From the IMG/VR virus record IMGVR_UViG_3300014501_000004, positions 1 to 63,590 of that record: a DNA stretch of 63,590 nt; one strand, written 5' to 3'. The notes beneath the pieces were generated by a model. That model worked only from the letters and a program-made list of their open reading frames with translations, was not told the origin of the DNA and searched no databases. Made by a program: the position numbers and the translations under genes. Of this stretch, positions 1 through 63,590 are shown one piece after another. Within the stretch, counting starts at the first letter, position 1; every line of letters starts with the position of its first letter. This stretch comes from a virus. Lineage: Duplodnaviria; Caudoviricetes.

Positions 1-123
1 GCGGACAACCTCGTTTGGTTCCAGAGGCTTGGCCAGTGACGCGATTGACAAAAATTGAAAGATTTCGTATGGAGGGCATCAGTTTTGAAAGAACGGTGCT
101 TATTTCTATGGAAATTAGCCGGA
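1..123. repeat. Terminal direct repeat, left copy (contig circularity)
   Basis: Identical to 63468-63590. Confidence 0.97.
45..73 (+). promoter_or_regulatory. Sigma70-like promoter
   Basis: TTGACA (45-50), 17-nt spacer, TATGGA (68-73), upstream of the HTH gene. Confidence 0.55.
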
Positions 124-320
124 CAACGCCTCGTCCATGGTTCACCGCCAAGGAAGCCGCCGAGTTCATCGGCGTCACCCCCGTCACCCTCTACTCCTAC
201 GTCAAGATGCGAAAAAACAAACCGCCCTGCTTCCGTCTCGCCGGAAAAACAAAGGGCATTCTTAGATTCCCGCGCGAAGAATTCATCCAGTGGGCCAACG
301 GCTCCGCAAAACAGGGATAA
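108..320 (+). CDS. Excisionase/AlpA-like helix-turn-helix DNA-binding protein
   Basis: WFTAKEAAEFIGVTPVTLYSYV...LRF pattern; start chosen downstream of the promoter. Confidence 0.75.
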   Translation: MEISRTTPRPWFTAKEAAEFIGVTPVTLYSYVKMRKNKPPCFRLAGKTKGILRFPREEFIQWANGSAKQG

Positions 321-325
321 GATTG

Positions 326-673
326 ATGTACAGCCTCTCGATTCATTTCGGCCCGAGCCCGGTGCCTGCGCAGTTTCTTTTCAAGGACAAGGAAAAGGCA
401 ACAGCCGCTTATGCCAAGGTGAAAGCAGGTGAGTTTTTTTACGTCGAAGACGACTTCGGGCAAACAGCTTCGTTCGTGAACCGAGAAATTCACGCCGTCA
501 TCCTCGAAGACATGGACCTCGGCGAGGAGTCTCGCATCCAACGCGGGTTGTCGCAAGCGCGCGGACAGGCAAAGGCCAACGAACGCGCCAAGACCGATCC
601 CGTTCTGCAACGCGCGATGACCCAGCGCGGGCCGGGCGTGCTGACGCCGTTCACAAACGGACAGTTCCAATAA
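326..673 (+). CDS. Hypothetical protein
   Basis: ORF directly after the HTH gene, convergent with portal. Confidence 0.65.
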   Translation: MYSLSIHFGPSPVPAQFLFKDKEKATAAYAKVKAGEFFYVEDDFGQTASFVNREIHAVILEDMDLGEESRIQRGLSQARGQAKANERAKTDPVLQRAMTQRGPGVLTPFTNGQFQ

Positions 674-2401
674 TCAGCGGTGATGCGCCGTCAACTGCTT
701 CTCGGCGACTTTCTCCTTGCCTTCGGGCGATAGCGCCTTCATTAAGTCTTCCTGCTTCTTCTGCCCGGCAGCCTGCCGGGTCTTGAGCGCCGCCTTGGCC
801 GACTCCTTATTCGGCAGCGGCAGGTTGTCGATCGTGTACTCGCCATCGACATCGCCGACCTTGCGCAACGCGAAGATCAACTGCTGCGCCTCGTCGGCAA
901 ATATCGGCGACGACGAATGGCTATCCACCGTGATGCGCCAGTCGGCCGGAATGTCAGTCAGCAGGAACGATGATTTCTCGATATCTGCCAGTTCGCCGGC
1001 ATTGGTCCAGAACTTCCGCGACTCCTTGGCCTCCATCAGCGCCGCGGTGAGATCCGCCGACGCCGCACATTGCCGCTCGACCGACAGCGCGCGATCGCGC
1101 AATGTCGGCGACGCCGTCTTCATCAATGTGCCCGCATGAGCGCCCGATCGCACACCCGCCTCGCCCTTGCCCTGCATGATGTCGGGGAAAGAGCCGAGCG
1201 TGTTGATGCTCTCGATCATGAACTTGACGGCAGGCAACAAAACTTCCGGAATTTTAGGCGTAATATCTTCCACGCCGCCGCCCATGCCGAGGTTCATGTA
1301 GCCGGAAGTGCGGAACTGGGCGTATGCCTCATCCAGGATCGTATTGTCGCCCTTGAACGCCAGCAACTTGTCGATCTGCTGCCCGACCAGGCGCTTGAAA
1401 TCGTCCATCCACTGCGCCAGCAGGCCCTGCGGCTCGATCAGATCGACCAACTCGCTCCGACCCCAGAACCAGTTCGACACTGGATTCGTCTGGATCAGGC
1501 GATACGGATGCGTGTCCTTGATCCCGAGCAGGTTCGACAGCTTGAACCTCGTGATCAAAATGTCCGGCTCGACCATCTGGATCGTGACGTAACCATCCTC
1601 GCCCTTGACCCATAGTTCGTGGAATTTGACGGTCGGGGCGCCGACGGTTGGTCCCATGATCGCATAATTAGGATCGTTGCCGATCTGGATGATGCCGCCG
1701 GGCAGCGGGCGCGTGCTTGACGAGATGCCGGTGTTGATCTGCGAGGTCGACAGTACCTGATGAAAAAAACTGTCCGGCGCGTTCGAGGCCTCGCCGGTCG
1801 ACGCATTGGTCATGATCTTGTCGTACAGCTTCCTGGCGTCGGGGAAGCGGTAGATGCGCTGCCAGATTTCAGGACCGGTCAGCGCCGAGGTCTCGCACAG
1901 CACTTCCTGCTCGTCGATATCGTTCTCGTCCTCACGGTAGACGCCGAAATTCCAGGGCAGCAGCAGCTTTTTCTTGTAGACCGGCTTCTTGTCGTCGCCA
2001 TCGGCGATTTCATCGGTCCATTGTTTCAAGACGGCAGCGCCGTACTTCAACGCTTCGAACACGCCTCGGCCGAACATCTCGTCGGTCGATGTCGACTCCC
2101 AGTGTCGGGTGACGTGCTTGGCGAATACTTCGGCGCGCTTGATGTCGTTGGTCGGATAGACGTTGGTGAAGTCCATCGAGAACTTCAGTTCGACCGGCGA
2201 GAACAGATGCGAGGAAGTGCGCTCAAGGTGCGTGTTCATCATGTTGATGAGCGACTTGGTGCCGTCGTAGCGGCCGGTTTCGGCGATGGTGTTAAGCAGG
2301 CGGTAGTAGGCCGCTCGCATGCCCCGGCTGACCCCGCATATCTCGACGAGTTCGTTCGCGAAGGGAACGAGGTCTTTCTCGCCTGTCGGGATCGGGATCA
2401 T
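674..2401 (-). CDS. Portal protein (podovirus type)
   Basis: 575 aa, downstream of terminase; FWGRSELVDLIEPQ and MQGKGEAGVRSG segments typical of P22-like portals. Confidence 0.8.
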   Translation of the reverse strand: MIPIPTGEKDLVPFANELVEICGVSRGMRAAYYRLLNTIAETGRYDGTKSLINMMNTHLERTSSHLFSPVELKFSMDFTNVYPTNDIKRAEVFAKHVTRHWESTSTDEMFGRGVFEALKYGAAVLKQWTDEIADGDDKKPVYKKKLLLPWNFGVYREDENDIDEQEVLCETSALTGPEIWQRIYRFPDARKLYDKIMTNASTGEASNAPDSFFHQVLSTSQINTGISSSTRPLPGGIIQIGNDPNYAIMGPTVGAPTVKFHELWVKGEDGYVTIQMVEPDILITRFKLSNLLGIKDTHPYRLIQTNPVSNWFWGRSELVDLIEPQGLLAQWMDDFKRLVGQQIDKLLAFKGDNTILDEAYAQFRTSGYMNLGMGGGVEDITPKIPEVLLPAVKFMIESINTLGSFPDIMQGKGEAGVRSGAHAGTLMKTASPTLRDRALSVERQCAASADLTAALMEAKESRKFWTNAGELADIEKSSFLLTDIPADWRITVDSHSSSPIFADEAQQLIFALRKVGDVDGEYTIDNLPLPNKESAKAALKTRQAAGQKKQEDLMKALSPEGKEKVAEKQLTAHHR

Positions 2402-2937
2402 CCGTGCTTGCTCCCAACCGTAATCTGACTTTGTAAGCCAGCGTGTCGACCGAGTATTTTGTTAAGCGCCCTTGCACCAGCCCGCGGTTCAAGTTTTTGT
2501 TCGACCACTCGCCCATTCGCCATAACCACGCCGGAAGCGCCGGAAGTATCCGCGCCCATGCCAAATCCGACCGGCATGCCGCGCGACTTCAGCGAATCCA
2601 TGTGCTGGGTTACGGCGTTATGCACCGGCATCACCGCCACTTCAGCGTCCCGACGATCGTTCAAGTCCGTAATTTTCAAAGCCGACATCTCGGACGCAGG
2701 CACGCCAGCCATCGCAGCGGCCATGTTGGCGCGGGTCTCGGAGCCGTCCATCATGTCGCGAACGACCTTATCGTTGGCCTTGGACTTCGGCGACAGGAAC
2801 GCAGGACAAACAATGTCGTCGTCGGCGCGCCGGTTGTTGATGTCGGTCTTGCAGAGCGGACAGAAATCCGGCCAGCCTTCGGTTACGTCGTACTTGAATT
2901 TTTCTCGGCAGGCGGGACAGCGGAGGATGACGGCCAT
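2398..2937 (-). CDS. Zn-ribbon hypothetical protein
   Basis: CPAC...CPLC; ATGA overlap with portal. Confidence 0.7.
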   Translation of the reverse strand: MAVILRCPACREKFKYDVTEGWPDFCPLCKTDINNRRADDDIVCPAFLSPKSKANDKVVRDMMDGSETRANMAAAMAGVPASEMSALKITDLNDRRDAEVAVMPVHNAVTQHMDSLKSRGMPVGFGMGADTSGASGVVMANGRVVEQKLEPRAGARALNKILGRHAGLQSQITVGSKHG

Positions 2938-2938
2938 T

Positions 2939-3121
2939 TCAAATATCCGAATTCATCGCACTGGCGATGTAGAAAGCAAAAGCGACCCATGCAACGCAGC
3001 CGACAATGCCGAGAACCACAAGTGCAGCGCCGAGTCCGCCTTTCAGCATCGCACCAGTAACGATTGCGCCGACGGGGATCGCCAAAAGACCAAAAATAAC
3101 AAACAATCCAAACCCGCTCAT
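2939..3121 (-). CDS. Small membrane protein
   Basis: Two hydrophobic stretches; tightly packed in the operon. Confidence 0.6.
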   Translation of the reverse strand: MSGFGLFVIFGLLAIPVGAIVTGAMLKGGLGAALVVLGIVGCVAWVAFAFYIASAMNSDI

Positions 3122-3124
3122 CTG

Positions 3125-5071
3125 CTATCTCCGTCCGTACCGCCACGCCTGTTGCATCGCCAGCTGCCGCGCCTGCAACCTCGACTGCTGCTGCCGGCCC
3201 ATGAACTGACTCATCATATTCTGGTGGAATAGCGATGTCTGGTCAACGATTGACTTGTGCTTGCGGACCTTCTCGGCCTCCCGGGTGCGCTTGGCGACGA
3301 TCAAATTGCGGCGGACCCGGGTATCCCAATAATGCGCGCCCAAGGCCATCGCTACCACGCGATCGTCATGCTCGCCAGAGCCTTCGCCGGCAATCGTATC
3401 CCCGTCCCGCGCGATGGTCTGCATCTCTCCGATCAGGTCATGGCTTCGAATATGGAGGTGCCCGCTGCTGACAAAGCCTCGAAGCTCCTCCATGATCATG
3501 ATCTTGGTCGCAAGCTGAGTCTTGAAGTGCCACAGCCCCGCGCCGCCGGACAACAAATCAGGCCGGGTGTAGAGATATTGTTTTACATTGGCGAAGATGT
3601 TTTTAAGCCCTGCCTCTTGCAGCGGCGCGTAGCCGTTCTCGATTTGAAACTTCAGCGAGCGCAACTCCTGAAGCACCGATCCGCCGGGACCGTTTATTTC
3701 CAGGATGTAATGAATCTCGCAAAGCGGCTCGTTGCCGTACCAAGCCATGATGCCGGCGAGGATATGCGCCAGATGACGAGGTACCACCAACGAATAAGCA
3801 TACTCAGCAACCTGATCTATACCGTCAGCATAGCAACGAAGAACCTGAATGGCCGAGCGATCATTGTTCTCGTTCTCCCCGAACGCCGGATCGCACGCCA
3901 CGACGTAAACCGACTCGGGTTGCGGCGGCTCCCACACTTTCAATTCCAGCATTCGCGCGTTCTCGGCGCGATAGACCTTCATGTCACTGAACTCGGGTCC
4001 GCCCATGAACATATACGGCGTGAATTTATTCGAAACGTATTTGTCGGTTTGATCCTTCAGTTTTTCCCCAGCGAAAAACACGCTGCCGGTGATCTGGAAG
4101 GCTTCTTCTTCGTCCCACGGCTGTTCCTGTTTCTGATACGAACTGGCCTCGAACCCGGCATCGACTTCGCCAGCATCGATCGCAGCGGGGTCCATCGCCT
4201 TGCGGTACCATGCAAGCTGCTCCTGCGAGACATCGAAGTTATATAGCTTTTTAACAAGATCGATCTTGGCATGCTCCTCGCTCGACGGCGGCTGCACGCC
4301 GTAGAATTCCCAGTTGCGGTCGGTACGCTCGATGCGATGGCTTTCCTTGGCCCACCAGCCGATGAAAACGCAAACGGCGTTGCGAGTGTTGGAGCGCGCT
4401 TCCTTCCAGATACGCGACCACATATTCATGCCGCGCGCCGTGGACTCTCGGATGTAAAGTCGATTAGGATGGACGTCGGACAACGACTCCTGAAACGATA
4501 TCAAGCCTTCTTCGTTATCAAAACTGCACAACTCTGAAAGATGCGCCAAAGAAACACCCGCGGAACGCCCCAGCGTACCAGATGTTTTTGTTTTCTTAAT
4601 GCCTGCGGACTTAAAAAGAATTTTGGAAGCGTTCGACAGTGTCAGGCCGTCGCGATTGTCTTTAGCAATGCTGGGAAATTTTAAGCTGGCCGGTAGCGCC
4701 TTGATAACAGTCACCAGCTCATCACGAGCCAGGTTCTTGTTCTCATTAGTGTCGAACACCAAAGCGCCGGTTAGCCCGCGATGGACGCCGAGGAAGAAAG
4801 CGCACAGCGCGCGTATAATTGAAGTGATTCCAAGTTGCCTCGATTTAAGACAGTAAAAATCGTGAATGTCCTGCTCAAGCCCGTCGAAGATCGCAGTGAT
4901 AAAAACCTTCTGTCCGTACATCAAATGCTTACCGAGAATGATCGGCTCGCCATAATCTTTCGAATTTATTTCGTACTGATCCAGGTAGGCATAAAACGCT
5001 TCCTCAAACGCAACCCGCTTGGCGCGGCTCCAGCCTCGTGCCTTCTGACCTAATAGCTCACCGTCTGCCAT
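3125..5071 (-). CDS. terL: Terminase large subunit
   Basis: LKSRQLGITS Walker A, AHLSE Walker B, ESTARG coupling motif, VVACDPAFG and HDDRVVA nuclease motifs. Confidence 0.92.
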   Translation of the reverse strand: MADGELLGQKARGWSRAKRVAFEEAFYAYLDQYEINSKDYGEPIILGKHLMYGQKVFITAIFDGLEQDIHDFYCLKSRQLGITSIIRALCAFFLGVHRGLTGALVFDTNENKNLARDELVTVIKALPASLKFPSIAKDNRDGLTLSNASKILFKSAGIKKTKTSGTLGRSAGVSLAHLSELCSFDNEEGLISFQESLSDVHPNRLYIRESTARGMNMWSRIWKEARSNTRNAVCVFIGWWAKESHRIERTDRNWEFYGVQPPSSEEHAKIDLVKKLYNFDVSQEQLAWYRKAMDPAAIDAGEVDAGFEASSYQKQEQPWDEEEAFQITGSVFFAGEKLKDQTDKYVSNKFTPYMFMGGPEFSDMKVYRAENARMLELKVWEPPQPESVYVVACDPAFGENENNDRSAIQVLRCYADGIDQVAEYAYSLVVPRHLAHILAGIMAWYGNEPLCEIHYILEINGPGGSVLQELRSLKFQIENGYAPLQEAGLKNIFANVKQYLYTRPDLLSGGAGLWHFKTQLATKIMIMEELRGFVSSGHLHIRSHDLIGEMQTIARDGDTIAGEGSGEHDDRVVAMALGAHYWDTRVRRNLIVAKRTREAEKVRKHKSIVDQTSLFHQNMMSQFMGRQQQSRLQARQLAMQQAWRYGRR

Positions 5072-5127
5072 TGGAACTTTATAACGGCTGTGCTATTAGC
5101 AGTCCACCCCTCCGGAGGAATTAGGCC

Positions 5128-5367
5128 ATGTGTTTCTCATTACAGTGGGCCGAACAGCTCTGCATCTTCATCGTGATCGTCATCGCGATATGGTCGGTTA
5201 TTCAGTTACTTCTCCCCTATCTCGTTCAATTTCTGCCTGCTCTGGTCGTCCAAATTATCCGGATCATTTGCTGGGCAGTCATCGCGATCATGTGCATCTA
5301 CGTCATCTTTGGATTGCTCTCGTGCCTGATCGGTGCCGGAGGTGGCCTCATGCATTTTTCCCACTGA
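5128..5367 (+). CDS. Small two-TM membrane protein
   Basis: GGAGG RBS, highly hydrophobic, opposite strand to neighbours. Confidence 0.7.
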   Translation: MCFSLQWAEQLCIFIVIVIAIWSVIQLLLPYLVQFLPALVVQIIRIICWAVIAIMCIYVIFGLLSCLIGAGGGLMHFSH

Positions 5368-5620
5368 CCGTCAGTCGCAGGTAGATCCGCTCCCGCCCTA
5401 TCCGGCCGCTCCGCCGTCGATCTGCCGCGGCTGCTAACGATCGCGCATCCACAGGTGATAAAGCGCCATGGATGTAAACGCAACGTAGCCTCCAAAAGTG
5501 CGAGCAATAACTTCGGCCCCCGGCGCTAACCTACACGCGGTTGTGTAATCTGGCGCTTCCTAAAACGAAAAAAATAAAATGCCGGGCTCGTTTTCAAAAC
5601 TGTCTCTGGAAACGCCCATT

Positions 5621-5899
5621 CTAGCGAAAGCCGGGTTGCTGCCGCGACTGCTTCTCCATCTCGTTCATGGCGATCTGGACGATAGTCTGGATCGAGGCCC
5701 AGAAAATACCCGGCTGGTCCTGGTCGAGCATCAGCGAGCGGAACGCGGTAGACTCGTCGATCGTATTCGGAGACACCATGACGAAGGCACCGCCAAAGAC
5801 CGCATCCTTGTTGAGCCGGATCTGGGCGGCCATGGCCTCGAACAAAAGGGCGCGGGCTTCGGCTTGGCGGTGGGCGAGAGGAAGTTCTTCGTCGGTCAC
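5621..5899 (-). CDS. Hypothetical protein
   Basis: GTGA overlap with the upstream gene. Confidence 0.6.
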   Translation of the reverse strand: MTDEELPLAHRQAEARALLFEAMAAQIRLNKDAVFGGAFVMVSPNTIDESTAFRSLMLDQDQPGIFWASIQTIVQIAMNEMEKQSRQQPGFR

Positions 5900-6070
5900 A
5901 GTTCATCCAGTTCTACGATCTGAAACGGATACCCAGCCTCGATAACTGGTATCTTCTTCGATTGTGATATAGCCTCGTCTCGGTCTTTAAAAACAGCCGG
6001 ATCATCGCTATCGTCATCGCCAATAATGACAACTCTGCCGCTGCTGGGAATTCGGATGACGATAATGCAA

Positions 6071-6292
6071 TCAGACATATCTAAACCCCGCCGCGAACGG
6101 CTTGATCTCATCCAGAAACATTCCGCCGGCAGATAGCGCGGTCGACAGTGCGAGCGCCGTGCCCTCGTCGAACCCGGTGTAGGCGCCGGTCTTGCCTCCC
6201 TTGAGGAATTTCACCAGCACCTCCTGCGTCTCGTCGTCCCAACCGACTTCCTCGATCATGCTTGATAAAACGGGTTTCATCCAGCCGGCCAT
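6071..6292 (-). CDS. KTSC-domain-like protein
   Basis: VLSSMIEEVGWDD...LVKF..G...Y...ALSAGGMF...IK pattern. Confidence 0.65.
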   Translation of the reverse strand: MAGWMKPVLSSMIEEVGWDDETQEVLVKFLKGGKTGAYTGFDEGTALALSTALSAGGMFLDEIKPFAAGFRYV

Positions 6293-6449
6293 CACACAAG
6301 CTCCACGCGTAAACAGCCGCGGAAGAAATCCCGCGTGGAATACGAATTATTTGGTCCGTACATGATATCAACTGGATATTTTTCCAATGCAATGATGTCT
6401 TTCATGCTTATCCGGTTAAGACACACGGCCCTAGATGTTGTGGTCATGT

Positions 6450-6689
6450 TCAAGCCGCGTTCTCAGCCGGTTTGGGTGTCAATTCCCGGATGCGCTTGTC
6501 GATGATCCAAACCAAATCCTCGCCCATGCCGATGCTCGGGCGTGGCAGCAGGCCCAGCACGACAACGAGATTGTCGTAAGCGTCCGCTTTCGGCTTGAGG
6601 CGGTCGATTGTTGCGCGCATGCCGATAATCTCTTGCTTGCAGCGGTTCATCATTTCGATAGCTTCTTGGTTGCTGATCTCGGGCGGCAT
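6450..6689 (-). CDS. Cassette passenger hypothetical protein (coiled-coil)
   Basis: GGAG RBS before ATG at 6689. Confidence 0.7.
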   Translation of the reverse strand: MPPEISNQEAIEMMNRCKQEIIGMRATIDRLKPKADAYDNLVVVLGLLPRPSIGMGEDLVWIIDKRIRELTPKPAENAA

Positions 6690-6700
6690 TGCGGTTCTCC

Positions 6701-7036
6701 CTAGTTGTTCAGTTTCAGGCCAAAAATCTCGCGCATTTCCGGCGGCAGACGCTTCGCAGCGTCCTGACCGGATGGACTGCGCGCCCATTCGTCGCTTTCT
6801 TCTTTCGTGGCGTCGAACTCGCCGTTCGCTACGCGGGCGGCAAACTTGGCGAAGCCTGCGGCGGTCAGTTCCGAATAGAGTTGGGTGATCGGGCAGACAT
6901 AGGTGTCGGCATAGTCATCGAACTCGCCCGTCTCCGCGCGCTTCGCGAAAGCCTCATACTTCGCCGCATTGTCCGGCGAAGCTATCGCGGCAACCTTTCG
7001 AAGCTCGGCGGCCAACTTATCGCGCGTCCTCAACAT
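6701..7036 (-). CDS. Cassette passenger hypothetical protein
   Basis: 111 aa with internal repeat AKRAETGEFD/AARVANGEFD. Confidence 0.7.
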   Translation of the reverse strand: MLRTRDKLAAELRKVAAIASPDNAAKYEAFAKRAETGEFDDYADTYVCPITQLYSELTAAGFAKFAARVANGEFDATKEESDEWARSPSGQDAAKRLPPEMREIFGLKLNN

Positions 7037-7172
7037 CTAGTATGTCTCAGCGTTTGTGTGTTGGAACCGGATAAGCATGATGTCTTTCGCTTGAGTCACG
7101 CTGTTGGCTTCGACGATGCCATAATCTTCTTGGTCGGCATGCCCTTCCATCCCCGTTGCGAGATAGTAATAG

Positions 7173-8600
7173 CTAACCTTGAACTGCATCGACCTTCTCC
7201 CTCAACGCTTCGACGATTCGCTCGAACACCGGCTCCCATCGCATGTCGTCGGACTGTTGGAAAAACCTTGACTTTGGGGTCCAAAGACGTTGTCCATCGG
7301 CGCCGCTAACTCCTGCACGATAATCCCTTCCGAGGTAGCTATAACCAACCCAACATTCTCGATTTGATATTGAACATATGTGCCCGAGAGCTGATTCAAC
7401 TGTAATGACAAGGTCGAGGTTTTGAAGGATTGAGGTAGTGTCCGCAACATCTCGAATGTATCCCGATAAGTCCCTGATGACCGGCGCGCAACCCCACAAA
7501 TTCAGATCGGACTTTTTAGCATCGACCTGCAATGAGTACAATTGAATTCCCGGCACACGCAACAATTCCAGGAAATGATGAATCGGTATATTGCGGTGCT
7601 TGTCGATGTCGTTCATCGGCGAGCCCGACCACGCGATACCGATATGACACTTTCGATCCGGCACGCGCCAGTGGCTCGACATCGAGAATTTCGGCATGTC
7701 GATGTTGGGGGCGTTCCTGATCTCGTCGTCCGTCAGTCCCAGAGCGTAGGGCAGCGAGACGAAGGTAGACCAGCAGTCGGCATCTGGAGGAAAGTTCGAA
7801 GGCGAAGGCAGGAAGTGGAGATTGTCCATGTGCCGGAATGCGTGCTCAAACACGCGACGCAGTTCACTCTGCACGCACATCGAAATGTGTCGACAACGAC
7901 GTGCAGCCTGCTCGACAAAACGGGAATACGAGAGCGTGTCACCAAGACCCTGATCGGCCACCAGGAACAGCGTCTTGTCATTTTCTCCTCGCCACTTGGG
8001 ATACGGGTACATCGTGAAGTTCGGCAGCCGTGCCGCAAACCTCGACTCGAAATGCTTCAGCCCTAAAGCGTACTGTCCGTCGAACAACAGCGCGAACGCC
8101 AGCTGGAATTCGGCCGTGACGTCGCCGGGCGGACCGAGATCGACACACTTGCGGGCGCACTCGACGGCCGTCTTGGTCTGTCCGAGGATCGTGTGCACGA
8201 GGCCGAGGATCATCCATGGCAGCGACAGCTTTGGATTAAGCTCGATGGCGCGGTGACAGTGCTCGATGGTCTCGACCTGCCGGCCTACCTTGTGCAGCTC
8301 CCACGCGAGATTGGTTAAGAGCTTCGGAAGCTCGTCAGCATCCACTTCGGCTTCCAGCGCACGCCGGAAGATGGCGGCAGCCGCGTGCGGGCGCTGAAGA
8401 TCGGAGGTGGCGCAGCCGGCGGCGTAAAAGGCGTGGCCGTAAGACGGGTCCGCAAAACACGCGGAGGTGATGAGCTGGTATCCGTGGTCAAGATTGGTTG
8501 CCTGTGTTCGATCTTGCGCAGCCTGCTCGCCTTTGACCAACAGGTTGATCGCCTGCTGGCGCCGGGCGTCGTTGATCGGAAGTGGAACCGCTTTATTCAC
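7173..8600 (-). CDS. TPR-repeat glycosyltransferase (GT-B, GT9-like C-terminus)
   Basis: N-terminal TPRs; DQGLGD, IGIAWSG, YSLQ, LDLVITVESALGH motifs; native start is GTG at 8600 inside the IS target duplication. Confidence 0.85.
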   Translation of the reverse strand: MNKAVPLPINDARRQQAINLLVKGEQAAQDRTQATNLDHGYQLITSACFADPSYGHAFYAAGCATSDLQRPHAAAAIFRRALEAEVDADELPKLLTNLAWELHKVGRQVETIEHCHRAIELNPKLSLPWMILGLVHTILGQTKTAVECARKCVDLGPPGDVTAEFQLAFALLFDGQYALGLKHFESRFAARLPNFTMYPYPKWRGENDKTLFLVADQGLGDTLSYSRFVEQAARRCRHISMCVQSELRRVFEHAFRHMDNLHFLPSPSNFPPDADCWSTFVSLPYALGLTDDEIRNAPNIDMPKFSMSSHWRVPDRKCHIGIAWSGSPMNDIDKHRNIPIHHFLELLRVPGIQLYSLQVDAKKSDLNLWGCAPVIRDLSGYIRDVADTTSILQNLDLVITVESALGHICSISNRECWVGYSYLGRDYRAGVSGADGQRLWTPKSRFFQQSDDMRWEPVFERIVEALREKVDAVQG

Positions 8601-8615
8601 TTCATGCTTATCCGG

Positions 8616-8644
8616 TTGACACATACAAACCCCCGTGCTAGTGT
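8616..8644 (+). promoter_or_regulatory. Inward promoter overlapping the left TIR
   Basis: TTGACA, 17-nt spacer, TAGTGT. Confidence 0.65.
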
Positions 8645-8683
8645 TTCGTCATTGGACAAGCCCGCCCGGTAATGGAGAGACAG

Positions 8684-8869
8684 ATGACCAAGATCGCTTC
8701 CAACGAACAGGCCAAGCGGACGGTACAGGCCCTCGCAGAGACGACTGGCCTTATCGCCAAGGAGGAATCCTATCGCCTTGACCTTCAGCACGCTGGTTAC
8801 CTCGCCACGCTGAAGCAACACGCTGCGAAGCTTTTGCAGATGATTAGCAACTACAAGGCGGGGGTCTGA
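8684..8869 (+). CDS. IS passenger hypothetical protein 1
   Basis: GGAG RBS; inside the TIRs. Confidence 0.65.
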   Translation: MTKIASNEQAKRTVQALAETTGLIAKEESYRLDLQHAGYLATLKQHAAKLLQMISNYKAGV

Positions 8870-8872
8870 GCC

Positions 8873-9094
8873 ATGGCACACCTTAAAAATTGGTGCCCCG
8901 AAATGTCGCCCGCAGAATATGCGTGGTTCGACAAGTGCCCAAAGGCCGTATTGTTTGAAATTGCTCGCCAATTCGCTATGCGGCTCGGCGACAACTTCAC
9001 GGCCGAGTCTGCTTTTGCCGTTATGCAGACCGAATGGGAAGTGTTGCACGTTCAAGGGATTGTGCCGCAAAAAGCGCCACACGCGAGGGGTTGA
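8873..9094 (+). CDS. IS passenger hypothetical protein 2
   Basis: GGGG RBS; TGA-GCC-ATG junction. Confidence 0.65.
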   Translation: MAHLKNWCPEMSPAEYAWFDKCPKAVLFEIARQFAMRLGDNFTAESAFAVMQTEWEVLHVQGIVPQKAPHARG

Positions 9095-9097
9095 GCC

Positions 9098-9406
9098 ATG
9101 CCACGTGACTTCATCAGGGATATAAAGCTGGCGCTTTTCTTGGATAAGATGAGCGCCACTCTCGCCAACGATCTTGAATGGGCTCTCGCAATCATTGGTG
9201 AGAGTGGCCAACCACAAAGCATAAAAAATGCGAACCGCTACGTTTACGCATGGCAGCATCTTAGAATGAGGCGTGAATATGAGGCGGCCTGTTCCGGTGT
9301 TGGCGCGGGTGAGTTCCGTGGCGATGATCGTGATGAAAATGGCAATCTTACAACGCTCAAGGAACATCGTAAGGGTCCTTTGCCAAGTCGGCCGCGAGGG
9401 GATTGA
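9098..9406 (+). CDS. IS passenger hypothetical protein 3
   Basis: GAGGGG RBS; TGA-GCC-ATG junction. Confidence 0.6.
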   Translation: MPRDFIRDIKLALFLDKMSATLANDLEWALAIIGESGQPQSIKNANRYVYAWQHLRMRREYEAACSGVGAGEFRGDDRDENGNLTTLKEHRKGPLPSRPRGD

Positions 9407-9409
9407 CGA

Positions 9410-10459
9410 ATGCCTCCCCACGCCGACGTACTCCAATGGGAACATTTGCCGTTTCCCAAGTCTCTCAGGGACTTCCAGCGGCTGTTCAAAGACGACGCCG
9501 CTTGCGCCCGATACTTGGAGGGCGCGAAGTGGCCCAAGGGTTTTGTCTGCCCACATTGCGAGGAAAAGGGCGAGCCGTTCCGCATGGCGACCCGGACCAG
9601 CGTGTTGACCTGCCGCGCCTGCCGCAAGCAAACGTCGCTGACGGTCGATACCGTGATGCAGCGCACGCATACGCCGCTGACGGTCTGGTTTTGGGCGGCC
9701 TATCTGGTTTCCAGCATGACGCCCGGCATGTCCGCCGTGCAGTTCCAGCGCCAGCTTGGCCTGACCCGATACGAAACCGCGTTCCAAATTCTGCACAAGC
9801 TGCGGGCTGGCATGGTCCGCCAAGGCCGGGATCGGATCGGCGGCAACCTTGGGCGCGGCGATCACGTCGAAGTCGATGAAACCTACATCGGCGGCGTGGT
9901 ACGCGGCGAAGGTCAAGGCCCCAAGCCAGATGATTCCGTTCTGGTTTCCGCCGCCGTCGAAGTCCGCACTAGACCGGCCAAGAAGGGCGACAAGCCTACC
10001 CGACGCGGCGGGCGCTACGCTGGCCGCCTGCGGCTGGAAATCGTCCCCAACCGCTCGGCTAAGGCGCTGGTAGGCTTTGTGGAAAACGCGGTCGAACCCG
10101 GCGCGATGGTCATCACGGACGCGGCCCCGGCCTACAACAAACTCGGCATGTCGGGCTACGCCCATCTGCCCGTGGTCGAGGCCGGGAACCCGGAAGTTGC
10201 CGAGGAATTTCTGCCCATCGTTCACCTCGTTTTCTCGAACCTCAAGGCGTGGCTGCAAGGGACGCATCACGGGCGCGTCGAGCCGCAACACCTGCAAGCC
10301 TACCTCAATGAGTTCACGTTCCGCTTTAACCGGCGCTTCTACCCGTTCAACGCCTTCCGTTCGCTGCTCGGCATCGGGACCAACGGCGAAGGCCCGACCT
10401 ATGCCGGGATTTATGAGGGAACTTGGAAGCATCCGACGATGGAAACCCATCATGATTAA
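9410..10459 (+). CDS. IS1595-family transposase (ISSod11-like)
   Basis: WPKGFVCPHC..CRAC Zn ribbon, VEVDETYIGG, VITD, VHLVFSNLK, HLQAYLNEFTFRFNRR. Confidence 0.93.
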   Translation: MPPHADVLQWEHLPFPKSLRDFQRLFKDDAACARYLEGAKWPKGFVCPHCEEKGEPFRMATRTSVLTCRACRKQTSLTVDTVMQRTHTPLTVWFWAAYLVSSMTPGMSAVQFQRQLGLTRYETAFQILHKLRAGMVRQGRDRIGGNLGRGDHVEVDETYIGGVVRGEGQGPKPDDSVLVSAAVEVRTRPAKKGDKPTRRGGRYAGRLRLEIVPNRSAKALVGFVENAVEPGAMVITDAAPAYNKLGMSGYAHLPVVEAGNPEVAEEFLPIVHLVFSNLKAWLQGTHHGRVEPQHLQAYLNEFTFRFNRRFYPFNAFRSLLGIGTNGEGPTYAGIYEGTWKHPTMETHHD

Positions 10460-10686
10460 TCAACCTTTGGGGGCTGTATGTTCAAACCGGATAAGCATGA
10501 TTCACTTAAATGTCCCTGCCATTTATTTCGGAAATGAGTGGCGAGACAAATGCCATGACTGATCGCGGTGCCGCGGAAGATGTCGTGAACCCATTCCGAC
10601 GTGTCCTCGCGCTGTCGCACCTTGATGCCGATCTTGCAATGCGGGCAAACATCGTAAACGGTTTTGTCGAATTCTTCTCGGGTCAC
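10456..10686 (-). CDS. Hypothetical protein whose C-terminus is extended by the IS insertion
   Basis: Pre-insertion allele would end ...QGHLSE* overlapping the TPR gene GTG. Confidence 0.7.
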   Translation of the reverse strand: MTREEFDKTVYDVCPHCKIGIKVRQREDTSEWVHDIFRGTAISHGICLATHFRNKWQGHLSESCLSGLNIQPPKVD

Positions 10687-11360
10687 GTCGTCATCCTCCT
10701 GACCGCTTCCGGCGAGTAAGGCGTCCCGGCGCGAGAGACAAAGCCCTCCGCCGCCAGTTGTCGGCCGATCGCCCTTAAGGAAGCAGTCCGTGCCAGCACG
10801 CGCATGCGCGCCGCCGCCTGAACTTCCTGCTCATTAATCTCAAGCGTAGCCGACCGGCCCTCTCCAACCTTACGGAACCCGAACGGGATCTCGCCGACCG
10901 CGCCGCCGCGATCCTTCTTGGCCTTGCGGCCGGCCGCGGTGCGCTCCAGGATGCGCTGGCGCTCCATGTCGGCCACGGCGGCAAGGATGGTCAGGGTCAT
11001 CTTGCCGACGGCGGAGGACAGCGGCTCGGCGGAGATGTCATAGAGAATCAGGTCGACGCCCGCGGCCTTGAACTCCTCGAACATGGTGACGGCATCGCCG
11101 GCCGAACGGAACATGCGGTCGAGCTTGGACGAAATCACGACATCGCCGGGCTTCATGGCGCGAAGGAGATCGGCACCGGCCGGACGGAACGACAGCTTGG
11201 TCGCCCCGGACACGCCTGCATCGGTATAAATCTGGACGTCGAACTTGTCGGCACCGCGGACCCGGGCAATGCCTTCGATGACGTCGGTCTGGACCTGCAG
11301 GCTGGACCGGTCGTCCTTGGCCTGATCGAGCGAACTTACCCTGCAATATCCGAGTATCAT
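10683..11360 (-). CDS. Serine recombinase (resolvase family)
   Basis: GYCRVSS, DAGVSG, KLDRMFRS, ERQRILERTAAG, G..PFGF. Confidence 0.92.
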   Translation of the reverse strand: MILGYCRVSSLDQAKDDRSSLQVQTDVIEGIARVRGADKFDVQIYTDAGVSGATKLSFRPAGADLLRAMKPGDVVISSKLDRMFRSAGDAVTMFEEFKAAGVDLILYDISAEPLSSAVGKMTLTILAAVADMERQRILERTAAGRKAKKDRGGAVGEIPFGFRKVGEGRSATLEINEQEVQAAARMRVLARTASLRAIGRQLAAEGFVSRAGTPYSPEAVRRMTT

Positions 11361-11526
11361 TTTAGTCGCCCCCGTTAATCTTGAAATGTTTTATTGCGAT
11401 CTTTATACGTCTGCACGCACGCCGCGCCCATCAACAATACAACAGCCGTACACATCACCGACAAAACAACGATCGCCAAAACATCGCACATAGTAATTCT
11501 CCTTCGCGCGGCTACCTATGACTACC

Positions 11527-12528
11527 TCAAGCCGATTGCTTCGTCAAGGCCTGATCGCGTATCCACGGATAAGTGATGGCGAGCCCGTTCCACAAACTGG
11601 TCGAAGGCTCCCAGTCGAGGACTTTGCGGCACAAAGTATTATCCGATCCTCTCGCCGTCACCCCAACCGGACCGTCCACCCACCGATGCACCAGTACCTT
11701 GTTGGCGACGCGCAACACGGTCTCGAACAGTTCCATGATCGTGACAGTCTCGGCATTGGCAATGTTGAGCGGCTGGGTGTAGTCGGAGTCCATCAGACGC
11801 TGGATGCCGTCGATCACGTCGTCGACGTAGGTGAAGGATCGGCGGACACCACCATTACCCCAGAGATCGACAGTTCCAGCATAACTGGCTTGGGCGACCT
11901 TGCGGCAGATCGCTGCAGGAGCCTTAGCTCGATCACCATCCCACGTAGAGTAAGGACCGTAGGTGTTCCCGAGACGTCCAATACAACAGTCAATCCCGTA
12001 ATTGCGTCGGTAGGCGTCATACAATTTCTCCGCAAACATTTTCTCCTGCCCGAAAGCGAAGGTGTCGAAGTGGGCATCGGTCTCGCGATGGGCCGCGTTG
12101 TCGACGATGCCCCCGAAGCGTTCGGCGGCAAACGGATCGATCTCGAATTTGTCGGGATAGACGCACTGCGAGGAGGCAAAGAAAATCTTGCCGACGCTCT
12201 CGGTCTTCCGGATCGCCTCCAGGGTGTGAAGGTTGATCTTTACTGAATTAGTGAGAATAGCAGCGTCGTTAGCAGAATTGCCGATATAGCCAAGACCGCC
12301 AACCTCGGACGCGAATTGATACACCCGATCAAACTGATGGCGGAAATAATGGTGGTGAAACTCAGGAGGGTTAGCAAGATCCAGAATGTTAAGCTCATCG
12401 GCAACGCTCCTTCGATACAGCGGCGGGTGACGGGCTACGCTGACGACATGCCAGCCTTCTTCTTTTAGTCTGTACTCCATATGACCGCCAAGCATGCCGG
12501 AAGCGCCGAGCACGAGAGCTTTTTTCAT
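11527..12528 (-). CDS. NAD-dependent nucleotide-sugar epimerase (GDP-mannose 3,5-epimerase-like)
   Basis: GASGMLG, VGGLGYI, FASSQCVYP, KAPAAICRKV, RSFTYVDD, GPVGVTARGSDN. Confidence 0.85.
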   Translation of the reverse strand: MKKALVLGASGMLGGHMEYRLKEEGWHVVSVARHPPLYRRSVADELNILDLANPPEFHHHYFRHQFDRVYQFASEVGGLGYIGNSANDAAILTNSVKINLHTLEAIRKTESVGKIFFASSQCVYPDKFEIDPFAAERFGGIVDNAAHRETDAHFDTFAFGQEKMFAEKLYDAYRRNYGIDCCIGRLGNTYGPYSTWDGDRAKAPAAICRKVAQASYAGTVDLWGNGGVRRSFTYVDDVIDGIQRLMDSDYTQPLNIANAETVTIMELFETVLRVANKVLVHRWVDGPVGVTARGSDNTLCRKVLDWEPSTSLWNGLAITYPWIRDQALTKQSA

Positions 12529-13010
12529 TTCCACTCCGTTACAATGTTCATAGCTATGCTGGACTCAGCCAACCGCATTGTTGCGCCGATCCCGAACGCC
12601 GCGAGCACGGCAGGCGCTCCACTATTTGCTTCGGCCCTCCGCCCATCGGGGTAGTGAAAATAAAGCCTATCCTTCAAAAATCCAATTGCGTCGGCACGTT
12701 CCCAAATCGGTTCAAACCATTCAGCTTCGGTCCGCGCGTGTACCAAAGCGATGCCGCCCGGCTTATGTCGCGATAGTCTATCAATCCATAAACCGACCTT
12801 ATAACGATGAAAAGGCGGGTTGAGCCAAACAAATCCATTCCACGGCATGTTCAGTCCGCGTGATGTAAACTGGAACGTCGCACACGGCCATGGCTGCGTT
12901 ACCGATGCACACGGATCTAAATCGAATGGGCCAAGATCGTCGATGATTAATTTCGGCGTGATCCAGTCTTGCGAATCGCCGATCGTTTTCTGGTGACTGC
13001 CTAGTGTCAT
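12525..13010 (-). CDS. Phage Dam-like DNA N6-adenine methyltransferase
   Basis: WITP, FDLDPCA, VWLNPPF, ARTEAEWF. Confidence 0.85.
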   Translation of the reverse strand: MTLGSHQKTIGDSQDWITPKLIIDDLGPFDLDPCASVTQPWPCATFQFTSRGLNMPWNGFVWLNPPFHRYKVGLWIDRLSRHKPGGIALVHARTEAEWFEPIWERADAIGFLKDRLYFHYPDGRRAEANSGAPAVLAAFGIGATMRLAESSIAMNIVTEWK

Positions 13011-14254
13011 ATCGCCTCCGGCAATTGCGACCAGTCGAACCTGAATGTCGTATCCAGCACCTGCGCATCGGCGGTCTGCAGCCCGTAGAATACCGCGCCC
13101 TCGGCCATCTTCAACTCGATCGTCCGCGGCACCGGCCCGCCCGGCACGTCGATATTGACAAAGTGGCCCGTCACGCCGGGCGGCAACGGCGGCTCGGCCT
13201 TAAATCCAGAGCGGGTGTCGGTCAGGGTCACGCCCGCGCCGGCCGAGCCGCCAGAGAGGAGGAATGAAGACGAACCAGAAATACGCAACGAAAGAGATGC
13301 GCCGCCCGGACCAGCACGGTAGGCGAACGGGCCGAAGCCTTGACTCCATTGCAATTCCAAATTGCCTTGCCATGCGGACTCCCGCAGATGCCCGAGCTGG
13401 TGAGGGAAGATGAGCATGCCACCGTTCTGCCGATGAATGATGTTCGGCCCGTCCAGTTTGTACTGCTTTGCTCTAATTCCGGCAAGGCTGTTGCGATAGC
13501 GCTCGAATGCAAGATTGTCGCGCTGCTTCTCGACCGGGCCGGTGGTCAGGTTCAACATCGTAGACAGACTAAGATCCTCCCAAGGCATCTGCGCTTTCGA
13601 CGGCGTCAGCGCGAGACTGGCCAGTCCGTGCCGGGCAAGTTGGGCTTCCCATCCCCAGTCGGTCGTGGTCCACTCGCGGAAGCCGATCCAGGTGTTGAGG
13701 TCGATGCCGCTGAGCTGGGCGAACAGCCAGCGATTGGATGGATACCATGTGGTTCGGAAAGATCGCAGCACGATCTCGGCAGCTTCGCGGGTAAATATGA
13801 TGAACCCTGCTCCGATGTTGTGCATGACAGCCCAGCCATCACGCTGTATAAGAACTCGGTCGGTATAGGATCGAGCAGAGACCGCGCCCACTTCAAGTCC
13901 ATCTGCTTTCCCTTTCTCGAACAGCGCCATCGTCGGTTCGAACCAGTCTTCGTCGAGCAAGACGTCGTTTTCGATGATGCCGATGTGGGTGTACGGTAGC
14001 TTCAAAAGCTCGGTCAGCTTGAACGCGATGGCGCTGTCTGCCCCGCCTCGGATGTTGCGGTGGACTTGATACACTTCACCCTTGGAGGCTTCGAGATAAG
14101 CAAGCGCGGCGGAGTCGGTCGAACCGTCAACCCAGTGAAGATCGTACTTCCCGGTGTATCCTGAAACGCGCGGCAAAGTACGCTGTGTCAACTCAAGCTG
14201 ATTTTTTGTAGAGTAAACAAGCCCCAACTTCACGGTGCGAACTCCCCTGGTCAT
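13007..14254 (-). CDS. Glycosyltransferase (GT-A fold) with C-terminal extension
   Basis: VDGSTD and IIENDVLL motifs; start at ATG 14254 or GTG 14233. Confidence 0.7.
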   Translation of the reverse strand: MTRGVRTVKLGLVYSTKNQLELTQRTLPRVSGYTGKYDLHWVDGSTDSAALAYLEASKGEVYQVHRNIRGGADSAIAFKLTELLKLPYTHIGIIENDVLLDEDWFEPTMALFEKGKADGLEVGAVSARSYTDRVLIQRDGWAVMHNIGAGFIIFTREAAEIVLRSFRTTWYPSNRWLFAQLSGIDLNTWIGFREWTTTDWGWEAQLARHGLASLALTPSKAQMPWEDLSLSTMLNLTTGPVEKQRDNLAFERYRNSLAGIRAKQYKLDGPNIIHRQNGGMLIFPHQLGHLRESAWQGNLELQWSQGFGPFAYRAGPGGASLSLRISGSSSFLLSGGSAGAGVTLTDTRSGFKAEPPLPPGVTGHFVNIDVPGGPVPRTIELKMAEGAVFYGLQTADAQVLDTTFRFDWSQLPEAI

Positions 14255-15282
14255 AGGACAGACTCGCAATCTTCGAGCCACGCCAATGCTGCAGGCACGG
14301 CTTGCTTAGGATACCAGTCGGCGTGTGCCAGCGCGTTGTATATGATTCGCGTGTCGTCGATCACGGACTTTAGCGGAAGCGGGATGCTGTCCAGCAGTTC
14401 GGCCATCTTTGTGACGTTGCTCATTCCATCTATCTCAGCGCGAAGATCAACCATTAAGTCGTGCGGGTTTCGCTGCTGTAAGGTGAATGGAGGTCCGAAA
14501 TGCGCATGGTACCCGCGCTCCCGCATCACTCGCTGCACAACAAGCGCAGCAAAAATATCATCGTGGCGGCCACATCCCGGCGCCATGAACCATGCAGGAA
14601 TGAGTTCTCGAATCACCGCGGTATTCTGACTATTGAACACGGTCCACGTATTCGGATCGACAACCACGCCGGTCTGCCCAAGCAAGTGAACGCCGCCGAT
14701 GTCGGGGCGATGCTCCATGCGGGTGACGGCATCGACGTCAGGATCACCGATCACGAGGCCAGCGGCTACTCCGATCTTGGCGTCGGTGACGGGCTCGGCG
14801 TGTTTCGTACGCGGCGTGACGTGGGGGAAGCCGCGGTGGCGGGTCGGAGGAACGAGAAGCGTGCCGGGGTCGAACCAACCGTTGAGTCCGCTGACTTTGA
14901 TGCCGTTCCATAGATGTCTTTGTTCGAACACCACGGCTGTTTTGAACGCCCACTCGATATGCGCGAAGTGATTACGATCTATGTTCAGATTGTCGTCATC
15001 CCAACTGTAGATAACATCCGCTCCCCATTTGAGCGCTTCGAGGAAAGCAATGTTGCGGCGGGCGATGGTGTTAAATCCGATGGCATCAGCACATTTCCAC
15101 CGCTCCCACGCATCGAAATATACGACCTGCGTATGGCTCACGTCGTAAGTGCAAAAGTTAGCGGCGGCCTCGGGTGTCTTTTTATCGATCGCCACGAAAA
15201 ACCGGACGTCCTCGCTGCACTTCCGAAGCAGCTTGAGAGCGTGGGGGACGTGGATTACCGTGGTGCAAAGTGCAGTCTTCAT
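14251..15282 (-). CDS. RGP/STELLO-like glycosyltransferase or nucleotide-sugar mutase
   Basis: DKKTP, RRNIAFL, DDDN, RGFP, GDPDVDA, FNSQNT, GRHDDI, RNPHDL. Confidence 0.8.
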   Translation of the reverse strand: MKTALCTTVIHVPHALKLLRKCSEDVRFFVAIDKKTPEAAANFCTYDVSHTQVVYFDAWERWKCADAIGFNTIARRNIAFLEALKWGADVIYSWDDDNLNIDRNHFAHIEWAFKTAVVFEQRHLWNGIKVSGLNGWFDPGTLLVPPTRHRGFPHVTPRTKHAEPVTDAKIGVAAGLVIGDPDVDAVTRMEHRPDIGGVHLLGQTGVVVDPNTWTVFNSQNTAVIRELIPAWFMAPGCGRHDDIFAALVVQRVMRERGYHAHFGPPFTLQQRNPHDLMVDLRAEIDGMSNVTKMAELLDSIPLPLKSVIDDTRIIYNALAHADWYPKQAVPAALAWLEDCESVL

Positions 15283-15346
15283 CTATTAAACCACCATACC
15301 AGTGCTACTAAAATAAAAGCTATTGCGCATCCTATTGCGAACGCTG

Positions 15347-16006
15347 TCATTTTATATTTTTCCTCCGCCGATTCAGTCCGTACAACCTGCGCAGCGCCTT
15401 GGCGTCGTACTCATGTGAGTTATCGATCGTCTTGATCGCCGCCTTCGAAGCGCGATACCCGCGCTCGTGCTCGTAAACCTCGCCCCACAGTTCGACGGTA
15501 CCGGTTACGACGATATCACCGCCTGTCTGTGCGCCGTATTCGGCCATCAGCAACACGCTCTTGAAAGCATGAATGCCGTCACCTCCAGCTGCATCGCCCT
15601 CGACAATCTCGCCCGGCATCCAGCGAAATGTTCGCTGGAACACGCTATGCAGAATACCGTCTTTCAAAATCCAGTTGCGATAAGCCACGACCTCGCCAGC
15701 GCGGATTCCGGCATCCTCGAATACGGGAGGCGGGAAGCCCGGTGGTTGCGTTATTCCGCCGGAACTGGTTGCGGGCTGGCCGGTACCGGCGAAGCCGGTG
15801 TTGAAGGTGAACTGGGCAACGGGCTGACCCGCGGCTCCGGAGCCTCCACCGGATGCCGGGTCGGGATCGCTACGAACTTTTTTAAAGGGCTGCCAATATC
15901 TGCCACGGGCGAATTCTCCTGCCAGTTTGAAGATTCGTATATAAGGCTCGGTCGCGCGCCGCCAACGCTCGGTAAACAAAATCCACTTCACCCGACGATC
16001 GGTCAC
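15347..16006 (-). CDS. Hypothetical protein
   Basis: C-terminal GIHAF...GTVELWGEVYEHERGYRA domain after a Gly/Pro linker. Confidence 0.65.
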   Translation of the reverse strand: MTDRRVKWILFTERWRRATEPYIRIFKLAGEFARGRYWQPFKKVRSDPDPASGGGSGAAGQPVAQFTFNTGFAGTGQPATSSGGITQPPGFPPPVFEDAGIRAGEVVAYRNWILKDGILHSVFQRTFRWMPGEIVEGDAAGGDGIHAFKSVLLMAEYGAQTGGDIVVTGTVELWGEVYEHERGYRASKAAIKTIDNSHEYDAKALRRLYGLNRRRKNIK

Positions 16007-16121
16007 GCGGTCACGCGGTCAAGCGCGTTGGCATCGAACGGCTTGAGCATCACGTCGGCAAAATCGTCGCCCATCGGATTGCGCAGCATGCGCTTGATGA
16101 TCCATGTCGGAAGGTACAAGC

Positions 16122-16325
16122 TCATTCGGTCCTCGCATTCAAAAACGTGATCTGCCCCTGCAGCGTCCGCCTGATCCAGTCCGACTGGGTTCGACCCTCC
16201 TTCCTCGCAGCCGCCTTGATCGCCCGGTCGAGAACGCGCGGGATCTTGACCGAGGTCACAACCGTCATCGTCGGGCGCTTCTTTCGAAGCCGGGCGATCG
16301 TGCGTAGGGGGAGGAGGCGGTTCAT
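16122..16325 (-). CDS. Ribbon-helix-helix DNA-binding protein
   Basis: TSVKIPRVLDRAIKAAARKEGRTQSDWIRR. Confidence 0.75.
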   Translation of the reverse strand: MNRLLPLRTIARLRKKRPTMTVVTSVKIPRVLDRAIKAAARKEGRTQSDWIRRTLQGQITFLNARTE

Positions 16326-16326
16326 C

Positions 16327-16575
16327 TCAGGAAGTGAGTTCCTTGACGATCCACATCACGGCATTTTCGAGCGACGTGATGGCAAGAGCGTTGTAGCGGC
16401 CGGGCTTGACCTGACCGAACAGCGTCTCCAGCTCAGACGCCTTGGTCTTGAGCGCATCGTGCAGCGCCTTCTCGTCATCACTCAGCGCGCGATAAGTGGG
16501 ACGGAAGCGGCTGACCTTCAACTTCGGATCGTCGGACTGCCGGGAATCGGGCTTGCCTTCGTAAACATTGGCCAT
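16327..16575 (-). CDS. Acb2-like anti-CBASS sponge candidate
   Basis: YRALSDDEK...KASELE...PGRYNALAITSLENAVMW resembles the Acb2 pattern as recalled; AAAGGAG RBS. Confidence 0.65.
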   Translation of the reverse strand: MANVYEGKPDSRQSDDPKLKVSRFRPTYRALSDDEKALHDALKTKASELETLFGQVKPGRYNALAITSLENAVMWIVKELTS

Positions 16576-16594
16576 GTCAATCTCCTTTGATGAA

Positions 16595-16677
16595 TGAAAA
16601 CGAGGCGCCGCTACTCAAAGATGGGGGTTGAGAACGGCGCCTCGCGCCCGGTGGCCTAGGGGGGCTGGGCCGCGAGC
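16595..16677 (-). ncRNA. Candidate small RNA or structured leader
   Basis: Perfect 10-bp stem 16601-16610/16635-16644, C-rich loops, U-run, upstream TTGACA. Confidence 0.35.
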
Positions 16678-16826
16678 TTCGGGAGTGTTGACTACCTTTG
16701 GCTACTTGTCAACAGCGGAAAGCTTTAGCTTTTCGTTTTTTATTGGGGCTCCCGCTGAAAGCGGGGGCTACTTGTCAAGCGCCTCGCGTGTGATCGACGA
16801 TAAATTTCACCGGCTCCCAGCGCTGC

Positions 16827-17222
16827 TCAAAGGTCAGGGAGTACGGGCGCGGAGTCAGCAATATCGTCAGCAGGAACGCCAGTACCGCCGCTATCAACAG
16901 GATTGCCCACAGTTTTCTTTGGTCGACCATTTCGCTTCACCTTCCCCGCATAAGCGGCTTTCCGTTTCAATTTCGGCCGCAGCCGGCCTTCCTTGCGTAA
17001 TTGTTCGACCACGGCCTTCTCCGCGATCGAGTTGACCTTGTGGCGCTCCAACAGGCCCCGAACGGCGACCTCCACGAGATGAGGAATATCTTCCCGCTTG
17101 CCCATGCGCCAGATCGTGGAGACGTTGAGCCCCAGATTAAGCGCGAGTTGGGAACGCCAGCGATGCGGGCCGTACATTTTTTTGCCGATGCGTTCGAACT
17201 CTAGCGGGGTCATGGCTTTCAA
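16827..17222 (-). CDS. HTH DNA-binding protein
   Basis: WRSQLALNLGLNVSTIWRM. Confidence 0.7.
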   Translation of the reverse strand: MKAMTPLEFERIGKKMYGPHRWRSQLALNLGLNVSTIWRMGKREDIPHLVEVAVRGLLERHKVNSIAEKAVVEQLRKEGRLRPKLKRKAAYAGKVKRNGRPKKTVGNPVDSGGTGVPADDIADSAPVLPDL

Positions 17223-17528
17223 TCTATCTCGATGCCGCGCAGCCAGCCAATGAAATCGCAGATGCCAATGGCGAGCAGAATTGCCACTGCATAAAATATA
17301 ACGGTTGCGATAACGTCGATCATATATCCACCGCTTCCAGAACGTCGTCGATCAGCGGAACGAGGTGCCTGGCATCCGCGCGCAACGGCTCGTGGCTGAT
17401 CGGCCAGCGGCGCCCGGTCAGCTCGTTCCATAATCCCGGATTCTCCGCCGCCATGTTGCCGAGCACCGTGCGACAACGCCGAAGTAAAGCAACGAGATCG
17501 TCTGTCGCCTCTTTGCAAACGAGAGCCA

Positions 17529-17744
17529 TCAGATCAACTCCTTGTCGATCGCCAGCCACTCAGGCAGCGTCACGATGCTCGGGCCTCGCGTCTCCGTCAC
17601 CTCGACTTGCGATTTAGGGAGCCAGACATCCCGGACGCCATCGTGAACCAGGAAGGCTTTGAGCGTTTCAGCGCGGATCTCGACAGCAAGGTCGATGAGG
17701 TCGCTTTTCATACCCAGCGCCTGAAGCCTTTGGTCGGATGCCAC
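17529..17744 (-). CDS. Hypothetical phage protein
   Basis: ETLKAFLV...VWLPKSQV...LPEWLAIDKEL pattern common in small phage proteins. Confidence 0.7.
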   Translation of the reverse strand: MASDQRLQALGMKSDLIDLAVEIRAETLKAFLVHDGVRDVWLPKSQVEVTETRGPSIVTLPEWLAIDKELI

Positions 17745-18361
17745 TCGTACTTGCGGCCGGTGGCGGGATCAACGCGAATCGAAATGCGACGCGCCATCGT
17801 ACCAGGCTTGCCCTTCTCGGCACGGGACTTGGGCGTGCGGCCCCAGCGGCGGATGCTCATAAGCGGATTTTCCTTCGATGTTTTTCGGGTCGGGGGTGTG
17901 GAAACTCACTACGAACCTCCGCAGGCTCGGCGGCGGGTGTTTTAAACTATACGGTGGGGTCGTGCGGGATGCAATAGACGTTTTCGGATTTTTGAAATTT
18001 TTTTGGGGGACGTGCGGTTAGGCCTACCCAAGATTTTAATTCGCCGCGGGCCATCGCTTTGCGCGAGTGGTCACGCGATTGTGATGTATACAATACACCA
18101 CGGGCTAGCCTGGTCGAGGTCGAAAGTGTGCGGAGCCTCGCACTACCTTTAACGATTGCGGTTAAGCCTTTGAATTGATTAGTGTTTAGCGTTTGATCTC
18201 GCTGGCGTCTGTCTCTCACTCTTGAGTGTGAGACGGCTGGCGCTACGGCCTGACGGTTGGCGACCGATTAAATACCCTTTTCGGCTTGATGTGGTTCGCG
18301 TTTCGTGCTAGGCGCCTGAATGTTATAACATTACATCTAGCAAGCGCCCCTCGGGTATGGC

Positions 18362-18640
18362 GTGTTTTTCGTCATGGCACCTGAAACGGCTTTCGAGCGT
18401 ACTATCCGCCGGCTAGGCGAGACTAACCTGGTCGCGCTATTCGGTCACCGCGTCGCACGCACCACAATTGCTAATTGGCGTGCCGGCCGGCGCAATGTCC
18501 CGCCCTGGGCGATCGACCTGTTACGCAACAAAATCCGCGCGGCTCATGAAAGCGAACTGGCGGATCTGTCACAGGTTAAAGCTGGTCCGGGATTGCGCGC
18601 TGGCGCCAAAAACCTAGCGGCGTATCTGGCGCGGCGTTAG
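18362..18640 (+). CDS. Cro-like HTH protein
   Basis: VARTTIANWRAGRRNVPPW. Confidence 0.6.
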   Translation: MFFVMAPETAFERTIRRLGETNLVALFGHRVARTTIANWRAGRRNVPPWAIDLLRNKIRAAHESELADLSQVKAGPGLRAGAKNLAAYLARR

Positions 18641-18889
18641 CTATTTAACCCGCGCCCAAAGCGCTTGCTCCCGTTCTCGCATCAACTCGCCAGCGCGGTC
18701 ATAGGACTCGTCGGCTGTAAAACTCTCGCTACCCTCGTTCCAAAGCGTTAGCTTTTTGTTATGGCCTAGCCGCACGCTTGCGCCGTCCCCATAACTCGCA
18801 ACAAGGCAAGCCGCATCTTCATAATGCTTCACGCATCCAATATACTCGCCTTGCGCGTTGTAGACCTTAAGGTGCGGCGATCCGGCCAT
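18641..18889 (-). CDS. Hypothetical early protein
   Basis: GAGGAGG/GGAG RBS; clean ORF. Confidence 0.7.
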   Translation of the reverse strand: MAGSPHLKVYNAQGEYIGCVKHYEDAACLVASYGDGASVRLGHNKKLTLWNEGSESFTADESYDRAGELMREREQALWARVK

Positions 18890-19217
18890 GACTCCAACCT
18901 CCTCTAATTCTCCCCCGCACCATTGCGAGGGGATAGCTTACCCGTTCGGAAACGCTTCCCGCATCGCCTTCTGCGCCGCGCTACACGCTTCTAAATCGCC
19001 TCGGCGCAGCGCATCCACTATAGCGTCACAGTAAGCGCGTCGCGCGTCAAGAATAGCGCGTAACTCCAATACCGTCTTCGGTCGGTGCGCTTTCAACATT
19101 TTCTGCTCCTTATAAATTATTCCGACGCATTTCCGCGTCAACAATCGCACCTTATAAACAAAAACTCTGCAAGTCAACGCCTAATTTCGTACATCGTAAA
19201 GAAAACACGCTAAATCC

Positions 19218-19457
19218 GTCACCATGTGTCACCAGCTTTTCACGCTAACCCCTTGATTTTGCTTGTCACCATACAGTGTCACCATAGGTACCCCCTTTCC
19301 GGCATCAGATGGTATAAAAATATACTAATAATACTAATGCTATTTATTGCTATTATTATACCATCCTACAAAGGAATAGAAAGAATCAATGGTGACATGG
19401 TGCTAGTGACTGCGGCACAAGGCGCACCATAGCGTCACCATAGCGTCACCAGTCACC
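19218..19457. other. Putative replication origin (iterons flanking an AT-rich core)
   Basis: GTCACC(A) at 19218, 19228, 19265, 19278, 19434, 19445, 19452; inverted copy at 19390; AT-rich ~19314-19390. Confidence 0.6.
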
Positions 19458-19832
19458 GGACGCGGTATATCCGCCAGTAGGGCCTTTCATATGCGCCTTG
19501 CACACGTATCCCAAGCCGCTTGTTCGCATACCCGCACGCGCGCCACATCCGCATCGCGTCCCGCTCGTGCACCACAAACGAATCGCCTACTTGCATCTGC
19601 CGGAAAGGGTAACGCGCCGGGCGCCCTCTGGGACGCTCCTGGAGCGCAACGCCTGCCGGCATAGGCCCGTCATGAATCTCATATGGCAAAACACTTCTCC
19701 CTTGCTTGGAACAAGCGAACAACCTAAAATGACCGATAATAAAAACAAATCACAAAAACGTGACCAAAATACCCCTTGCCCCGTTCTGTAAACCGTGCAA
19801 TAAGAGGCAATCGACAAACAAGGGGAAAGCAA

Positions 19833-20279
19833 ATGCCGGAATTTCAGCTTAACGCGGACCGCTACGGCAAGCATCCATATTATCAGCTCTCTGACTTCGC
19901 CAAGGGCTACGTCGAAGCCATGTTCTTTACCAATGGCGACACGGGCGATGAGCGCGAAAATCTGCTCAATGATCTTGGCGTCGAAAAGCTGACGCGCGAA
20001 GCGGTCAAAGACATTGCATCGGTTTGCGACTCGTTTGTCGGCTCGATCATGCCAGATGGTCGATTTTGTCGGCAGTGGTTAGATGAGATCGCCGGGCAAT
20101 GCGCCTATGACGACGCGCGGGCGGGCAACGATTTTTGGTTTACGCGGCAGGGTCATGGCGTTGGATACTGGGACCGCAATGAGTTGTACGACGAACAAAA
20201 GCAGGCACTAAGCGACCTCGCGCACAAGTTCGGTGAAGCGTACCCGGAAGCCTGGCGCGGCTGGATTTACCATCGTTAG
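19833..20279 (+). CDS. Hypothetical early protein
   Basis: RAGNDFWFTRQGHGVGYWDR motif typical of a phage family; AAGGGG RBS. Confidence 0.75.
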   Translation: MPEFQLNADRYGKHPYYQLSDFAKGYVEAMFFTNGDTGDERENLLNDLGVEKLTREAVKDIASVCDSFVGSIMPDGRFCRQWLDEIAGQCAYDDARAGNDFWFTRQGHGVGYWDRNELYDEQKQALSDLAHKFGEAYPEAWRGWIYHR

Positions 20280-20365
20280 GAAGGAGACCAACTCCCTCAG
20301 GCCCGGCTCCGAAAGGATACCGGGCTTGGGGCGGTAGAAGACCCTCAAACCTTGGAGCGACGGAT

Positions 20366-20572
20366 ATGCGTAACACTCTCATGATGTACGTCGACCAGTA
20401 CGGCGATAAGATTTGGGCGCGATCGGTCAAGGAGCTGAAAGCGCAAGCCGGGCCTGGTCGCGTGTTCAAGATTTACTGCGACATGAAGCCCGACGGCAAG
20501 TCGTATCATGTTGGCTATGGTGTTGGCCGGCGTTGGTTCAATGCGTTCCAGCCGCTCAAGGTGCCGGCATGA
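20366..20572 (+). CDS. Hypothetical early protein
   Basis: GGAG RBS after a hairpin. Confidence 0.7.
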   Translation: MRNTLMMYVDQYGDKIWARSVKELKAQAGPGRVFKIYCDMKPDGKSYHVGYGVGRRWFNAFQPLKVPA

Positions 20573-20776
20573 ACCCGGAATATAAAATTCACGTCACGTT
20601 CTTTCGCAACCTTGGTGATGATGCGGACGTGATCGGCAAGAGCAAGCCGACAAATAGCCAGCTCGCGCAGCAATTCCGCAAAGAACTGCAAGAGGCTTAC
20701 AAGCTGTCTGCCATGGCCGGACGCTTCAAAATCGGAATCATTGAAACTTAACCCCCAACTCCGAAAGCCCAATATC

Positions 20777-21301
20777 ATGAACCCGACAATGACGCTGCAA
20801 TCCATCCGCGACAAGTCACCTTGCGCCGACGGTTGGAAAAAACTGCTTGCCTCGCTCGGTTATTCGAACGGCGCATTCGATCCCGCGCGCCTGGTCTCGC
20901 TTGGCGACATCGCCAGATCCAACGACGCGGCCGACGCGCTATGGTGCATTCGCGCGCTAGACTGGAAAGACATCGCGGTTAGGCGCGCGGTCATTGCCGG
21001 CGCGGTTTTGCCGGCGGTCAAGCGCGCGGCGGCGCACACAAAAGACAAACGAGTATTTGAAGCGATCGACATTATCGAACGCTGGTGCGCGGGAGACGTT
21101 AAGGCTGATCTTGATAAGGCGCGCAAGTTAGCTCGTGCCTACGCCGTCGACGCCGTCTACGCCGTCGACGCCGTCTACGCCGTCTACGCCGTCTACGCCG
21201 TCGCCGCCGACGTCGCCGTCTACGCCGCCGACGTCGCCCGCAAGCGCAAAAGGGAACAACAGCGCCTGGATATCATCGCGGCATTTCCTCCAATCAATTA
21301 A
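20777..21301 (+). CDS. Hypothetical protein with Ala-Val-Tyr/Asp repeats
   Basis: SPCADGWKKLL...DALWCIRA N-terminus; start uncertain. Confidence 0.7.
   Translation: MNPTMTLQSIRDKSPCADGWKKLLASLGYSNGAFDPARLVSLGDIARSNDAADALWCIRALDWKDIAVRRAVIAGAVLPAVKRAAAHTKDKRVFEAIDIIERWCAGDVKADLDKARKLARAYAVDAVYAVDAVYAVYAVYAVAADVAVYAADVARKRKREQQRLDIIAAFPPIN
21140..21239 (+). repeat. 9-bp coding tandem repeat GCCGTC(T/G)AC
   Basis: Directly visible; encodes AVD/AVY. Confidence 0.9.
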
Positions 21302-21402
21302 CCCCAACAAAAGAGCACCCAAAGCAAAACAGGACTTGCAATCCGTTCTTTACTATGTACAATAATCCACGCAATCTTGCAGTCCCACACAGGAGCGACG
21401 CA

Positions 21403-21787
21403 AATGAAAATATCTAAAACCGAACGCGAGCGTTGTCTCGCCGAACTTCACAAGATTCTCAAACCTGGCGATACCGTCCACACAATCTTGGATCACGTGA
21501 GCCGGTCCGGCATGTCGCGAGATATTCGCGTTATCGTGATGAAAACCGACGACAAGGGCGAGCCCTACATTCTGCACCCCAATTACCTTGTCTCGCAAGT
21601 TCTAGGCGTGCCGCAGGCCAAGCGTGATGGCCTCAAGATGGGCGGTTGCGGGATGGATATGGGCTTTCAGCTCGTTTATTGCCTCGGTGCCGCGATGTGG
21701 CCCAAAGGCACGGCTAAGCCGCACGGCACGCGCAACGGCGAGCCGGACAGTGATGGTGGTTACGCGCTCAAGCAACGATGGCTGTGA
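21403..21787 (+). CDS. Hypothetical early protein
   Basis: HVSRSGMSRDI...GGCGMDMGF; AGGAG RBS; TTGCAA/TACAAT promoter upstream. Confidence 0.75.
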
Positions 21788-22007
21788 TGGTACGCCTAAC
21801 CCTCTCCGGCCTCCCCTGGATCGCCTACAGCCCGTCCGTGTACGAGCTGCAAGGCTATCCCGTCCGCCTCGCCTACGACGGCGCGGCCTGGTATCTCTCG
21901 ATCGACAACGCCTGGGACGGCGCCCGCCCCTGGCCCTCCCGTGACGCAGCCGCGGCAGCAATCGCCGCCGCATTTTTGGAACATCAGATGCAGGAGCAAG
22001 GTTTGAT

Positions 22008-22346
22008 ATGAGCGACTTCAAACAGGACGACAACGAAACGCCCGTAGTATTCCGCGCCGATCGCGAAGCCGGCGTGCTCTGGATAACAGCGGTATTCCCC
22101 TGCGAACCTGCCGACATCTTTGGCGACAAGTTCACAATCTACCAACACGTCGGGCAGCACGGCGCTGGCGCCGCGCAATGGTATTGGCGCACGCGCGCTG
22201 CCAGGCCCGACGAATATGCGGACCTCAAGCGTGAACTGGAGTCCGCGCCTTACGGTTACCGACTCAAGGTCTACAAGCGCGTGCAGCCCTGGATGCGCGA
22301 CGCCCGGCACGCTGAGGCCAAACGGTTGCGCGAGTGCGCGGCATGA
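22008..22346 (+). CDS. Hypothetical early protein
   Basis: YQHVGQHG...EYADLKRELE..YGY. Confidence 0.7.
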   Translation: MSDFKQDDNETPVVFRADREAGVLWITAVFPCEPADIFGDKFTIYQHVGQHGAGAAQWYWRTRAARPDEYADLKRELESAPYGYRLKVYKRVQPWMRDARHAEAKRLRECAA

Positions 22347-23428
22347 AGCGCAGCGCCAAGGCTTGGCGCGGCATGGCGCTATGGGCCGAACGCAAGGCTG
22401 ACGAGGCCGCAGTATCCAACGAACCTTGGGCGCTGGGCAACCTGCGCACCTATCAGAACTACGCTTCGAAGTGGTGGAGCGAACATTACAAAGCGGCGCG
22501 GGAGGAACCGGAATGCCCGACAACAACAACAAAGAACTAAAACGTCTCACGCGGGCGTTCGCTGCACGACGCGGCAATCAGGAACGCGAGCAGCCGCCGC
22601 TACAATTCAAGGGATATGATTTGACGTTCGATGGGGGATTCCCAATGCCAAAAAAGCGCAGGCGAGTTTTGTATAAATTGCACGTATCGCTATTTTTGGC
22701 TAACTTCAGCAATAAACGCATTTACGATAGTACCGCGCAGAACGCAAATCTCGCAATGTTCGATGCACTGCAGATCGCGGTGAACCTTTGCGCGCAGTTT
22801 CCCATTGTCGAGCGTTTTGAAATTGAGGTAAAATCAAAATGAGCACGAGCTACGGCACTATTAAACTGCGTGACGGCAGTACCCTAGAAGTCGAGGCGTT
22901 TGGCGTATCGGGATGCGTCAAATTATTACCCGATGTTTTCGCAAGTGGCGGGGGGATCGCTATTGACGACCCCGCGCAAATAGACGCGCTTATATCGCTG
23001 TTGGAGATCGCACGCGACCACGTGTGGGAACGGACGTGACCTCCTTCCTCGCCCACCTCTCCCTCGGCCTCGGCCTGGGATGGCTGACCTGGCGGCTGGC
23101 ACCCCGATGGCTGAGTGGGAGGATTCCAAAGCGAAAGCCCTAGCGCGGGAACCAATCCCGTGCTAAGGCGTTTCCCGCACCTACCCCCGGAAACCGAGCA
23201 TGGGCAGCCGATTCGATCCCAGCGACCGCCACAACGACGATATTGTCGCAGCGGTTGATCGCGCGTCCCGTCATATCGCCCAGACCCTCAACGCAGGGTT
23301 TCACCTGCTGGTCGCGGCAGCAAGCCCGCAAACCGACAACTCAGCCGAGATCGAGGCCGCTGCCAAAAAGCTCAACGACCTCACCGCCACGTTAACCAAG
23401 TCCACAACCTGAGAGAAGGAATCCCCCA

Positions 23429-23899
23429 ATGGCCGGCCCCGTCGACCCCGAGACCCAGGCAATCGCCGATCTCAATTCCGCCGTCACCGACATCGGTACC
23501 GCGATCGCCGCTGAAATTACCGCACTGCAAAACGCCATGAACGCGCAAGGCGTCAACAACACCCCGGCGATCGAGGCCAGCGTATCCAATTTGCGCAGCC
23601 TCGTCAGTGCGCTCAAGCAGTCCGCGGGCGCCCCCGTCGTCACCCCGGCCTCGCCCATCGTCAGTTCGATCTCGCCGAGTGCCGGCCCGATCGCAGGCGG
23701 CACCTCGGTCACTGTCACCGGCACGGGCCTCACAGGCGCCACGGGCGTCACCGTTGGTGGAACGCCGGCCACCGCCGTCCTGGCAGGTTCCGACACGTCC
23801 CTGACCTTCACAACCCCGGCAAGCGCCGCCGGACCCGCCTCGGTGATCGTCACGACCCCGAACGGGGCCAGCTCGCCCCAGGTGTTCACCTACTCCTGA
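23429..23899 (+). CDS. IPT/TIG (Ig-like) domain protein
   Basis: PIVSSISPSAGPIAGGTSVTVTGTGLTGATGVTVGG...FTY. Confidence 0.85.
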   Translation: MAGPVDPETQAIADLNSAVTDIGTAIAAEITALQNAMNAQGVNNTPAIEASVSNLRSLVSALKQSAGAPVVTPASPIVSSISPSAGPIAGGTSVTVTGTGLTGATGVTVGGTPATAVLAGSDTSLTFTTPASAAGPASVIVTTPNGASSPQVFTYS

Positions 23900-26103
23900 T
23901 CCACCGCGGAGCGACGGTACCGCCAGATCCTGGTGCCGTCGCTCTCGCGCTTCTGGTAGCGCATAAATTTAAGCTGATGCAGCACGCGGCCGGCCTTGAT
24001 CGTGTCCGACTGCTTCATGGCATCGGGGCGCATCTGGATAAACTGGTTATCGCAAAGCACCTCATGAACCGACACGTCCGTTTTGATTTTGTCGGGCATG
24101 TTGAGATATTTGTGAATCAGCTCGTGCCAGCCTTCGGTTTGCATCCTCTTTTCCTGTTCCTCGGCAGCTGCTTTCCACAAGCGTTCAGGCAGGAAGTGCG
24201 ACACGCCGCTGGTCTCCAGCCACGACGCCTCGGCCCATAACTGGTCTCGGTCCCGCCGCAGGCTGCCCAGGTCGATGCTGCGCACGCTCACGGGCCAGAA
24301 CCGCCGGTTGCCGGTATCGTCCTGCAGATATTCGCCCTGATTGGTCGAGCCGAAGAAAATGGTGCGACGCGGCTGGCTGATGCTGTAGCGGCCGTAGGCG
24401 GGTCTCGCGCGGTCCGATTTGCGTGAGGCGAACGACTTGACGTGTTCCAGATCGGCCTTGCGCATTCCATTCAATTCGCCGATTTCGTACAGCCACACGC
24501 CTTCGGTCAATTCCTGCTGCTTGCGGTCGTCGACGCCCAGGATCGACTGGTCGCTGAAGTTCTCAGTGCCGGCCAGTATCTCGATCGCCTCGGACTTGCC
24601 TAGTCCCTGCTTGCCTTCGAGCACGATGATCTGGTCGAACTTGGTTCCGGGGTTGCGCGCCCGTCTCACCGCGGCCACCAGCGTCAGTCGGCCGATCGCC
24701 GAGTTCAGCTCGTTGTCGTCGGCGCCGAGATAGGCCGCAAGCCAGCGGTCGAGCCGCGGCACGCCGTCCCATCTCACGCTGTCCAGATAGTCGAGCACCG
24801 GATCGAACCGCCGCGCGAGACATAAAATTTCACAGGCATCGCTGACGTTCTGCTTGTTCGGATCGAACCCCCAGCGGTATCGGATGACGTCGCGGATGAT
24901 GGATACCACATGGTCCGACAGCTCCGCCGAGTTCCATTTGTTGATCAGCTCGCCCCCGACCAGCATCCGGTTATGGAACAAATCGTACCGGCATTGCAGG
25001 CCGAGCGCGCCGATGGCGACCTTGGCGTTGGTCATGGTCGAGCGGATCTTGCCCTCCTCGGTCATATCCGGAAAAAATATGGCCTGCGACGGGGCGGTAA
25101 AGGCCGCTGGGAGCGCGGGCTCGGCGTGATGGCCGTTGAGGGTGGGCTGCGGCCTCGGCGTTGCCGGCGGGCTTGCCAGAGGCGGTACGCCGCCATTCCA
25201 GCCCGCTTGTCGGGCGAGGTGATAGATCGTCCCCGCGGTCACGCCCGAGCGTCTGAACGAGTGCCATTTTTCTTCGAGCACGGCGAGCGCATATTTATCC
25301 GGGCATAATTGCGACCACTCATCCCAGAGCTGGAACCCGAGGTCGGTGCCGTCGCCACGCTCCCAGCCTAAGTCTTTCAGCGCCATGCCGACCTGGAACC
25401 AGGTCTCATACTGATTCGCCGGGATGGCCTGCAAGGCGCTGGTTAGCCGGGCTTGCTCGGATGCGGACCAAACCGTTTTTAGAGCTTCCGACGCTATCTC
25501 GCTGACGTTGTTGGACGATCCTCGAAGATATGCAGGCACAGGACCGAGATGAGCAAAACTTTCGATCCTATTTTTATTCGCATTGTCATCAGCTTGCACC
25601 AAACTGTTAAGAAGCCATAGAGGTAAATCGGCAATTGGTAATGGACTCAGCCACTTGTACGTAAACTTTGACCTAGCATTCACACTCGGCGGCAGCACGG
25701 TCCAGCCGCCATGTGCCTTGATGTCAATCCCGTCGTCGCCCGACTTTTGCCGCGGCTCGTTGTGGGTCCGGATGTGGCTTCCAGCCGGCGCCCGGAAATA
25801 AAAATGAAGCCCTCTGGCCGTTTGCGCGACCGCGGTGCGCGGGGCGCCGCCGTGCGCGGCCATGATGCCTTGCAGCCGCGCCAGCGCGCTCGGGCCGTCG
25901 GCGTCGATCACCACGATATCGCCCAGCGCTACGGCGAGGTTGGCTGTGGGTCGCTCGGTCCACCACGCCTCGATCGTCGCTGGGTCCGCGGTGGCGTCCA
26001 GGTGGCCGTGAGAGCCCTTCAGCGGCGTCTTGTAGCCGGTGATCCGGAAGACAGGCCAGCCGAGCTTCGCGTAGGCCAAGGCCCAGACCTTCATGTTCGA
26101 CAT
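23890..26103 (-). CDS. Bifunctional primase-polymerase / PriCT-2 / VapE-like helicase
   Basis: LGWPVF, VVIDAD, GLHFYF, VLPPS; WFQVGMAL..WDEWS; LEGKQGLGKS, GNRRFWP. Confidence 0.9.
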   Translation of the reverse strand: MSNMKVWALAYAKLGWPVFRITGYKTPLKGSHGHLDATADPATIEAWWTERPTANLAVALGDIVVIDADGPSALARLQGIMAAHGGAPRTAVAQTARGLHFYFRAPAGSHIRTHNEPRQKSGDDGIDIKAHGGWTVLPPSVNARSKFTYKWLSPLPIADLPLWLLNSLVQADDNANKNRIESFAHLGPVPAYLRGSSNNVSEIASEALKTVWSASEQARLTSALQAIPANQYETWFQVGMALKDLGWERGDGTDLGFQLWDEWSQLCPDKYALAVLEEKWHSFRRSGVTAGTIYHLARQAGWNGGVPPLASPPATPRPQPTLNGHHAEPALPAAFTAPSQAIFFPDMTEEGKIRSTMTNAKVAIGALGLQCRYDLFHNRMLVGGELINKWNSAELSDHVVSIIRDVIRYRWGFDPNKQNVSDACEILCLARRFDPVLDYLDSVRWDGVPRLDRWLAAYLGADDNELNSAIGRLTLVAAVRRARNPGTKFDQIIVLEGKQGLGKSEAIEILAGTENFSDQSILGVDDRKQQELTEGVWLYEIGELNGMRKADLEHVKSFASRKSDRARPAYGRYSISQPRRTIFFGSTNQGEYLQDDTGNRRFWPVSVRSIDLGSLRRDRDQLWAEASWLETSGVSHFLPERLWKAAAEEQEKRMQTEGWHELIHKYLNMPDKIKTDVSVHEVLCDNQFIQMRPDAMKQSDTIKAGRVLHQLKFMRYQKRESDGTRIWRYRRSAVDQE

Positions 26104-26213
26104 GAGAAGCCCGTGTGCACCGTGTTGAATTGGTTTGGCAAAAGCTGCCCCTTGCAATCTTCCCGGAAGTCGGTAGAGTGGGGCCGTCAATCTTCCCACT
26201 CGGATCAAACTTC

Positions 26214-26246
26214 GCCCTCGGCCTTACACGCCGGGGGTTTTTCTTG
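26214..26246 (+). terminator. Rho-independent terminator
   Basis: GCCCTCGGC/GCCGGGGGT stem followed by TTTTCTT. Confidence 0.6.
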
Positions 26247-26391
26247 TGCTATGGTTGCTCGCAAGGCGCTGGCTCGTCAAGCACAATTTTTCGAACCCCC
26301 TCGCGCAACAATATTTTTTCGCCCGTTCGTAGTTTTTACTATTTACAATCGCAAAAATTAGCGCATATTGGCGGGAACAAGGAGATTGACA

Positions 26392-27291
26392 GTGCGCGAG
26401 AAATTCATCGACCGAAAATTTAGTGTTGCAAGCTCGGCAATCATCGTCACCGCGAACGACATCTTGTCCGAGTACGAAGCCCAGGGTCTCGTGCTCACGC
26501 TGCGCCAGCTTTATTATCAATTCGTCGCCCGCGGCCTCATCCCCAACAAACAGAGTGAGTACAAGCGCCTCGGCTCGATCATCAACGACGCGCGGCTCGC
26601 CGGCTTGATCGACTGGAACATGATGGAAGATCGGACACGCACATTGCGCACCATCTCGTCGTGGGACTCGCCAGCTTCGATCGTTGAGGTTGTCGCCAAG
26701 CAGTATCAAGAAGATCTCTGGGCTTCGCAGGCATACCGGCCGGAGGTGTGGATCGAGAAGGACGCGCTGGTCGGTGTGATCGAGCGCGCGTGCCGCGAAT
26801 TGCGTGTCGAATTCTTTGCTTGCCGTGGTTACTCGTCGCAATCTGCGCAATACGAAGCAGGACATCGTTTTCGGCGGTACATTGAAGCCGGGCAGACGCC
26901 CGTGGTGTTTCACTTCGGCGATCACGATCCCAGCGGTATCGACATGACACGCGATAACGCAGATCGGCTCTCGATGTTTGCAATAGAAGAAGTCGATGTC
27001 CGGCGCCTGGCGCTGACTTTCGAACAGGTCGAGCAATATAGTCCGCCGCCCAATCCTGCGAAGGAGAGCGACAGCCGGCACGAGGCTTATGCTGCGAAGT
27101 ATGGCAACGAGTCCTGGGAGCTAGATGCCTTGGAGCCGACGGTGATCGACAACCTCATCCGAACCAACGTCGAGTCGTTAATCGACCGCAAGAAATGGAA
27201 AGCGGCACAGCGCTCGGAAAAAGAAAATCGTGACAAGCTCGTTCTCGTCAGCAATAAATGGGACGACGTCGCCGAGTTTGTGTCGGAGTAA
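26392..27291 (+). CDS. Toprim-domain (topoisomerase VI A / JetD-like) protein
   Basis: TLRQLYYQ, EVWIEKDAL, RGYSS, GDHDPSG, WELDAL. Confidence 0.8.
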   Translation: MREKFIDRKFSVASSAIIVTANDILSEYEAQGLVLTLRQLYYQFVARGLIPNKQSEYKRLGSIINDARLAGLIDWNMMEDRTRTLRTISSWDSPASIVEVVAKQYQEDLWASQAYRPEVWIEKDALVGVIERACRELRVEFFACRGYSSQSAQYEAGHRFRRYIEAGQTPVVFHFGDHDPSGIDMTRDNADRLSMFAIEEVDVRRLALTFEQVEQYSPPPNPAKESDSRHEAYAAKYGNESWELDALEPTVIDNLIRTNVESLIDRKKWKAAQRSEKENRDKLVLVSNKWDDVAEFVSE

Positions 27292-27668
27292 AAACGCAAT
27301 GATATTTCACTCCGACCCCGAACGCCCGGCCCTTCTCGACATGGCGAAGCTGCGTCTCGACCAATGCTGGCGGCGCAAGGAGATCGGCGATACGACCTAT
27401 GTTCGCAGCCTGTTTTGTCTCGACGGCCGACGCTATACCGCCGACGTCGCAACCTCGGAACTGAACCTTCTCAAGATGGAGCGCCGACAATGAACTGGAT
27501 TTGCATCGGAATTCTGGCCGGCTCGCTGATCACCAGCCTGCACGACAACAGGGAAGCCTGCGAGGGACGAGCGGTGACGCTGCGCGAAGCCAAGGCTGTC
27601 GTGAAGTGCGTCGAGATGCCAAGCGCGACTATTAGCTTCAGCACTACTTGCTGCGCGCTAGGTCGGTA

Positions 27669-27914
27669 ATGGGCCGTAACCGGACCGACTCGACCCCTCA
27701 AGGCAAGCGCGCCAAGGCCTGGCGCGAGCGGGTCAAGCTGTCCCCGCAGGATCTGGCCGACGCCACCGGGTACAGCCTGGAAGCCGTGTACCAGTACGAG
27801 CGAGGCATCCGGGCCGACGGGAGCAAGTTGAGCGACTGGGCATGGCAGCGCTACCAGATGGCCTGCGCTGCGGTCGATCATCAGAAGCGGAGCGGGAGGG
27901 AGTTCGCGTGGTGA
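27669..27914 (+). CDS. XRE-family HTH protein
   Basis: LSPQDLADATGYSLEAVYQYERG. Confidence 0.8.
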   Translation: MGRNRTDSTPQGKRAKAWRERVKLSPQDLADATGYSLEAVYQYERGIRADGSKLSDWAWQRYQMACAAVDHQKRSGREFAW

Positions 27915-28197
27915 AAATCTGCGAATGCTGTGGGCATCCGGTGCCGGAGTACGACGCGCTGTCCGGCATGACGCGCGGGCAACAGGCGATCTTCGAGGCC
28001 GTGGAAAAAGCCGGGACAGCCGGTATTCGTCGTACTGCCTTGATGAACGCGATATACAGTCACGATCCCAACGGTGGTCCCGAGTACATGGGTGTGCTCA
28101 ATGTCCAGCGCGCCAAAATGAAACCCGTTTTGGAAAAGCACGGGCTTAAAATCGTGACAGTCAATTCGGGCGGCACACGCTGGAGACTGGAAAAACT

Positions 28198-28614
28198 ATG
28201 AACATCACCCCCGACGAAACAACCGTCCTGCTGATTGCCGCCAAGGGCGAGCCGATGATGCCGATAGGCCGATGGGCGGAGCCGACCAAGGCGTTGATCG
28301 CCAAGGGCCTGCTGGTCGCTCGCGGCCATCCCGGCGATCCCACCGGCCATTTCAACAACTACATCACGCCCGCCGGCATGGCTGCTGCCGAAGACCTCGA
28401 CAAGCAGGAAGATCAGGCGCTGGCCGACGTCATCAATCTGTCCCGCGGGGTCACTCACGCCCAGAACAAGGCAGCGGCCAGCGCCGAGCAGATCGCCGTG
28501 CAGCTGGTCGACCTCGCCGAGCTGTCGTCCAAAACGATCGGCGATGCCAAGATCGAGGCGCTGCGCAACTGGGCGCGAGTGATTCTTGAACGGGCGCTGG
28601 AGATGATGAAGTGA
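28198..28614 (+). CDS. Hypothetical protein
   Basis: Overlapping ORF in the operon. Confidence 0.65.
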   Translation: MNITPDETTVLLIAAKGEPMMPIGRWAEPTKALIAKGLLVARGHPGDPTGHFNNYITPAGMAAAEDLDKQEDQALADVINLSRGVTHAQNKAAASAEQIAVQLVDLAELSSKTIGDAKIEALRNWARVILERALEMMK

Positions 28615-29698
28615 GCGACATTGACAATCCAGCGGATGATCGCATCGAGCCTGTATATCGTTGCATGCCGTTCTGGGACCGAGGATTCGAAGTAGCGAAG
28701 CGTTGGTACCACGAGGAATGGGACGGTTCGTATATTCAGCTCACCCTAGCGCGCGATATCGCGCAAGCTATCGAAGTCGAAGTCGAACGAGCGCTGACAA
28801 AATGATCGACCCGGACGCCCAGTTCTTTATCCAGCATCCGGACCGTCAGGTCCGCATCCGCCTGCCGGTTAAGACCGCGCATCGTGACCAGCAACGCGCC
28901 GTGCGTTATCTGAACGAGTGCGAGATCGAATTCCGTCACCTCGGCGGCCACGATCCCAGGCGCCGCCGGATCATCGCCGTTCGGCTGCCCGCCGACCACG
29001 CCACGCATCCCAACACGATCATGAAAATTCCATTCCTGGCGTTCGCCGACGAGACGATCGAGGACAGGGACGACGTGCTGTTGCCGTTGTTGCAGGCGAT
29101 CATGGTGCAGGAGGCGCAGTCATGAAAAAAGTATATTATGTTGATCCGAGAGGCGTTAAGCGCTTTACTGTGCCCCTTGGATGCAATGAAGGCACTCACA
29201 AAATAACCGCGACGCAAAAAGAAAGAGGAGCTTGCAACAAAGCATGGTCAAGCGTTTCTGAAACACATAATGGAACGCACCGCTGTTGCTTACCTCCCGG
29301 CCACGAAGAACGATGTCGATGTATTTGTGGATGGCCAACTCATTTCGTTACGAGATATTTTTAATGATTGCTTCGAAAGAATTCGACCCGCGCAAGCAAC
29401 GGCTGAGCTACAAATCGGGAAGCCCGAAGCCATACACGCTTCGCAAGTTGACTGAATTGCAGTTGGCGGTACTTGCTTGCGCTCGTGACGATTTGATTCG
29501 AGGGCCGTTTACAAAGTATGCGGCCGGACAGTCGTTCCAGGTTTTTACGGTTTTTAATCGGTTCGATGTCACGGGGCAAATAAAGTCGTTACGCAAGCGC
29601 AAGCTGATAAGATATCCGACGCGAGACCAGCGGCACGACGCTCATTTTCCGCTGACCGAATGGGGTCTCGCCGAACTCGCACAACATCCGGAGTTCTG

Positions 29699-30985
29699 AT
29701 GCGTCCCGTCGTGCTCGACTTCGAGACGTACTTCGCTGACGACTATACGCTGTCGAAGATGACCCAAGAGGCGTACACGCGCGACCCGCGTTTCGAAGCC
29801 CACGGTGCCGCGATCAAATGGGATGCCAACACGTCGGCACAATGGTACGATCAGCGCGAGCTTGCCTACATCCTGAAAGAAGAGGACTGGTCCGATGTTT
29901 TTCTTATCCATCATCATGCTCAATTTGACGGGTTCATCCTTAGTCAGCATTACGATGTTCATCCTGCCATGTTCGGCTGTACGCTCTCGATGGCTCGTCT
30001 TTTGCTTGGGAATCATCTCTCGGTCTCCCTCGATTCGGTCCGTAAACATTTCGGAATTCCTGCCAAGACAACGCCTTACAATTTGTTTCGCGGAAAACAC
30101 TGGAACGAATTGACACCACAGGTTCAACAACAAATAGGCGAAGGCGCCATCGACGAAGTCGAGTCGATCTGGAAAATTTTTGGACTTCTGATGAAAGCAG
30201 GCTTTCCGCCCGCCGAACTCGAAGTCGTTGATTCCATCGTCAAAATGTTTTGCGAGCCCGTCCTCGAACTCGATACCGCCATGCTTGCCCAACTCTGGGA
30301 GTCGGAAGCGACTCGCAAGATCAATGGCGTCAAAGCGCTAGGCATTGACAATGGTCAATTGTCGTCGTCCAATCTGTTCACTGAACTACTGGAAGCCGAA
30401 GGCATCGAGATCGAATACAAGGACGGAAAGAATGGACCCATCCCCGCTTTCGCCAAGAACGACCCGTTCATGCGGGACTTCCTCTGTGAGCACGACAACC
30501 CTCGCGTTCGTGCGCTGGCGGAAGCGCGCCTTGCGGAAAAATCCACTCTCTTGCAAACACGAGCCGCGACGCTGGGCTGGGTGGCGTCACGCGGACCTGC
30601 ACCTGTTTACCTATTTTACTCTGGAGCTGGCACGTTACGACCGTCTGGAGGAGATGGGTGTCTTACTGCTCAAACGCAGATATTGACACTTGACATCTCC
30701 GGCACACCAAAATACAAAAACATCGTAGACGTGCTTATCACCGACTTGGTGTGGGACGGCGAGGAATTCGTCGAGCACAACGGTGTAGCTTTCCAAGGCT
30801 ATAGAGAGGTCGTTAGTTGGGATGGGATCAACGGCACATCTGATCACCAAGTCCTCGCTGGTGAAACGTGGCAAGACCTTGGGGAGGCTATACGCACAAA
30901 AACGCCTATCGTGGATTGTCGCGAACCCACGCCTTGGGAAGTGGAGGCTGGTCGCGCCCGCCAACGCTCGCGCGCTATGGGTTAA
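29699..30985 (+). CDS. polA: DNA polymerase family A, N-terminal part (3'-5' exonuclease) fused to split intein N-half
   Basis: VLDFETY, HHAQFD; intein begins CLTAQTQI at 30659, block B GTSDHQV. Confidence 0.88.
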   Translation: MRPVVLDFETYFADDYTLSKMTQEAYTRDPRFEAHGAAIKWDANTSAQWYDQRELAYILKEEDWSDVFLIHHHAQFDGFILSQHYDVHPAMFGCTLSMARLLLGNHLSVSLDSVRKHFGIPAKTTPYNLFRGKHWNELTPQVQQQIGEGAIDEVESIWKIFGLLMKAGFPPAELEVVDSIVKMFCEPVLELDTAMLAQLWESEATRKINGVKALGIDNGQLSSSNLFTELLEAEGIEIEYKDGKNGPIPAFAKNDPFMRDFLCEHDNPRVRALAEARLAEKSTLLQTRAATLGWVASRGPAPVYLFYSGAGTLRPSGGDGCLTAQTQILTLDISGTPKYKNIVDVLITDLVWDGEEFVEHNGVAFQGYREVVSWDGINGTSDHQVLAGETWQDLGEAIRTKTPIVDCREPTPWEVEAGRARQRSRAMG

Positions 30986-31373
30986 GTGTGAATGTGATTG
31001 CGGAACACGAAGAAAGGTTCTGCTAAAGGATTTGAAGGCAGGAAAATCTACGCAGTGCGGACTTTGTATCGAACAACCTTCGTTCTACCCCACTGTGCAA
31101 GACAAAAAATTGGCGCGCGCAATCAATCAGTGGAAAGTAAGATGTTGCTGGCCAAAGGCTTCAAACTACAAAGACTACGGCGGACGGGGAATAGAATTTA
31201 GATTCGCATCAGTCCAAGAAGCATTTGCATGGGTAGTTGAAAATATAGGATATCCGCCGCCAGGATTAAGCATCGATCGTATCGACAACGAGAGACACTA
31301 TGAACCAGGCAATCTCCGATGGGCAACTCGATCAGAACAAATGTTCAACCGTCGCGCTTGGAAAATGGTGTAA
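30822..31373 (+). CDS. Free-standing HNH-type homing endonuclease between the intein halves
   Basis: CECDCG, YGGRGI, SIDRIDNERHYEPGNLRWAT; start uncertain. Confidence 0.85.
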   Translation: MGSTAHLITKSSLVKRGKTLGRLYAQKRLSWIVANPRLGKWRLVAPANARALWVKCECDCGTRRKVLLKDLKAGKSTQCGLCIEQPSFYPTVQDKKLARAINQWKVRCCWPKASNYKDYGGRGIEFRFASVQEAFAWVVENIGYPPPGLSIDRIDNERHYEPGNLRWATRSEQMFNRRAWKMV

Positions 31374-32356
31374 AGCTGCCCGTTTACGACATTATAAATT
31401 GCGGACCGCGAAATCGGTTCGGAGCAAACGGAAAGTTAGTTCATAATTGCAACTGGCTTAACTTCAAACGTGGTTCCCCTATTCGTCGAGCAATCAAGGC
31501 GCCGACTGGATTTTATCTAGCGCCGGTAGATTCGTCCCAACTTGAATGCCGGATCGCGCATTATCTCGCCGGCGGCGCCGATGAACCGGTGGTTCGGGAT
31601 TTCAGGGCCGGTAAGGATCCCTACGTTGGCGTGGCGTCACATTTTTACCAGGAAGAAATTTACAAGGCCGAAGTCGGCGATCCGCGCTACGACGAAATGA
31701 CCGCCAAGCGCGGCATGGGCAAGCAAGGGAGGCTCATGTGCGCTTTCGGTGCGTCCGGCAAGCAGTTCAAGGCGACCGCGGCATCCGGCACATACGGCCC
31801 GCGTGTCGACATGACGCTGGATGAAGCTGACAAGTTCGTTGCATTGTACCGGCAGGACAATCCGTCGATCTGCGCCCGCGGCACCGGCTACTGGGCGCAA
31901 TGTGAGCGGATGCTGGCGCGGCTGGCTGGGGGCGATCCCATCGATTACGGTCCTGTCCACATCGAAAATCATCGAATCTATCTACAAGGACGTCCGATGA
32001 TTTATGACACCATCGAGTACCACACGCCGCAATCGGACGAGGAAAACCCCAGGCGAGGCTGGCGCGTCAAGAAGCGCGATGGCTGGCGCTTCATCTGGGG
32101 CTCGAAACTTCTGCAAAATTTGTGCGAAGGTATCGAGACAGTAATTATCTCGCAGGCTATGACCCGCATCAAGAAAAAATATGGTATCCGGACCTTGAAC
32201 TGGCCTTATGATGAGTTACTGTTGCTGATACCTCGTAATGGCCGGGAAGAAGAAATGCTGGCGTTGTGCAAGGCCGAGATGGTCGTCGAGCCTTCGTGGC
32301 TGCCGGGATTGCCGCTGGCGTGTGATGGGAGTTTGTCAGATCGCTATGAGAAGTAG
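31319..32356 (+). CDS. polA: Split intein C-half fused to DNA polymerase family A catalytic part
   Basis: VYDI...RFGANGKLVHN/C; motif A DSSQLECR, motif B RGMGK...FG, motif C YDE. Confidence 0.88.
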   Translation: MGNSIRTNVQPSRLENGVKLPVYDIINCGPRNRFGANGKLVHNCNWLNFKRGSPIRRAIKAPTGFYLAPVDSSQLECRIAHYLAGGADEPVVRDFRAGKDPYVGVASHFYQEEIYKAEVGDPRYDEMTAKRGMGKQGRLMCAFGASGKQFKATAASGTYGPRVDMTLDEADKFVALYRQDNPSICARGTGYWAQCERMLARLAGGDPIDYGPVHIENHRIYLQGRPMIYDTIEYHTPQSDEENPRRGWRVKKRDGWRFIWGSKLLQNLCEGIETVIISQAMTRIKKKYGIRTLNWPYDELLLLIPRNGREEEMLALCKAEMVVEPSWLPGLPLACDGSLSDRYEK

Positions 32357-33087
32357 AGCACTCATTGTCCGCGACTCGTTTTCCAACCCCTACACCTGGG
32401 GCTGGCACCGGTTTCTGATCTGGGAACGCTTGCGCAGAGGATTGTCGATATGACGACAATCACTGCCGAATACAACAACAGCAGGGACGGAATTATGACT
32501 TGGACCGTAGTCGATGATGGACCGATGATTCAGGTGCGAGCCATGATCAACCCGATCACTGATGCTGACGAACTGAAAAAGTTGATCATCGCTTTGGTTA
32601 AGCGACATCCGCAGATGGCGGGCCATGTCTGAATTGCGAATTACACAACTGGAAAAGGAAAACGCTGATGGACAGCACCTTGCCTGATTTCGAACAGCCC
32701 CCTGCATCGATCGAACCGGCGCCGAAGAAGCCGAGGCGCAAGCCGACCAAGCGCAAGAGACCAGTGAAAAAGGCTGCGGTTCGCGTTGCGGCTCCCAAGC
32801 GACCGAGGAAGGTTCGGCCGGCGAGGAAGCGCGTCGTCACGCCAATGAACACCAAGAATACGAACCATGGCGGGCGATTCACAGTCGAAGCCTATCGGTT
32901 GATCGGGTTGCTGCTGGAACAGGACGTTCCTAATCGCAATCTGATCATGGCGATCGTCAAGGGAATGTCATGACCGATTTCGCTGCCGAGCTGAAGGAAC
33001 TGATCGACCGGTGGCGGCAGCATCCCGACGTCTACGACGAGGATTTAGTGCTGGCGCTGGCAGAAGCCATCAACGAGCTTGACCCCG

Positions 33088-33813
33088 ATGACGACGATTG
33101 ACCTTACGATTCCTGATTACCTGCGGCGAGACAAGGACAATAAGATGCCGGAAATTTCGAAGCCGCTGGTGTACAGCTTCACCATGCTGAACACGGCGGA
33201 CACCTGCCTGCATCGTTGCTATCGCCAGTACGTCAAGCGCGATATTCCATACGTGCCGACGCCTGAGATGGAGTTCGGTAACGAAGTCCACACCGCGATG
33301 GAGCATCGGGTCGGCGGTAAGCCGCTGCCAGAAAAAATGCGGCACTGGGAGCCGATCGCTGCGACCTTCGCCCGCCCCGGCGCGCGTTCGGAAATGAAGA
33401 TGGGCGTTACCCGCGACGCAAAACCGGCCGAGTTTTTCGGCAAGGACGTTTTTTTGCGGGGCAAGATCGACGTCACGCTGATCGAGGGCACGTCGGCGTT
33501 TCTTCCGGATTGGAAGACGGGAGGTAGCCGCTACGAAGATCCGTTTGAGTTGGAAATCCAGGCGCTGATGCTCAAGATCGCCAATCCTTATTTGACCAAA
33601 ATTGGCGGGTGTTACGTGTGGCTCAAGGAAAACCGAATTGGCAAGCCTTACGATCTGACCGACGTCAATTCGACGTGGGCGAAGGTTCACAACAAGGTCG
33701 AGGTGATCGAGGACGCGATGAAGGCGGGCGAATGGCCGAAGACCAAGGGGCTGTTGTGCGGATTCTGCGGCGTCAAGGACTGCGAGAACTGGTTCGAGGC
33801 GAGGCCGAAATGA
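33088..33813 (+). CDS. Cas4/RecB-like PD-(D/E)XK exonuclease
   Basis: GNEVH, RGKIDV, DWKTG, C-terminal CGFC...C. Confidence 0.85.
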   Translation: MTTIDLTIPDYLRRDKDNKMPEISKPLVYSFTMLNTADTCLHRCYRQYVKRDIPYVPTPEMEFGNEVHTAMEHRVGGKPLPEKMRHWEPIAATFARPGARSEMKMGVTRDAKPAEFFGKDVFLRGKIDVTLIEGTSAFLPDWKTGGSRYEDPFELEIQALMLKIANPYLTKIGGCYVWLKENRIGKPYDLTDVNSTWAKVHNKVEVIEDAMKAGEWPKTKGLLCGFCGVKDCENWFEARPK

Positions 33814-34124
33814 TCCACACTCCTGAATGGTACGAAAAACGCGATATAGGACTGTTTCTCGACCGGCTCGGGCCTGATATCTGTTCTTATGTCAAACATA
33901 CGACCGGCGGCTTCGGAAAATCCGGTAACGGCGACTTCACGGTAAATCTCATGGGCGCGTACTGGAATGTTGAGGCGAAGCGGCCTGGGAAAGAACCAAC
34001 TGGAGTTCAGGAGCGTCGGGCCAACGAGGTCAGGCGCGCCCGAGGGCATTCGGTAGCCGGCACCGCCGAGGTGGTGATCGCTGCCATGCGCGAGTGGCTG
34101 GCTGTCAGGGGCGTGGTGGTGTGA
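33810..34124 (+). CDS. VRR-NUC-like nuclease
   Basis: G..D.....G....VEAKRPG..PT..Q. Confidence 0.75.
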   Translation: MIHTPEWYEKRDIGLFLDRLGPDICSYVKHTTGGFGKSGNGDFTVNLMGAYWNVEAKRPGKEPTGVQERRANEVRRARGHSVAGTAEVVIAAMREWLAVRGVVV

Positions 34125-34882
34125 CCACAATCATCTCCTACGGCATCGGCACGGATTCGACCGCGTGCATTCTGCTCATGATGGCGAAGCGCGAGCCCCC
34201 ACCGCACGCGATCTTGTCAGCGGATACCGGCGGGGAACGCAGCTACACTTACGACTACTTAAAAATGTTTTCGGCGTTCATCCAGCGTTATGGTTGGCCC
34301 GCGATCACGGTTGTTCGTCGTCAACGCCGCGACAAGTCGTGGAAGTCACTGGAGCAAGATTGCCTGGATCGCAACGCGCTGCCCTCGGTCGCCTACGGAT
34401 GGAAGACGTGCAGCCAGAGTTATAAAGTGGCGCCGCAGGATAAATGGGCCAACAGCGACGCACATTGCAAAGTCGAGTGGAAGGCCGGGCGCAAGATCAC
34501 AAAAATCATCGGGTATAATTTTGACGAGACCAAGCGCGCCAGTTTCGGCGAGGACAAAAAATATATTCGGCGCTATCCGCTGATCGAGTGGGAAATCGGA
34601 AAAGAAAAAGCGAAGTGGGTTATCGAACGCGCCGGTCTCCCACTTCCCGGCAAGTCGGCTTGTTTTTTCTGTCCGCATGCCAAGGTGCCCGAGATAAAAA
34701 AGCTCGCCGTCGAGTACCCCGATCTCGCGCAGCGCGCACTGGCAATCGAGGCGGGCGCGAAATTGACTAAAATCAAGGGACTCGGCCGTCGCTTTGCCTG
34801 GGCCGATGTTTTACGCGATCACAACTTCGCTCCTGTAGAAGACCCGTTCGACGAAGAACCTTGCGGCTGTTACGATGGCTGA
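34121..34882 (+). CDS. PAPS reductase-like (PP-loop) protein
   Basis: SYGIGTDST, ADTGGE, KSACFFCP. Confidence 0.8.
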   Translation: MTTIISYGIGTDSTACILLMMAKREPPPHAILSADTGGERSYTYDYLKMFSAFIQRYGWPAITVVRRQRRDKSWKSLEQDCLDRNALPSVAYGWKTCSQSYKVAPQDKWANSDAHCKVEWKAGRKITKIIGYNFDETKRASFGEDKKYIRRYPLIEWEIGKEKAKWVIERAGLPLPGKSACFFCPHAKVPEIKKLAVEYPDLAQRALAIEAGAKLTKIKGLGRRFAWADVLRDHNFAPVEDPFDEEPCGCYDG

Positions 34883-36542
34883 ATTCTGGCTCGACGACTC
34901 CCGCAACCTCGTCATCTACGCAGGCCAGCCCGGCACTCTCACGCAATACATCCCCGACCTCATCACGCTCAGCCCCACTCACTTCGCCGTCAAGCGCACG
35001 CTACAGAACCTGCAGGTGCTGGCGTATTATAATTGGTCCGTGCCCCCGGTCATGACGGATTCGAATTACGACTGGCCGATCGAGCCCGGCAAGACGCCGC
35101 TGCCACACCAGAAGGTCTACGCCAATTTTACCGTGTTGCATCCGAGGATGATGAATCTCGGGGAGCCCGGAACAATGAAAACCATCGCCACTTTGTGGGC
35201 AATGGACTATCTATTGCTGCAGGCGAAAGAACGCTTTCGGTGTATCGTGGTCGCCCCCCTGACCATCCTGGAAACGACATGGGCCAAGACGATTTATCGC
35301 AATTTCCTCGGACGTCGTTCGTTCGAGATTTTAACCGGTACGCCAGAGCGTCGACTAAAGCGACTGGAATCTGATGTCGACATATTTTTAATCAATCACG
35401 ACGGCATCAAAGTCGGCGCCCATATTCGTCGCAAGGTCGATCCTCGTAATCCTCGTCAGAAGCGCATTGAACTGGATGGCTTTTCCGCGGCGCTCGCTGC
35501 CCGTGACGATATAAAACTGGTTGTGATTGACGAGGCGCATGGTTTTGGCGACCCGTCGTCCGCGCGCTCGGGCGTCGCCAATATGCTGTTCGGCGTTGGC
35601 AAACGACCGATGTTGAAGCAGCTCACGGGTACGCCGACAGCTACCGCGCCGACCGACGCCTACGGTATCGCAAAATTATCGAATAATGCTTACGGCAAAT
35701 CGTGGACCGGGTTCAGACTTGAAACGATGATAAAAGTCAGCGAGTTCCGCTGGATTCCCAAGAAAGAAGGCTATGACGCCGCACGGCGCCTTTTGACACC
35801 TGCGATCCGATTTGGGCTCGATGAAATATGGACCGAAGGCGTTGACCTGCCGATGACCTTTCAGCGCCGCAAGGTCGAGTTGACCGAGGCCCAGAAGCAG
35901 GAGATGAAGCGGCTCAAGAACGAGTTGCAGGTAATCTCGGCCTCGGGTCACGCCATCAGCGCCGCCAACGAGTCGGCGGCCCGCCAGAAACTAATTCAGC
36001 TTTCTCTCGGCGCGATATACGACGGCGACCACGTCGCGCACCTGCTCGACGCCGCGCCTCGTTACCGCGAGCTGGAAGAAATAGTCGAGTCTACCGAGCG
36101 CAAAGTCGTGGTGTTCGTGCCGATCACCTCAGCCCTGCATCTCGTTGTCAAATATCTGCGGGAAACCTGGAAGCGCAAGAAACGACCGTGGAAGTGCGAC
36201 TTCATCAATGGCGAGGTAGCAGCGGGGAAAGAACGCGACGCGGTGATCAACAACTTTGTCAGCGATCCCGACTTCAAACTGGTGGTAGCCGACCCGCAGA
36301 CCGCCACCGAAGGCATAAATGAATTCGTGATTGCCGACACGGTTGTCTGGTTCGGCGCCACCGACCGGGCCAAGGCGTGGATACAGGGCAACGCGCGGGT
36401 TCGGCGCCCGGGGCAGTTGTATCCGTCTACCTGCTTCCAGCTGGTATCGACCAAGCTGGAGGAAGAAATCTTCGATAGATTGGAGAATAATACCAGCATG
36501 CAAGGACTAATGTTGTCGGCGATAAGGCGGGGTGATTTTTAG
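34875..36542 (+). CDS. SNF2-like SF2 helicase
   Basis: PGTMKT, DEAH, LTGTP, QGNARVRRPGQ. Confidence 0.88.
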   Translation: MAEFWLDDSRNLVIYAGQPGTLTQYIPDLITLSPTHFAVKRTLQNLQVLAYYNWSVPPVMTDSNYDWPIEPGKTPLPHQKVYANFTVLHPRMMNLGEPGTMKTIATLWAMDYLLLQAKERFRCIVVAPLTILETTWAKTIYRNFLGRRSFEILTGTPERRLKRLESDVDIFLINHDGIKVGAHIRRKVDPRNPRQKRIELDGFSAALAARDDIKLVVIDEAHGFGDPSSARSGVANMLFGVGKRPMLKQLTGTPTATAPTDAYGIAKLSNNAYGKSWTGFRLETMIKVSEFRWIPKKEGYDAARRLLTPAIRFGLDEIWTEGVDLPMTFQRRKVELTEAQKQEMKRLKNELQVISASGHAISAANESAARQKLIQLSLGAIYDGDHVAHLLDAAPRYRELEEIVESTERKVVVFVPITSALHLVVKYLRETWKRKKRPWKCDFINGEVAAGKERDAVINNFVSDPDFKLVVADPQTATEGINEFVIADTVVWFGATDRAKAWIQGNARVRRPGQLYPSTCFQLVSTKLEEEIFDRLENNTSMQGLMLSAIRRGDF

Positions 36543-36582
36543 TACTTGACAATGATTCTAATCTCGTAGAAATTACGAACGA

Positions 36583-36689
36583 AGTTATTTCGGAGATACG
36601 GATAGATGTTGTAGTGGCGTTGAAAAGCATCGTTGAAGGTGGCGGCCACTACCGGTTCCTGAGATGCCTGCCGTATCTGCGAAATAACT
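36583..36689. other. Long nested inverted-repeat structure in a gene leader
   Basis: 19-bp arms 36583-36601/36671-36689 with one mismatch; inner 8-bp stem 36611-36618/36645-36652. Confidence 0.7.
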
Positions 36690-36704
36690 ATCAAAAGGAA
36701 CAAC

Positions 36705-37187
36705 ATGCCCCCTCGCCATCGCTCCGCTCCCACGCCGCAAGCCAGAGATCGATTAGCTGCAGTCGAACCCCCGCCCCCCGCCGGCCACAACTCGGAAGCA
36801 ACCGACGACGCCTTGATCGCCGAGAACTTCCGGATCGAGGAGCAGATCAAGGCCGCCAGTGCCAAGCTCGACGAGTGGGCTGCCCCGCACAAGGCGCGAA
36901 TCAAGGAAATCGAGGATCAGTTGTTCGCCCGCCTCACGGAACGCAAGGCTGACTCCACCAAGACCGACAGCGGCACGGCTTACATCTCGACTGTCGGCTC
37001 GGTGAAGATCGAAGATCAGGAAAAACTGTTCGACTTCGCCGCGGACAATTGGGAAGCCTTCAAGGGCGAGATCAAGCTGGCCATCGGCATCAAGGCCGTG
37101 CGTCGGTACATGGAAGAACACGAGGGCAACGAGCCGCCCGGCACCAAACTCAGCAATTTTAACAGGCTTAATATCAACAGGAGCTAA
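36705..37187 (+). CDS. Hypothetical replication/recombination-module protein
   Basis: Coiled-coil, KTDSGTAY, PPG; AAAGGA RBS. Confidence 0.75.
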   Translation: MPPRHRSAPTPQARDRLAAVEPPPPAGHNSEATDDALIAENFRIEEQIKAASAKLDEWAAPHKARIKEIEDQLFARLTERKADSTKTDSGTAYISTVGSVKIEDQEKLFDFAADNWEAFKGEIKLAIGIKAVRRYMEEHEGNEPPGTKLSNFNRLNINRS

Positions 37188-37188
37188 C

Positions 37189-38394
37189 ATGAATTTGCCA
37201 GCCCATCTTCAGCAATATCAAGCCCCCGATATCAACGCCGCGCTCGGCCAGAACCTCGGCAGCGCGATGCCGCCGCACGTCTCGATCGAGGGTGGCCGGT
37301 TCACCCTGGTCGACGCCTCGAACAACGAGATACCGGTCCCGACGTTCGATCCGAAGATCGGCGTCTATCTCGACGGCGCATTGATCGACGTCAATGAGCA
37401 CATGAGCCGGATGTATTACATCAAGGATTATGACCCGTCGGCTGCGGGCGCCCCGCCGGACTGCTGGTCCGACAACGGCGTCGCCGCCTCGATCGGCGCC
37501 ACGTCAGTCCCGCTGCTGCAGCCTCCGCACCCGCGCGCCGGCCAGCCGGCTGCGACCTGCGCGGAATGTTCGATGGCGGTGTGGGGATCGAAGATATCGA
37601 ACCTCGGCAGCAAAATTCCGGCTTGCAGCCAGAAGCAGAAGGTTGCGCTGCTGGTTCCGGGGTTCCCGACGTTGTTCTTGCTGGCGGTGCCGCCGAACAG
37701 CCACAAGTTCCTGCGCGAGTACGTGGAGAAGTGCCGGGGCAGCGGTATCAACATGGCCGACGTCATCACTCGCATCTCGTTCGTGCCGGGCGTGCAAGGC
37801 ACCTTGCAGTTCTCCGGCGTCAATTACATCGACGAGCCGACCGCCAAATTGCGTCAGGCTGCATACGCCGAGAAGAAGACCGACGCCCTGGTGGGGCGGA
37901 ACGACGTGCCGCGGCAAGGCACCGCCCAGATCGTGCAACAGAACACGCCGGGGATGACCCACGGGCAGGCCGCACAGCTTGAGCATCAGTTGCAGGCTCC
38001 GGCCCAGCAGGCGCAACAGCCCACCCCTTTTGTCCCGTCTGCGGCTACGGCCCTCTTCCCGACCCAGCAATCGTCGGGTCAGCCCCTTGTCCAGTCTGCG
38101 AACAATCCTGAACCCGCCCCCGCGACCCGCAGGCGACGCAGGACGGCGGCGGAGATGACGGCGGCCAATGAAGTGGCCGGTGCCAATCAGCTCCCCCAGC
38201 AGCCCGCCGCAGCCCCGCAGGCCCCCTTCCCGCACCCCGGACAACAGACGCAGCCGCAAGGAACCCAGGCGTTCATTACCAACGCCCCCAGCCAGCAGGC
38301 TCCGCAAGGCAGCTTCGGCATCGCGGCCGGCACGCCTGCAGCTGCGGATCCGGCGGTCAGCACCATGCTTGACAACTTCTTCGGAAAGAGCTGA
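37189..38394 (+). CDS. Putative ssDNA-binding/annealing protein
   Basis: Cys-containing core (PDCWS, CAEC, ACS), Q/P-rich tail ending LDNFFGKS; module position. Confidence 0.55.
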   Translation: MNLPAHLQQYQAPDINAALGQNLGSAMPPHVSIEGGRFTLVDASNNEIPVPTFDPKIGVYLDGALIDVNEHMSRMYYIKDYDPSAAGAPPDCWSDNGVAASIGATSVPLLQPPHPRAGQPAATCAECSMAVWGSKISNLGSKIPACSQKQKVALLVPGFPTLFLLAVPPNSHKFLREYVEKCRGSGINMADVITRISFVPGVQGTLQFSGVNYIDEPTAKLRQAAYAEKKTDALVGRNDVPRQGTAQIVQQNTPGMTHGQAAQLEHQLQAPAQQAQQPTPFVPSAATALFPTQQSSGQPLVQSANNPEPAPATRRRRRTAAEMTAANEVAGANQLPQQPAAAPQAPFPHPGQQTQPQGTQAFITNAPSQQAPQGSFGIAAGTPAAADPAVSTMLDNFFGKS

Positions 38395-38397
38395 CCG

Positions 38398-38574
38398 ATG
38401 AGCTTTCAGTCCCGACTGAAAAAGTGCATGCGGCGACGCAACATGCGCGTCGCCGATCTCGCTCGCTGGTTCGATCGCCCGTACACCACCGTTCGCGAGT
38501 GGGTGCTGTACGGGCGCGAACCGGGGGAAGACAAGTATATTGCGAGACGGATGGTGGCGCTGGAACGGGCATGA
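38398..38574 (+). CDS. Small HTH protein (absent from the ORF track)
   Basis: MSFQSRLKK...VADLARWFDRPYTTVREWV. Confidence 0.7.
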   Translation: MSFQSRLKKCMRRRNMRVADLARWFDRPYTTVREWVLYGREPGEDKYIARRMVALERA

Positions 38575-38935
38575 CCAACCCCACGGACAACACGGCAGCA
38601 ATGCTGCCGATAACAATTGTTGAACCAATGAGAATAGCAAATGGTGGATGGATCAAGTTGTCGTCTGGCCGTGGTATCTTGTTATCAAAGGTAGATGCTT
38701 CCACTCTCCGCACCCCCACCTCGGTCATCAAGGGAGACCAGCGGGAGGCGATTGCGTGGGCATTGGTCCGTCGCCGTTTTCCGTTGGACAATCTGGAGCG
38801 ACTATTCAATCGGTTCAATGATAATCCTGCGCACGTTCCGGCAATTCATCGGCGCTGCATTGAAAATGCTTATGCCGACGCTGACGCCATCCTCGCCCTC
38901 GCCTCCCCCGACCATCGCGATAGCGGGGAGGCTTC

Positions 38936-39511
38936 TTAAGATCTCGGATTGACTATTGTGTAAGGCGAGATATCGATAACGTGCAGGCGCGTGGCGCGGC
39001 CTCCACTGTTCGCGTCGTACACCATCCACATATTACCCGACACCTGATATTCCAGAGCGATGACATGATGCGGTCGAACGCCGGCCATGTGCGGGGCAGC
39101 TACCGTTCTTTTGAAAGCATACCACGCTCGCGCCAGCCACGGAGCTGCACGAGCACTGCCCAACAGGCGAACCGCGGCGCCGCAGGCGCAGAATGCCGAG
39201 CGCGGACAGCCGGCCGGATGCTCGACGATCGTGGCTTCGCGCTGCACGACAGGAACTGCTCTGCGGGTGACCGGCGCGGATCGCAGGGCGTGGCGTTTCG
39301 GCGCTACCCCGCCGATTCCAAGCTCTCTCGCGACGTACTTACCGCGCGCCACGCGCTGATTCTCGCGTACCGCGGAAGGCGAAGTAGGCGCTATGCAAGG
39401 CCACAGGATGTTGCACATCGGATGCAGGCCGGTCGAGACGTGCCGCTGTCGGGCTTCAACGCCGCTTGAAAAAAGTCCGAGGAAGATCGCCGTCAGAACG
39501 AGATACTTCAT
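38936..39511 (-). CDS. Secreted CHAP/NlpC-P60-like protein
   Basis: Signal peptide; GCPRSAFCACGA, RPHHV, YDANSG. Confidence 0.6.
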   Translation of the reverse strand: MKYLVLTAIFLGLFSSGVEARQRHVSTGLHPMCNILWPCIAPTSPSAVRENQRVARGKYVARELGIGGVAPKRHALRSAPVTRRAVPVVQREATIVEHPAGCPRSAFCACGAAVRLLGSARAAPWLARAWYAFKRTVAAPHMAGVRPHHVIALEYQVSGNMWMVYDANSGGRATRLHVIDISPYTIVNPRS

Positions 39512-39701
39512 GTGATGCTCCTGTCAGATTTCTTCGATCGTCACGCGATAGGTTTTGTCCCGCTTTAATTCGCCGCGGGACCGTAAAAGGTTCAGTAAAA
39601 TGTGTTCATCTTGTGAATTGGGTGCCGATTCGACGGTCAGCAATATCTTGGAAATACCGTTGCGGGGCACCACCGCGGCAGCTTTTGCTTCGAACCGCAT
39701 G

Positions 39702-40016
39702 TCAGTGCTTCGGCACGTTGGCGAGCTTCAACTCGGCGACGCCTTGACTGATGTACTTGGTTTCCTGTTCCAGGATCGTAATCGAATTTGTCATCGCATC
39801 TTGCCGACTCACTACCATTTTATTGTCGATACGAATGCTCTCCAGTTGCTCAGTCAGGGTAGCCATCTTACTTGTCGCCAACATGTAACCCGAAATGAAA
39901 CCGCCTGTAGCCACCACCACCGTGACAATGGACGAGATTGACCCGATCGCCACGAGGCTAAATCTGGCAAAGCGCTTGCCATTGGACGAGACCTCTACTG
40001 TTTTATCGTCGAGCAT
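39702..40016 (-). CDS. TM plus coiled-coil protein
   Basis: Single hydrophobic helix then heptads. Confidence 0.6.
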   Translation of the reverse strand: MLDDKTVEVSSNGKRFARFSLVAIGSISSIVTVVVATGGFISGYMLATSKMATLTEQLESIRIDNKMVVSRQDAMTNSITILEQETKYISQGVAELKLANVPKH

Positions 40017-40258
40017 TTGGCGATCGTCTCCCGTTGCACATCGTTAGACAAACGCAGCGCTCGTTCCAAATGTTGCCCATCCAGCGCCTTCACCGCTTCA
40101 TTGATCTGATCGCAGTTCGGCGGCGGGACGGGCTCGGTTTTGTTGTGCCTGTGATGAGGGCGATAGTGTGGCTCCCACGGCCAGCGAAACGTCGAGGCAT
40201 CTGCCGTCGAGGCGGCCACCAAGATCAAAAGCGTGATCGCAAAAGGGCGCATCATCAC
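39995..40258 (-). CDS. Signal-peptide protein
   Basis: AITLLILVAASTADA; two Cys. Confidence 0.6.
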   Translation of the reverse strand: MMMRPFAITLLILVAASTADASTFRWPWEPHYRPHHRHNKTEPVPPPNCDQINEAVKALDGQHLERALRLSNDVQRETIAKCSTIKQ

Positions 40259-40656
40259 CGCCTCGGCAGGCTATCAACCTGCGCCTGCAGACGATGGAGT
40301 TGATCGGATGTATTCGCCACCTGCACGGATAGGCCGCTCTGGATCGCATTTGTTCTGGACTGCTCGTCCACCATTTTGCTGATCTGGACCCAGACTTTTA
40401 CCTGTCCGTCCTTCAATTCGGCCAATCCGTCGTGCTGGTTTATTTGAAGTGCGGCCAAACCATCCCGTTGCCCGGTTCTCAGATCATTGATGACCCAGCC
40501 CAGTCCTCCAATCGTAATCGTAAAGAGAGCAGGCATCACGAAACGGGCAACCGAGATCATGACCGTGGAGTCGATGATCTTTCGGAACGGCGCATCGCTA
40601 GCCGGTACGTTTACGGTATCCTGCGGAGCGTGGTTATCTGGCATTCCATCGGCCAC
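40255..40656 (-). CDS. TM plus coiled-coil protein
   Basis: Single TM then heptads. Confidence 0.6.
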   Translation of the reverse strand: MADGMPDNHAPQDTVNVPASDAPFRKIIDSTVMISVARFVMPALFTITIGGLGWVINDLRTGQRDGLAALQINQHDGLAELKDGQVKVWVQISKMVDEQSRTNAIQSGLSVQVANTSDQLHRLQAQVDSLPRR

Positions 40657-40659
40657 AAT

Positions 40660-40959
40660 TCACCCGCTCCCGACGTTGCTGTTTTCCTGAGACGGATCGT
40701 TGTGCGACGTGGCGCGATCAAGCCACTTTTGCGTTTCTGCGTCGCTCCAGCCGGGAACAGCGAAGCCCTCGGTCGCAAGCGCGCTCGCCGCCTCGCTATG
40801 GCTCATGCCGGTCGCCATCTTGGCGCCAATGGCCGAGGCTACCTGCCCGACGATGTTGCCGACAACCCCGCCGACCTGAATTAGCGACGGGATGAGCGAC
40901 AGCAGCAGGCTCCATTCGGCCGGCGACATCGCTGCAATGAGGCCGAGCAGCCCGATCAT
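40660..40959 (-). CDS. Hydrophobic hypothetical protein
   Basis: Tightly packed ORF. Confidence 0.6.
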   Translation of the reverse strand: MIGLLGLIAAMSPAEWSLLLSLIPSLIQVGGVVGNIVGQVASAIGAKMATGMSHSEAASALATEGFAVPGWSDAETQKWLDRATSHNDPSQENSNVGSG

Positions 40960-40960
40960 A

Positions 40961-41293
40961 TCAGCCGCCCTGCTTGATCAGCTGCTCGATTTCGAGCACG
41001 CGGGAGGGGATGTCAGTACCGGGAGCGGTCAAGGTCATGGCGAGTGCCGCGGCCGACTGCGGCAGACCTTGCTCGGTGACAAGTTTCATCACGAGTTCGT
41101 TTTCTACCGCGGGGTTGCCAGTGAACTGCAGGAGTTGCGAGCAGATTGCCATTTCCGCCGACTGGTTCGGATTCGACGCGAGGCCGATGCTTTGCAAGAT
41201 GCTCGGCATGGAGGTAGACGAGACGCCAGCGGCAGTCAGTGCCGTGGTAAGGCCGGATAAGGTTGATCCGACAGAAGTCCAATTGATAGCCAT
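40961..41293 (-). CDS. Hypothetical protein
   Basis: AAGGA RBS before MAINWTS. Confidence 0.65.
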   Translation of the reverse strand: MAINWTSVGSTLSGLTTALTAAGVSSTSMPSILQSIGLASNPNQSAEMAICSQLLQFTGNPAVENELVMKLVTEQGLPQSAAALAMTLTAPGTDIPSRVLEIEQLIKQGG

Positions 41294-41579
41294 ATTCTTA
41301 TTTCCTTGCGGCGGTTGAAATTGCCCGGCAACCGGCAGGCTCGGGTTTAGCGATTGGTGATGGAAGCGCGAATCATCATGGCGGGGACCGTCGCGATCGA
41401 AGCCCGGCATCACGGCGTTTTCTGCTGCGCACTGACCACCGCAAACGCGGCATTGAGTGCGTCGAGGACAACTTTCGCCAGTGCCTCGTCCGGCACCATG
41501 GAGCTATCGAACGAGCTGTAATCGTTGATAGCGACTCGTGCCGCGGCAACAGCCGCGTCGATAGCTTCCTGGCTTGGAG

Positions 41580-41945
41580 TCATTTGGTTACCTCGTTGGC
41601 TGCGGCGACGATCGCGGTTTTGGTTTCGGGCGGGATCGGGGTGTTCGGATCTTTGACGGCAGCGAGTACCGCTGGGGCCTGATTGGTGACCTTGGCCGAA
41701 TTACTGGCGAATCGGGCCATGACCGCGCCGATGATCGGAAAGGCAACCACGAGGATTTGCCACATCGACGTCGCACCGTGAACGACCTGGCTGAGTCCGT
41801 TGAAAATCTCGTTCAGGGCGTCGGTGAAGCCCTTTTGCTGCGCGGCCGACATCAGGCCGATGCCACCGACGAACCCTGCGGCGATACTGGCATAGTTCCG
41901 TCCCGAGGCCAGAAGCCTGCCGACCGTCTCGCTTGATAGCGCCAT
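41580..41945 (-). CDS. Holin-like membrane protein
   Basis: Two hydrophobic segments directly after the endolysin; AAGGAG RBS. Confidence 0.5.
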   Translation of the reverse strand: MALSSETVGRLLASGRNYASIAAGFVGGIGLMSAAQQKGFTDALNEIFNGLSQVVHGATSMWQILVVAFPIIGAVMARFASNSAKVTNQAPAVLAAVKDPNTPIPPETKTAIVAAANEVTK

Positions 41946-41997
41946 GTGATGCTCCTTACGGTTGCGGAAACTGCCACATTTACCGGAACCCGGCAAG

Positions 41998-42624
41998 TCA
42001 GAAGGCCAGGTAGACCGCCTTCCAGCGCCGCAGCCACGTAATCCGGTCGGAAAGGCCCGTGTAGCCGCCGTTCAAGTGCTTGGTAACCATGGCGATATTG
42101 TCGGCCTTGGCCCACGGCAGGCAGCCGCACAGGATGAAATCGGCCACCCCACATTCGAGGAACCAGTGGGGGTCGTTGACGAGATCCGGGGTCTTGAGAA
42201 GGTCGAGGTTCAGCTTCGCGCCAAGAGCCTTGTAGCCGTCGTGCCCGGTGGTCTGGGTCGCGCCCCGGCCGCGGTAATTCCAGCCGTCGTTCGAGTTGGC
42301 CGCGTTGCCCATTCTACCCCCATAGACCTTGTTGGCGAGCAGTTGCGGGTTGTGGGCGTAGGGGATCGCAGCGTTGACGTTCGGGAAGCGCGAAGGCCAC
42401 ACCTCGCACATCCTGGGCGCCGAGTAGTTCAGGTTCTCGACCACCTCCATCCCGGCGTTACATTCGAGACTAATCTGCGCCATCAAGTGCGCGATCACCA
42501 GCGAAGGCTCGATTCCGTATTTCGAAAATACAGTCGGCGCGGCCCGGGCGATGCCGTCGCGCAGGCCGGGGATCAGCCGGTCGCCCTCGGGCCAGAGGTT
42601 GTAAAGGGAGTTGATGAAGGCCAT
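41998..42624 (-). CDS. GH19 (chitinase-like) endolysin
   Basis: AQISLE, ENLNY, YRGRGATQTTG, LNGGYTGLSDR. Confidence 0.9.
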   Translation of the reverse strand: MAFINSLYNLWPEGDRLIPGLRDGIARAAPTVFSKYGIEPSLVIAHLMAQISLECNAGMEVVENLNYSAPRMCEVWPSRFPNVNAAIPYAHNPQLLANKVYGGRMGNAANSNDGWNYRGRGATQTTGHDGYKALGAKLNLDLLKTPDLVNDPHWFLECGVADFILCGCLPWAKADNIAMVTKHLNGGYTGLSDRITWLRRWKAVYLAF

Positions 42625-42845
42625 TATTTTTTCTCCGGTTCGTCCTTCGGCTTTTCCAGTTCCTTGATCTTGGCGTTCGCCTTGGCGAGTTCGGCCTGCA
42701 CGCCGATCAGGCTGGCGCTGCAGTTCAACCCGCCTTGGATTTCCTGCATCAGCTTTGCGCCGAGGGCTTGCTCGCTTGGCGTTTGTTGCTGGGCCAGCGC
42801 GGATGTTGCCGTCAACAAAGCTAGCCCGATGATAAATGCTCTCAC
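42624..42845 (-). CDS. Signal-peptide coiled-coil protein (copy 2)
   Basis: MRAFIIGLALLTATSALA/QQ. Confidence 0.75.
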   Translation of the reverse strand: MRAFIIGLALLTATSALAQQQTPSEQALGAKLMQEIQGGLNCSASLIGVQAELAKANAKIKELEKPKDEPEKK

Positions 42846-43029
42846 TTGCGGTTCTCCATAATTTTAATCCGTTACCCAAGTTGTTCCGTTGCAATAGACC
42901 GACCCGTGAACCGCCCCACCGCCTGTTGCGTTAGTGAGAAAGGTTGGGGCCAACAAATCGGCAGTCCCGGCGTCAGTTTTACCGTCTCGGACGGATTGCG
43001 GCAGAACTCGCCATAGGTGCGGGGCTGGG

Positions 43030-43260
43030 TCATTCCTTTTTCTCCGTCGGCTTGGTTTCCAGTTCGCTGATCTTCTTTTGGGCGTCCGCGAGTTGCTTCT
43101 GTAAGCTCTCGATCACCCTGCCCTGCTGCACCAGCGTCTGTGCCCATGTGCCGATCACGCCGTTGATTTGCAGCGCGGTTTCGGGAGGGGAAGGCTGGCC
43201 CTGTTGGGCGAGCGCAGGAAGTGGCAGCAGGAGGATCAGGCCGGCGATGAATGCTCTCAC
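43030..43260 (-). CDS. Signal-peptide coiled-coil protein (copy 1)
   Basis: MRAFIAGLILLLPLPALA/QQ; shares a 28-bp repeat with copy 2. Confidence 0.75.
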   Translation of the reverse strand: MRAFIAGLILLLPLPALAQQGQPSPPETALQINGVIGTWAQTLVQQGRVIESLQKQLADAQKKISELETKPTEKKE

Positions 43261-43312
43261 TTGCGGTTCTCCAGCTTTGCGATGCGGGTTTCAAAATTGT
43301 CGTTTTCGCCTT

Positions 43313-46300
43313 TTAGCTGCATGTACCACCTGTTCCTGTTGCTGCCGTGATGATTCCACCCTTGATCGTGATACTAGCGATAACTGTTAACGCGCCAGAG
43401 CATGTCACGCCCTTTGTGCCGCCAGCATAGAATACCGTACCAGCAGAGATTTCCGCGCCGCCGTAGATTGCGCCAAGTGCACCCAATCCACCACTTAATG
43501 TTATAGAACCCGTCGAAGTTGATGTAGAAGCCACCGTTGAACCAAATTGTATGGAGCTATCGACATATTTGATATTGATCGCATTGCCGACTGCAAAGTT
43601 ATATAATGAAAAATCGGTGGAGGCATTACTACCGCCGATCAGCGAAGAAAGTTCGCCGACACCCCAACGCGCGGTGCCATTGCGGTAAAAGGTTAATGCA
43701 CTGCCACTGCCTGTACCGCTTGAACCGTACAAGTTTATATTATTATTTTGGCTATTCGCAGTTCCACCGGGACCCATGTTAAAAGCATTCCCGTAGCCCG
43801 TCAGTGTCACAACACCAGAAGCACTGAGCGACGTAAACGATCCTGCCAGTGGCGTTGTGGCACCGATGATGACATTGTTGATATTGTTACCGCCTCCCGA
43901 AATTGTTCCGCCAAGCGTGAAGGCAGGGATAGTACCGGCAGATGAGGGTGAACCAAGCGCGCCACCGTTGACGACGAATGATCCGGCAGTCCCGACATTT
44001 ATGCCGAGCGCGGTCAAAGTCCCGGTGCCGGTCGTTATTGTAGACGACGCTTGCAAACCGCCGCCAATCACAAGGGCATTGGAGGTTAGAGCAGCGGCGC
44101 TGGTAACGCAGGTAGCGCACCCGATGGTGCCGGTGGTCGTGATTGTGCCACCAGTGATCGGGCTTGTGGTCGCGATGCTGGTTACGCCCGTCCCGGTAGG
44201 TGTGCCCCACGTCCCATCGCCGCGCCAGAACGTCGAAGATGACGCGGATGTGCCGCTGTTCAGATTGGTCACGGGAAGATTGCCGGTGACGTCGGCCGAG
44301 AGGGAAACCGCGGTAAAGGATGGGATGCCCGCAGCATTGCCATGTAGAACCGTCGTGGTCGTTCCGAGCGAGCCTAGCGTAGCTGGTGTCGTTCCAGCGC
44401 CGCCGCCAACCATAAGCTGATTTGCGGCCAGTAGTGCCGAGGATGCAATCGTGGTCGCGCCGCTAAAATAGGGAATGCCGCCGCTGGTGCCGGAAGCAAT
44501 ACCCGTGCCCCCGCGCCCGACAGCAAGCGTACCTGTCCATCCCGCAGTGATCGACGCTGCTGCAAGCAATGCCGTGCTTGGCGATCCACCAAGCGTCAGC
44601 GTGACGTTGGTGTCGTCAGTTTTGGTAAGCGCTGCGCCGCTGGTGATCGCCGATGCCGGGCACGAAAGCGCCCCCGCCGCCGTCAGCGCGCATCCGGTGA
44701 TCGACTTCGGTAGCGGATCGGCGCCAGTCTGTCCAACTACCAGTTGCCCATCGGTCATCGCGGCCGTCGCATTGAGTGCGGCGGTGCCTTCGCCAATCAA
44801 AATGCCGCCTAAAAGTATTGTCCTGCGCCCTGTCCCCCCCTGGTTAACAGGCAACGCATTCCCAAGCGCGAGAGAGTCGATATATTGCCCGCCCCAATAT
44901 GCACCCTCGGTGCCGGACAGAACACTGTTGGCATCGGAGTACATGGTGCCGCTGCCATCTGCGATCAGGTTCTGGAACGAATAGGTATCGCCAGCTGCTG
45001 GAAAGGTGCTTTCCAGCCTAATCATGGAACGGCTATAGCCGTTCGTCGCCGCTAACTTGGATGTTAGCGTGCCGTTGACTGTAACGCTGCGCGCAGCAAC
45101 TACCTTAAGCCAGTCGCGCTGATAAAGCGTGCCGTTTCCAAGGCCCCAAGCGTTACCGCCGATAATCTGAAGATTACCGAATTTGTAGGTGGCTCCGACG
45201 AGAAAATCCGCGCCGGTGTTGGTGGTGTTCCAGTTGCTCTCGCCGTGCGGCGCAACAAACGTCACCGAACCGACAGGCGTTCCGGTGCTCGGACCGTCAA
45301 GCGTGACTGATCCGGCCTGGGTGCCGCCTTCGGATGCATACTGCACATTGTTGAACTGGACCGAAAGCGGGTCGCCTTGAATCTGGATCGCTGTGCCGAC
45401 CGATATAAATTGCCCATCATCCATCACGATAGGGCCGGAGTTGGTCAGTGATCCACCACCATTTCCGATTGCCAGTGCAGGCGCTACTTGAGCGTTACCA
45501 TAGTTGTTAATACCAACAATCTGCCCGCTGCCTTGAATTGAGTACGCGGACCCCGTACCGAGTGCAAAAGCAATGGTGTTTTCGAGCGTGCAGAAGATGC
45601 AATTCCAAATGCGAATGCCGATGCCAGTGCCGTTGGCATCGGCACGAAGATTCTTGATGATGATGTTGTTGACGCTGCCGCTACCGATGTTGGAGAAAAT
45701 GTCGATGGCGTTGACGTTGTTGGGGGACGTTATTACCGATCCGGGCTGCGTAAAAGATGGAGTGCCAGAGCCATCTCCAAGCAATGTCAGCCCTGCAACA
45801 TCCTGCACGATAACGTTGCCTGCATATCCACCTGTCGTGGTACAAGCGGGAAAATAAACAATACCTTTAGACGGGGCGGCGGCGGCAATTGCTGCAGAAA
45901 ACGCAGTGGTATTGGCCGCGGCAGAGGCCGCGCATGACGCACCGTAGCCGACGACGTTAAACACATTTTGTGCGTTTGTCCCCGGCGGCAGCACGTTTGT
46001 ATTTCCAAGCACGCCGTTGTTGTTATAAAATAGGTACTGATTGATGCCACCTCCTATCGTCGTGACGCCAACCTGAAGGCCCGCGATCGTGCCGCCCGGC
46101 GTGTAGCAGGTGCCGTTGGCACATAGTTGCAAGGGTTGCGGAGTATCTGTTCCGTAATTTTGCAGCGTGATCCTGCCGCCGCCGGTATCGGTGACGCCCA
46201 TGCACAACGTCTGTCGGCCCGCCGCCGTGATCCGTTGGGAGTTAGTGCAGATGCCGTTGAATCCGTTGTTCGTCACCCCGAACGACGAGATCGGGCTGTC

Positions 46301-46450
46301 GGCCGACGTCACGCCGCCGCCGATCACGCCGGACGAGATGTACCACGGCACGGTGTTCGGCGTGACGTTGCCCGACTGCACGACAGATTTCTGCTGCGCG
46401 AACGCCGCGGTCGACAACAGCGCAAATACAAGAGCAAGGCGCAGACGCAT
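43313..46450 (-). CDS. Tailspike/tail-fibre-like protein with beta-helix region and N-terminal signal peptide
   Basis: [15 protein letters not shown]...GIVYFP pectate-lyase-like start; Gly/Thr/Ser fibre repeats (LAVGRGGTG). Confidence 0.8.
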
Positions 46451-46452
46451 GA

Positions 46453-46941
46453 TTACGATCCTATCGAGAGGTCGATTCCGACAGCATAAATGTCAGCCGT
46501 CGCAGGCACGCCCTGCGGCGTCGTCAGCGAGAAGATGATCTGACTGGTCGGCAGCAACGCGGTCGAAAATCGCGCCGACAAAGCAAACGCCGTCAGCGTC
46601 GCGTTCAGCAACAGGTTCGCAGTCGTCAGCGCCGAGTACACCTGCCCGGCCGCCACGATGGCGCTTCCCGCTTTCGAGAACTGCGGATAAAACCCGCCGA
46701 CCGCCGTCGTCAGCGAGACCGAGGCATTGGTGATGATCAGCCCGGTAAGCTGGAAAGCAGTGATGGTATTCGGGATATTGATCGGCTGATCGCCCGTGTT
46801 GTTGAAGTCGGCGCCTTGCAGGACGGCCAGCACGCGCTGGGACGCAATCTGCGGGCCGGCGTCGGCGATCACACCGGACGTGATCCACTTCGCCAGATGA
46901 CCGGGAGTGACGTTGCCTGACTGCTGTACGGTGCCGCCCAC
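46453..46941 (-). CDS. Putative tail structural protein
   Basis: GTG start overlapping the upstream TAG; N-terminus VQQSGNVTP similar to the tailspike. Confidence 0.65.
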
Positions 46942-47234
46942 TATTTTCTCCGAACGATCCAGTTGATGGCCAGGATGAGAATTCCGTACAGCGTCAGCGA
47001 CGTGATCTGGTACACGTCGGGTTTCGGCGTCAGGAACCAAAGGTAGAAACACGAAGCGATTGTCAGCAGGCTGAACAGGTCGGTCGCCGCCGTCAGCGCC
47101 CGCTGCGACAGCGCCTTCAGCCCGATGGTCAGCATGGCGATCGCCACGCCGTTATCGGGTGCGGGCGGAGGTTTTACCGCTTCAGTTTCCGTTCCGCCGA
47201 CTATCTCGAAGCCCGGGTTCGTCGCTGCCATCAT
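46941..47234 (-). CDS. Membrane protein
   Basis: Two C-terminal TM segments. Confidence 0.65.
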   Translation of the reverse strand: MMAATNPGFEIVGGTETEAVKPPPAPDNGVAIAMLTIGLKALSQRALTAATDLFSLLTIASCFYLWFLTPKPDVYQITSLTLYGILILAINWIVRRK

Positions 47235-47448
47235 GGTTCTCCGCGGTCGTGATCCGGTCGGCAAAATTGCCGAAATTGGGTAGTCCGTCGTCAGAGTCGT
47301 CCTTGCCGAGCCCCTTCATCTTCTGGACGTAATAGGGCACCAGCGCCTTGAAGGCGTCGATCTTGATGTCGAGGTCGGTCGCTTCGTTCCGCGCACCCTT
47401 GGCGATCTCGGTGGCGAGAGCGTCCATTTCCTCGATGAAGGCGGTCAC
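47182..47448 (-). CDS. Hypothetical protein
   Basis: GTGA overlap with the upstream gene. Confidence 0.6.
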   Translation of the reverse strand: MTAFIEEMDALATEIAKGARNEATDLDIKIDAFKALVPYYVQKMKGLGKDDSDDGLPNFGNFADRITTAENHDGSDEPGLRDSRRNGN

Positions 47449-49571
47449 GGTCCTTGCCTCTGATCCATCGCCTCGCCTGCGGATTGCCCGCCCATAGCCC
47501 CCAGTCTAGCACTCATGCCTGCGATATTGCCAGCTTGGTCCGCTTTCGGGTTGACTCGGGGCGAAATCACGCCGCTTCGCAGCATTTTAGCGGCATCTTC
47601 AGGTACGTTCGTCGTGAACAATATTTGGGAAATTCGCTCGTTCAATTTTGGATTTTCCTTGGTATCAAGGGTTCGCATGAACGACCACGCTCCCTTGAGA
47701 ACTCCCATCATATTGCCGCTTGCCACTTGCCCGGCCATCTTGCCCATGTGCAACATGGCCTCGTCATTCGAAGCGGATTCTTCAGCAAGCCGCCCTGCTG
47801 TTGGGGACATGCCGACCATCCGCACTCCTCGATCAAACATTTGTCGTTCGGTCGTTACTGCATCCACGAAATGGTCGTAGTCAGACCTGTTCTCGAAAAC
47901 TGGACGCAACAGTTTTTCGGTCCAGTTGTTTCGCACCAGTAGTTTCGCCTCGTCGGCGTTGAAGCCTGCACGGCCAATTTTCTCGCGCATAATGTCAGCG
48001 ACGCCCATGCGAAAGAACTCACGATCGCCTGGAGACATTGTTTTTATTTCTGCAGCCATTTCTTCGGGGTTCGCTTTGAAAACGGCTTTCCCCATCTTAA
48101 CCGCATCCATAGCAGAGGAATACCCCGCCCACGTCTGGCGAGCCTTTTTATAAAGACCAGAAGTATCGGCTTGGTCGATGGCTTCGACATACGCTTTTCG
48201 TAATCCGTTGAGCGAAACGCCTTCTTCGCTTAATCGCCCGGTAATAGGATCGCGCGCAGCCGAGACCGCCGCGTCCAATCCCTTCTTCGCCATGTTAAGT
48301 AGGCGCATGTTCGGGACACCTAGTATTTTGGTGCTTCCGTCAATACCGATATCGACACCCATCTGACTCGCAGTAATAGGATGCCCTTCGGCAAGCGAAT
48401 CCCGGCTTTCCAGTTCGTAGCCTTTCTGCAACCCCTTTTTAAGATCGGGATGATCGAAGAACTGTTGCAGTCGCGGGCTCCACACGTTCTGCAACTTGTT
48501 GACTTCTTCGTAAAGCGGGCGTGACGCTGTTGTCCGCGCTTCCAAAAGCCCTTGAGTAGCCTGAAAAGCGGTCGGGCCAGATGTAACGTATTGGGAAATA
48601 TCCTGATCCAGTCGAGCGGCAGCCTGCGGGTCTCTGCCCTCTTTGCCGCGCAAAAACGCTTGCGCTACCGCACGTGAATCTCCCGGCTGCCGAGCAACGT
48701 GCCCGGCCAGCCCCTCCACGTTGCCGCCTTCGATGCCGGTGTCGAATAACGCAATCGGCTTGCTGGCGGCGTTAACGAGATCGAGTGCATCAGCCGCTGA
48801 CGGCCCGCCCGCCTTGGCATCCTGCTTGAACTGCTTGAGAATATTGACCACCGCATCTGACGTCAAATTGTCGGGATGGGTTCGTGCGAGATAACTGCCC
48901 CAGCCGGTCAGCGCGCCCGCCGCAGCGCCGCCCGCGCCGCCAATCGCACCGCCTAGCATGCTGCCGAGGCCTAACTCAGCCAGCTTCTTCTTAGCAAACT
49001 GTTCAGGATTGGATTCGGGCATCAACACGCCCGCAACGCCGCCACCCATTGTCCCGGCTGCCGTTGTCTCAGTGGCCAACTTCAGCCCCGGACTAAGCAC
49101 GCGACGTGCAAGGGGCTCGACAATTACTTCGCCAGTTTTAGCGCCGAGCCCGCCCATCAGGAAATTAGCGGGGCTCAATATCTCGCCGGTCATGCGCGCC
49201 CAATCGACATTCTTGCTACCACCGCGTTCTTTCTGGATTTGCTCCTCGCGTTCTCTGGTAAATTGATCGATCTGATCCGTTGTCGGAGGGGTATGAACAT
49301 GTTCCCCACGCGATTCGCGTTTTGCTCGTATTTTTGCATCGCCGGGAGTATCGCCCGGCAAGACGTGCGCGCCCAATTGCCCCAAGCCGATCAACGGATC
49401 TTCCATGCCGCGGCCAAATTGCTGCATCGTTGTAGTTTTATCGCGATGCTCTTCGGCGTAAGACTTCATCGCCTTGTCTACGGCAGTCATGGGGGTGCCT
49501 GCGGGGAACTCGTGTTTCACCCCGTCGGCAGTTATGATGGGTGCGTTTCCGTCGTAGACGTCATCCGCCAT
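47445..49571 (-). CDS. Putative DNA ejection/internal virion protein
   Basis: 708 aa, helical, Gly-rich hydrophobic patch; podovirus synteny. Confidence 0.6.
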   Translation of the reverse strand: MADDVYDGNAPIITADGVKHEFPAGTPMTAVDKAMKSYAEEHRDKTTTMQQFGRGMEDPLIGLGQLGAHVLPGDTPGDAKIRAKRESRGEHVHTPPTTDQIDQFTREREEQIQKERGGSKNVDWARMTGEILSPANFLMGGLGAKTGEVIVEPLARRVLSPGLKLATETTAAGTMGGGVAGVLMPESNPEQFAKKKLAELGLGSMLGGAIGGAGGAAAGALTGWGSYLARTHPDNLTSDAVVNILKQFKQDAKAGGPSAADALDLVNAASKPIALFDTGIEGGNVEGLAGHVARQPGDSRAVAQAFLRGKEGRDPQAAARLDQDISQYVTSGPTAFQATQGLLEARTTASRPLYEEVNKLQNVWSPRLQQFFDHPDLKKGLQKGYELESRDSLAEGHPITASQMGVDIGIDGSTKILGVPNMRLLNMAKKGLDAAVSAARDPITGRLSEEGVSLNGLRKAYVEAIDQADTSGLYKKARQTWAGYSSAMDAVKMGKAVFKANPEEMAAEIKTMSPGDREFFRMGVADIMREKIGRAGFNADEAKLLVRNNWTEKLLRPVFENRSDYDHFVDAVTTERQMFDRGVRMVGMSPTAGRLAEESASNDEAMLHMGKMAGQVASGNMMGVLKGAWSFMRTLDTKENPKLNERISQILFTTNVPEDAAKMLRSGVISPRVNPKADQAGNIAGMSARLGAMGGQSAGEAMDQRQGP

Positions 49572-51639
49572 CTTTTATTCTATTTCCTTCTTTGTCGTAC
49601 CTGATGGTCTGCCCCTCGAAAGACTTCGGAGTTTCCATGGTAGTGCTTATGTCTTTGGCGGAACCCATGACCATCGCGCGCACCGCGTCTGGCGACGCAA
49701 TCGCTGCTTCCATTTCCTTGTTCATGATATTAAGCACGCGCTTATAGGCTTCAGGACCATCTACCGTTCCTAACAAACTATAGGCATGCCTGCGAATATC
49801 GTCGGTCGGCACACCCGTTGGCATAATGGCGCGTGAATACTGTTGAACCAAAGCGTTGTTAGCCACCGCAAACTCTTTCAGATCCGGATCGGATGTACCG
49901 TGCTCGACCATTTGCACAAACTCATTGAACTTGACGATTTTGGTGCGCGGCACTTTATCGGAAGCATCCTGCGCGATCTTCATGAATTTTTGCGCTTCGA
50001 CCGCGGCCTGTTTGATTGCGACTGATCGAAGGGACAACGATCGTAACGCCGTGCGCGTTCCCTGATAATCAGCACTCGACAATGCTAACGTTTTTCCAAG
50101 CTGATCTGTGGATATCGTAGCAGCATTATCGACCATCTCATCATCCCAATCGGGATGTTGCTTTTTAATATCCGCTCGCGATGTCGTTTTCGCAGCTTCA
50201 ACCATGGAATCAGCAACTTCCTGCCGCACAGCAATTCGATTAGCCGGGTTAAGCCCGACCATTCCGGAATTGTCACCCGCTTTGACTTGCCCGGCAATTA
50301 CCTTGCGTGCCTTGTCGTCGAGCAAGCCTCCGGTACGAGCAGCGGCAACGCCGGTACGCGCGACATCAAATATTTTGTCCTCGCTCCAGTCGGGATGTTC
50401 TTTTCGCAATTCTTCCTTGCGCCGATTAACCTCGGCGCTATCAATCCGCGTCAAAGAACCGCGGCCTTCCTGCTGTGCAGCTTTAACGCCCTTCATTGCC
50501 TTGTCAAAAGCTTCGCTGGGGTCCATACCCGCATCGATATCCTTCTGCGCGCGCCTGCTTATTTCCTGTCCTGCCAATTTCGACTCGGTAATCATCCCTC
50601 CGGTCGTTCCGTGCACTCCGGTCAATCCCGCCTGTTGCAGCATCTTCGCGTCTTCTTCCGGAGGAGGCTCCTGCCCGTCGTGCGAGTCTCGCCAAGACTG
50701 TTTTGCAGCCTGATACATCTCGGTATTCGGCCCCTTCGGCGAGAACTGCTGATAAATATCCACGAGCCCGTCGACAAATCCCGGCTCCTTCGGACTGTGC
50801 TGGGTCCAGTAGGTGCCCATCGCCGTCTGCAATGGCGTGCCGGTTTCCTTGCCTCCCGAGAGCGCCTGATGCACTTTCGTAGCTAAAATCATCTTGTCGT
50901 GCGCTTCGTCGCCCGTGTTCGGCGGGTCGGCAACGATTGCTTTTATCGCCGCGCGTTGGAAGCTGCTATCCGTGATCGTATCGAGCGACTTCTGCATCTG
51001 CTCGGCAGCGTTTGCCCGCGCCGTCTGCAACTCGAACAATTCCTTGACCATGCCGTGCTCGGCCAGCATCAGGGTTTGCGAGTCGCCAAAGCGCGTAGCC
51101 GAGTTGCGCAGTTTTGCGGTTGCCGCCGCCTGGTCGTGATCCATCAAGCCGAGCGCGTCCTGATAAAGATCATGCTGCATCTTCCAGCGGTCGATCGCGA
51201 GCTTGGTGTTGTCCTTCCACGACTCGTGTGCGCGCTGGTAAGCCGCTTCATCGCCCGCCTTGATCGAGTTGATCGCGCCCGCCATGCCGTTGATGGCGTT
51301 TTCCATCGGCGCCTTGGTGAAAGCGGACGCCACCATGGCGAACAGGCCGCCGACGCTGCCGAAGCCTTCGATCGGGTTTTCCTCGAACTTCTTGTGTTCC
51401 TTGTCGGCGTCCCATGGCTTCAACTCGTCGTGGCCGACACCCTCGGCAGTATAAGCGCGTTCGACCCGCGCCTGATCGCGGTCCAACTGAACATCAGCCT
51501 TGCGGGTGATTGCGAAGTCTTCCGCGGTGCGCGCCCGTTGCGAGGCAACGAGGTCAGAAATAGACGACTGATCGCTACCGACGATCGAGCCGATGTCGGG
51601 CGAGGGGCTTGAAGTATCTTGCGGCTGGGTGTCAGGCAT
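49561..51639 (-). CDS. Putative DNA ejection/internal virion protein
   Basis: 692 aa, helical; repeated HPDW motif; synteny. Confidence 0.6.
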   Translation of the reverse strand: MPDTQPQDTSSPSPDIGSIVGSDQSSISDLVASQRARTAEDFAITRKADVQLDRDQARVERAYTAEGVGHDELKPWDADKEHKKFEENPIEGFGSVGGLFAMVASAFTKAPMENAINGMAGAINSIKAGDEAAYQRAHESWKDNTKLAIDRWKMQHDLYQDALGLMDHDQAAATAKLRNSATRFGDSQTLMLAEHGMVKELFELQTARANAAEQMQKSLDTITDSSFQRAAIKAIVADPPNTGDEAHDKMILATKVHQALSGGKETGTPLQTAMGTYWTQHSPKEPGFVDGLVDIYQQFSPKGPNTEMYQAAKQSWRDSHDGQEPPPEEDAKMLQQAGLTGVHGTTGGMITESKLAGQEISRRAQKDIDAGMDPSEAFDKAMKGVKAAQQEGRGSLTRIDSAEVNRRKEELRKEHPDWSEDKIFDVARTGVAAARTGGLLDDKARKVIAGQVKAGDNSGMVGLNPANRIAVRQEVADSMVEAAKTTSRADIKKQHPDWDDEMVDNAATISTDQLGKTLALSSADYQGTRTALRSLSLRSVAIKQAAVEAQKFMKIAQDASDKVPRTKIVKFNEFVQMVEHGTSDPDLKEFAVANNALVQQYSRAIMPTGVPTDDIRRHAYSLLGTVDGPEAYKRVLNIMNKEMEAAIASPDAVRAMVMGSAKDISTTMETPKSFEGQTIRYDKEGNRIKDGG

Positions 51640-51642
51640 TCA

Positions 51643-52992
51643 TCAGCCCTGACTGAGCTGAATATTGGTGCCGCCGACATTGGCGTTGGTCTTCCCGTTC
51701 AACGCCGCCGCCAGCGTGGCGATGGCCTTGCCGGTGTTCGCCGCCTGCGTCGTGTCGTTGGCCACCAGCGCCTGATAAAGCTGCCCGGAGAGCCCGGCCG
51801 CGCTCTGGCCGGCGCTGACGAGGCTGGAGCCGGACGAGAACAGCTGCGAGGCCACCTGCGAGATCATCTGCGGCTCGGAAGCATCGATCTTGGCCAATGT
51901 CGTGGCGAGCGCGGTATTCTTGGTCGGGTCGGTCGGCAGGCCCTGCGCCGCGGCGTTGGCAATTGCCGAGGTTTTTGCGTCCGCGATGGCCTGCTGCACT
52001 TGCGTCATATACTGAGGTGGCAGCGTGCCGCTGGTCAAATACTGCTGCAACGCCTCGCCGGAAGCCACCATATTATTCGAGTTGGCGGTCGCGGTCGCGG
52101 CGTCAGCGGACAGCGCTTTCTGGTTGGCCGTATCCTGCGTACCTTTATAGATATTGTACCCGAGCCCGGCGGCACCAAGAGCGACGGGAATCGGGTTCTT
52201 GGTCAGAGAATCGATAGCGCCGGAACCGGCGTTGCCAAGCAGGCTGCTGATCGAGGTGCTGCCGGATGCTGCGCCGGTTCCCGTCGCGCTGCCGCCGCCT
52301 GCCACATTGGCGGCCCCGCCCGCCGCGGTTGGATCGACACCCGTAGCCGGAGCCACACCTGCGGGAGCCGAGACGGATGGCGCACCGGCAGCTGCCGGCT
52401 GCGCCGCCGAACCCGCAATCGGGGTAGTTCCGGTGTTGAATACCGAGTTGGGGTTCCCGGTAACCGCCGTGGTCCCCGGACCGACAGACGGATTGAACCC
52501 GGTTGTTCCGGTCGCCCCAACTAACGCATTGAGCGGGCTTTCCGGGCTTACGATCCCGCTAATGCCGCTGGCAAGGCCGGAAGAAGCTGCCTGACTGGCC
52601 GCAACATCCGCCCCGCTGGCCGCCGCACCCGTGCCCAGCAGCTGTCCGCCTGTGCTGGCAGCGCCGCCCAGAAGCGATGCATCCGGAGCAGCCAGGAACG
52701 ACCCCGCCGTGTCCAGAGCCGTGCCGCCGGTCCCGACCAGTGAGCTGATCCCTGTTCCGGCGCCCGCAGCCAAGCCTGTACCTTCGAGGCCAGTAGCACC
52801 GCCCGCAAGGCCAGCCCCCGTGCCCACGAGATCAGCCAGCCCGCCAGCTCCTGCACCAGCACCGCCGACAGCCGAACCCAATCCAGCCCCGGCTTCCCCG
52901 AGGCCAGCCCCAAGGTCAGCCCCTCCCGCTTCGGCAGCCGGGGCGATAAGATCCCCAAGCCATGAAAGTCCTGCGGCGACGACATCACCCAC
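51643..52992 (-). CDS. Putative DNA transfer/ejection protein
   Basis: Gly/Ala-rich, first of three; synteny. Confidence 0.6.
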   Translation of the reverse strand: MGDVVAAGLSWLGDLIAPAAEAGGADLGAGLGEAGAGLGSAVGGAGAGAGGLADLVGTGAGLAGGATGLEGTGLAAGAGTGISSLVGTGGTALDTAGSFLAAPDASLLGGAASTGGQLLGTGAAASGADVAASQAASSGLASGISGIVSPESPLNALVGATGTTGFNPSVGPGTTAVTGNPNSVFNTGTTPIAGSAAQPAAAGAPSVSAPAGVAPATGVDPTAAGGAANVAGGGSATGTGAASGSTSISSLLGNAGSGAIDSLTKNPIPVALGAAGLGYNIYKGTQDTANQKALSADAATATANSNNMVASGEALQQYLTSGTLPPQYMTQVQQAIADAKTSAIANAAAQGLPTDPTKNTALATTLAKIDASEPQMISQVASQLFSSGSSLVSAGQSAAGLSGQLYQALVANDTTQAANTGKAIATLAAALNGKTNANVGGTNIQLSQG

Positions 52993-53002
52993 GGCCTATC
53001 TC

Positions 53003-53452
53003 CTACAAGACGATTGTATACACCAGATCGTGTAAAACGCCACCCAGCCGCTCGAACAGCACCCCGTGATCCTGCCCCGCCTTGGTCCGGAAAGTAACGG
53101 TATGTGCTCCCTTTTCTTTCATCGCCGCCTTGACCTTCTTGAGCATATTGTAACCAGTCCAGCCCTTGCGATATTCGGGAAGCAGGAAGTGAATATCCTC
53201 GGTCGCGCGCATCAGCTTCCGGTAATGCAGATCATTGGACAAAAACATCACGATGTACCCAACCAACCTGCTTTCGTCCCGTGCCGTCATCACCCACAGC
53301 TTGCCGGTTGCTTCCAACCGGTCATAGGCTTCGAAGTCGGGGTCGAGCACCTGCACTTCCTTGAACTGAGCGATCTCCTCGTAATGCCTGCGCACCACCT
53401 CCATGTTCGCCCAGAGTGCGCCGATATTTTCCACCGCGAATTCGGCCATCAC
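53003..53452 (-). CDS. GNAT-fold acetyltransferase-like protein
   Basis: LVGY, FLLPEYRKG, LFERLG. Confidence 0.75.
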   Translation of the reverse strand: MMAEFAVENIGALWANMEVVRRHYEEIAQFKEVQVLDPDFEAYDRLEATGKLWVMTARDESRLVGYIVMFLSNDLHYRKLMRATEDIHFLLPEYRKGWTGYNMLKKVKAAMKEKGAHTVTFRTKAGQDHGVLFERLGGVLHDLVYTIVL

Positions 53453-53916
53453 AACCTCGCATGCGTGACCTTGGTGTCGAACAGCCGGCCCAGCCGCTCC
53501 TCGATCTTGGACTTCGGCACATCAGTGCTCTCGCAGACGATGATGCGCTCGGCGCGCAGCCCGTTGCCCCACGATACGGCAACGTCGTAGAAATCGGCCG
53601 CCAGCTCAGCCTGCTCCTTGTCGTTCTTGTCCTCGACCCAGACGAATCGCTCCTGGATCATCTTGCCGGGCTTCAAGCCCGGCACGTTGACGATCTGGAA
53701 CAATGCCACCGCGTGCGGCTGGTAGAGAAACAGATGCTCGTTATTGGCGATCAGCCCGCGCATCCAGCCGCCGATCCACTGCTCGCTCATGTCGGGGAAA
53801 AGCAATTGCAGACGTTTGAGCACCCAGCCGCCGTGTTGCGACAGGTCGGCAGTGGAAAACCGGCGAACGATAACGGGGACGTGCGGGGCTTGTTCAACGA
53901 GGGCTGCTTCGGTCAT
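53449..53916 (-). CDS. Hypothetical protein, possibly degenerate GNAT fold
   Basis: Adjacent to GNAT gene; weak pattern. Confidence 0.55.
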   Translation of the reverse strand: MTEAALVEQAPHVPVIVRRFSTADLSQHGGWVLKRLQLLFPDMSEQWIGGWMRGLIANNEHLFLYQPHAVALFQIVNVPGLKPGKMIQERFVWVEDKNDKEQAELAADFYDVAVSWGNGLRAERIIVCESTDVPKSKIEERLGRLFDTKVTHARL

Positions 53917-54258
53917 TTACCCGATCTCCAAAATATCTGCGGCTTGAAGGTGCTCGCTCGCGTTGAGAAAGACCCACCCGGCCAATTCGTTCTGATCTTT
54001 CCAGTTCACTTCCGACAAATCGAACCCGCTGATACCGAGCAACAGATTTTGTGCGTTGTGCATCTGCTGATGCTGGTACTCCCATTGCCCGACATTGTCG
54101 ACGTCTACGGGATCGAGACCATACTCCGGAAGCGAGACCGCTACCAGTTCATAAAGCCGCCGGTTGATGTCCCGGTGATGCGCCATGTGCGCGAACGCCC
54201 ACTGCGCCCGCTCGGCGTCGGTGGACGGCACGTTGTAGAGATCGGCAATCGCTGACAT
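53917..54258 (-). CDS. His-rich hypothetical virion-module protein
   Basis: HMAHH, HQQMH, EH in three spaced helices. Confidence 0.65.
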   Translation of the reverse strand: MSAIADLYNVPSTDAERAQWAFAHMAHHRDINRRLYELVAVSLPEYGLDPVDVDNVGQWEYQHQQMHNAQNLLLGISGFDLSEVNWKDQNELAGWVFLNASEHLQAADILEIG

Positions 54259-54259
54259 C

Positions 54260-55465
54260 TCAGCCCCCCGCCGCCGAGCAGTAGTCCACCCACCCGAGGC
54301 AGCCGATCGCAGCACCGGCCGCGCTCGATGTCCAATAGATGTTCGAGCTTTCAAGGCCCATCGGTGCAAACCATGAAGTCGTAGAACCTATGTCTTCGTT
54401 AAACGGCCACATCAATCCGTTCGAACCGGTCGGCCCGTTATTGGCGCCTCCGTAGGAGGCGTTGGGTGCAATCAAGACGTTCGAATTGGTCCCGGCCTTC
54501 CATGTGTTCGTAATCATCGTGTTGATGATCGACGCGGTTGGCGGAACAACGGTGGATATCGAGACCGCTGCCAGCGTGGGACTTGTGGCGCTGTAAGTGC
54601 CGGCAACGCCGCTCGCCATCACCGGAAGCGTCGCCGTGTTGCTGGACGCGTTGACAATGTACTGCGCGTCGCACCCTCTTTGCCGCGAACGCAACAAATT
54701 CGACGACCCGTCGCAAAACATCGCTCCGACGTAAGCATAATACGAATATCCTGCCGGCAAATTAGGAGCGCCGGCTGTCGGCGACGTCAAAGTTCCTAAT
54801 CCTGCGCCGCCCGAACCGGTAGAAATAATATAGAAATAAACCCACCCCCCAGCAGGCCGCGACTCGCCGTCCATGCCATTCGCTGTCGGCGTCACCGTGC
54901 CCGTAGTCAGGTCTACATTGTAAGCTCCGTTAGTTACGAAAACCGGAGCGCCGACCGCCGATACCATGCACGCTTGCAAGAAATTTATATTTGCACTGGT
55001 GCTAGGATTAACTGCGTCGTTAATGATTCTCAACCCGCTTACTGAAGCGTTGGCAGCCGCTGTCAAACCGGTCGCGGGCTGATACGACGACAGCACCCAC
55101 GCGCCGTTTCCTGAGTTATAAGACGCGCCGGTTGTCCATGTGACCTCGTAATACTGCCCCGACGACAGCGTGCCGGAAGTCGCCTGAGATCCAGCCGGCA
55201 CGTAGACCTGGAAAAATCCGAGCGCGAGAACTTCGAGCGTGACCGATCCCGTAGTAGCAGCCGGAGCGAGAAATCCGAACTTCAGTGGGTTGGGCAGGCC
55301 ATACCCGGTGATCGCCGGCTGGTTCGCCGCTGGCGTCAACACAATTTGATTAGTACCGGTCGCCGTGCATAACAACGTCGTCAACGCGCCAACCGCGGCG
55401 AAATTGCCGTCCAGCTGCGCCATCGAGGCGGCGGTCAGGGGGCCGAATGTGGTGGGAAGCGCCAT
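54260..55465 (-). CDS. Tail fibre-like protein
   Basis: QLDGNF N-terminus; LPAGYSY; tail module position. Confidence 0.6.
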   Translation of the reverse strand: MALPTTFGPLTAASMAQLDGNFAAVGALTTLLCTATGTNQIVLTPAANQPAITGYGLPNPLKFGFLAPAATTGSVTLEVLALGFFQVYVPAGSQATSGTLSSGQYYEVTWTTGASYNSGNGAWVLSSYQPATGLTAAANASVSGLRIINDAVNPSTSANINFLQACMVSAVGAPVFVTNGAYNVDLTTGTVTPTANGMDGESRPAGGWVYFYIISTGSGGAGLGTLTSPTAGAPNLPAGYSYYAYVGAMFCDGSSNLLRSRQRGCDAQYIVNASSNTATLPVMASGVAGTYSATSPTLAAVSISTVVPPTASIINTMITNTWKAGTNSNVLIAPNASYGGANNGPTGSNGLMWPFNEDIGSTTSWFAPMGLESSNIYWTSSAAGAAIGCLGWVDYCSAAGG

Positions 55466-55468
55466 GCT

Positions 55469-57082
55469 CTATCCTCTGTAAGCCGGAATAGTGTCGCTTA
55501 TCATCGACGAGATCAACGCCATATCGGCGGCATTGGTCGTAATGGTGAACCCCGTCAAGGCCCCGGTATTGCCGATCGCGTCGGGCGCCGACAGCGCAAA
55601 CGACGTGCCTGACGTGTACCACGTCACCGGTTGCGCCGAGTTGTTGGTCCACGGCACCACGGCGTTCGAGTTATTAGTCCAGATTACTTGCGTCGGACCG
55701 ACCGTGATCGTCACGGTTTCGGAATTGACCAGCGGCTTTTCGGTGTCGATCGAGACCGTCAGATTTGCGGACAAGAAGCTGTAATACGCTACCAGTGCCC
55801 AGAACCGGTTTGCTGTCTTGTAGAATTGATAGCCGCCGGGGCTGTCCCACAGCCGCGACTGCATGATCTTGGTTAGCGCTATAGACGGCTGCTGAAACAT
55901 CGGATAGATCGACGTGCCGTCGGTGCCCCACGCCGTCAGCACCGAGTCGATTTCCTGGAACTGAATAAATATGAGCCCAACATCCTGTGTTGCCGGGAAC
56001 CATTGTTTGCCGTTCCACATCAGGAGCTTGTTGGCCTGCAAGCCCGTGATCGGATCGATGATCGGCAGCAGCATCATCCACACTTTCTTGCCGAAGATGA
56101 TAGCCTTGGCCGCGCTCGGGATCAGGTTGCCGAAATTCGGCACCGTGTTGTAAACGCCGTCCAGCATCTCGCTTATTTTAGTCACCGCCCCGCCATAGGA
56201 GACATGCGCGCCGAACGAATTAGCGAACAGGATGTTGCGATTGAACACGTCGACCGTATTGGGCCATGGAGATCCCACTTCGGGGTCAGCATTTTGGTTG
56301 GTGAACGTCGTGACCGGCGGTGAGCCCGAAGTCTGCACGCCCGAGATATAATTGACTGACGAGTCGCCGATCAGATACAGGAAGCCGTTGGTTTGCTTCA
56401 GTTGTACGAAGCGAGTCCGAAGGAAGCTGTCGGTCGAAGTGAAATTTCCACCGCCATCGCCCGACGAAAAATCGGTCACCGAGCCCGGCGCGCTGAATGT
56501 AACCGTCGCGCCATTGACGATCCACACCCGGCCCGCATAATTCTCGATTGCAGTGCCGCCGATAGCCAGCGGCATTGTGCCGTAGCCCGGCACTGCGGCC
56601 CCCGGTCCGTAGAATGTCGCGCCGTCCCACAGGAAATAGCCGTTGGTCTGCTTCGCAACGATCTGGATGAACTGATCGCCGTACTGCGAAATGCCGACAT
56701 TGAGTTGCGACGGTGAGATGATTGTACCTGCACCGGCCATCAAGGTGCGGACGTAGGTCGTCGTGTTGAACTGATAAATACTGCCGTCGCTCAGCACCAC
56801 GACCGCAATAGGTGTCGTTCCGATGTTGCCGAACTGATAGAACACCACGCCCGCGCCGGGAGTCGTGAAGCCTGCCGGTCCCACGCCCCAGAGGGTGCGC
56901 AAGTTGCGCCGGGGGCCGAGCGGGATGAAGTTCTGGCTCCACGCCATCTGCTTGTCGTCGACGCCCGGGCGTGTGGTCGCGGTGTTGATACCTTCGAAAC
57001 CTTCGCAGATCAAAGGTTCGGGCGGCCCTGCGGGAAGATAGGGATTCGCTTGTTCGGCTGCTGGTTGGGGGGCGTCAAGCAT
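55469..57082 (-). CDS. Tail nozzle/stabilisation protein
   Basis: FEGINT start, beta-rich, follows the adaptors. Confidence 0.65.
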   Translation of the reverse strand: MLDAPQPAAEQANPYLPAGPPEPLICEGFEGINTATTRPGVDDKQMAWSQNFIPLGPRRNLRTLWGVGPAGFTTPGAGVVFYQFGNIGTTPIAVVVLSDGSIYQFNTTTYVRTLMAGAGTIISPSQLNVGISQYGDQFIQIVAKQTNGYFLWDGATFYGPGAAVPGYGTMPLAIGGTAIENYAGRVWIVNGATVTFSAPGSVTDFSSGDGGGNFTSTDSFLRTRFVQLKQTNGFLYLIGDSSVNYISGVQTSGSPPVTTFTNQNADPEVGSPWPNTVDVFNRNILFANSFGAHVSYGGAVTKISEMLDGVYNTVPNFGNLIPSAAKAIIFGKKVWMMLLPIIDPITGLQANKLLMWNGKQWFPATQDVGLIFIQFQEIDSVLTAWGTDGTSIYPMFQQPSIALTKIMQSRLWDSPGGYQFYKTANRFWALVAYYSFLSANLTVSIDTEKPLVNSETVTITVGPTQVIWTNNSNAVVPWTNNSAQPVTWYTSGTSFALSAPDAIGNTGALTGFTITTNAADMALISSMISDTIPAYRG

Positions 57083-57085
57083 TTC

Positions 57086-58024
57086 TCAATATCTACCATA
57101 GGGGTTCGTGGAACGCCCTGGGCGTGCCATTTTTGAATACCCTAGCGTGCGCAAGTCAAACTCGTTCTCGTAAAATTTCGCTGCGTTCCAGTTCTGAAGT
57201 TCCATATAGCATAACTGCGCCGCCATATACGGCACGGCATCGGTCCACGGTTGCGGGATCACTTCCGGAATTGAATTATCCAGCAGCATATCTTGCGGCA
57301 GGCAGAAGCAGTCGTATTCTAGCTGGTACAATTGTGATGGAGGTGGGTAGAAAAAAAATGTGCCAGAATTTCCCTGCCCAAACTGAGAACCGAAGCTCGG
57401 CACGTACTGATAAGTCGCCGATGGGTATTGCCGAATTTGACTCTGATAAGTCGTGAAACTGTAGACTGGAATTGAATACCGATATTCCGAATATATGATT
57501 GACACCCCATGAATAAGGTGAACTGTATCCACCCCCGGCCACGCGCCAAGGTAGATGTCGGAAAAAGCGTACTGCTCCTGCCCCGGATTGAGCGTGTTGA
57601 TCGGTGACAAATTAGCTGTCGCTGACGCACCGACTCCAGGACCGATATCCGTGATCGTAATCAGCGGCTGGAAATATCCGTCGCCGCCATCGAGGATGAT
57701 GACGTCGGTGATCACGCCGCCACTCATCAGCGCCGCAGCGGTTGCCTGCCGTCCTTGCGGATTGGGCAACGCGCCCGACGGCCAGTCCGGTGTGGTGATC
57801 GTCACCTGCGGATTGACATAGCCGCTGCCGCCGCTCACGAGGTTGGTCGAGATGATCTGTCCGGAGATCGGCGTCAGGCGGCGCACCGACTGCGTGCGGC
57901 CGGCGACTTCCCGACGAGCGCGGTTGATGTAAACCAGCAAGTCAGCCGGATTCAAGAACTCCTGCTTCTGCTCGCGAAGGAAGCGCTGGGTTTGCTGGAG
58001 GTATTGAAAAGCATCGACGATCAT
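57086..58024 (-). CDS. Head-tail adaptor with inserted beta domain
   Basis: YINRARRE, IPQPWTDAVPYMAA; GGSGY/GGDGY insert. Confidence 0.65.
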   Translation of the reverse strand: MIVDAFQYLQQTQRFLREQKQEFLNPADLLVYINRARREVAGRTQSVRRLTPISGQIISTNLVSGGSGYVNPQVTITTPDWPSGALPNPQGRQATAAALMSGGVITDVIILDGGDGYFQPLITITDIGPGVGASATANLSPINTLNPGQEQYAFSDIYLGAWPGVDTVHLIHGVSIIYSEYRYSIPVYSFTTYQSQIRQYPSATYQYVPSFGSQFGQGNSGTFFFYPPPSQLYQLEYDCFCLPQDMLLDNSIPEVIPQPWTDAVPYMAAQLCYMELQNWNAAKFYENEFDLRTLGYSKMARPGRSTNPYGRY

Positions 58025-58767
58025 GCGGCGCCCGCCTTGCCCGAAATACCCATCTTCGGTCCTTGCGCCGGATCGCCAGCCTGCTGATACATCCAGCGGA
58101 GAGTATCCGGGTTCGACGCCTTGCGCGCCCGATCCGAAAACTCCTCGTACATCTTGTAATAATTCAAGGCGTCCGCCATCCGCGCCTGCGTTTGCGACGA
58201 CAGCAACGCCCAGTAAGCCGCAAAGAACGGAATGCAGTCGGTCCACGGGTAAGGAATCGCCTCGACCGTCGTATCGTCGACCAGCGGAATCGGATAACAA
58301 ACCGCGTTGCAGCTCAACACGTAAGCCAGATCCGGCAGCGGCGAAACATAGAAACTGCCGCCCGCACCTTGCGCGAACTGCGCCCATTCCCGTGGCGGAC
58401 CGCTGTCCGGCACGACATTATTCAACTCATACAACGAGAACCACGGCCATGTCCGGGGCGACATCCAGAGCGCGCCGCTCGATCCGGGAACCGCGTAGCT
58501 CAGGCTGCGGATATTCATCACGCCTGCAATGCCGGTGGTCGCCGACACGCCCGTATTGATGTTCGAGAATAAATAAGGTTGCTGGCCAATCACCGTCGAG
58601 ATCGAGCCGAGCGCCCGGATGCAGGAATTCTGCGGCTCGATCGACATCTGTCCGCGCGCCAGGTTGATGTAGCGCGTCAGGTCGGTGTCGCTGTACAGGC
58701 TGGTCGAGGCCGAACCAGGATTTTGCAGCAAGGAGCGAGTTTGTGTCAGATACGCAGTCAAGGCCAA
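58021..58767 (-). CDS. Head-tail adaptor (paralog)
   Basis: YINLARGQ, IPYPWTDCIPFFAA. Confidence 0.65.
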   Translation of the reverse strand: MALTAYLTQTRSLLQNPGSASTSLYSDTDLTRYINLARGQMSIEPQNSCIRALGSISTVIGQQPYLFSNINTGVSATTGIAGVMNIRSLSYAVPGSSGALWMSPRTWPWFSLYELNNVVPDSGPPREWAQFAQGAGGSFYVSPLPDLAYVLSCNAVCYPIPLVDDTTVEAIPYPWTDCIPFFAAYWALLSSQTQARMADALNYYKMYEEFSDRARKASNPDTLRWMYQQAGDPAQGPKMGISGKAGAA

Positions 58768-58799
58768 GGCAAAGCACTCCTTTGCCGATCAACCTACGG

Positions 58800-59048
58800 C
58801 TACACCTTCATCATCACAAGCGACACGCCCGGAATCGAGCGGATGGGATCAGGCACATAGTAGGCGAGCGAGCCATCCGGCTGCTTGCACAACACCTGCC
58901 CGCCCCGGCTCATGAGCCCGGCCTGCGCGCCTGCAAGCGGCCCCACGACGTTGCTCGCGATGTCGGTATCACCGACCTGCAACGTCTTCGGCGTGTAACG
59001 GGTATTCGAGTCGATACCCGTCACGCTGAGGCTGAAGGTCTCCGCCAT
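58800..59048 (-). CDS. Hypothetical virion-module protein
   Basis: Tightly packed ORF. Confidence 0.6.
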   Translation of the reverse strand: MAETFSLSVTGIDSNTRYTPKTLQVGDTDIASNVVGPLAGAQAGLMSRGGQVLCKQPDGSLAYYVPDPIRSIPGVSLVMMKV

Positions 59049-59049
59049 G

Positions 59050-60246
59050 TTACGGAGCCGCCTGCAGATCGACCTTGTCGATGCGGCTTCCCATCACGGC
59101 TGCGACCGAAGCAACCGTGCTCGGGGCTGCGAGGTTCGCCGGCAGCAGGATATTGAGGCTGGGCGCCGACAGGAACAGGCCGCCGTCGTAGATCGTGCCG
59201 GGCGAGCCAACCGAGACCGAGGTGTTGGCCGGGGTGAGGCCGATCTGGGCCTGCCGCGGCAACCACGCCAGTCGAAGCGCTTCCGGATTGTTGGTGATGC
59301 TGCCTGCCACAGGCGCGCCGCCCATGGTGGCGAACGGCAATTCCGCCGTGCCGAACCCGACGCCGGGGCCGGTCACGGTGGCCGCCACCACGGTCTGCAT
59401 CACGTTCGCCGTCAGCGAGCCGGACGAACCGGCACCGCCGATCGACAGCGTGACGCTGGCGAGCGAGCCGTTGTTGAGCGGCGAGCCGTTGTTGGTCACG
59501 AGCGCGCCCATGATCACGCCGGCCGAAGTCAGCGACATCGTCACCGAGGCCACGGTAATGCCGGTATTGATGTTCGGGTCGAACGGGTTGGTCACGACCG
59601 CGATCGTCGGAACCGACGGATAACCGGCGCCGGGGTTGATGACCGAGATCGAGGAAATCGAGCCGCCCGAGCCGAGCACCGCCACGGCCTGCGCCGGGAT
59701 ACCGCCGACGCCGTTGGCATTGGCGTAGGACGGAGGCGGCGGGGGGATCATGATCAGCGGCGGGACGCCGTAGCCCGCGCCTTTGGTCGGGACGTCGATG
59801 GTAAACGTGCCGGTCAGGGCGAGCGCGCCGCCAACGATCGGCACCAGGGTCGGTGCCGCACCGTTGCCGAATGTGCCAATCGCGGTGATCGTGGTCGTGG
59901 CCTGCACGTAATTGGTACCGCCGACGACGACAGAAGTGCTGTAAACGCAACCGGTGAGGTTGGCGACGCGGACGTTGAAGCCGTCACCCTTGATGAACAC
60001 CTGCCCGCGCGTCCACGCGGCACCCGCGCCCGCCGTCCAGATGCCAGTGACGGGATCGAGATACTGGATGATGCAGTAGAGCCCGAGATTGATGAACCAG
60101 TCGCCGGCCGGAATGACGAACACATCGCCGGGGGCAAGCGGGATACGGTTGCTCGAACAATCCTGCGGCGCGTTCGCTAATTCGCTAGGATAGTTGTTCT
60201 GAGGAAACGGGAGCCCAAGGCCGGGACCGCTCAAAGGACTGGGCAT
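59050..60246 (-). CDS. Putative capsid decoration/structural protein
   Basis: Beta-rich with GAGY repeats; after the capsid gene; AGGAG RBS. Confidence 0.6.
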   Translation of the reverse strand: MPSPLSGPGLGLPFPQNNYPSELANAPQDCSSNRIPLAPGDVFVIPAGDWFINLGLYCIIQYLDPVTGIWTAGAGAAWTRGQVFIKGDGFNVRVANLTGCVYSTSVVVGGTNYVQATTTITAIGTFGNGAAPTLVPIVGGALALTGTFTIDVPTKGAGYGVPPLIMIPPPPPSYANANGVGGIPAQAVAVLGSGGSISSISVINPGAGYPSVPTIAVVTNPFDPNINTGITVASVTMSLTSAGVIMGALVTNNGSPLNNGSLASVTLSIGGAGSSGSLTANVMQTVVAATVTGPGVGFGTAELPFATMGGAPVAGSITNNPEALRLAWLPRQAQIGLTPANTSVSVGSPGTIYDGGLFLSAPSLNILLPANLAAPSTVASVAAVMGSRIDKVDLQAAP

Positions 60247-60277
60247 TGATTAGCTCCTAACAACTGAGAGGTGGACA

Positions 60278-60982
60278 TTGACCAAGAACCCAAGATTTCG
60301 CGTAGGCGATTCGCACATTTGCCCGGCGTGTCAAACGCCGTTCGCAGTAACGTGTAGCTCTCATCGGTACTGCACTCCCGATTGCGCGAAGAAAGTGAAA
60401 TCCTCGCGACCTCGTAAGCCTCGCGACCCCGAAGAAAGAGCCGCGTACAGCAGACGCTGGCGCGACACCAATTACGTCGAACTGGTAAAAAAGCGCCGTC
60501 GCTACTACGAAGAAAACCGAGAAGAAATTCTGGCCCGTCAGCGCGAACGAAAACGCGCGATGCCACGCGAAAAACTTCTCGCCCAGCGAGCAAAAGAATA
60601 CGAACAGAATAAAGCGCGAGGACGCCGACACTATCACGTAACACGTGCGTGGCTCCCGTGGTTGAACGCATGGCAGGGATCAAAGCAACGCGCCAAGAAA
60701 CGCGGCACGCCGTTCACCATCACCAAAGATTGGTGCGAAGCGCGCTGGACCGGTCGTTGCGAAGTCTCGAACATCGAATTTATCCTGAGCACTAAACGTA
60801 GTCCGTATCTGTTTTCGCCTAGCCTAGATCAAATCATCCCTGGGCTCGGCTATACCCCGGAAAACAGCCGCTTCGTCCTTCACGCCGTCAACGCTCTCAA
60901 AGGCGAGGGCACCGACGAAAACATGCTCGCTATTGCCGAAGCAATTATCTCTGCCTCGGGCCTAAAACGCCGAACCTTGTAA
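60278..60982 (+). CDS. HNH/His-Me-type homing endonuclease-like protein
   Basis: N-terminal CPAC..YC..C; GRCEVS, PSLDQI..GLGYTPEN..VN..K. Confidence 0.75.
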   Translation: MTKNPRFRVGDSHICPACQTPFAVTCSSHRYCTPDCAKKVKSSRPRKPRDPEERAAYSRRWRDTNYVELVKKRRRYYEENREEILARQRERKRAMPREKLLAQRAKEYEQNKARGRRHYHVTRAWLPWLNAWQGSKQRAKKRGTPFTITKDWCEARWTGRCEVSNIEFILSTKRSPYLFSPSLDQIIPGLGYTPENSRFVLHAVNALKGEGTDENMLAIAEAIISASGLKRRTL

Positions 60983-62008
60983 ATTATAGCCGTGAAACCC
61001 GGAAACAGATTTGGCACTCAGCACGTCGTAGCCGCAAACGACCACACCTTGCTGACCGATCTGTCCGAGCGGCACCAGTGAATAGAAGCCCGAGAAGTCG
61101 AGCGCTGCGTCCTCGCTCATGTACATCGAGGTGTACTTGACGTTGACGCCGTAGCAGTTGCCCTTCGGACAAAAATGATCGGCGAAAATCGGCACGCCCG
61201 ATACCACGAGGTTCGGGAACGAGGTTCGAACCGCGGTTTCCATCGAGCCGACGCCCGCCATCTGCGGGATCTGGTGAATCTGCTCGATCGAGATGAAGGT
61301 ATTGTTGAGCGTCGCGTAATCGCCCGGGTTCATCACGACGAAGGTCGGCGCCTCGCCGCCGGCAGCATCAGTGACGCCGGCCAATAACGTCGCCATACCG
61401 GCGCGCGTGAAGCCCGCGGCACCCTGGCTGTAGGTACCGGAGTTCAGATTGATGTACTGGCCCTTGAAATTGGAGTTGCCGGCCGCGTTGCGGTTGATGC
61501 CGCCGTAGGTCGGAACGTTGGTGCCATCATCGAAGGCGTTGTAGAACGAATCCGGCTGCTGCGGGCTCGCCGAGTTGTTGGTGAACAGCAGCCCTGCCAT
61601 ATTCTGGCGCGTAACGGCGTAGACGTCGTTCATGCGCGCCTTGAGAATACTGATCTCGCGGTCGGTCGCCTGAATGATGGTCTCGCCGAACGGCAACGGG
61701 ACCGGGACCACCCAATAAGCGAGATTCCACTGGCCGTTCTGTATGCCGGGGGTGATGACGGGCGAATTGAAGCCGCCGCCATACCCGGTCCATTGTCCTT
61801 GAACCATGCTCGCGCCCTGCATGGGCACGGTCACCTGATTGAGCCCGCCTGCGGCCCGCTGCGCGTTTCCGAGCATGTAGAACAGGCACGGGCTGCCAAA
61901 GTATAGCTGGACGAACAATTTTGGCACAAAAGCGCGCCTTGTGACGCTCGCCAGCTCAGAAAAAATAGCGCCTGACTGCGGGGCAACGCCTAAACCGGGA
62001 AGTGGCAT
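60962..62008 (-). CDS. Major capsid protein
   Basis: 348 aa after the scaffold; YGGINR, GVPIFADHFCP. Confidence 0.8.
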   Translation of the reverse strand: MPLPGLGVAPQSGAIFSELASVTRRAFVPKLFVQLYFGSPCLFYMLGNAQRAAGGLNQVTVPMQGASMVQGQWTGYGGGFNSPVITPGIQNGQWNLAYWVVPVPLPFGETIIQATDREISILKARMNDVYAVTRQNMAGLLFTNNSASPQQPDSFYNAFDDGTNVPTYGGINRNAAGNSNFKGQYINLNSGTYSQGAAGFTRAGMATLLAGVTDAAGGEAPTFVVMNPGDYATLNNTFISIEQIHQIPQMAGVGSMETAVRTSFPNLVVSGVPIFADHFCPKGNCYGVNVKYTSMYMSEDAALDFSGFYSLVPLGQIGQQGVVVCGYDVLSAKSVSGFHGYNLQGSAF

Positions 62009-62022
62009 CTCAAACTCCTAGA

Positions 62023-62616
62023 TTAGCGGTGCTGCCCGCGAAATTCCTTGAGCGCGTCGATCGCCATGCGATCCACGATGGCGTTGTCCTCGCCCTTGCT
62101 CTTGATCAGCGCCTCGATGGACTTGTCAGCTTGCGCGTCGGCCGCGGTGAGGTCGGCAAAGCCCCACGAACCGATGCCGCCGGGCGTCACGGGTGTCTGC
62201 GGCGGATGATTGCGCTCGAAAATGGCCACGGCGTCGTCGACGTCGAGCAGGCCCTTGTCGTCCATCAGCTTCTGGACGGCGGCAACGCCTTCGTCGGTAT
62301 AACCGGCACGGCGCAACTTCGCGAGACCTTCGGTCTGTTTCAGAGCGATCCCGTCGAGCGTGCGCTGCTTCTTCTCGTCCTCGCGCTCTTTCTTCATCGC
62401 CGCGATCTCCTCGGATAGCTCCGACTTGATCTTGTTGATGGGCTCAAGGTGCTGCGCTTCGGCATCGAGCGTCGGCGTCGCCGCGTTGGGATCGATGAGC
62501 TTCTGCGCCTGCTCCAGGAGCTTGCGCGATTCCGGCTTGGCGACGATCTTCTGCGCTACCTGGCGCAACGCCACCATCTGGTTGTACTCGCCCTCGTCGA
62601 CTTCAATCTTCGCCAT
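62023..62616 (-). CDS. Scaffolding-like protein
   Basis: Charged coiled-coil directly upstream of the capsid gene. Confidence 0.6.
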   Translation of the reverse strand: MAKIEVDEGEYNQMVALRQVAQKIVAKPESRKLLEQAQKLIDPNAATPTLDAEAQHLEPINKIKSELSEEIAAMKKEREDEKKQRTLDGIALKQTEGLAKLRRAGYTDEGVAAVQKLMDDKGLLDVDDAVAIFERNHPPQTPVTPGGIGSWGFADLTAADAQADKSIEALIKSKGEDNAIVDRMAIDALKEFRGQHR

Positions 62617-62619
62617 GAC

Positions 62620-62805
62620 TTATTTCCCCGGGGTCGAGCCGGCATTCGGCACATGGCTGATGTTCATGGCGCCGGACTTCTCCTGCATCGGCAAGTGCGA
62701 GGTCCGACCGCCGATATCGATCTGCTTCATGCTGACGCGCACGATCTGCTCATCGCTCTCGGGGATCGATTTTGCCGAATTCTGAAAGATATTCAAATTG
62801 GACAT
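62620..62805 (-). CDS. Small hypothetical protein
   Basis: AAGGAG RBS. Confidence 0.65.
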   Translation of the reverse strand: MSNLNIFQNSAKSIPESDEQIVRVSMKQIDIGGRTSHLPMQEKSGAMNISHVPNAGSTPGK

Positions 62806-62815
62806 GGTGGCTCCT

Positions 62816-62995
62816 TCAATAGCCGTGGCCGCGGCGGGGCCGCTCGACGCTCTTGACGCCGTGATTCTGCGGGGACAGTGCCAGCGCGTGATCGGTGATG
62901 ATCAATTCGGCCGGGGTGAGCGCCGTGCGCACGACATCCGGACTGTTGGACTTCGGCGGCATCTCGATCTCGGTGTGGAAAATGGTGTTCTTCAT
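62816..62995 (-). CDS. Small hypothetical protein, 59 aa (absent from the ORF track)
   Basis: ATGA overlap; MKNTIFHTEIEMPPKS...GHGY. Confidence 0.6.
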   Translation of the reverse strand: MKNTIFHTEIEMPPKSNSPDVVRTALTPAELIITDHALALSPQNHGVKSVERPRRGHGY

Positions 62996-63381
62996 GCCGC
63001 CCTCGCCTGTGGGGGCTGGCCGCCACCGGGAGCGCCGCCACCGGGCGCACCTTGGCGCATCTGCTGCACGGCCTGCATCTGCTGATTATTCTGAGCGGCC
63101 TGGCGCATCTGGGCTTCGATATTGTTTTTCTGGGCTGCCGGGGTGTGTGAACCGGCGGGTACGAATTTCACGAGTTTGTTGAGGCATTCGAGAACGACCT
63201 TGCCGATGTCGGAGCTGGCTCCTACCTCGGGGATCAAGCCTTCGAGCACCTTGACGACGCCTCCCAGCTTCTGCAGTCCGGCAGCCTCGTAGCCTTTGTT
63301 CGGTGTCGTGCCTGTCGCAGGCGTTGAGCCGAAGGGCTGTTGAGGCTGTCCACCCGGAGCTGCAGGAGCCGGAATTGGCAT
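62992..63381 (-). CDS. Hypothetical head-module protein
   Basis: P/Q/G-rich ends with a helical core. Confidence 0.7.
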   Translation of the reverse strand: MPIPAPAAPGGQPQQPFGSTPATGTTPNKGYEAAGLQKLGGVVKVLEGLIPEVGASSDIGKVVLECLNKLVKFVPAGSHTPAAQKNNIEAQMRQAAQNNQQMQAVQQMRQGAPGGGAPGGGQPPQARAA

Positions 63382-63382
63382 C

Positions 63383-63427
63383 TTACTTGCGGTGCTTCCG
63401 CTTGCCTTTGCGATTGCGTTCGATCAT
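63383..63427 (-). CDS. 14-aa basic peptide
   Basis: MIERNRKGKRKHRK*; GAAGGA RBS; stop 1 nt before the next ATG. Confidence 0.55.
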   Translation of the reverse strand: MIERNRKGKRKHRK

Positions 63428-63467
63428 TGCCCGAAATCCTTCTGGCTGAATGACGCGGTTTGCGCCC

Positions 63468-63590
63468 GCGGACAACCTCGTTTGGTTCCAGAGGCTTGGC
63501 CAGTGACGCGATTGACAAAAATTGAAAGATTTCGTATGGAGGGCATCAGTTTTGAAAGAACGGTGCTTATTTCTATGGAAATTAGCCGGA
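63468..63590. repeat. Terminal direct repeat, right copy
   Basis: Identical to 1-123. Confidence 0.97.

Follow-up and report, generated by a model that had tools for sequence, protein, structure and literature searches.

Matching ends of a cargo-carrying IS1595-family element and a transposase-less gene cassette in an uncultured phage genome, and related elements across viral contigs

Mobile insertion cassettes (MICs) hold passenger genes between IS-type inverted repeats and have no transposase; their mobilization in trans by a cognate transposase has been proposed. MIC231 of the Bacillus cereus group is such a cassette, derived from IS231. The MPME1/2 elements of mycobacteriophages are very small mobile elements that have short inverted repeats and a single small ORF and are scattered in phage genomes. 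Passengers are also found in the IS1595 family, where Siguier, Gagnevin and Chandler reportedly described them in 2009 for the ISNwi1, ISPna2 and ISNha5 subgroups. According to passages of PMC8101967, members of this family have a single transposase gene with a DDE_Tnp_IS1595 domain, terminal inverted repeats (TIRs) and 8-bp duplications, as well as an N-terminal zinc-finger/ribbon in all groups except IS1016. Cargo-carrying members of some IS families are called 'tIS' in part of PMC7986276. ISs are regarded as uncommon in phages, since insertions in them are purged (passages of PMC3429520 and PMC11602168), and the survey of Nadal-Molero et al. 2024 (PMC11602168), which treats MITEs as non-coding, reports them in 0.01% of viral sequences; the terms IS1595, passenger and cargo do not occur in its main text.

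The window analyzed here is a complete uncultured phage genome of 63.6 kb, in which two elements, cassette A and element B, lie inside a run of minus-strand phage genes (Table 1). The preliminary description had claimed that both share the same TIR ends and that each has its own perfect 8-bp duplication, and the sequence confirms both points. The 15-mer CATGCTTATCCGGTT occurs in the window in exactly four copies, which form two inverted pairs, and no additional site was found with up to three mismatches allowed. The inverted repeats are longer than 15 nt, reaching 32 nt at 84% in element B and 25 nt at 88% in cassette A. Between the two elements the ends are identical over the terminal 15 nt and 88-89% identical over 26-27 nt, and the TIR consensus among relatives is about 27-30 nt long; we take the TIR tip to resemble that of the ISSod11 subgroup. 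The duplications, ATGTCTTT at cassette A and ATTCACTT at element B, are exact, and the chance of a perfect 8-bp match beside a given repeat pair is about 1 in 65,536.

Table 1. Coordinates of the two elements and of a neighboring gene in the window
Feature	Position	Strand	Details
Cassette A	6403-7079		
Cassette A duplication, left copy	6395..6402		ATGTCTTT, exact
Cassette A duplication, right copy	7080..7087		ATGTCTTT, exact
15-mer site 1	6403-6417	+	CATGCTTATCCGGTT
15-mer site 2	7065-7079	-	CATGCTTATCCGGTT
Cassette A end module, 3' side of cargo	6403..6447	+	perfect TIR 6403-6417
Cassette A cargo ORF2	6453..6692	-	79-80 aa; SD-like GGGAGAA upstream
Cassette A cargo ORF1	6704..7036	-	111 aa, all-alpha
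Cassette A 5' end module	7037..7079	-	TIR 7065-7079 and 28-nt leader
Element B	8603-10499		
Element B duplication, left copy	8595..8602		ATTCACTT, exact
Element B duplication, right copy	10500..10507		ATTCACTT, exact
15-mer site 3	8603-8617	+	CATGCTTATCCGGTT
15-mer site 4	10485-10499	-	CATGCTTATCCGGTT
Element B left end	8603..8644	+	perfect TIR 8603-8617, extended to ~8633
Putative promoter in element B left end	8616-8621 and 8639-8644		inward, promoter-like; TTGACA, 17-nt spacer, TAGTGT
Element B passenger ORF1	8672..8869	+	65 aa
Element B passenger ORF2	8873..9094	+	73 aa; conserved hypothetical
Element B passenger ORF3	9098..9406	+	102 aa; near-orphan
IS1595-family transposase	9410..10459	+	349 aa, no stops
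Element B right TIR	10469..10499	-	perfect part 10485-10499
Serine recombinase gene	10683-11360		PF00239

Excision of the elements in silico restored the flanking reading frames. Removal of cassette A rejoined the 70-aa ORF that it interrupts, and element B proved to be inserted exactly where the stop of a small conserved gene (10456-10686) overlaps the start of a TPR-containing gene (7173-8624). Read on the minus strand, the left copy of the element B duplication includes the TPR gene's GTG start along with part of the upstream gene's stop. The window was assembled from a metagenome in whose community the elements recur, conditions under which IS and phage sequence could be joined into a chimeric contig; however, the perfect duplications at both elements and the restored frames make such an artefact extremely improbable. 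Contigs in the Logan assembly of run X1 also span all four element junctions, but this run is probably the source sample and thus does not provide independent support.

Element B encodes the only transposase gene of the whole genome. Its product matches the Pfam families DDE_Tnp_IS1595 (PF12762, E 6.9e-32, residues 151-307) and, at the N-terminus, Zn_ribbon_IS1595 (PF12760, E 2.1e-12), with a CxxC...CxxC zinc ribbon, so that the assignment to the IS1595 family suggested earlier holds. Residues C47, C50, C68, C71, D156, D237, N277 and E301 are invariant in an alignment of 10 sequences with identity down to 42%. Element B thus has the DDE domain, zinc ribbon, single transposase gene, TIRs and 8-bp duplication of the IS1595 family and, judged from its sequence, is an intact member. 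The three passenger ORFs (8672-9406) are located upstream of the transposase gene in the same orientation, as in a tIS. Among them, ORF1 probably starts at the second ATG, at 8684, after GGAGAG; ORF2 has 28 homologous clusters (61-79% identity), and ORF3 has a single partial relative. The promoter proposed for the left end is putative, being suggested by its conservation in relatives, and a consensus promoter scanner made no call for it.

Cassette A is 677 bp long, about 85% coding, and gave no transposase match in a tblastn search with the element B transposase. It has three features of a MIC, namely IS-matching ends, no transposase inside and real passenger genes. The 28-nt leader of its 5' module runs up to the start codon of the cargo (ATGTTG), and the subterminal part of the module on the opposite side is conserved across 'type-1' cassettes. 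Compared with a second copy from other viral loci, ORF1 differs synonymously at 29 codons and non-synonymously at 3 (L111 copy) and ORF2 at 10 and 2 (L111/L263 copy), 39 and 5 in total; by this measure both ORFs are under purifying selection. Three other classes were set aside. A MITE is small and non-coding, which does not fit the size and coding density of cassette A. A composite transposon does not fit a single transposase gene and separate duplications for the two elements. Integron cassettes, which have an attC site and an IntI tyrosine recombinase, are an unlikely match for elements with inverted-repeat ends and 8-bp duplications; the nearby recombinase is of the serine type (PF00239), and no integrase gene was seen in the region.

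We conclude, with a probability of roughly 0.8, that element B is an autonomous cargo-carrying IS1595 tIS and cassette A a MIC that would be mobilized in trans. Like known MICs, the cassettes described here frame passengers with IS-type inverted repeats and lack a transposase; unlike MIC231, they belong to another IS family, host and niche, are found in phage genomes rather than in bacterial chromosomes and plasmids, and comprise tens of distinct cassettes with standardized end modules. MPME1/2 are likewise small inverted-repeat mobile elements scattered among phages, but we know of no relationship between them and the elements described here; their ends and host range differ, and they are not known to have an IS1595 transposase partner.

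In our survey set of 156 viral loci plus the window, 93 pairs of TIRs are each flanked by a perfect 8-bp duplication; they represent 83 distinct elements of 235-2563 bp. These contigs come from IMG/VR and are predicted viruses, some of which may be misclassified, and searching viral contigs for exact copies of the TIR gave at least 120 matches. The transposase is present in 28 of the 83 distinct elements, all at least 1535 bp long and with variable cargo, and 27 of these measure 1535-2563 bp and have non-homologous cargo. The remaining 55 have no transposase, and most of them consist of one ORF between standard end modules. Statistics of insertion site, orientation and gene boundary are based on naive ORF calls. 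Other TIR-bounded cassettes, for which the preliminary description had proposed a search, are therefore numerous. Taken together, cassettes and autonomous elements are best read as a large pool in phage genomes, whose carriers are probably freshwater and soil phages that infect Alphaproteobacteria. As in the viral MITE survey, these are non-autonomous TIR elements in phage and IMG/VR sequences; they differ from the MITEs treated in PMC11602168, which are non-coding there, in being coding cassettes.

Close relatives of the transposase are encoded in 36 viral loci. This distribution bears on whether these are ordinary bacterial chromosomal ISs that ended up in phage DNA by chance, with no phage-adapted system behind them. 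Compact relatives of 1047-1052 bp do occur in multiple copies in Bryobacterales, Terriglobia and other MAGs, and they are cargo-free, with a near-same TIR (two or fewer mismatches) and 8-bp duplications. However, their transposases are only 39-46% identical, whereas all relatives with at least 59% identity reside in the viral contigs (36 loci) or in contigs of alphaproteobacterial MAGs (10 contigs, with an adjoining head-tail adaptor gene in one or more). The copy number in five such alphaproteobacterial MAGs is 0 to about 3. Furthermore, the cargo genes are phage genes and the close clade always has cargo, which makes an accidental origin unlikely. In these respects the close clade differs from the IS1595 family in general: it is found in phage or prophage DNA, always with variable small phage genes, and is accompanied by a large set of transposase-less coding cassettes.

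Cassette A itself recurs at other sites. A 676-bp copy with 94% nucleotide identity is present in L111/L263 between unrelated flanks and with the duplication TAACATGA, and a 672-bp copy in L266 has the duplication TGATCAAA; in four further loci (L264, L265, L269 and L270) the gene is preceded by the same 5' end. In its terminase, the most similar carrier shares only 66% identity with the window. Three lake-water runs, each from a different study, contain the cassette interior at 99-100%, whereas the depth is 0 for five backbone bins of the window phage. About 1000 contigs per lake run fall on this stretch, piled on the cassette end modules, including 6403..6447, and many contigs have joints from 6442-6449 to 7028-7055 with other sequence between. 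The movement between phages that had been postulated from the window is thus supported by the same cassette at different sites, with different duplications, in different phages.

A filled and an empty allele, of the kind that the preliminary description proposed to catalogue, are represented by orthologous junctions: when an 816-bp cassette is removed from L267 together with one copy of its duplication, the ORF1-ORF2 junction of L263, L266, L272 and L279 results. At the locus of the window insertions, no TIR is present in any of 11 relatives of the window phage, and in three loci (L164, L165 and L169) the genes flanking element B abut directly; these relatives are about 70-80% identical and thus show the gene order, not the exact empty site. 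For neither window insertion did the 15 joints listed, next to 18 further ones, include a precise empty-site allele; the joints come from assembled contigs, which drop rare variants.

The recurrence of cassette A also bears on the idea that it and its kin are dead relics, that is, internal-deletion derivatives that kept their ends by descent and are inherited with the phage. Such relics would agree with the missing empty allele of the window insertions and with the lack of a related transposase in most near-complete carriers. A close full-length transposase was detected in 5 of 47 cassette-bearing viral records and any match in 9, in a search that left aside five more cassette records whose transposase was already known; among the 23 records that are at least 90% complete, 17 have no match. 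For complete carriers without transposase, supply in trans and old immobile insertions fit equally well. Descent with the phage is, however, hard to combine with at least three sites for cassette A with different perfect duplications, unrelated flanks and about 94% identity, with the divergent terminase of the closest carrier, or with a nearly identical interior in metagenomes that lack the backbone of the window phage. In addition, the cargo consists of intact genes under purifying selection that derive from TIR-less phage genes, not of a transposase remnant. We consider the relic explanation unlikely. Dozens of similar cassettes at different sites in many unrelated phages look like a phage gene-shuttling system. 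The window's terminase was detectable in only 4 of the 47 records (5.6 to 221 kb). One IS1595 lineage with its coding cassettes is thus common in uncultured phages of 30-221 kb, mostly without detectable window-type terminase.

If so, the zinc-ribbon/DDE transposase would bind the TIR ends of about 27 nt and insert the DNA framed by them into 8-bp targets that are AT-rich and roughly palindromic and are duplicated in the process, so that any DNA between two such ends could be moved in trans. In autonomous elements the order is TIR, promoter-like leader, one to three variable small genes, transposase and TIR. In non-autonomous ones mostly one gene (two in cassette A) is fused, at its start or a few codons from it, to the 5' module and followed by the 3' module. 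We infer mobilization by the transposase of element B, which resides in the same genome as cassette A, together with the modes in which cargo would be captured and expressed. An intact transposase gene and the many independent insertions of close relatives would fit an active element B. Were cassettes moved in trans, accessory genes would have a route from one phage to an unrelated one that needs no homologous recombination.

Cargo genes that are unrelated to each other join the conserved 5' module at one and the same point (ATGTTGA...), which could reflect movement or cargo swapping mainly by recombination, either homologous between the 43-45-nt end modules or catalyzed by a site-specific recombinase. 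The serine recombinase gene next to element B and the arrangement at L368, which simple insertion does not explain, point in the same direction. Yet that recombinase is a backbone gene, present also in relatives without any TIR, and the perfect 8-bp duplications of the 83 distinct elements at unrelated AT-rich sites are the signature of DDE transposition. As the main mode of movement recombination is very unlikely; it may well explain the exchange of cargo, but it does not explain insertion.

The cargo is best read, from sequence comparison, as drawn from the ordinary phage gene pool. Relatives of cassette A ORF1 occur in 75 viral loci, ORF2 adjoins ORF1 in 18 of them, and the TIR module is present in only 6; about 66 other phage loci carry the cassette A genes as ordinary TIR-less genes. 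Homology to these copies begins at the start codon and stops at the stop/ATGA overlap. Similarly, a C5-methyltransferase lies inside such a cassette in 2 of 59 loci, with the fusion about 4 codons or less from its native start. A more far-reaching, tentative interpretation, which we consider possible though short of probable, is a phage-specialized gene-cassette system, which would amount to a transposon-based counterpart of the integron, with near-exact start-to-stop capture of common phage genes between the standard 5' and 3' modules, an IS1595-type transposase from a co-resident phage or prophage, and a fast-exchanging reservoir of counter-defense and other accessory genes that otherwise unrelated phages would share. 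Capture so exact would imply an acquisition mechanism that has not yet been described. Like integron cassettes, these cassettes are mostly single promoter-poor genes trimmed near the ORF, with standard ends, exchanged among replicons and sometimes in tandem; unlike them (attC and the IntI tyrosine recombinase), they have inverted-repeat ends, 8-bp duplications and many sites, and the likeness is a functional analogy only.

An anti-defense function of the cargo had been suggested as a possibility. It fits related cassettes: 13 of 40 scanned cargo proteins have Pfam matches at E<=0.001, including seven DNA methyltransferases, Mom and NADAR, although the proteins were selected by length (at least 124 aa) and the share of DNA-modification genes is thus not unbiased. 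The cargo pool would accordingly include DNA-modification and other candidate counter-defense genes. The suggestion is not matched by the five cargo ORFs of the window, which have no Pfam or PHROG match (nor has ORF2 of cassette A a PDB match), and for these an anti-defense role may be conjectured. Structure prediction had been proposed for the same genes. ORF1 of cassette A, with 1270 homologous clusters at 90% and 417 at 50%, is the best modeled of them (AF2, pLDDT 95), and its fold search returned no match at E<=0.001 and no structural relative of known function. Such a large family with a confident predicted fold illustrates how the 15-nt motif and the 8-bp duplication may serve as a handle for finding candidate phage accessory or counter-defense genes in metagenomes. 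Among the remaining cargo, one protein is PAPS-reductase-like (PHROG match), and at the lower end of the size range some relatives (235-259 bp, few in number) could count as MITEs.

At 63,590 bp, the window represents a complete virus record of IMG/VR; it has direct terminal repeats and a terminase-like gene. It contains exactly four copies of the 15-mer CATGCTTATCCGGTT, which form two inverted pairs at the ends of elements A and B. Perfect 8-bp direct repeats surround the two pairs (ATGTCTTT and ATTCACTT, respectively), confirming the preliminary description of two elements with shared terminal inverted repeats (TIRs) and a separate target-site duplication each. The inverted repeats reach 25-32 nt at 84-88% identity. 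Element B (1897 bp) carries three small plus-strand ORFs and the gene of a 349-aa transposase, which has the zinc ribbon and the DDE domain of the IS1595 family. Invariant residues among its relatives down to 42% identity are four cysteines, two aspartates, N277 and E301; an H-for-E catalytic variant was ruled out by the alignment of relatives. In element A (677 bp), which has no transposase, the minus strand carries two ORFs, one of 111 aa and one of about 80 aa.

Coordinates of the described features in the window and in other viral or MAG loci
Sequence	Coordinates	Strand	Feature
Window	3125-5071		Terminase-like gene
Window	6292-7189	-	Slot between TPR-containing and KTSC-like genes
Window	6403-7079		Element A (cassette A), ends at one inverted 15-mer pair
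Window	6453-6692	-	ORF2 of cassette A
Window	6704-7036	-	ORF1 of cassette A
Window	8603-10499		Element B, ends at the other inverted 15-mer pair
Window	9410-10459		Transposase gene of element B
Window	10683-11360	-	Serine recombinase gene
L165	2440-2652		Small ORF in the corresponding slot of a related phage
L166	6392-6577		Small ORF in the corresponding slot of a related phage
L058	1253-2408		Cassette with TnpB-like cargo
L264	1-195		Long tandem array
L264	1400-1475		Two type-1 cassettes, head to tail
L368	1158-2690		Region with two cassettes
L368	1158-1883		First cassette
L368	2332-2690		Second cassette
L183	4001-4891		Transposase frame with one stop
L184	2247-5091		Element with three stops in the transposase frame

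In-silico excision showed that A interrupts a 70-aa ORF, and that the position of B coincides exactly with the GTGAATAA overlap between the stop and the start of two conserved genes, which abut directly in the relatives L164, L165 and L169. The TIR is absent at all 11 related loci. The slot of this 70-aa ORF, between the TPR-containing and KTSC-like genes, is occupied in related phages by unrelated ORFs of 61-70 aa and is a hypervariable small-gene slot. Two genes from the right end of B lies a serine recombinase gene (PF00239 resolvase domain, 225 aa), which is probably a backbone gene because it is also found in TIR-less relatives. A consensus promoter scan detected no sigma-70-like sites in 6300-10650; the left ends of transposase-bearing elements offer a candidate promoter-like sequence, TTGACA-N17-TAGnnn. 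We also considered whether the palindromic CATG tip, which places an outward ATG at both ends (in A, sharing the frame of the host ORF that it interrupts), could restart translation. This idea was rejected; the tip ATG is in frame in 16 of 44 insertions inside called ORFs vs 14.7 expected (p 0.75).

Other TIR-bounded cassettes, for which the preliminary description had proposed a database search, proved to be numerous. Scanning viral contigs for the exact 15-mer gave at least 120 matches, and transposases mostly 66-97% identical to that of B are encoded in 36 viral loci. The resulting survey set (the 156 viral loci listed, plus the window) contains at least 124 nearest plus/minus TIR pairs with up to 2 mismatches. 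Perfect 8-bp duplications occur at at least 93 pairs, of which at least 83 are distinct by sequence, the window's two included. The distinct elements range from 235 to 2563 bp. Among the 83 listed, 28 contain the transposase, none of them shorter than 1535 bp; the cargo of these varies between elements and comprises one to three small ORFs, mostly upstream of the transposase gene and co-oriented with it. The remaining 55 are transposase-less: 54 span 235-1191 bp and one 1516 bp. In 37 of the 52 short ORF-bearing cassettes the longest ORF extends from within 63 nt of one tip to within 68 nt of the other, with a median ORF start at nt 44.5 and a median coding fraction of 0.82 in these cassettes. 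The 'type 1' subgroup, which includes cassette A, shares a common 43-nt 5' module (a CTAG end, then ATGTTG) and a 3' module of ~41 nt.

The targets that become duplicated are rich in A and T and approximate a palindrome (R-W-W-N-N-W-W-Y), with T favoured two bases before the duplication (46/81) and A two bases after it (51/81). Based on naive ORF calls, 25 of 70 insertions are located no more than 12 nt from a called ORF boundary vs 8% of random positions. By the same naive calls, cargo is co-oriented with concordant flanking genes at 33 loci and opposed to them at 11, after 25 mixed-flank loci were set aside. Both the boundary enrichment and the co-orientation could have arisen without targeting, if harmless insertions are the ones that survive.

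Copies of cassette A were found at other sites. In L111/L263, a further viral carrier, a 676-bp copy with 94% identity has unrelated flanks and a different duplication, TAACATGA; the codon changes relative to the window are 29 synonymous and 3 non-synonymous in ORF1, and 10 and 2 in ORF2, and the terminases of this carrier and the window share only 66% identity. Another copy, of 672 bp, is flanked by the duplication TGATCAAA (L266), and the same 5' module as in cassette A is present in L269 and L270. L267 has an 816-bp cassette where a resident ORF1 has its stop codon, and removal of this cassette together with one ACAACTAG copy yields the same ORF1-ORF2 junction as in L263, L266, L272 and L279.

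The preliminary description had interpreted A and B as a trans-mobilised cassette system that shuttles small accessory genes, possibly anti-defence, between phages. At the level of comparative genomics this interpretation is supported, trans-mobilisation itself being presumed. Element B shows all the tested features among those that define the IS1595 family in PMC8101967, and it is a cargo-carrying IS. Cassette A qualifies as a mobile insertion cassette rather than as a MITE, which is non-coding. The sequence comparisons support reading the whole group as a cargo-carrying IS with transposase-less cassettes in phages. ISs and MITEs are stressed as rare in phages in PMC3429520 and PMC11602168, and the main text of the latter mentions neither IS1595 nor cargo. 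The literature searched, supplements aside, yielded no account of a phage cassette system of the IS1595 type.

Several loci contain more than one cassette. In L264 and L265 a copy of cassette A ends 8 bp from another cassette; the two type-1 cassettes of L264 form a small tandem array. The same locus has, upstream of its cassette region, a long CAGCCAGCTC-rich tandem array with a unit of ~15 nt. Nested or compound cassettes also occur in L036, L064, L096 and L135. In L368 two cassettes lie 448 bp apart, and copies of the 8-mer GAAGGATT bound the intervening segment but neither cassette, the inverse of a simple insertion; this arrangement suggests a cassette-mediated rearrangement.

Metagenome runs were compared with the window. 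Run X1, a permafrost metagenome in which 99% of the window stretch is present, is probably its source sample. A lower-depth contig of this run (5.5 vs about 36) has 31 other letters in place of 6263-7192, the stretch with the 70-aa ORF slot and cassette A, which points to a co-occurring strain that lacks the slot. The interior of cassette A is present at 99-100% in three lake-water runs, which belong to three other studies and have zero cover of the backbone bins 5900-6070, 7268-7438, 8294-8464, 8807-9319 and 10517-10687. About 1000 contigs per lake-water run fall on the stretch, heaped on the end modules, and many joints link both end modules with different sequence between them. The 15 joints listed, from assembled contigs only, include no precise empty allele of either window insertion.

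Homologues of ORF1 of cassette A form 1270 clusters at 90% identity and 417 at 50%, and the named matches, from Bradyrhizobium, Ferrovibrio and Parvibaculaceae, are hypothetical proteins. Among 75 viral loci with ORF1 relatives, the TIR module precedes the gene in only 6, and ORF2 adjoins in 18. Between cassette and TIR-less copies of ORF1, similarity runs from the start codon to the stop/ATGA overlap at which the following gene begins; the start region reads ATGAGGACG in the resident form and ...ATGTTGAGGACG in the cassette form. A second cargo, a C5 methyltransferase, follows the same pattern, with relatives in such cassettes at 2 of 59 loci and an ATGTTGA fusion within ~four codons of the native start in the cassette form.

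A Pfam scan covered 40 cargo proteins: that of L267, the longest ORFs of 30 short cassettes, each with at least 125 aa, and, from transposase-bearing elements, 9 cargo ORFs with at least 124 aa. Matches at E<=0.001 were obtained for 13 of the 40 and none for the other 27, the 13 listed including two sub-threshold matches (PAPS reductase and PRAI). The others are C5 methyltransferases (3 proteins), N6/N4 methyltransferases (3), and one each of D12 Dam-type methyltransferase, Mom, NADAR, TnpB-like nuclease and DUF1281_C. One further cargo protein matches a PAPS-reductase PHROG at 7e-31. The TnpB-like protein (367 aa; OrfB_IS605 and a Cas12f1-like TNB domain) is the sole cargo of the 1156-bp cassette in the viral locus L058, whose ends are those of the other cassettes and whose duplication, ATATCAGA, is perfect; therefore, an RNA-guided-nuclease-type gene rides in an IS1595-type cassette. 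Because of the Pfam and PHROG matches among relatives, an anti-defence role may reasonably be proposed for part of the cassette family.

The five cargo ORFs of the window have no Pfam or PHROG matches; searches with window cargo gave no usable match in the Atlas and none among PDB sequences. ORF2 of element B has 28 homolog clusters and ORF3 one weak partial relative; a search of viral contigs, sensitive to close relatives only, found relatives of neither. A first AF2 model of ORF1 of cassette A, built on a shallow alignment, was poor (pLDDT 63.7), and a deep alignment gave a model of seven helices with pLDDT 95 and pTM 0.84. The latter has 0 structural matches at E<=0.001 in PDB and BFVD, its best matches being uncharacterised viral proteins (E 0.015-0.04). 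ORF1, with its 417 clusters at 50% identity, represents a large phage protein family without a known fold relative.

Transposases were sought in 47 records with 48 cassette loci, five further loci with a known same-record transposase being left out. A close full-length transposase is encoded in 5 of these records and any match in 9; among the 23 records at least 90% complete, 6 have any match. Of the 47 records, which span 5.6 to 221 kb, 4 have a detectable match to the window terminase. Among 50,697 records of GenBank phages, the closest transposase match has 26% identity and occurs in 2, and no cultured phage exceeds 35% terminase identity to the window.

Transposase relatives with at least 59% identity were identified in 10 contigs, all from alphaproteobacterial MAGs, in a search of one genome per bacterial or archaeal species. 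All 10 contigs have TIRs and an 8-bp duplication, with element sizes of 1411-2845 bp; copy number is low in five of the MAGs, and one copy, on a contig of 810 kb, adjoins a head-tail adaptor gene. The next relatives, in Bryobacterales, Terriglobia and other MAGs (L186-L253), have transposases 39-46% identical to that of B. These ISs are compact (1047-1052 bp), cargo-less and chromosomal, with many copies per genome, 8-bp duplications of the form AGNNNNCT and nearly the same TIR (up to 2 mismatches), and they are cousins of the phage clade. Two MAG copies with interrupted transposase frames, L183 and L184, the latter the longest element seen (2845 bp), look like decaying copies.

Follow-up and report, generated by a model that had tools for sequence, protein, structure and literature searches.

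The window, meaning the whole analysed stretch of 63,590 nucleotides, is a complete phage record and carries a single copy of a 1897-bp transposon of the IS1595 family at positions 8603-10499, with inverted repeats of about 31 nt and an 8-bp target duplication (Table 1). A transposase and three small cargo ORFs are found inside, all in one reading phase. The host operon is long and leftward, and the element is inserted antisense to two phage genes, exactly at their overlapping stop/start junction; the product of the downstream gene is a TPR-repeat protein (TPR_1 in Pfam, E = 3.5e-9). In IS-free phage relatives (L119, L120, and L126), the stop of the upstream gene overlaps the TPR start by 8 nt, and removing the IS from the window restores this geometry. 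The insertion thus cut the TPR gene off from its native upstream context; an earlier note on this DNA had described a gene that lost its RBS. Adjacent genes of the phage itself overlap by 4 nt, so that the phase changes from one to the next.

Table 1. Positions of the element, its parts, and the neighboring phage genes in the window.
Feature	Position	Strand	Remarks
Downstream phage gene, TPR-repeat protein	7173..8600	-	475 aa from native GTG; 483 aa if from ATG inside IRL
Left target-duplication copy, ATTCACTT	8595..8602	.	Direct repeat with 10500-10507; minus strand holds the TPR GTG start
Codon-aligned antisense ORF	8597..10453	-	618 codons + stop; spans transposase, three cargo ORFs, leader, and IRL; ends in flank
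Left terminal inverted repeat (IRL)	8603..8633	+	Tip CATG; inward-reading TTGACA hexamer; ends aligned across 37 elements
Putative element promoter	8616..8644	+	-35 TTGACA at 8616-8621, 17-nt spacer, TG-n-TAGTGT, -10 at 8639-8644
Cargo ORF 1	8672..8869	+	61 aa from ATG 8684, preceded by GGAGAG, is more likely than 65 aa from 8672
Cargo ORF 2	8873..9094	+	73 aa, same phase; junction TGA-GCC-ATG, GGGGG upstream
Cargo ORF 3	9098..9406	+	102 aa, same phase; junction TGA-GCC-ATG
IS1595-family transposase	9410..10459	+	349 aa, zinc ribbon and DDE domain; junction TGA-CGA-ATG
Upstream phage gene	10456..10686	-	76 aa at present; last 14 codons and stop come from the IS; native end ...GHLSE-stop
Right terminal inverted repeat (IRR)	10469..10499	+	Plus-strand outward reading: GGGGG and ATG 10478-10480
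Right target-duplication copy	10500..10507	.	Direct repeat with left copy

The element is assigned to IS1595 by its catalytic domain, zinc ribbon, inverted repeats with the 8-bp duplication, and mobility. In Pfam, the transposase contains the DDE_Tnp_IS1595 domain (PF12762, residues 151-307, E = 6.9e-32, 111 bits where the cut-off is 27) and an N-terminal zinc ribbon (PF12760, residues 27-74, E = 2.1e-12), and it matches phrog_25593 (E = 2.7e-37). The arms of the inverted repeat are 31-32 nt and 84% complementary, and ATTCACTT flanks the element on both sides as a target duplication of 8 bp, the length given for the IS1595 family. The family sample comprises 37 elements that share these repeat tips but vary in cargo, site, and duplication; the 8-bp duplication is perfect in 33 of them. 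Mobility is seen in the differing sites of these 37 elements, in empty sites of IS-free phage relatives, and in two phages that harbor two copies. The window element is an autonomous transposon with three small passenger genes. Cargo ORFs 1, 2, and 3 gave no known family in Pfam or PHROG, and the opening five codons of cargo ORF 1 (ME+xM) are a conserved left-end part in many relatives. The lineage is found mostly in phage genomes (36 viral contigs), mainly those of uncultured phages whose hosts are probably Alphaproteobacteria.

Both ends of the element carry signals that point outward. On the minus strand, IRL reads outward with a GGGG run and an ATG (8624..8622) located 21 nt from the tip in the frame of the TPR gene. 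Reading inward from the IRR side on the same strand, two frames are closed by TGA, one at 16-18 and the other at 38-40 nt from the tip, and the third by TAA (10458..10456) at 42-44 nt, beyond the span of IRR; ATGATG follows these three stops at 47-52 nt. The putative promoter at the left end is a motif kept in the left ends of relatives, and it fell below the thresholds of a consensus scan and was not called there.

The antisense frame of the window copy

The four sense ORFs (starts at 8672/8684, 8873, 9098, and 9410) share phase 2 and are joined through GGGGTCTGAGCCATG, AGGGGTTGAGCCATG, and GGGGATTGACGAATG. On the opposite strand, the codon-aligned antisense ORF begins 2 nt past the TAA (10458..10456) of the upstream phage gene with ATGATG, which lies opposite the CAT CAT of the C-terminal His-His pair of the transposase, and its TGA (8599..8597) overlaps the GTG start (8600..8598) of the TPR gene. 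The earlier note had described this arrangement, and on recomputation its coordinates, the shared sense frame, the junctions, and the antisense ORF running from 10453 to 8597 all hold. The TGA/GTG overlap in the window is set by the flank and not by the element; in relatives, the antisense ORF extends 6 to 854 nt beyond IRL.

The codon usage of the phage (62 reference ORFs, 17,049 codons) predicts 6.8 aligned antisense stops, for which P(0) = 0.0008; among the other ORFs of the phage, no aligned-antisense open run exceeds 376 codons. A more conservative expectation, based on the element's own share of A-ending codons, is 4.3 stops with P(0) = 0.013. Taken alone, this copy makes a modest case, its open frame being mildly unlikely by chance. 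Long antisense “shadow” ORFs are common opposite GC-rich genes: a GC-rich codon usage leaves TTA, CTA, and TCA rare, of the antisense frames it is the codon-aligned one that most readily remains open, and the P values of 0.0008 to 0.013 from this copy are compatible with such an origin. Distant IS1595 transposases with a GC3 of about 0.82 likewise lack aligned stops, which favors the same reading; at this composition they are an uninformative control.

The open frame in related elements

The aligned antisense ORF exits through IRL in 28 of the 37 elements, and in 6 further ones it ends 36-81 nt before the tip. Among 44 distinct related transposase matches, 40 contain no aligned antisense stop, and two of the four exceptions are pseudogenes carrying sense stops. 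A second copy in L087, outside the sample used so far, shows the full pattern again. In L134, one cargo ORF is out of phase, yet two minus-strand ORFs overlapping by 8 nt span from outside IRR to outside IRL. The open frame is not universal: L102/L103 have two aligned stops, L100 has one inside an intact transposase gene, and the antisense frame of L009 and L082 is interrupted within the cargo. In the lineage as a whole, nearly the entire strand opposite the transposase stays clear of stop codons.

The openness is reflected in codon counts. In 35 transposase genes with 65-89% nucleotide identity to that of the window, CTA accounts for 2 of 1029 Leu codons, TTA for 0 of 1029, and TCA for 0 of 441 Ser codons, while GTA, CCA, ACA, GCA, GGA, and CGA each make up 5.6-7.8% of their own boxes. 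The genes' own A-ending share predicts 60 of the three codons against the 2 observed. The depletion is specific to phase: TTA, CTA, and TCA trinucleotides occur 2 times in phase 0, vs. 426 and 503 times in phases 1 and 2. Further, 64 mostly unrelated cargo ORFs, forming 57 sequence clusters, hold 3 such codons, where 54.5 are expected from their own A-ending share or about 69 from flank usage; their remaining A-ending codons are at normal levels. Poisson and binomial P values overstate the significance of such counts, since related sequences are not independent, and the safer statistics are Fisher's test on distinct states and the count of unrelated cargo clusters. By the former, distinct (column, codon) states number 2/156 vs. 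152/860 (p = 7e-10) in the 35 transposases; by the latter, at least 54 of the 57 cargo clusters are stop-free against 20.7 expected.

A chance shadow ORF is therefore scarcely credible as an explanation. The same genes use A-ending codons other than TTA, CTA, and TCA at 5.6-14% across transposase and cargo, and in flanking ORFs on the same contigs, TTA and CTA together make up 9.5% of the Leu codons and TCA 10.6% of the Ser codons. The depletion is confined to one phase and recurs across the 57 unrelated cargo clusters, and the phase-locking at the junctions would be left unexplained. The earlier note had itself raised common shadow ORFs as a caveat; when tested, the caveat fails to account for the data, and the three codons are far rarer in the sense frame than codon usage predicts. 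Its proposal of selection for an unbroken antisense frame across cargo and inverted repeat is strongly backed by some 40 relatives and the codon counts. The family evidence that the open frame is maintained is overwhelming.

The start of the frame is kept as well. Within the last six codons of the transposases, His is encoded by CAT, the antisense of the start codon, in 57 of 58 cases, while elsewhere CAC occurs 304 times and CAT 144 times.

The shared phase might instead serve the sense strand, with readthrough of stops yielding cargo-cargo-transposase fusions and the open antisense frame as a by-product. The three junctions in the window do have the required form, TGA plus 3 nt plus ATG in one phase, and TGA is the leakiest stop. 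Across the family, however, the stops at 64 junctions are mixed (TGA 29, TAA 28, and TAG 7) rather than one stop in a conserved context. An in-phase ATG follows 0 or 3 nt past the stop at 55 of these junctions, and a Shine-Dalgarno-like run (GGAG/GAGG/GGGG-type at -16 to -4) precedes the ATG at 53, which is a mark of separate coupled ORFs. Moreover, readthrough would not purge TTA, CTA, and TCA inside ORFs, and the cargo proteins are mutually unrelated, making obligatory fusions implausible. The UGA readthrough fusions that had been suggested for this element are not supported and are very improbable. The junctions have the layout of a translationally coupled operon, which would work by termination and reinitiation.

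The antisense ORF could also encode a functional protein, as in the case of ardD, an antirestriction gene described as lying antisense within tniA of Tn5053 (PMC3533173). Its length and conserved ATG start speak for such a gene, as does this precedent from Tn5053. The differences between relatives point the other way. At codon positions 1/2/3 they number 90/79/227 in cargo pairs and 1627/1281/4775 in transposases, so that 4775 of 7683 transposase differences fall at sense position 3. The sense frames are the coding ones: the differences concentrate at their third positions, which vary freely. Read in antisense, 5084 of 5626 differing codons alter the amino acid. Also, between a third and a half of the product, at its C-terminal end, would be the antisense of unrelated cargo, wholly different between elements, 28 of the 37 elements give the ORF no stop of its own and leave the flank to end it, and Pfam shows no match to the ORF. 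The antisense peptide is not conserved; openness alone is kept. An overlapping gene of this kind is accordingly a most unlikely explanation.

Not all members of the family follow the pattern in both directions. In L092, L100, L104, and L106, cargo on the IRR side has the minus strand as its coding strand and either adjoins the antisense ORF at its start or overlaps that start, and across this cargo the plus strand is not open, so that transparency is asymmetric. Of these four elements, L106 is co-directional with its flanks. Three transposase-less mini-elements with the same repeats have aligned stops numbering 2 (2.3 expected); 0 and 1 (0.8 and 0.5 expected); and 0 (2.4 expected). By crude ORF calls, flank orientation is mixed in the family, and elements are antisense to both flanking ORFs at 8 of the 37 loci.

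Ribosome transit as a proposed explanation

Untranslated RNA invites Rho-dependent termination in bacterial operons and so causes polarity, while proximity of a stop and a start permits reinitiation, the basis of translational coupling. Insertion sequences are classically polar, and their presumed rarity in phages is put down to the lethality of insertions into tightly packed operons. Against this background, the best reading is that the frame is held open for the transit of ribosomes, so that insertions into phage operons would be non-polar; it has about an even chance of being right. Avoidance of TTA, CTA, and TCA by every sense ORF leaves the opposite strand stop-free, and all upstream cargo ORFs are locked to the phase of the transposase by junctions in which stop and ATG are 0 or 3 nt apart. 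With the element placed antisense in an operon, an arriving ribosome would terminate in the right inverted repeat, restart at ATGATG 2-6 nt beyond the stop, trail RNA polymerase across the element, and leave via the left inverted repeat. The read-through transcript would then always be translated and escape Rho. The downstream gene, here the TPR gene, could be re-coupled at the end of the antisense ORF, or translated from the outward GGGG-ATG of the inverted repeat, which is in its frame. Insertions would in this way remain non-polar and the carrier phage viable.

Or the open frame may serve the element itself. Translation would preserve a long antisense transcript arising in or near IRR or from minus-strand cargo genes, and this transcript would silence the cargo-transposase operon through convergent transcription or RNA pairing, or would carry the expression of minus-strand cargo and outward transcripts. 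The frame is indeed kept in transposase-bearing elements and not clearly in the three mini-elements, which counts against a pure anti-polarity device; minus-strand cargo such as DNA methyltransferases runs straight into the antisense ORF, and the minus strand is always open while the plus strand is closed across that cargo. However, an antisense promoter was not found in the consensus scan, and a translated antisense RNA of 1.8 kb would be costly compared with the short antisense RNAs that play this role in other insertion sequences. Such a role would explain neither why the non-coding leader and IRL are open right up to the tip (28 of 37) nor why incoming frames are closed just ahead of ATGATG. 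A role for the element's own sake is hence unlikely.

Returning to ribosome transit, it is tentatively proposed, with slightly less than an even chance of being correct, that a phage-adapted IS1595 lineage evolved “translational transparency.” Its genes would be phase-locked and purged of three codons, making the opposite strand translatable from repeat to repeat in order to keep ribosomes behind RNA polymerase and not to make a protein; together with an outward ribosome-binding site and ATG in both repeats, this would allow the transposon and its cassettes to sit inside essential phage operons without polarity.

If this reading is true, the lineage would show a DNA transposon escaping the polarity limit in phage operons, by a hitherto unrecognised route to phenotypic silence. 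It would also offer a particularly clear instance of selection against stop codons alone, the peptide being irrelevant, and a vehicle for gene exchange among phages, in which small accessory genes and methyltransferases are swappable cassettes. The case bears on the reading of long antisense ORFs in annotation, on the extent to which mobile elements are shaped by Rho-dependent polarity, and on the transfer of small accessory genes and methyltransferases between phages. A phase-locked, stop-free layout of this kind might help in building non-polar insertion cassettes.

Comparison with known systems

Among the known systems nearest to it are the IS1595 elements that carry passenger genes (transporter IS; in ISfinder, subgroups such as ISNwi1+ and ISPna2+). 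The window element shares with them the transposase type, inverted repeats, 8-bp duplication, and internal genes not involved in transposition, whereas its lineage differs from the family in swappable small cargo ORFs locked in the transposase phase and in a stop-free antisense frame spanning the element. A literature search found no description for IS1595 of phase-locked cargo, an element-wide stop-free antisense frame, or a mostly-phage habitat, and GenBank phage records contain nothing nearer than two unannotated phage records derived from metagenomes, at 22-26% identity.

Opposite-strand ORFs of IS5 and IS903 drew attention in the 1980s, and, like the present one, these are long ORFs in the codon-aligned antisense frame of the transposase. 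Unlike such shadow ORFs, the frame here is maintained, with three codons lost in diverged transposases and unrelated cargo, and it crosses several genes, junctions, and an inverted repeat. ardD is similar in being an ORF opposite the transposase gene of a mobile element, but it is described as a discrete gene with a protein function (PMC3533173), whereas the peptide of the ORF found here is unconstrained and the ORF usually lacks a stop of its own.

The literature search found no description of a transposon that stays translatable in antisense to spare an operon. Free-standing homing endonuclease genes, introns, and inteins are mobile elements that keep the harm done to phage operons small. 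The proposed logic is common to all of these, namely that selfish elements persist in compact phage genomes if they are phenotypically silent. The means differ: introns and inteins are spliced out and homing genes take an intergenic seat with their own signals, while the present element would be a DNA transposon that is translatable on its antisense strand.

Insertion site and antisense frame in the window

The element occurs once in a complete phage record (63,590 bp, terminal repeats present), encodes a 349-aa protein with the IS1595 zinc ribbon and a DDE domain, and agrees with the IS1595 family in the features tested. Its three small cargo ORFs have no match in Pfam or PHROGs. The element lies in a long leftward gene block whose neighbours overlap by 4 nt. 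In phage relatives free of the IS, the stop of the small upstream gene overlaps the start of the downstream TPR gene by 8 nt, and this geometry comes back when the element and one copy of the duplication are removed; therefore, the insertion took place exactly in the stop/start overlap. By this insertion, the upstream gene is extended by 14 codons into the right repeat, and the TPR gene retains its GTG, located inside the duplication, and loses its native upstream sequence. Metagenome contigs from the probable source run bridge both IS junctions. The operon also encodes a serine recombinase, an NAD-dependent epimerase/dehydratase and a Dam-like DNA methyltransferase, and most of the remaining ORFs in the block have no assigned family.

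An earlier note had claimed that the plus-strand ORFs share one phase and that a 618-codon ORF is open opposite to them. Indeed, the ORF starts at 8672/8684, 8873, 9098 and 9410 are in one phase, the junctions GGGGTCTGAGCCATG, AGGGGTTGAGCCATG and GGGGATTGACGAATG are present, and the minus-strand ORF runs codon-aligned with the sense ORFs from ATG 10453 to TGA 8597. Its ATG is 2 nt past the stop of the upstream minus-strand gene (10458..10456), and its TGA overlaps the GTG of the TPR gene (8600..8598). For the window alone, the probability of an open frame is just 0.0008 to 0.013, and therefore the case rests on the family.

Locations of the element, transposase-less mini-elements and neighbouring features (L-numbers are loci of related elements)
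Feature	Location	Length	Content	Flanking direct repeat
Element	window 8603-10499	1897 bp	inverted repeats 8603-8633 and 10469-10499	ATTCACTT
Mini-element	L106:5640-6471	832 bp	cargo only, same repeat tips; 242-aa ORF	AAATTTTA
Mini-element	L109:61-601	541 bp	cargo only, same repeat tips; two small ORFs	ATCCATTT
Mini-element	L115:5158-5839	682 bp	cargo only, same repeat tips; C5-methyltransferase-like ORF	no clean duplication
Two copies, inverted	L087:2220-4090 and 4558-6431
Decayed member	L012:1247-4091		MAG chromosome
Serine recombinase	window 10683-11360		Resolvase domain, E=3.3e-30
Epimerase/dehydratase	window 11527-12534		NAD-dependent
DNA methyltransferase	window 12525-13010		Dam-like
Putative promoter	window 8616-8644		left repeat; TTGACA, 17-nt spacer, TG-n-TAGTGT

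Conservation of the open frame in the family

A transposase search yielded 36 loci in viral contigs, and family members are plentiful in contigs of other metagenomes. Among genomes, about ten close transposase relatives are found in alphaproteobacterial MAG contigs, the host being assigned by MAG titles only. GenBank phage records have no DNA match to the element; relatives there are confined to two unannotated metagenome-derived "Bacteriophage sp." records at 22-26% identity. From 47 close loci, 11 were dropped, namely duplicates (L004, equal to L003, and L113, equal to L106), a member of another clade (L011, 45% identical), loci with one repeat missing from the fetched DNA (L096, L097, L102, L103, and L111), and partial matches (L114, L116, and L117), and the remaining 36 plus the window make up the 37 elements analysed. 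All 37 share the repeat tip, the outermost end of the inverted repeat, and 33 of them are flanked by perfect 8-bp duplications at differing sites. They measure 1324 to 2845 bp, a spread due to the cargo span from the left repeat to the transposase (73 to 1754 nt).

Typical target duplications of the 33 loci begin with ATT or finish with AAT, often with ATGA, GTGA, or a stop codon inside; AT-rich octamers seem to be preferred as targets, which in these GC-rich phages are found at gene boundaries. Each of two phage genomes (that of L087 and the record of L110 and L134) holds a pair of different family members, which in one case lie only 467 bp apart in opposite orientation. In a metagenome contig of run X3, a family right end (window 10501) is joined to a left end (8603) with 8 nt in between, the same as the duplication length, of which 2 match the flank and 6 are other letters; this fits a circle junction or head-to-tail neighbours. 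L003 and L004 are near-identical contigs (8,847 and 8,848 bp) under MAGs of Caenispirillum and Rhodoplanes; the 5-kb stretches compared do not differ in element coordinates, target duplication, or transposase sequence, and the two are probably one phage contig binned twice.

The earlier note had asked whether relatives with different cargo keep the frame. They do so in 28/37 elements, where an aligned antisense ORF starts just inside the right repeat, passes through the transposase and the cargo, and leaves via the left repeat; in 6 further elements it ends 36-81 nt short of the tip, and in L009, L082, and the decayed L012 it is broken further in. Aligned antisense stops, that is, sense-frame TTA, CTA, or TCA, are absent in 40 of 44 distinct transposase matches (incomplete loci and two extra copies included); the four exceptions are L012 and L115, both pseudogenes with sense stops, L100 with one stop, and L102/L103 with two. 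Second copies within phage records already in the family set served as extra test material, and the second copy in L087, outside the original analysis, repeats the full pattern. In L012, sense stops break the transposase and 12 aligned antisense stops are found; its cargo region has two large minus-strand ORFs which resemble another transposase.

Codon usage gives the same picture. In 35 intact transposase genes, which share 65-89% of their nucleotides with the window, 2 of 1029 Leu codons are CTA and none is TTA, and TCA makes up 0 of 441 Ser codons; GTA, CCA, ACA, GCA, GGA, and CGA account for 5.6-7.8% of their respective boxes, and the two other phases contain 426 and 503 TTA/CTA/TCA trinucleotides. 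Poisson figures overstate the significance because family members are related; the count of distinct (column, codon) states, which is less affected by relatedness, is 2/156 versus 152/860 (Fisher p=7e-10). In 159 flanking ORFs of the same contigs (crude calls), TTA and CTA make up 9.5% of Leu and TCA 10.6% of Ser. Furthermore, 64 in-phase cargo ORFs, falling into 57 mostly unrelated sequence clusters with a flank-like GC3 of 0.68, contain only two CTA, no TTA, and one TCA where the share of A-ending codons in these ORFs predicts 54.5 and flank usage predicts about 69, and at least 54 of the 57 clusters are stop-free, compared with 20.7 expected by chance. These internal and flank controls contradict a chance shadow ORF. 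Avoidance of particular codons on the sense strand, for example for reasons of tRNA, is likewise at odds with the normal use of other NNA codons and leaves the phase-locking unexplained. A further control with 50 distinct sequences of distant IS1595 transposases, L011 being set aside, does not discriminate: those with GC3 of 0.67-0.71 (n=32, copies from few genomes) mostly have 2-8 aligned stops, and 16 of 17 with GC3 of at least 0.79 have none.

The differences at codon positions 1/2/3 are 90/79/227 in homologous cargo pairs and 1627/1281/4775 in transposases, and an antisense reading alters the amino acid at 5084 of the 5626 codons that differ. This substitution pattern shows the sense ORFs to be genuine genes, with no constraint on the antisense peptide. 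A functional antisense protein was rejected on this pattern and on the lack of a stop of its own, and the ORF product has no Pfam match. Openness is the only property of the antisense frame that is kept, and the data reveal selection for the absence of stops in a frame with an irrelevant product.

Cargo junctions and element ends

At 64 junctions after an in-phase cargo ORF, the next in-phase ATG comes straight after the stop (16/64) or 3 nt on (39/64), a Shine-Dalgarno-like run is upstream in 53/64, and the stops are TGA (29), TAA (28), and TAG (7). Such spacing, runs, and mixed stops point to separate coupled ORFs; UGA readthrough fusions, which the earlier note had thought possible, are ruled out as a general explanation by the use of all three stop codons. 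The 4-nt or 1-nt overlaps usual in the phage's own genes would shift the phase, and the codon-aligned antisense frame is the sole frame that can be kept open through synonymous choice alone. A phase change, as in L082, L107, and L134, interrupts the antisense ORF or, in the case of L134, leaves two minus-strand ORFs in its place, which overlap by 8 nt and jointly span the element. The motif GGAGGGCTGAGCCATG or near variants recur at junctions of L003, L008, L085, L086, L094, L109, and the window (8858-8879 and 9083-9104), separating otherwise unrelated cargo ORFs, which suggests cassette exchange of cargo by recombination at junctions or strong selection on the junction.

At the right end, read inward on the minus strand, incoming frames are closed within 44 nt and then ATGATG follows, the antisense of the terminal His-His codons of the transposase. 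Among the last six codons of the transposase, His is encoded by CAT in 57 cases and by CAC in one, compared with 304 CAC and 144 CAT elsewhere; binding of the transposase may be a further constraint on this region. In the outward direction, each repeat offers a G run together with an ATG at 21 nt from the tip, another ATG forms the end of the tip, and TAA closes the third frame; in the window, the left repeat ATG (8624) shares the frame of the TPR gene. One dominant flank frame, open from the tip for at least 70 codons, could be scored at 25 of 74 ends. It corresponds to the frame of the ATG at 21 nt in 14 cases, to that of the tip ATG in 8, and to the TAA-closed frame in 3 (chi-square p=0.026), a distribution that is suggestive only, as some frames may be shadows.

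The left repeat also contains a perfect TTGACA followed by TG-n-TAGTGT, conserved in relatives, which is likely a promoter of the cargo-transposase operon. A consensus promoter scan of window 8300-10800 gave nothing above thresholds, this site included, and a terminator scan of the same region gave one weak terminator-like site, below shuffle counts. The RNA fold of the left-end leader has no advantage over shuffles (z = 0.81).

Possible functions and known systems

Ribosome transit would be the simplest function of the open antisense frame. Left untranslated, a read-through transcript of nearly 2 kb would be exposed to Rho; a translated antisense transcript would escape Rho, so that antisense insertions in phage operons would stay non-polar. 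By crude ORF calls at the 37 loci, the flanking ORFs are both antisense to the transposase in 8, both sense in 13, and mixed in the rest.

According to the main rival explanation, it is the element itself that profits from the translated antisense transcript, via transposase control or expression of minus-strand cargo. There are such architectures: in L092, L100, L104, and L106, cargo is placed between the transposase and the right repeat on the minus strand, includes an N6/N4 and a C5 DNA methyltransferase, and adjoins or overlaps the antisense ORF at its start. Their minus strand is coding throughout, and the plus strand is not open over the cargo. Among 61 cargo proteins of the family, the few matches are two DNA methyltransferases, zinc ribbons, and one Xre/MbcA/ParS_C domain. 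The three mini-elements, in which the frame is not clearly kept, resemble non-autonomous cargo carriers and are probably moved in trans. The mini-elements and the strand asymmetry favour this element-serving explanation somewhat.

The titles and abstracts searched give no account of insertion sequences that use a stop-free antisense frame against polarity, nor of a transposon lineage with its antisense strand kept translatable or of phase-locked cargo cassettes. Passenger genes are known in the IS1595 family, and IS5 and IS903 are long-known cases of long antisense ORFs. In Tn5053, a functional antisense gene, ardD, lies within tniA (PMC3533173).

Follow-up and report, generated by a model that had tools for sequence, protein, structure and literature searches.

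Assembly of tailed phages is taught as a wholly cytoplasmic process, and annotation pipelines count a signal peptide against a structural role. Among other phage proteins, pIII, the receptor-binding protein of the filamentous phages, is exported and disulfide-bonded, and Llp of phage T5 blocks the receptor of the infected cell. The RI protein of phage T4 is described as having a cleavable signal (PMC8385771). The protein analyzed here, referred to as A, resembles all three in being a phage product with a (predicted) cleavable signal and a probable action at the envelope. However, the phages that encode pIII assemble at the membrane, both Llp and RI are small and nonstructural, and no tailed-phage trimer of the tailspike type is among the three.

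The canonical beta-helix tailspikes (P22/Sf6, LKA1 gp49, CBA120 TSP3, and phi29 gp12) have a beta-helix fold like that predicted for A (Foldseek E values of 2.5e-4 to 2e-3). In both cases, the gene ends a structural module, the N-terminal part is conserved, the distal parts are exchangeable, and the protein is a trimer (for A, a predicted one). The difference is in export: canonical tailspikes lack a signal peptide and fold in the cytoplasm, whereas A always has a signal and contains 7 Cys pairs. A preprint legend gives this description for the P22 tailspike (10.64898/2026.09.13.751334). Signal-less proteins such as P0005 show 52% identity to A over the beta-helix region.

The mosaic adhesive trimer (MAT) fibers of Bdellovibrio bacteriovorus are described as combining a signal peptide, a conserved beta-rich N-domain of ~130 aa, a phage-like trimeric fiber, and swapped tips (PMC10769870). 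A has the same architecture of signal, N-domain, and variable trimeric fiber, a likeness by layout; however, the MAT genes are chromosomal genes of the predator, with products thought to sit on its own surface, whereas A belongs to the core late genes of a phage that looks lytic. For MAT fibers, the PDB contains C-terminal parts only. VexL and A have in common a signal peptide, a beta-helix, and multiple disulfides suited to the periplasm (for VexL, as described in PMC6003464; for A, as predicted), and WceF is described as a bacterial tailspike-like enzyme (PMC7949094). Both are host enzymes without a fiber shaft or a phage-specific N-domain, and neither is among the Foldseek matches listed for A. 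Literature searches found no published precedent for an exported tailed-phage fiber. At the present locus, the core genes of a phage lineage include one for a tailspike-type protein with an apparently universal export signal and a disulfide signature.

Gene A and its genomic setting

The window, that is, the whole 63.6-kb stretch of DNA analyzed here, is a complete phage genome with one copy of gene A. No close DNA relative of this genome is found among GenBank phages, in which matches to its capsid and tail genes are limited to two uncultured records. A tRNA scan of the genome found none, and the sites returned by a promoter and terminator scan around gene A are no more common than in shuffled sequences. 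The features of the locus are as follows:

41998..42627, minus strand: endolysin (GH19-like; phrog_181, E = 3e-45), where the lysis cassette begins, just downstream
42624..42845, minus strand: 73-aa paralog of the 43030..43260 product, signal peptide plus coiled coil (predicted); begins MRAFIIGLALLTATSALA followed by QQ (ALA/QQ)
43030..43260, minus strand: 76-aa protein, signal peptide plus coiled coil (predicted); begins MRAFIAGLILLLPLPALA followed by QQ (ALA/QQ)
43313..46450, minus strand: gene A, 1045-aa signal-bearing spike/fiber protein (P0001); from ORF and translation
46453..46941, minus strand: gene B, 162-aa signal-less protein with a GTG start and GGAGA upstream; N-terminal hairpin plus jelly-roll (predicted)
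46459..46462, minus strand: ribosome-binding site AGGA, 8 nt before the gene A ATG; read from the sequence
46941..47264, minus strand: small membrane protein, encoded just ahead of the genes for exported proteins; hydrophobic segments in the translation

The initial annotation regarded the start of gene A as well supported, and it is: AGGA lies 8 nt upstream, and the gene B stop (TAA) is followed by 2 nt (TC) and then by the gene A ATG. A true start downstream of the signal was looked for, and none keeps the conserved N-terminus. Between the signal and the conserved N-terminus, ATG and GTG are both absent in frame; a TTG at codon 12, within the signal, is the sole alternative start, and the mature part has its first Met at residue 84. 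Thus, a signal-less isoform of A that keeps this N-terminus cannot come from internal initiation.

Gene A closes the structural operon: the genes for the large putative internal proteins precede it and the lysis genes follow, and it is at the tail-fiber gene position of an uncultured tailed-phage group. A with its signal is present in 17/17 near-complete relatives, 11 of which were found via an unrelated tail gene (55469..57082), and by this count A is a core gene of the lineage. The A-family lineage is widespread and uncultured, comprising hundreds of 50%-identity clusters; a search of 185,579 species genomes returned a single match, a 1.9-kb contig in an Acetobacteraceae bin. A itself has no match in Pfam (E ≤ 0.01) or PHROGs, and a PDB sequence search returned none for A or two tail-module proteins. 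A second variable receptor-binding-like gene, 54260..55465, is found in the tail module; its product is signal-less, with the N-terminal ~125 aa conserved and the remainder variable. Some relatives encode, at the A locus, further exported, Cys-paired variable proteins; this second exported family is sporadic.

Signal peptide

46397..46450, minus strand: Sec-type signal peptide, codons 1 to 18; predicted cleavage AFA/QQ; the features are found in 46/46 homologs

The leader of A starts with MRLR, continues with a hydrophobic core, and ends in AFA/QQ, which by these features is of the Sec/signal peptidase I type; in the AF2 model, residues 2 to 15 form a helix. Database searches returned 60 homologs of gene A, of which 46 have the same mature N-terminus. 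The cleavage site and the pass/fail call for each leader were set by our own heuristic on sequence features. The net charge of the n-region is +2 in 38/46 homologs and +1 in the other 8/46; an uninterrupted run of 11 to 20 apolar or small residues is present in 46/46, and an acidic leader residue is found in 1/46. At the site chosen by the heuristic, position -1 is Ala or Ser and position -3 is Ala, Gly, or Ser in every sequence (46/46 each). In an alignment of 40 sequences, A16, A18, and Q19 are at least 90% conserved, and the hydrophobic core diverges in sequence. The leaders comprise 18 to 27 residues; consecutive RR is seen by eye in 5/46 and the extended Tat motif (S/T-R-R-x-F-L-K) in 0/46. 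The lipobox Cys is absent, position +1 being Q.

A profile of the N-domain, built from the mature part with the signal left out, retrieves 958, 576, and 108 cluster representatives at E values of ≤1e-3, ≤1e-10, and ≤1e-30, respectively. In the best 150 of the 958, the domain comes directly behind a signal peptide that is divergent in sequence but conserved in its features; it starts at residues 20 to 29 in all of these except 9 that have an upstream extension but also an internal Met and signal. A signal-like segment directly precedes the N-domain in 125/125 new representatives. The heuristic is passed by 124/125, with the 125th (MKLKLALAFTFSLWGFPALAQS) narrowly below the threshold, and in 124/125 the best 8-residue Kyte-Doolittle mean reaches 2.0 or more. 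The cleavable Sec signal proposed in the initial annotation is thus borne out by the basic n-region, hydrophobic run, and small -3/-1 residues of all 46 homologs; it is kept in every homolog with a complete N-terminus, and, at the level of sequence, the observation is confirmed to be beyond chance and to hold across the whole lineage.

Domain architecture of A

43316..44920, minus strand: C-terminal part, residues ~511 to 1045; Gly/Thr-rich fiber-like repeats with three Cys pairs; pLDDT <50
44921..45973, minus strand: right-handed parallel beta-helix, residues ~160 to 510; pectate-lyase-like, tailspike-like (AF2 and Foldseek)
46061..46396, minus strand: mature N-domain, residues 19 to 130; conserved, with C83 invariant, C68 near-invariant, and a second pair 110/115
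46301..46387, minus strand: N-terminal motif, residues 22 to 50; common to the N-terminus of B (alignments)

Structure prediction suggests that A consists of a trimeric N-domain followed by a tailspike-like right-handed beta-helix and then by fiber repeats. In the N-domain, residues 61 to 120 are modeled as beta strands (AF2 block-mean pLDDT of 71 to 85). Its homotrimer prediction scores 0.68, versus 0.00 for the best of 3 controls. This level is reached by 20/30 proteins solved as one-chain pairs and by 1/23 solved as single chains, counts that hold here roughly, since the trimer run used its own 10-row alignment and three copies. The trimer runs agree in at least 76% of contacts, with a partner pLDDT of at least 63. 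Residues of the N-terminal motif fall in the predicted trimer interface. The mature N-terminus of A, as stated in the initial annotation, matches that of the signal-less upstream protein B; in alignments, the common stretch is residues 22 to 50 of A. The N-domain is seen in no isolated phage, with 0 matches in 50,697 phage records at E ≤ 1, and has none in Pfam, PHROGs, or PDB sequences.

The beta-helix is modeled with a block-mean pLDDT of >90 in most 10-residue blocks, and its Foldseek matches include GH87, AlgE4, LKA1 gp49, CBA120 TSP3, the Sf6 tailspike, and phi29 gp12. The Pfam domain PF12708 is found in the beta-helix homologs P0006, P0007, P0014, P0015, and P0025; A itself has no Pfam match at E ≤ 0.01. 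Further downstream, residues 711 to 743 match fiber-like proteins of uncultured phages. Across the family, the N-terminus is conserved and the C-terminus is hypervariable.

Cysteine pairs and oxidative folding

The closely spaced Cys pairs seen earlier in A are 7 in number and account for all 14 of its Cys residues (68/83, 110/115, 173/203, 284/287, 587/597, 778/781, and 1017/1044). The Cys number of the mature protein is even in 42/45 homologs (p = 4e-10) and in 99/112 independent representatives (p = 7.5e-18). These residues come in close sequential pairs across unrelated C-terminal modules, and the second Cys pair of the N-domain occurs in the alignment only as a pair. Signal-bearing homologs with other N-domains have 14, 11, 12, and 14 Cys residues in the mature part. 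In the signal-less B family, 0, 1, and 2 Cys residues are found in 81, 36, and 3 of 120 proteins, respectively, and the signal-less beta-helix homologs of A have 1 to 7 unpaired-looking ones.

Because the signal and the paired Cys residues are universal in the family, export of A and its oxidative folding in the periplasm can be strongly inferred and appear well supported. Paired Cys residues alone do not prove a periplasmic route, since virions of phage Milano are described as containing disulfide networks without export (PMC10811340). The initial annotation had the spike exported and folded or oxidized with periplasmic partners: the conserved signal and the even-Cys signature speak for export and periplasmic folding, whereas the two small downstream genes do not hold up as the source of such partners (see below).

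Possible roles of A

In the reading that we favor, held tentatively at a probability of about 0.45, A is exported, matured in the periplasm, and then joins virions at lysis. A tailspike/fiber-type homotrimer, it would be synthesized with a Sec signal peptide as a precursor and threaded unfolded across the inner membrane, where signal peptidase I would cut after AFA to give Q19 as the new N-terminus. In the periplasm of its diderm host, it would then fold, trimerize, and acquire about seven local disulfides. Fiber-less particles would be assembled in the cytoplasm, and opening of the inner membrane by the holin would let them meet the periplasmic A trimers, which would dock on them through the conserved N-terminal motif and N-domain. 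A would be the exchangeable receptor-binding and glycan-degrading fiber of the lineage, and its beta-helix enzyme, while waiting in the periplasm, could also trim the nascent surface glycan of the infected cell. Joining of virions is made more plausible by the status of A as a core gene (17/17), its tail-fiber position, and its conserved-N/variable-C architecture; it is weakened by the signal-less, variable product of the other receptor-binding-like gene (54260..55465), in the tail module, which could be the real virion fiber. Besides, attachment only at lysis risks dilution of the fiber. As to feasibility, a Bdellovibrio fiber of ~1000 aa placed behind a PelB leader is described as having formed fibers (PMC10769870). 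If A is a virion part, it would reveal a new assembly route, with Sec and Dsb determining phage infectivity and host range. A truly two-compartment particle, with heads and tails made in the cytoplasm and a Sec-exported, disulfide-bonded spike added at the holin breach, is conceivable but falls short of even odds. It would make host Sec, signal peptidase, and Dsb factors for virion infectivity, and the same spike could strip the receptor of the infected cell beforehand.

A somewhat less probable scheme, still a serious one, has A exported and matured but never joining the particle: a late periplasmic glycan-degrading protein, with the 54260..55465 product as the real fiber. At the periplasmic face, the putative enzyme might then cleave nascent O-antigen, capsule, or exopolysaccharide, which would keep progeny from being caught on debris and deprive superinfecting phages of their receptor, or else loosen the envelope glycan layer for release; the alternative raised in the initial annotation, a secreted depolymerase or exclusion factor, belongs here and is a live rival. 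A free enzyme fits both the signal and the disulfide evidence and has a natural counterpart in VexL, described as a periplasmic beta-helix lyase with a signal peptide and several disulfides (PMC6003464). It also fits the presence in the tail module of another receptor-binding-like gene, signal-less and variable apart from its conserved N-terminal ~125 aa, the position of A next to the lysis cassette and downstream of a conserved small membrane protein, and the additional exported variable proteins with paired Cys residues that relatives encode there. However, such an enzyme needs neither a lineage-specific trimer-forming N-domain nor ~500 residues of fiber repeats, and A is core in 17/17 genomes, whereas the clearly accessory genes (B and the second exported family) are sporadic. 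The likeness of the mature N-terminus of A to that of a phage protein in the cytoplasm also suggests a docking or assembly role on the phage side common to the two. If A is not a virion part, it would represent a new class of phage effector: core, fiber-shaped, periplasmic, and directed at envelope glycans. In both cases, the family offers a testable case and a source of naturally periplasm-foldable, disulfide-stabilized (putative) depolymerases.

Retention of exported A on the envelope or surface of the infected cell through its N-domain, as an adhesin or shield in the manner of the Bdellovibrio MAT fibers, is unlikely. Held there, A could, for example, tether infected cells to new hosts or block receptors. 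The MAT-like architecture, described as a signal, a beta-rich N-domain of ~110 to 130 aa, a trimeric fiber, and variable tips (PMC10769870), and the weak resemblance of the B jelly-roll to the Bd2133 fiber tip (E = 6e-3, TM 0.43) point in this direction; against it, the sequence contains no outer-membrane route and no lipobox (+1 = Q), and the family is essentially limited to phage contigs, the one match in 185,579 species genomes being the 1.9-kb contig. It is very improbable that the hydrophobic segment is not a working export signal at all and that A stays in the cytoplasm for ordinary tail assembly, in which case the leader would be a structural helix or a product of wrong start choice. 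Tailed-phage fibers are not known to be exported, with no case found in the literature searches, and this would argue for a cytoplasmic A; but the start is fixed by the ribosome-binding site and operon spacing, no downstream start keeps the conserved N-terminus, the leader drifts in sequence yet keeps its basic n-region, hydrophobic core, and AxA/Q, and the even-Cys signature is specific to signal-bearing proteins.

Genes flanking A

B has no hydrophobic leader, and among its 441 homologs a leader is present in none of those inspected. Its match to A-type genes in relatives is confined to the stretch of residues 22 to 50 of A. The AF2 model of B (pLDDT 89.6) has weak PDB matches to a fiber tip and capsid cement proteins (E ≥ 6e-3) and also resembles unnamed viral proteins. 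B has no match in GenBank phages at E ≤ 1 and none in Pfam or PHROGs; language-model look-alikes of B and of the 54260..55465 product are leads only. B is absent from 5/5 complete relatives searched, and a B-like ORF is found in 5/11 others, by which B is optional in the lineage. A role of B as an obligatory adaptor for A is rejected, given this absence from 5/5 complete relatives.

The start of the small membrane protein is likely at 47231, since its homologs align from residue 12; they occupy the same position in 9/11 loci. Neither this protein nor the large upstream proteins have matches in Pfam or PHROGs, save for one unnamed PHROG. The two small downstream genes have, as noted earlier, a common AxA/QQ site (ALA/QQ in both), and the 76-aa product shows only weak coiled-coil Pfam matches. 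No homologs of either were found among the ORFs of 11 related loci (BLASTP, E ≤ 1e-4), which goes against the suggestion that they encode periplasmic partners; as conserved partners of A, both are rejected. In relatives, the spike gene is directly followed by the endolysin or other genes, with the endolysin directly after A in L002, L004, L005, and L011.

Gene order around gene A

The window (63,590 bp) spans a complete virus record and has direct terminal repeats; it encodes a primase/helicase and one helicase and contains no tRNA genes. No close relative is found among 50,697 GenBank phage records, only two of which, both uncultured, share its capsid and one tail gene, at 28 to 35% identity. 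The minus-strand late genes run from the capsid through the tail module, large proteins and small genes to gene B, gene A and the lysis region. We take this order of head, tail, large internal proteins, fibre and lysis to be a resemblance, and only that, to T7-like podoviruses. More membrane and exported proteins are encoded downstream of the endolysin.

Head, tail, fibre and lysis genes of the window
3125..5071, large terminase (weak match)
60962..62008, major head protein (phrog_9953)
59050..60246, minus, tail module
57086..58387, minus, tail module
55469..57082, minus, tail module
54260..55465, minus, tail module
53917..54369, minus, tail module
53449..53916, minus, tail module
51643..52992, minus, large family-less protein
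49561..51639, minus, large family-less protein
47445..49571, minus, large family-less protein
47182..47448, minus, small gene
46941..47264, minus, small membrane protein with homologues in 9 of 11 related loci
46453..46941, minus, gene B
43313..46450, minus, gene A
43030..43260, minus, small paralogue, 76 aa
42624..42845, minus, small paralogue, 73 aa
minus, after two small coiled-coil genes, GH19-like endolysin (phrog_181, E=3e-45)
41580..41996, minus, two-TM holin-like protein
40255..40656, minus, N-terminal-TM and coiled-coil protein
39995..40258, minus, proline-rich 87-aa signal-bearing protein without a lipobox
39702..40016, minus, N-terminal-TM and coiled-coil protein
38936..39511, minus, conserved Cys-rich 191-aa signal-bearing protein with homologues in most relatives

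Conservation of the leader

The initial annotation described A as a tailspike with a cleavable Sec signal peptide, and its observations hold. The ATG of A lies 2 nt past the TAA of gene B and 8 nt past an AGGA; the N-terminal motif of mature A recurs at the N terminus of B, which has no leader; and the 14 cysteines of A form seven close pairs. The two tandem paralogues downstream both carry a cleavable-looking signal (ALA/QQ), followed by a short coiled coil and a Lys/Glu-rich tail. Since the stretch from the leader to the conserved N terminus of A has no ATG or GTG in frame, every molecule with that N terminus is made with the leader.

A word-indexed protein search with A yields 60 proteins, counting the query. 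The same mature N terminus is found within the first 200 residues of 46 of them, each time preceded by a leader, which in one case (P0004) is internal to a miscalled long ORF. With cleavage sites chosen by an in-house heuristic, all 46 have an apolar run of 11 to 20 residues and small residues at -3 and -1; the n-region charge is +2 in 38 and +1 in 8. Across 40 aligned sequences, conservation is 90% or higher at A16, A18 and Q19, complete at C83 and almost complete at C68; the leader's core stays hydrophobic while its actual sequence changes. The remaining 14 proteins comprise two truncated ones (P0055 begins within the motif, P0002 within the beta-helix), eight leaderless ones and four (P0008, P0014, P0015 and P0025) with other N-domains behind signal-like leaders of their own. 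Exported fibre-like proteins are therefore not confined to one N-domain family. P0008 combines a tail Collar domain with a Peptidase_S74 chaperone domain.

To avoid leader bias, 10 sequences from the window and nine loci were used to build a profile restricted to the mature N-domain. Searched against 1.84 billion cluster representatives, it gave 958 matches at E<=1e-3, of which 576 reach 1e-10 and 108 reach 1e-30. Among the best 150 of the 958, the domain starts at residues 20 to 29 save in nine entries with longer upstream extensions, all of which have an internal Met and a leader immediately ahead of the N-domain; none of these 150 listed matches has the N-domain at its own N terminus. An in-house hydrophobicity-plus-charge test is passed by 124 of 125 previously unseen representatives, and the sole failing one (MKLKLALAFTFSLWGFPALAQS) is 0.09 short of the threshold. 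Conservation of the leader among homologues, one of the checks proposed for A, is thus borne out in both sets. In one protein, P0260, a piece of the B N terminus is fused ahead of a leader and an A-type domain.

Gene A in the lineage

Eleven related loci were found with A as query. They keep the order of large proteins, small gene, membrane protein, variable genes, A and then the endolysin or another lysis gene, and the leader is in frame at all nine loci with a complete 5' end. At L011:9880-10130, a one-base offset puts the leader of the A-type gene in another reading frame than its N-domain, which may reflect an assembly error or a broken gene; the 5' end is missing in L012, and L013, a genome-bin contig, begins within the leader.

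A search with an unrelated tail gene (55469..57082) gave 30 loci: nine on known contigs, ten on 8- to 38-kb fragments, which were left out, and eleven on new records of 53 to 67 kb. All eleven match the N-domain profile, nine over the full domain (E<=5e-16) and two over the first 30 to 69 profile positions only, in open frames of 540 and 775 residues; in each, a leader stands immediately ahead of the motif in a large ORF. Counting the window and five relatives of 90 to 100% estimated completeness (G001 to G005), A with its leader is found in 17 of 17 genomes.

A second leader-bearing family (414 to 541 aa) has a conserved Cys-containing N terminus, a variable remainder and even cysteine counts (8, 8, 8, 6 and 8). 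Its members are encoded past the lysis genes or between the genes for the small membrane protein and A, and tblastn detects no homologue in the window.

Members of the second leader-bearing family
L006:7339-8832
L007:7327-8823
L008:7138-8766
L010:8278-9522
L011:14783-16102

Cysteine signature

The number of cysteines in the mature part is even in 42 of 45 homologues, P0004 being left out (binomial p=4.3e-10). The counts range from 4 to 20, in close sequential pairs, despite unrelated C-terminal modules; the second N-domain pair (110/115 in A) is found only as a pair. In an independent set of 125 new representatives, a motif search located the N terminus in 112 (13 were dropped), and the count is even in 99 of these (p=7.5e-18); some odd-count members are short, probably through truncation. 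Among the controls, the mature parts of the four leader-bearing proteins with other N-domains contain 14, 11, 12 and 14 cysteines, and the leaderless beta-helix homologues P0003, P0005, P0006, P0007 and P0010 have 4, 5, 1, 7 and 4. In a further control, the leaderless B family, 81, 36 and 3 of 120 members have 0, 1 and 2 cysteines, respectively. If folding is oxidative and takes place outside the cytoplasm, cysteine pairs should go with the leader, as they do here. Paired cysteines still call for caution, since virions can be disulfide-linked without export, as in phage Milano (PMC10811340).

Predicted structure of A and B

The AF2 model of A (59-row alignment) has a mean pLDDT of 57.9 and contains the following regions.

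Regions of the AF2 model of A
residues 2-15, helix (leader)
residues 16-50, low-confidence stretch
residues ~54-120, beta-rich N-domain (block-mean pLDDT 71-85 from residue 61)
residues ~160-510, right-handed beta-helix (block-mean pLDDT >90 in most blocks)
from residue 512 on, model not usable

The Foldseek matches of the beta-helix, with E values from 1e-5 to 3e-3, include glycan enzymes of the GH87, AlgE4, GH28 and related kinds as well as the tailspikes LKA1 gp49, CBA120 TSP3, Sf6 and phi29 gp12. Alignments show that the family splits into many unrelated modules past about residue 125; exchangeable receptor-binding proteins typically show such a conserved N terminus with a divergent remainder.

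The mature N-domain is predicted to bind itself when modelled as three copies, with a score of 0.68 versus 0.00 for the best of three controls. This mark is attained by 20 of 30 one-chain-pair structures versus 1 of 23 single-chain structures, a calibration that is only rough here because a custom alignment and three copies were used. The trimer runs show at least 76% contact agreement and a partner pLDDT of at least 63, and the predicted interface takes in mature residues 1 to ~20, the motif common to A and B.

B belongs to a large, well-conserved family (441 matches). It is missing from all five near-complete relatives and present in L003 and L009, and a small leaderless B-like ORF is found in 5 of the 11 new records. 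Its confident model (pLDDT 89.6) has an N-terminal beta-hairpin and a jelly-roll, with weak matches (E>=6e-3) to the Bdellovibrio Bd2133 fibre tip and trimeric capsid cement proteins; other matches are unnamed phage proteins. The motif thus stands at the free N terminus of a cytoplasmic protein and, in A, at the N terminus that signal peptidase would expose. It recurs two or three times within single proteins of L057 and L059 and so behaves as a repeat unit too. The shared motif may be a trimer-forming N-terminal element and possibly also a docking element.

Probable export and possible fate of A

Two independent family-wide signatures, the leader and the paired cysteines, give strong sequence support to the proposal that the spike is exported and folded or oxidised in the periplasm. 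On a well-supported route, A would pass through Sec, lose its leader by cleavage and fold into a disulfide-bonded trimer in the periplasm; that it is not exported at all appears very improbable. The host is probably diderm, given the globular endolysin, several membrane-anchored coiled-coil proteins of the lysis region, the AxA-type leaders and, in L005, a lipoprotein-like gene that follows the holin-like one.

As its next step, A would join virions at lysis, which we favour with a probability of about 0.45 because the gene is core and occupies the place of a fibre gene, and its product retains an N-domain specific to the lineage along with a long fibre portion. Adding a spike late is mechanistically possible, since in vitro P22 tailspikes join heads that are already complete. 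A Bdellovibrio fibre of ~1000 aa produced with a PelB leader formed fibres (PMC10769870). The chief competitor, less probable and still serious, is that A is a non-virion periplasmic glycan-degrading or exclusion protein, the true fibre being the leaderless product of 54260..55465 (minus). This 401-aa tail-module protein resembles a receptor-binding protein, with only a weak Mtd-like lead: conservation among relatives is confined to the N-terminal ~125 residues and the remainder is variable. The frame is 640 aa long in G003 and 257 aa in L011, and the protein is undetectable in four other relatives. Beta-helix lyases that carry a signal and disulfides do occur naturally in the periplasm, VexL being one (PMC6003464).

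Full-text literature searches, with poor coverage of subscription journals, found no account of a fibre or spike with a Sec signal in a tailed phage; this is not proof of absence. The closest analogues, the Bdellovibrio MAT fibres, share the architecture of A but are bacterial, and it seems unlikely that A is a surface-held adhesin of their kind. Periplasmic beta-helix lyases, next in likeness, share the compartment but lack a fibre, whereas ordinary tailspikes, the third, resemble A in fold and in gene position but lack a signal.

Other genes

The lysis region (38936..41996, minus) encodes many envelope proteins. The tandem small paralogues lie just upstream of the endolysin, have no detected homologues in the 11 related loci and are possibly lysis related. 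The stop of the membrane protein gene 46941..47264 overlaps the start of the next gene, often a signal-bearing one; possible roles of its product are those of an ejection-type membrane protein, an anchor or an exclusion factor. Within the 692-aa putative internal protein encoded by 49561..51639 (minus), residues 474-508 match the Rv0078B-related antitoxin family (PF18993, E=1.2e-8), a short match that passes the Pfam threshold. The early region encodes a TPR protein (7173..8624, minus), a resolvase-type recombinase (10683..11360, minus), a Dam-like methyltransferase (12525..13010) and an NAD-dependent sugar epimerase/dehydratase (11527..12534, minus; PF01370, E=2e-34), which could bear on glycan or DNA modification.
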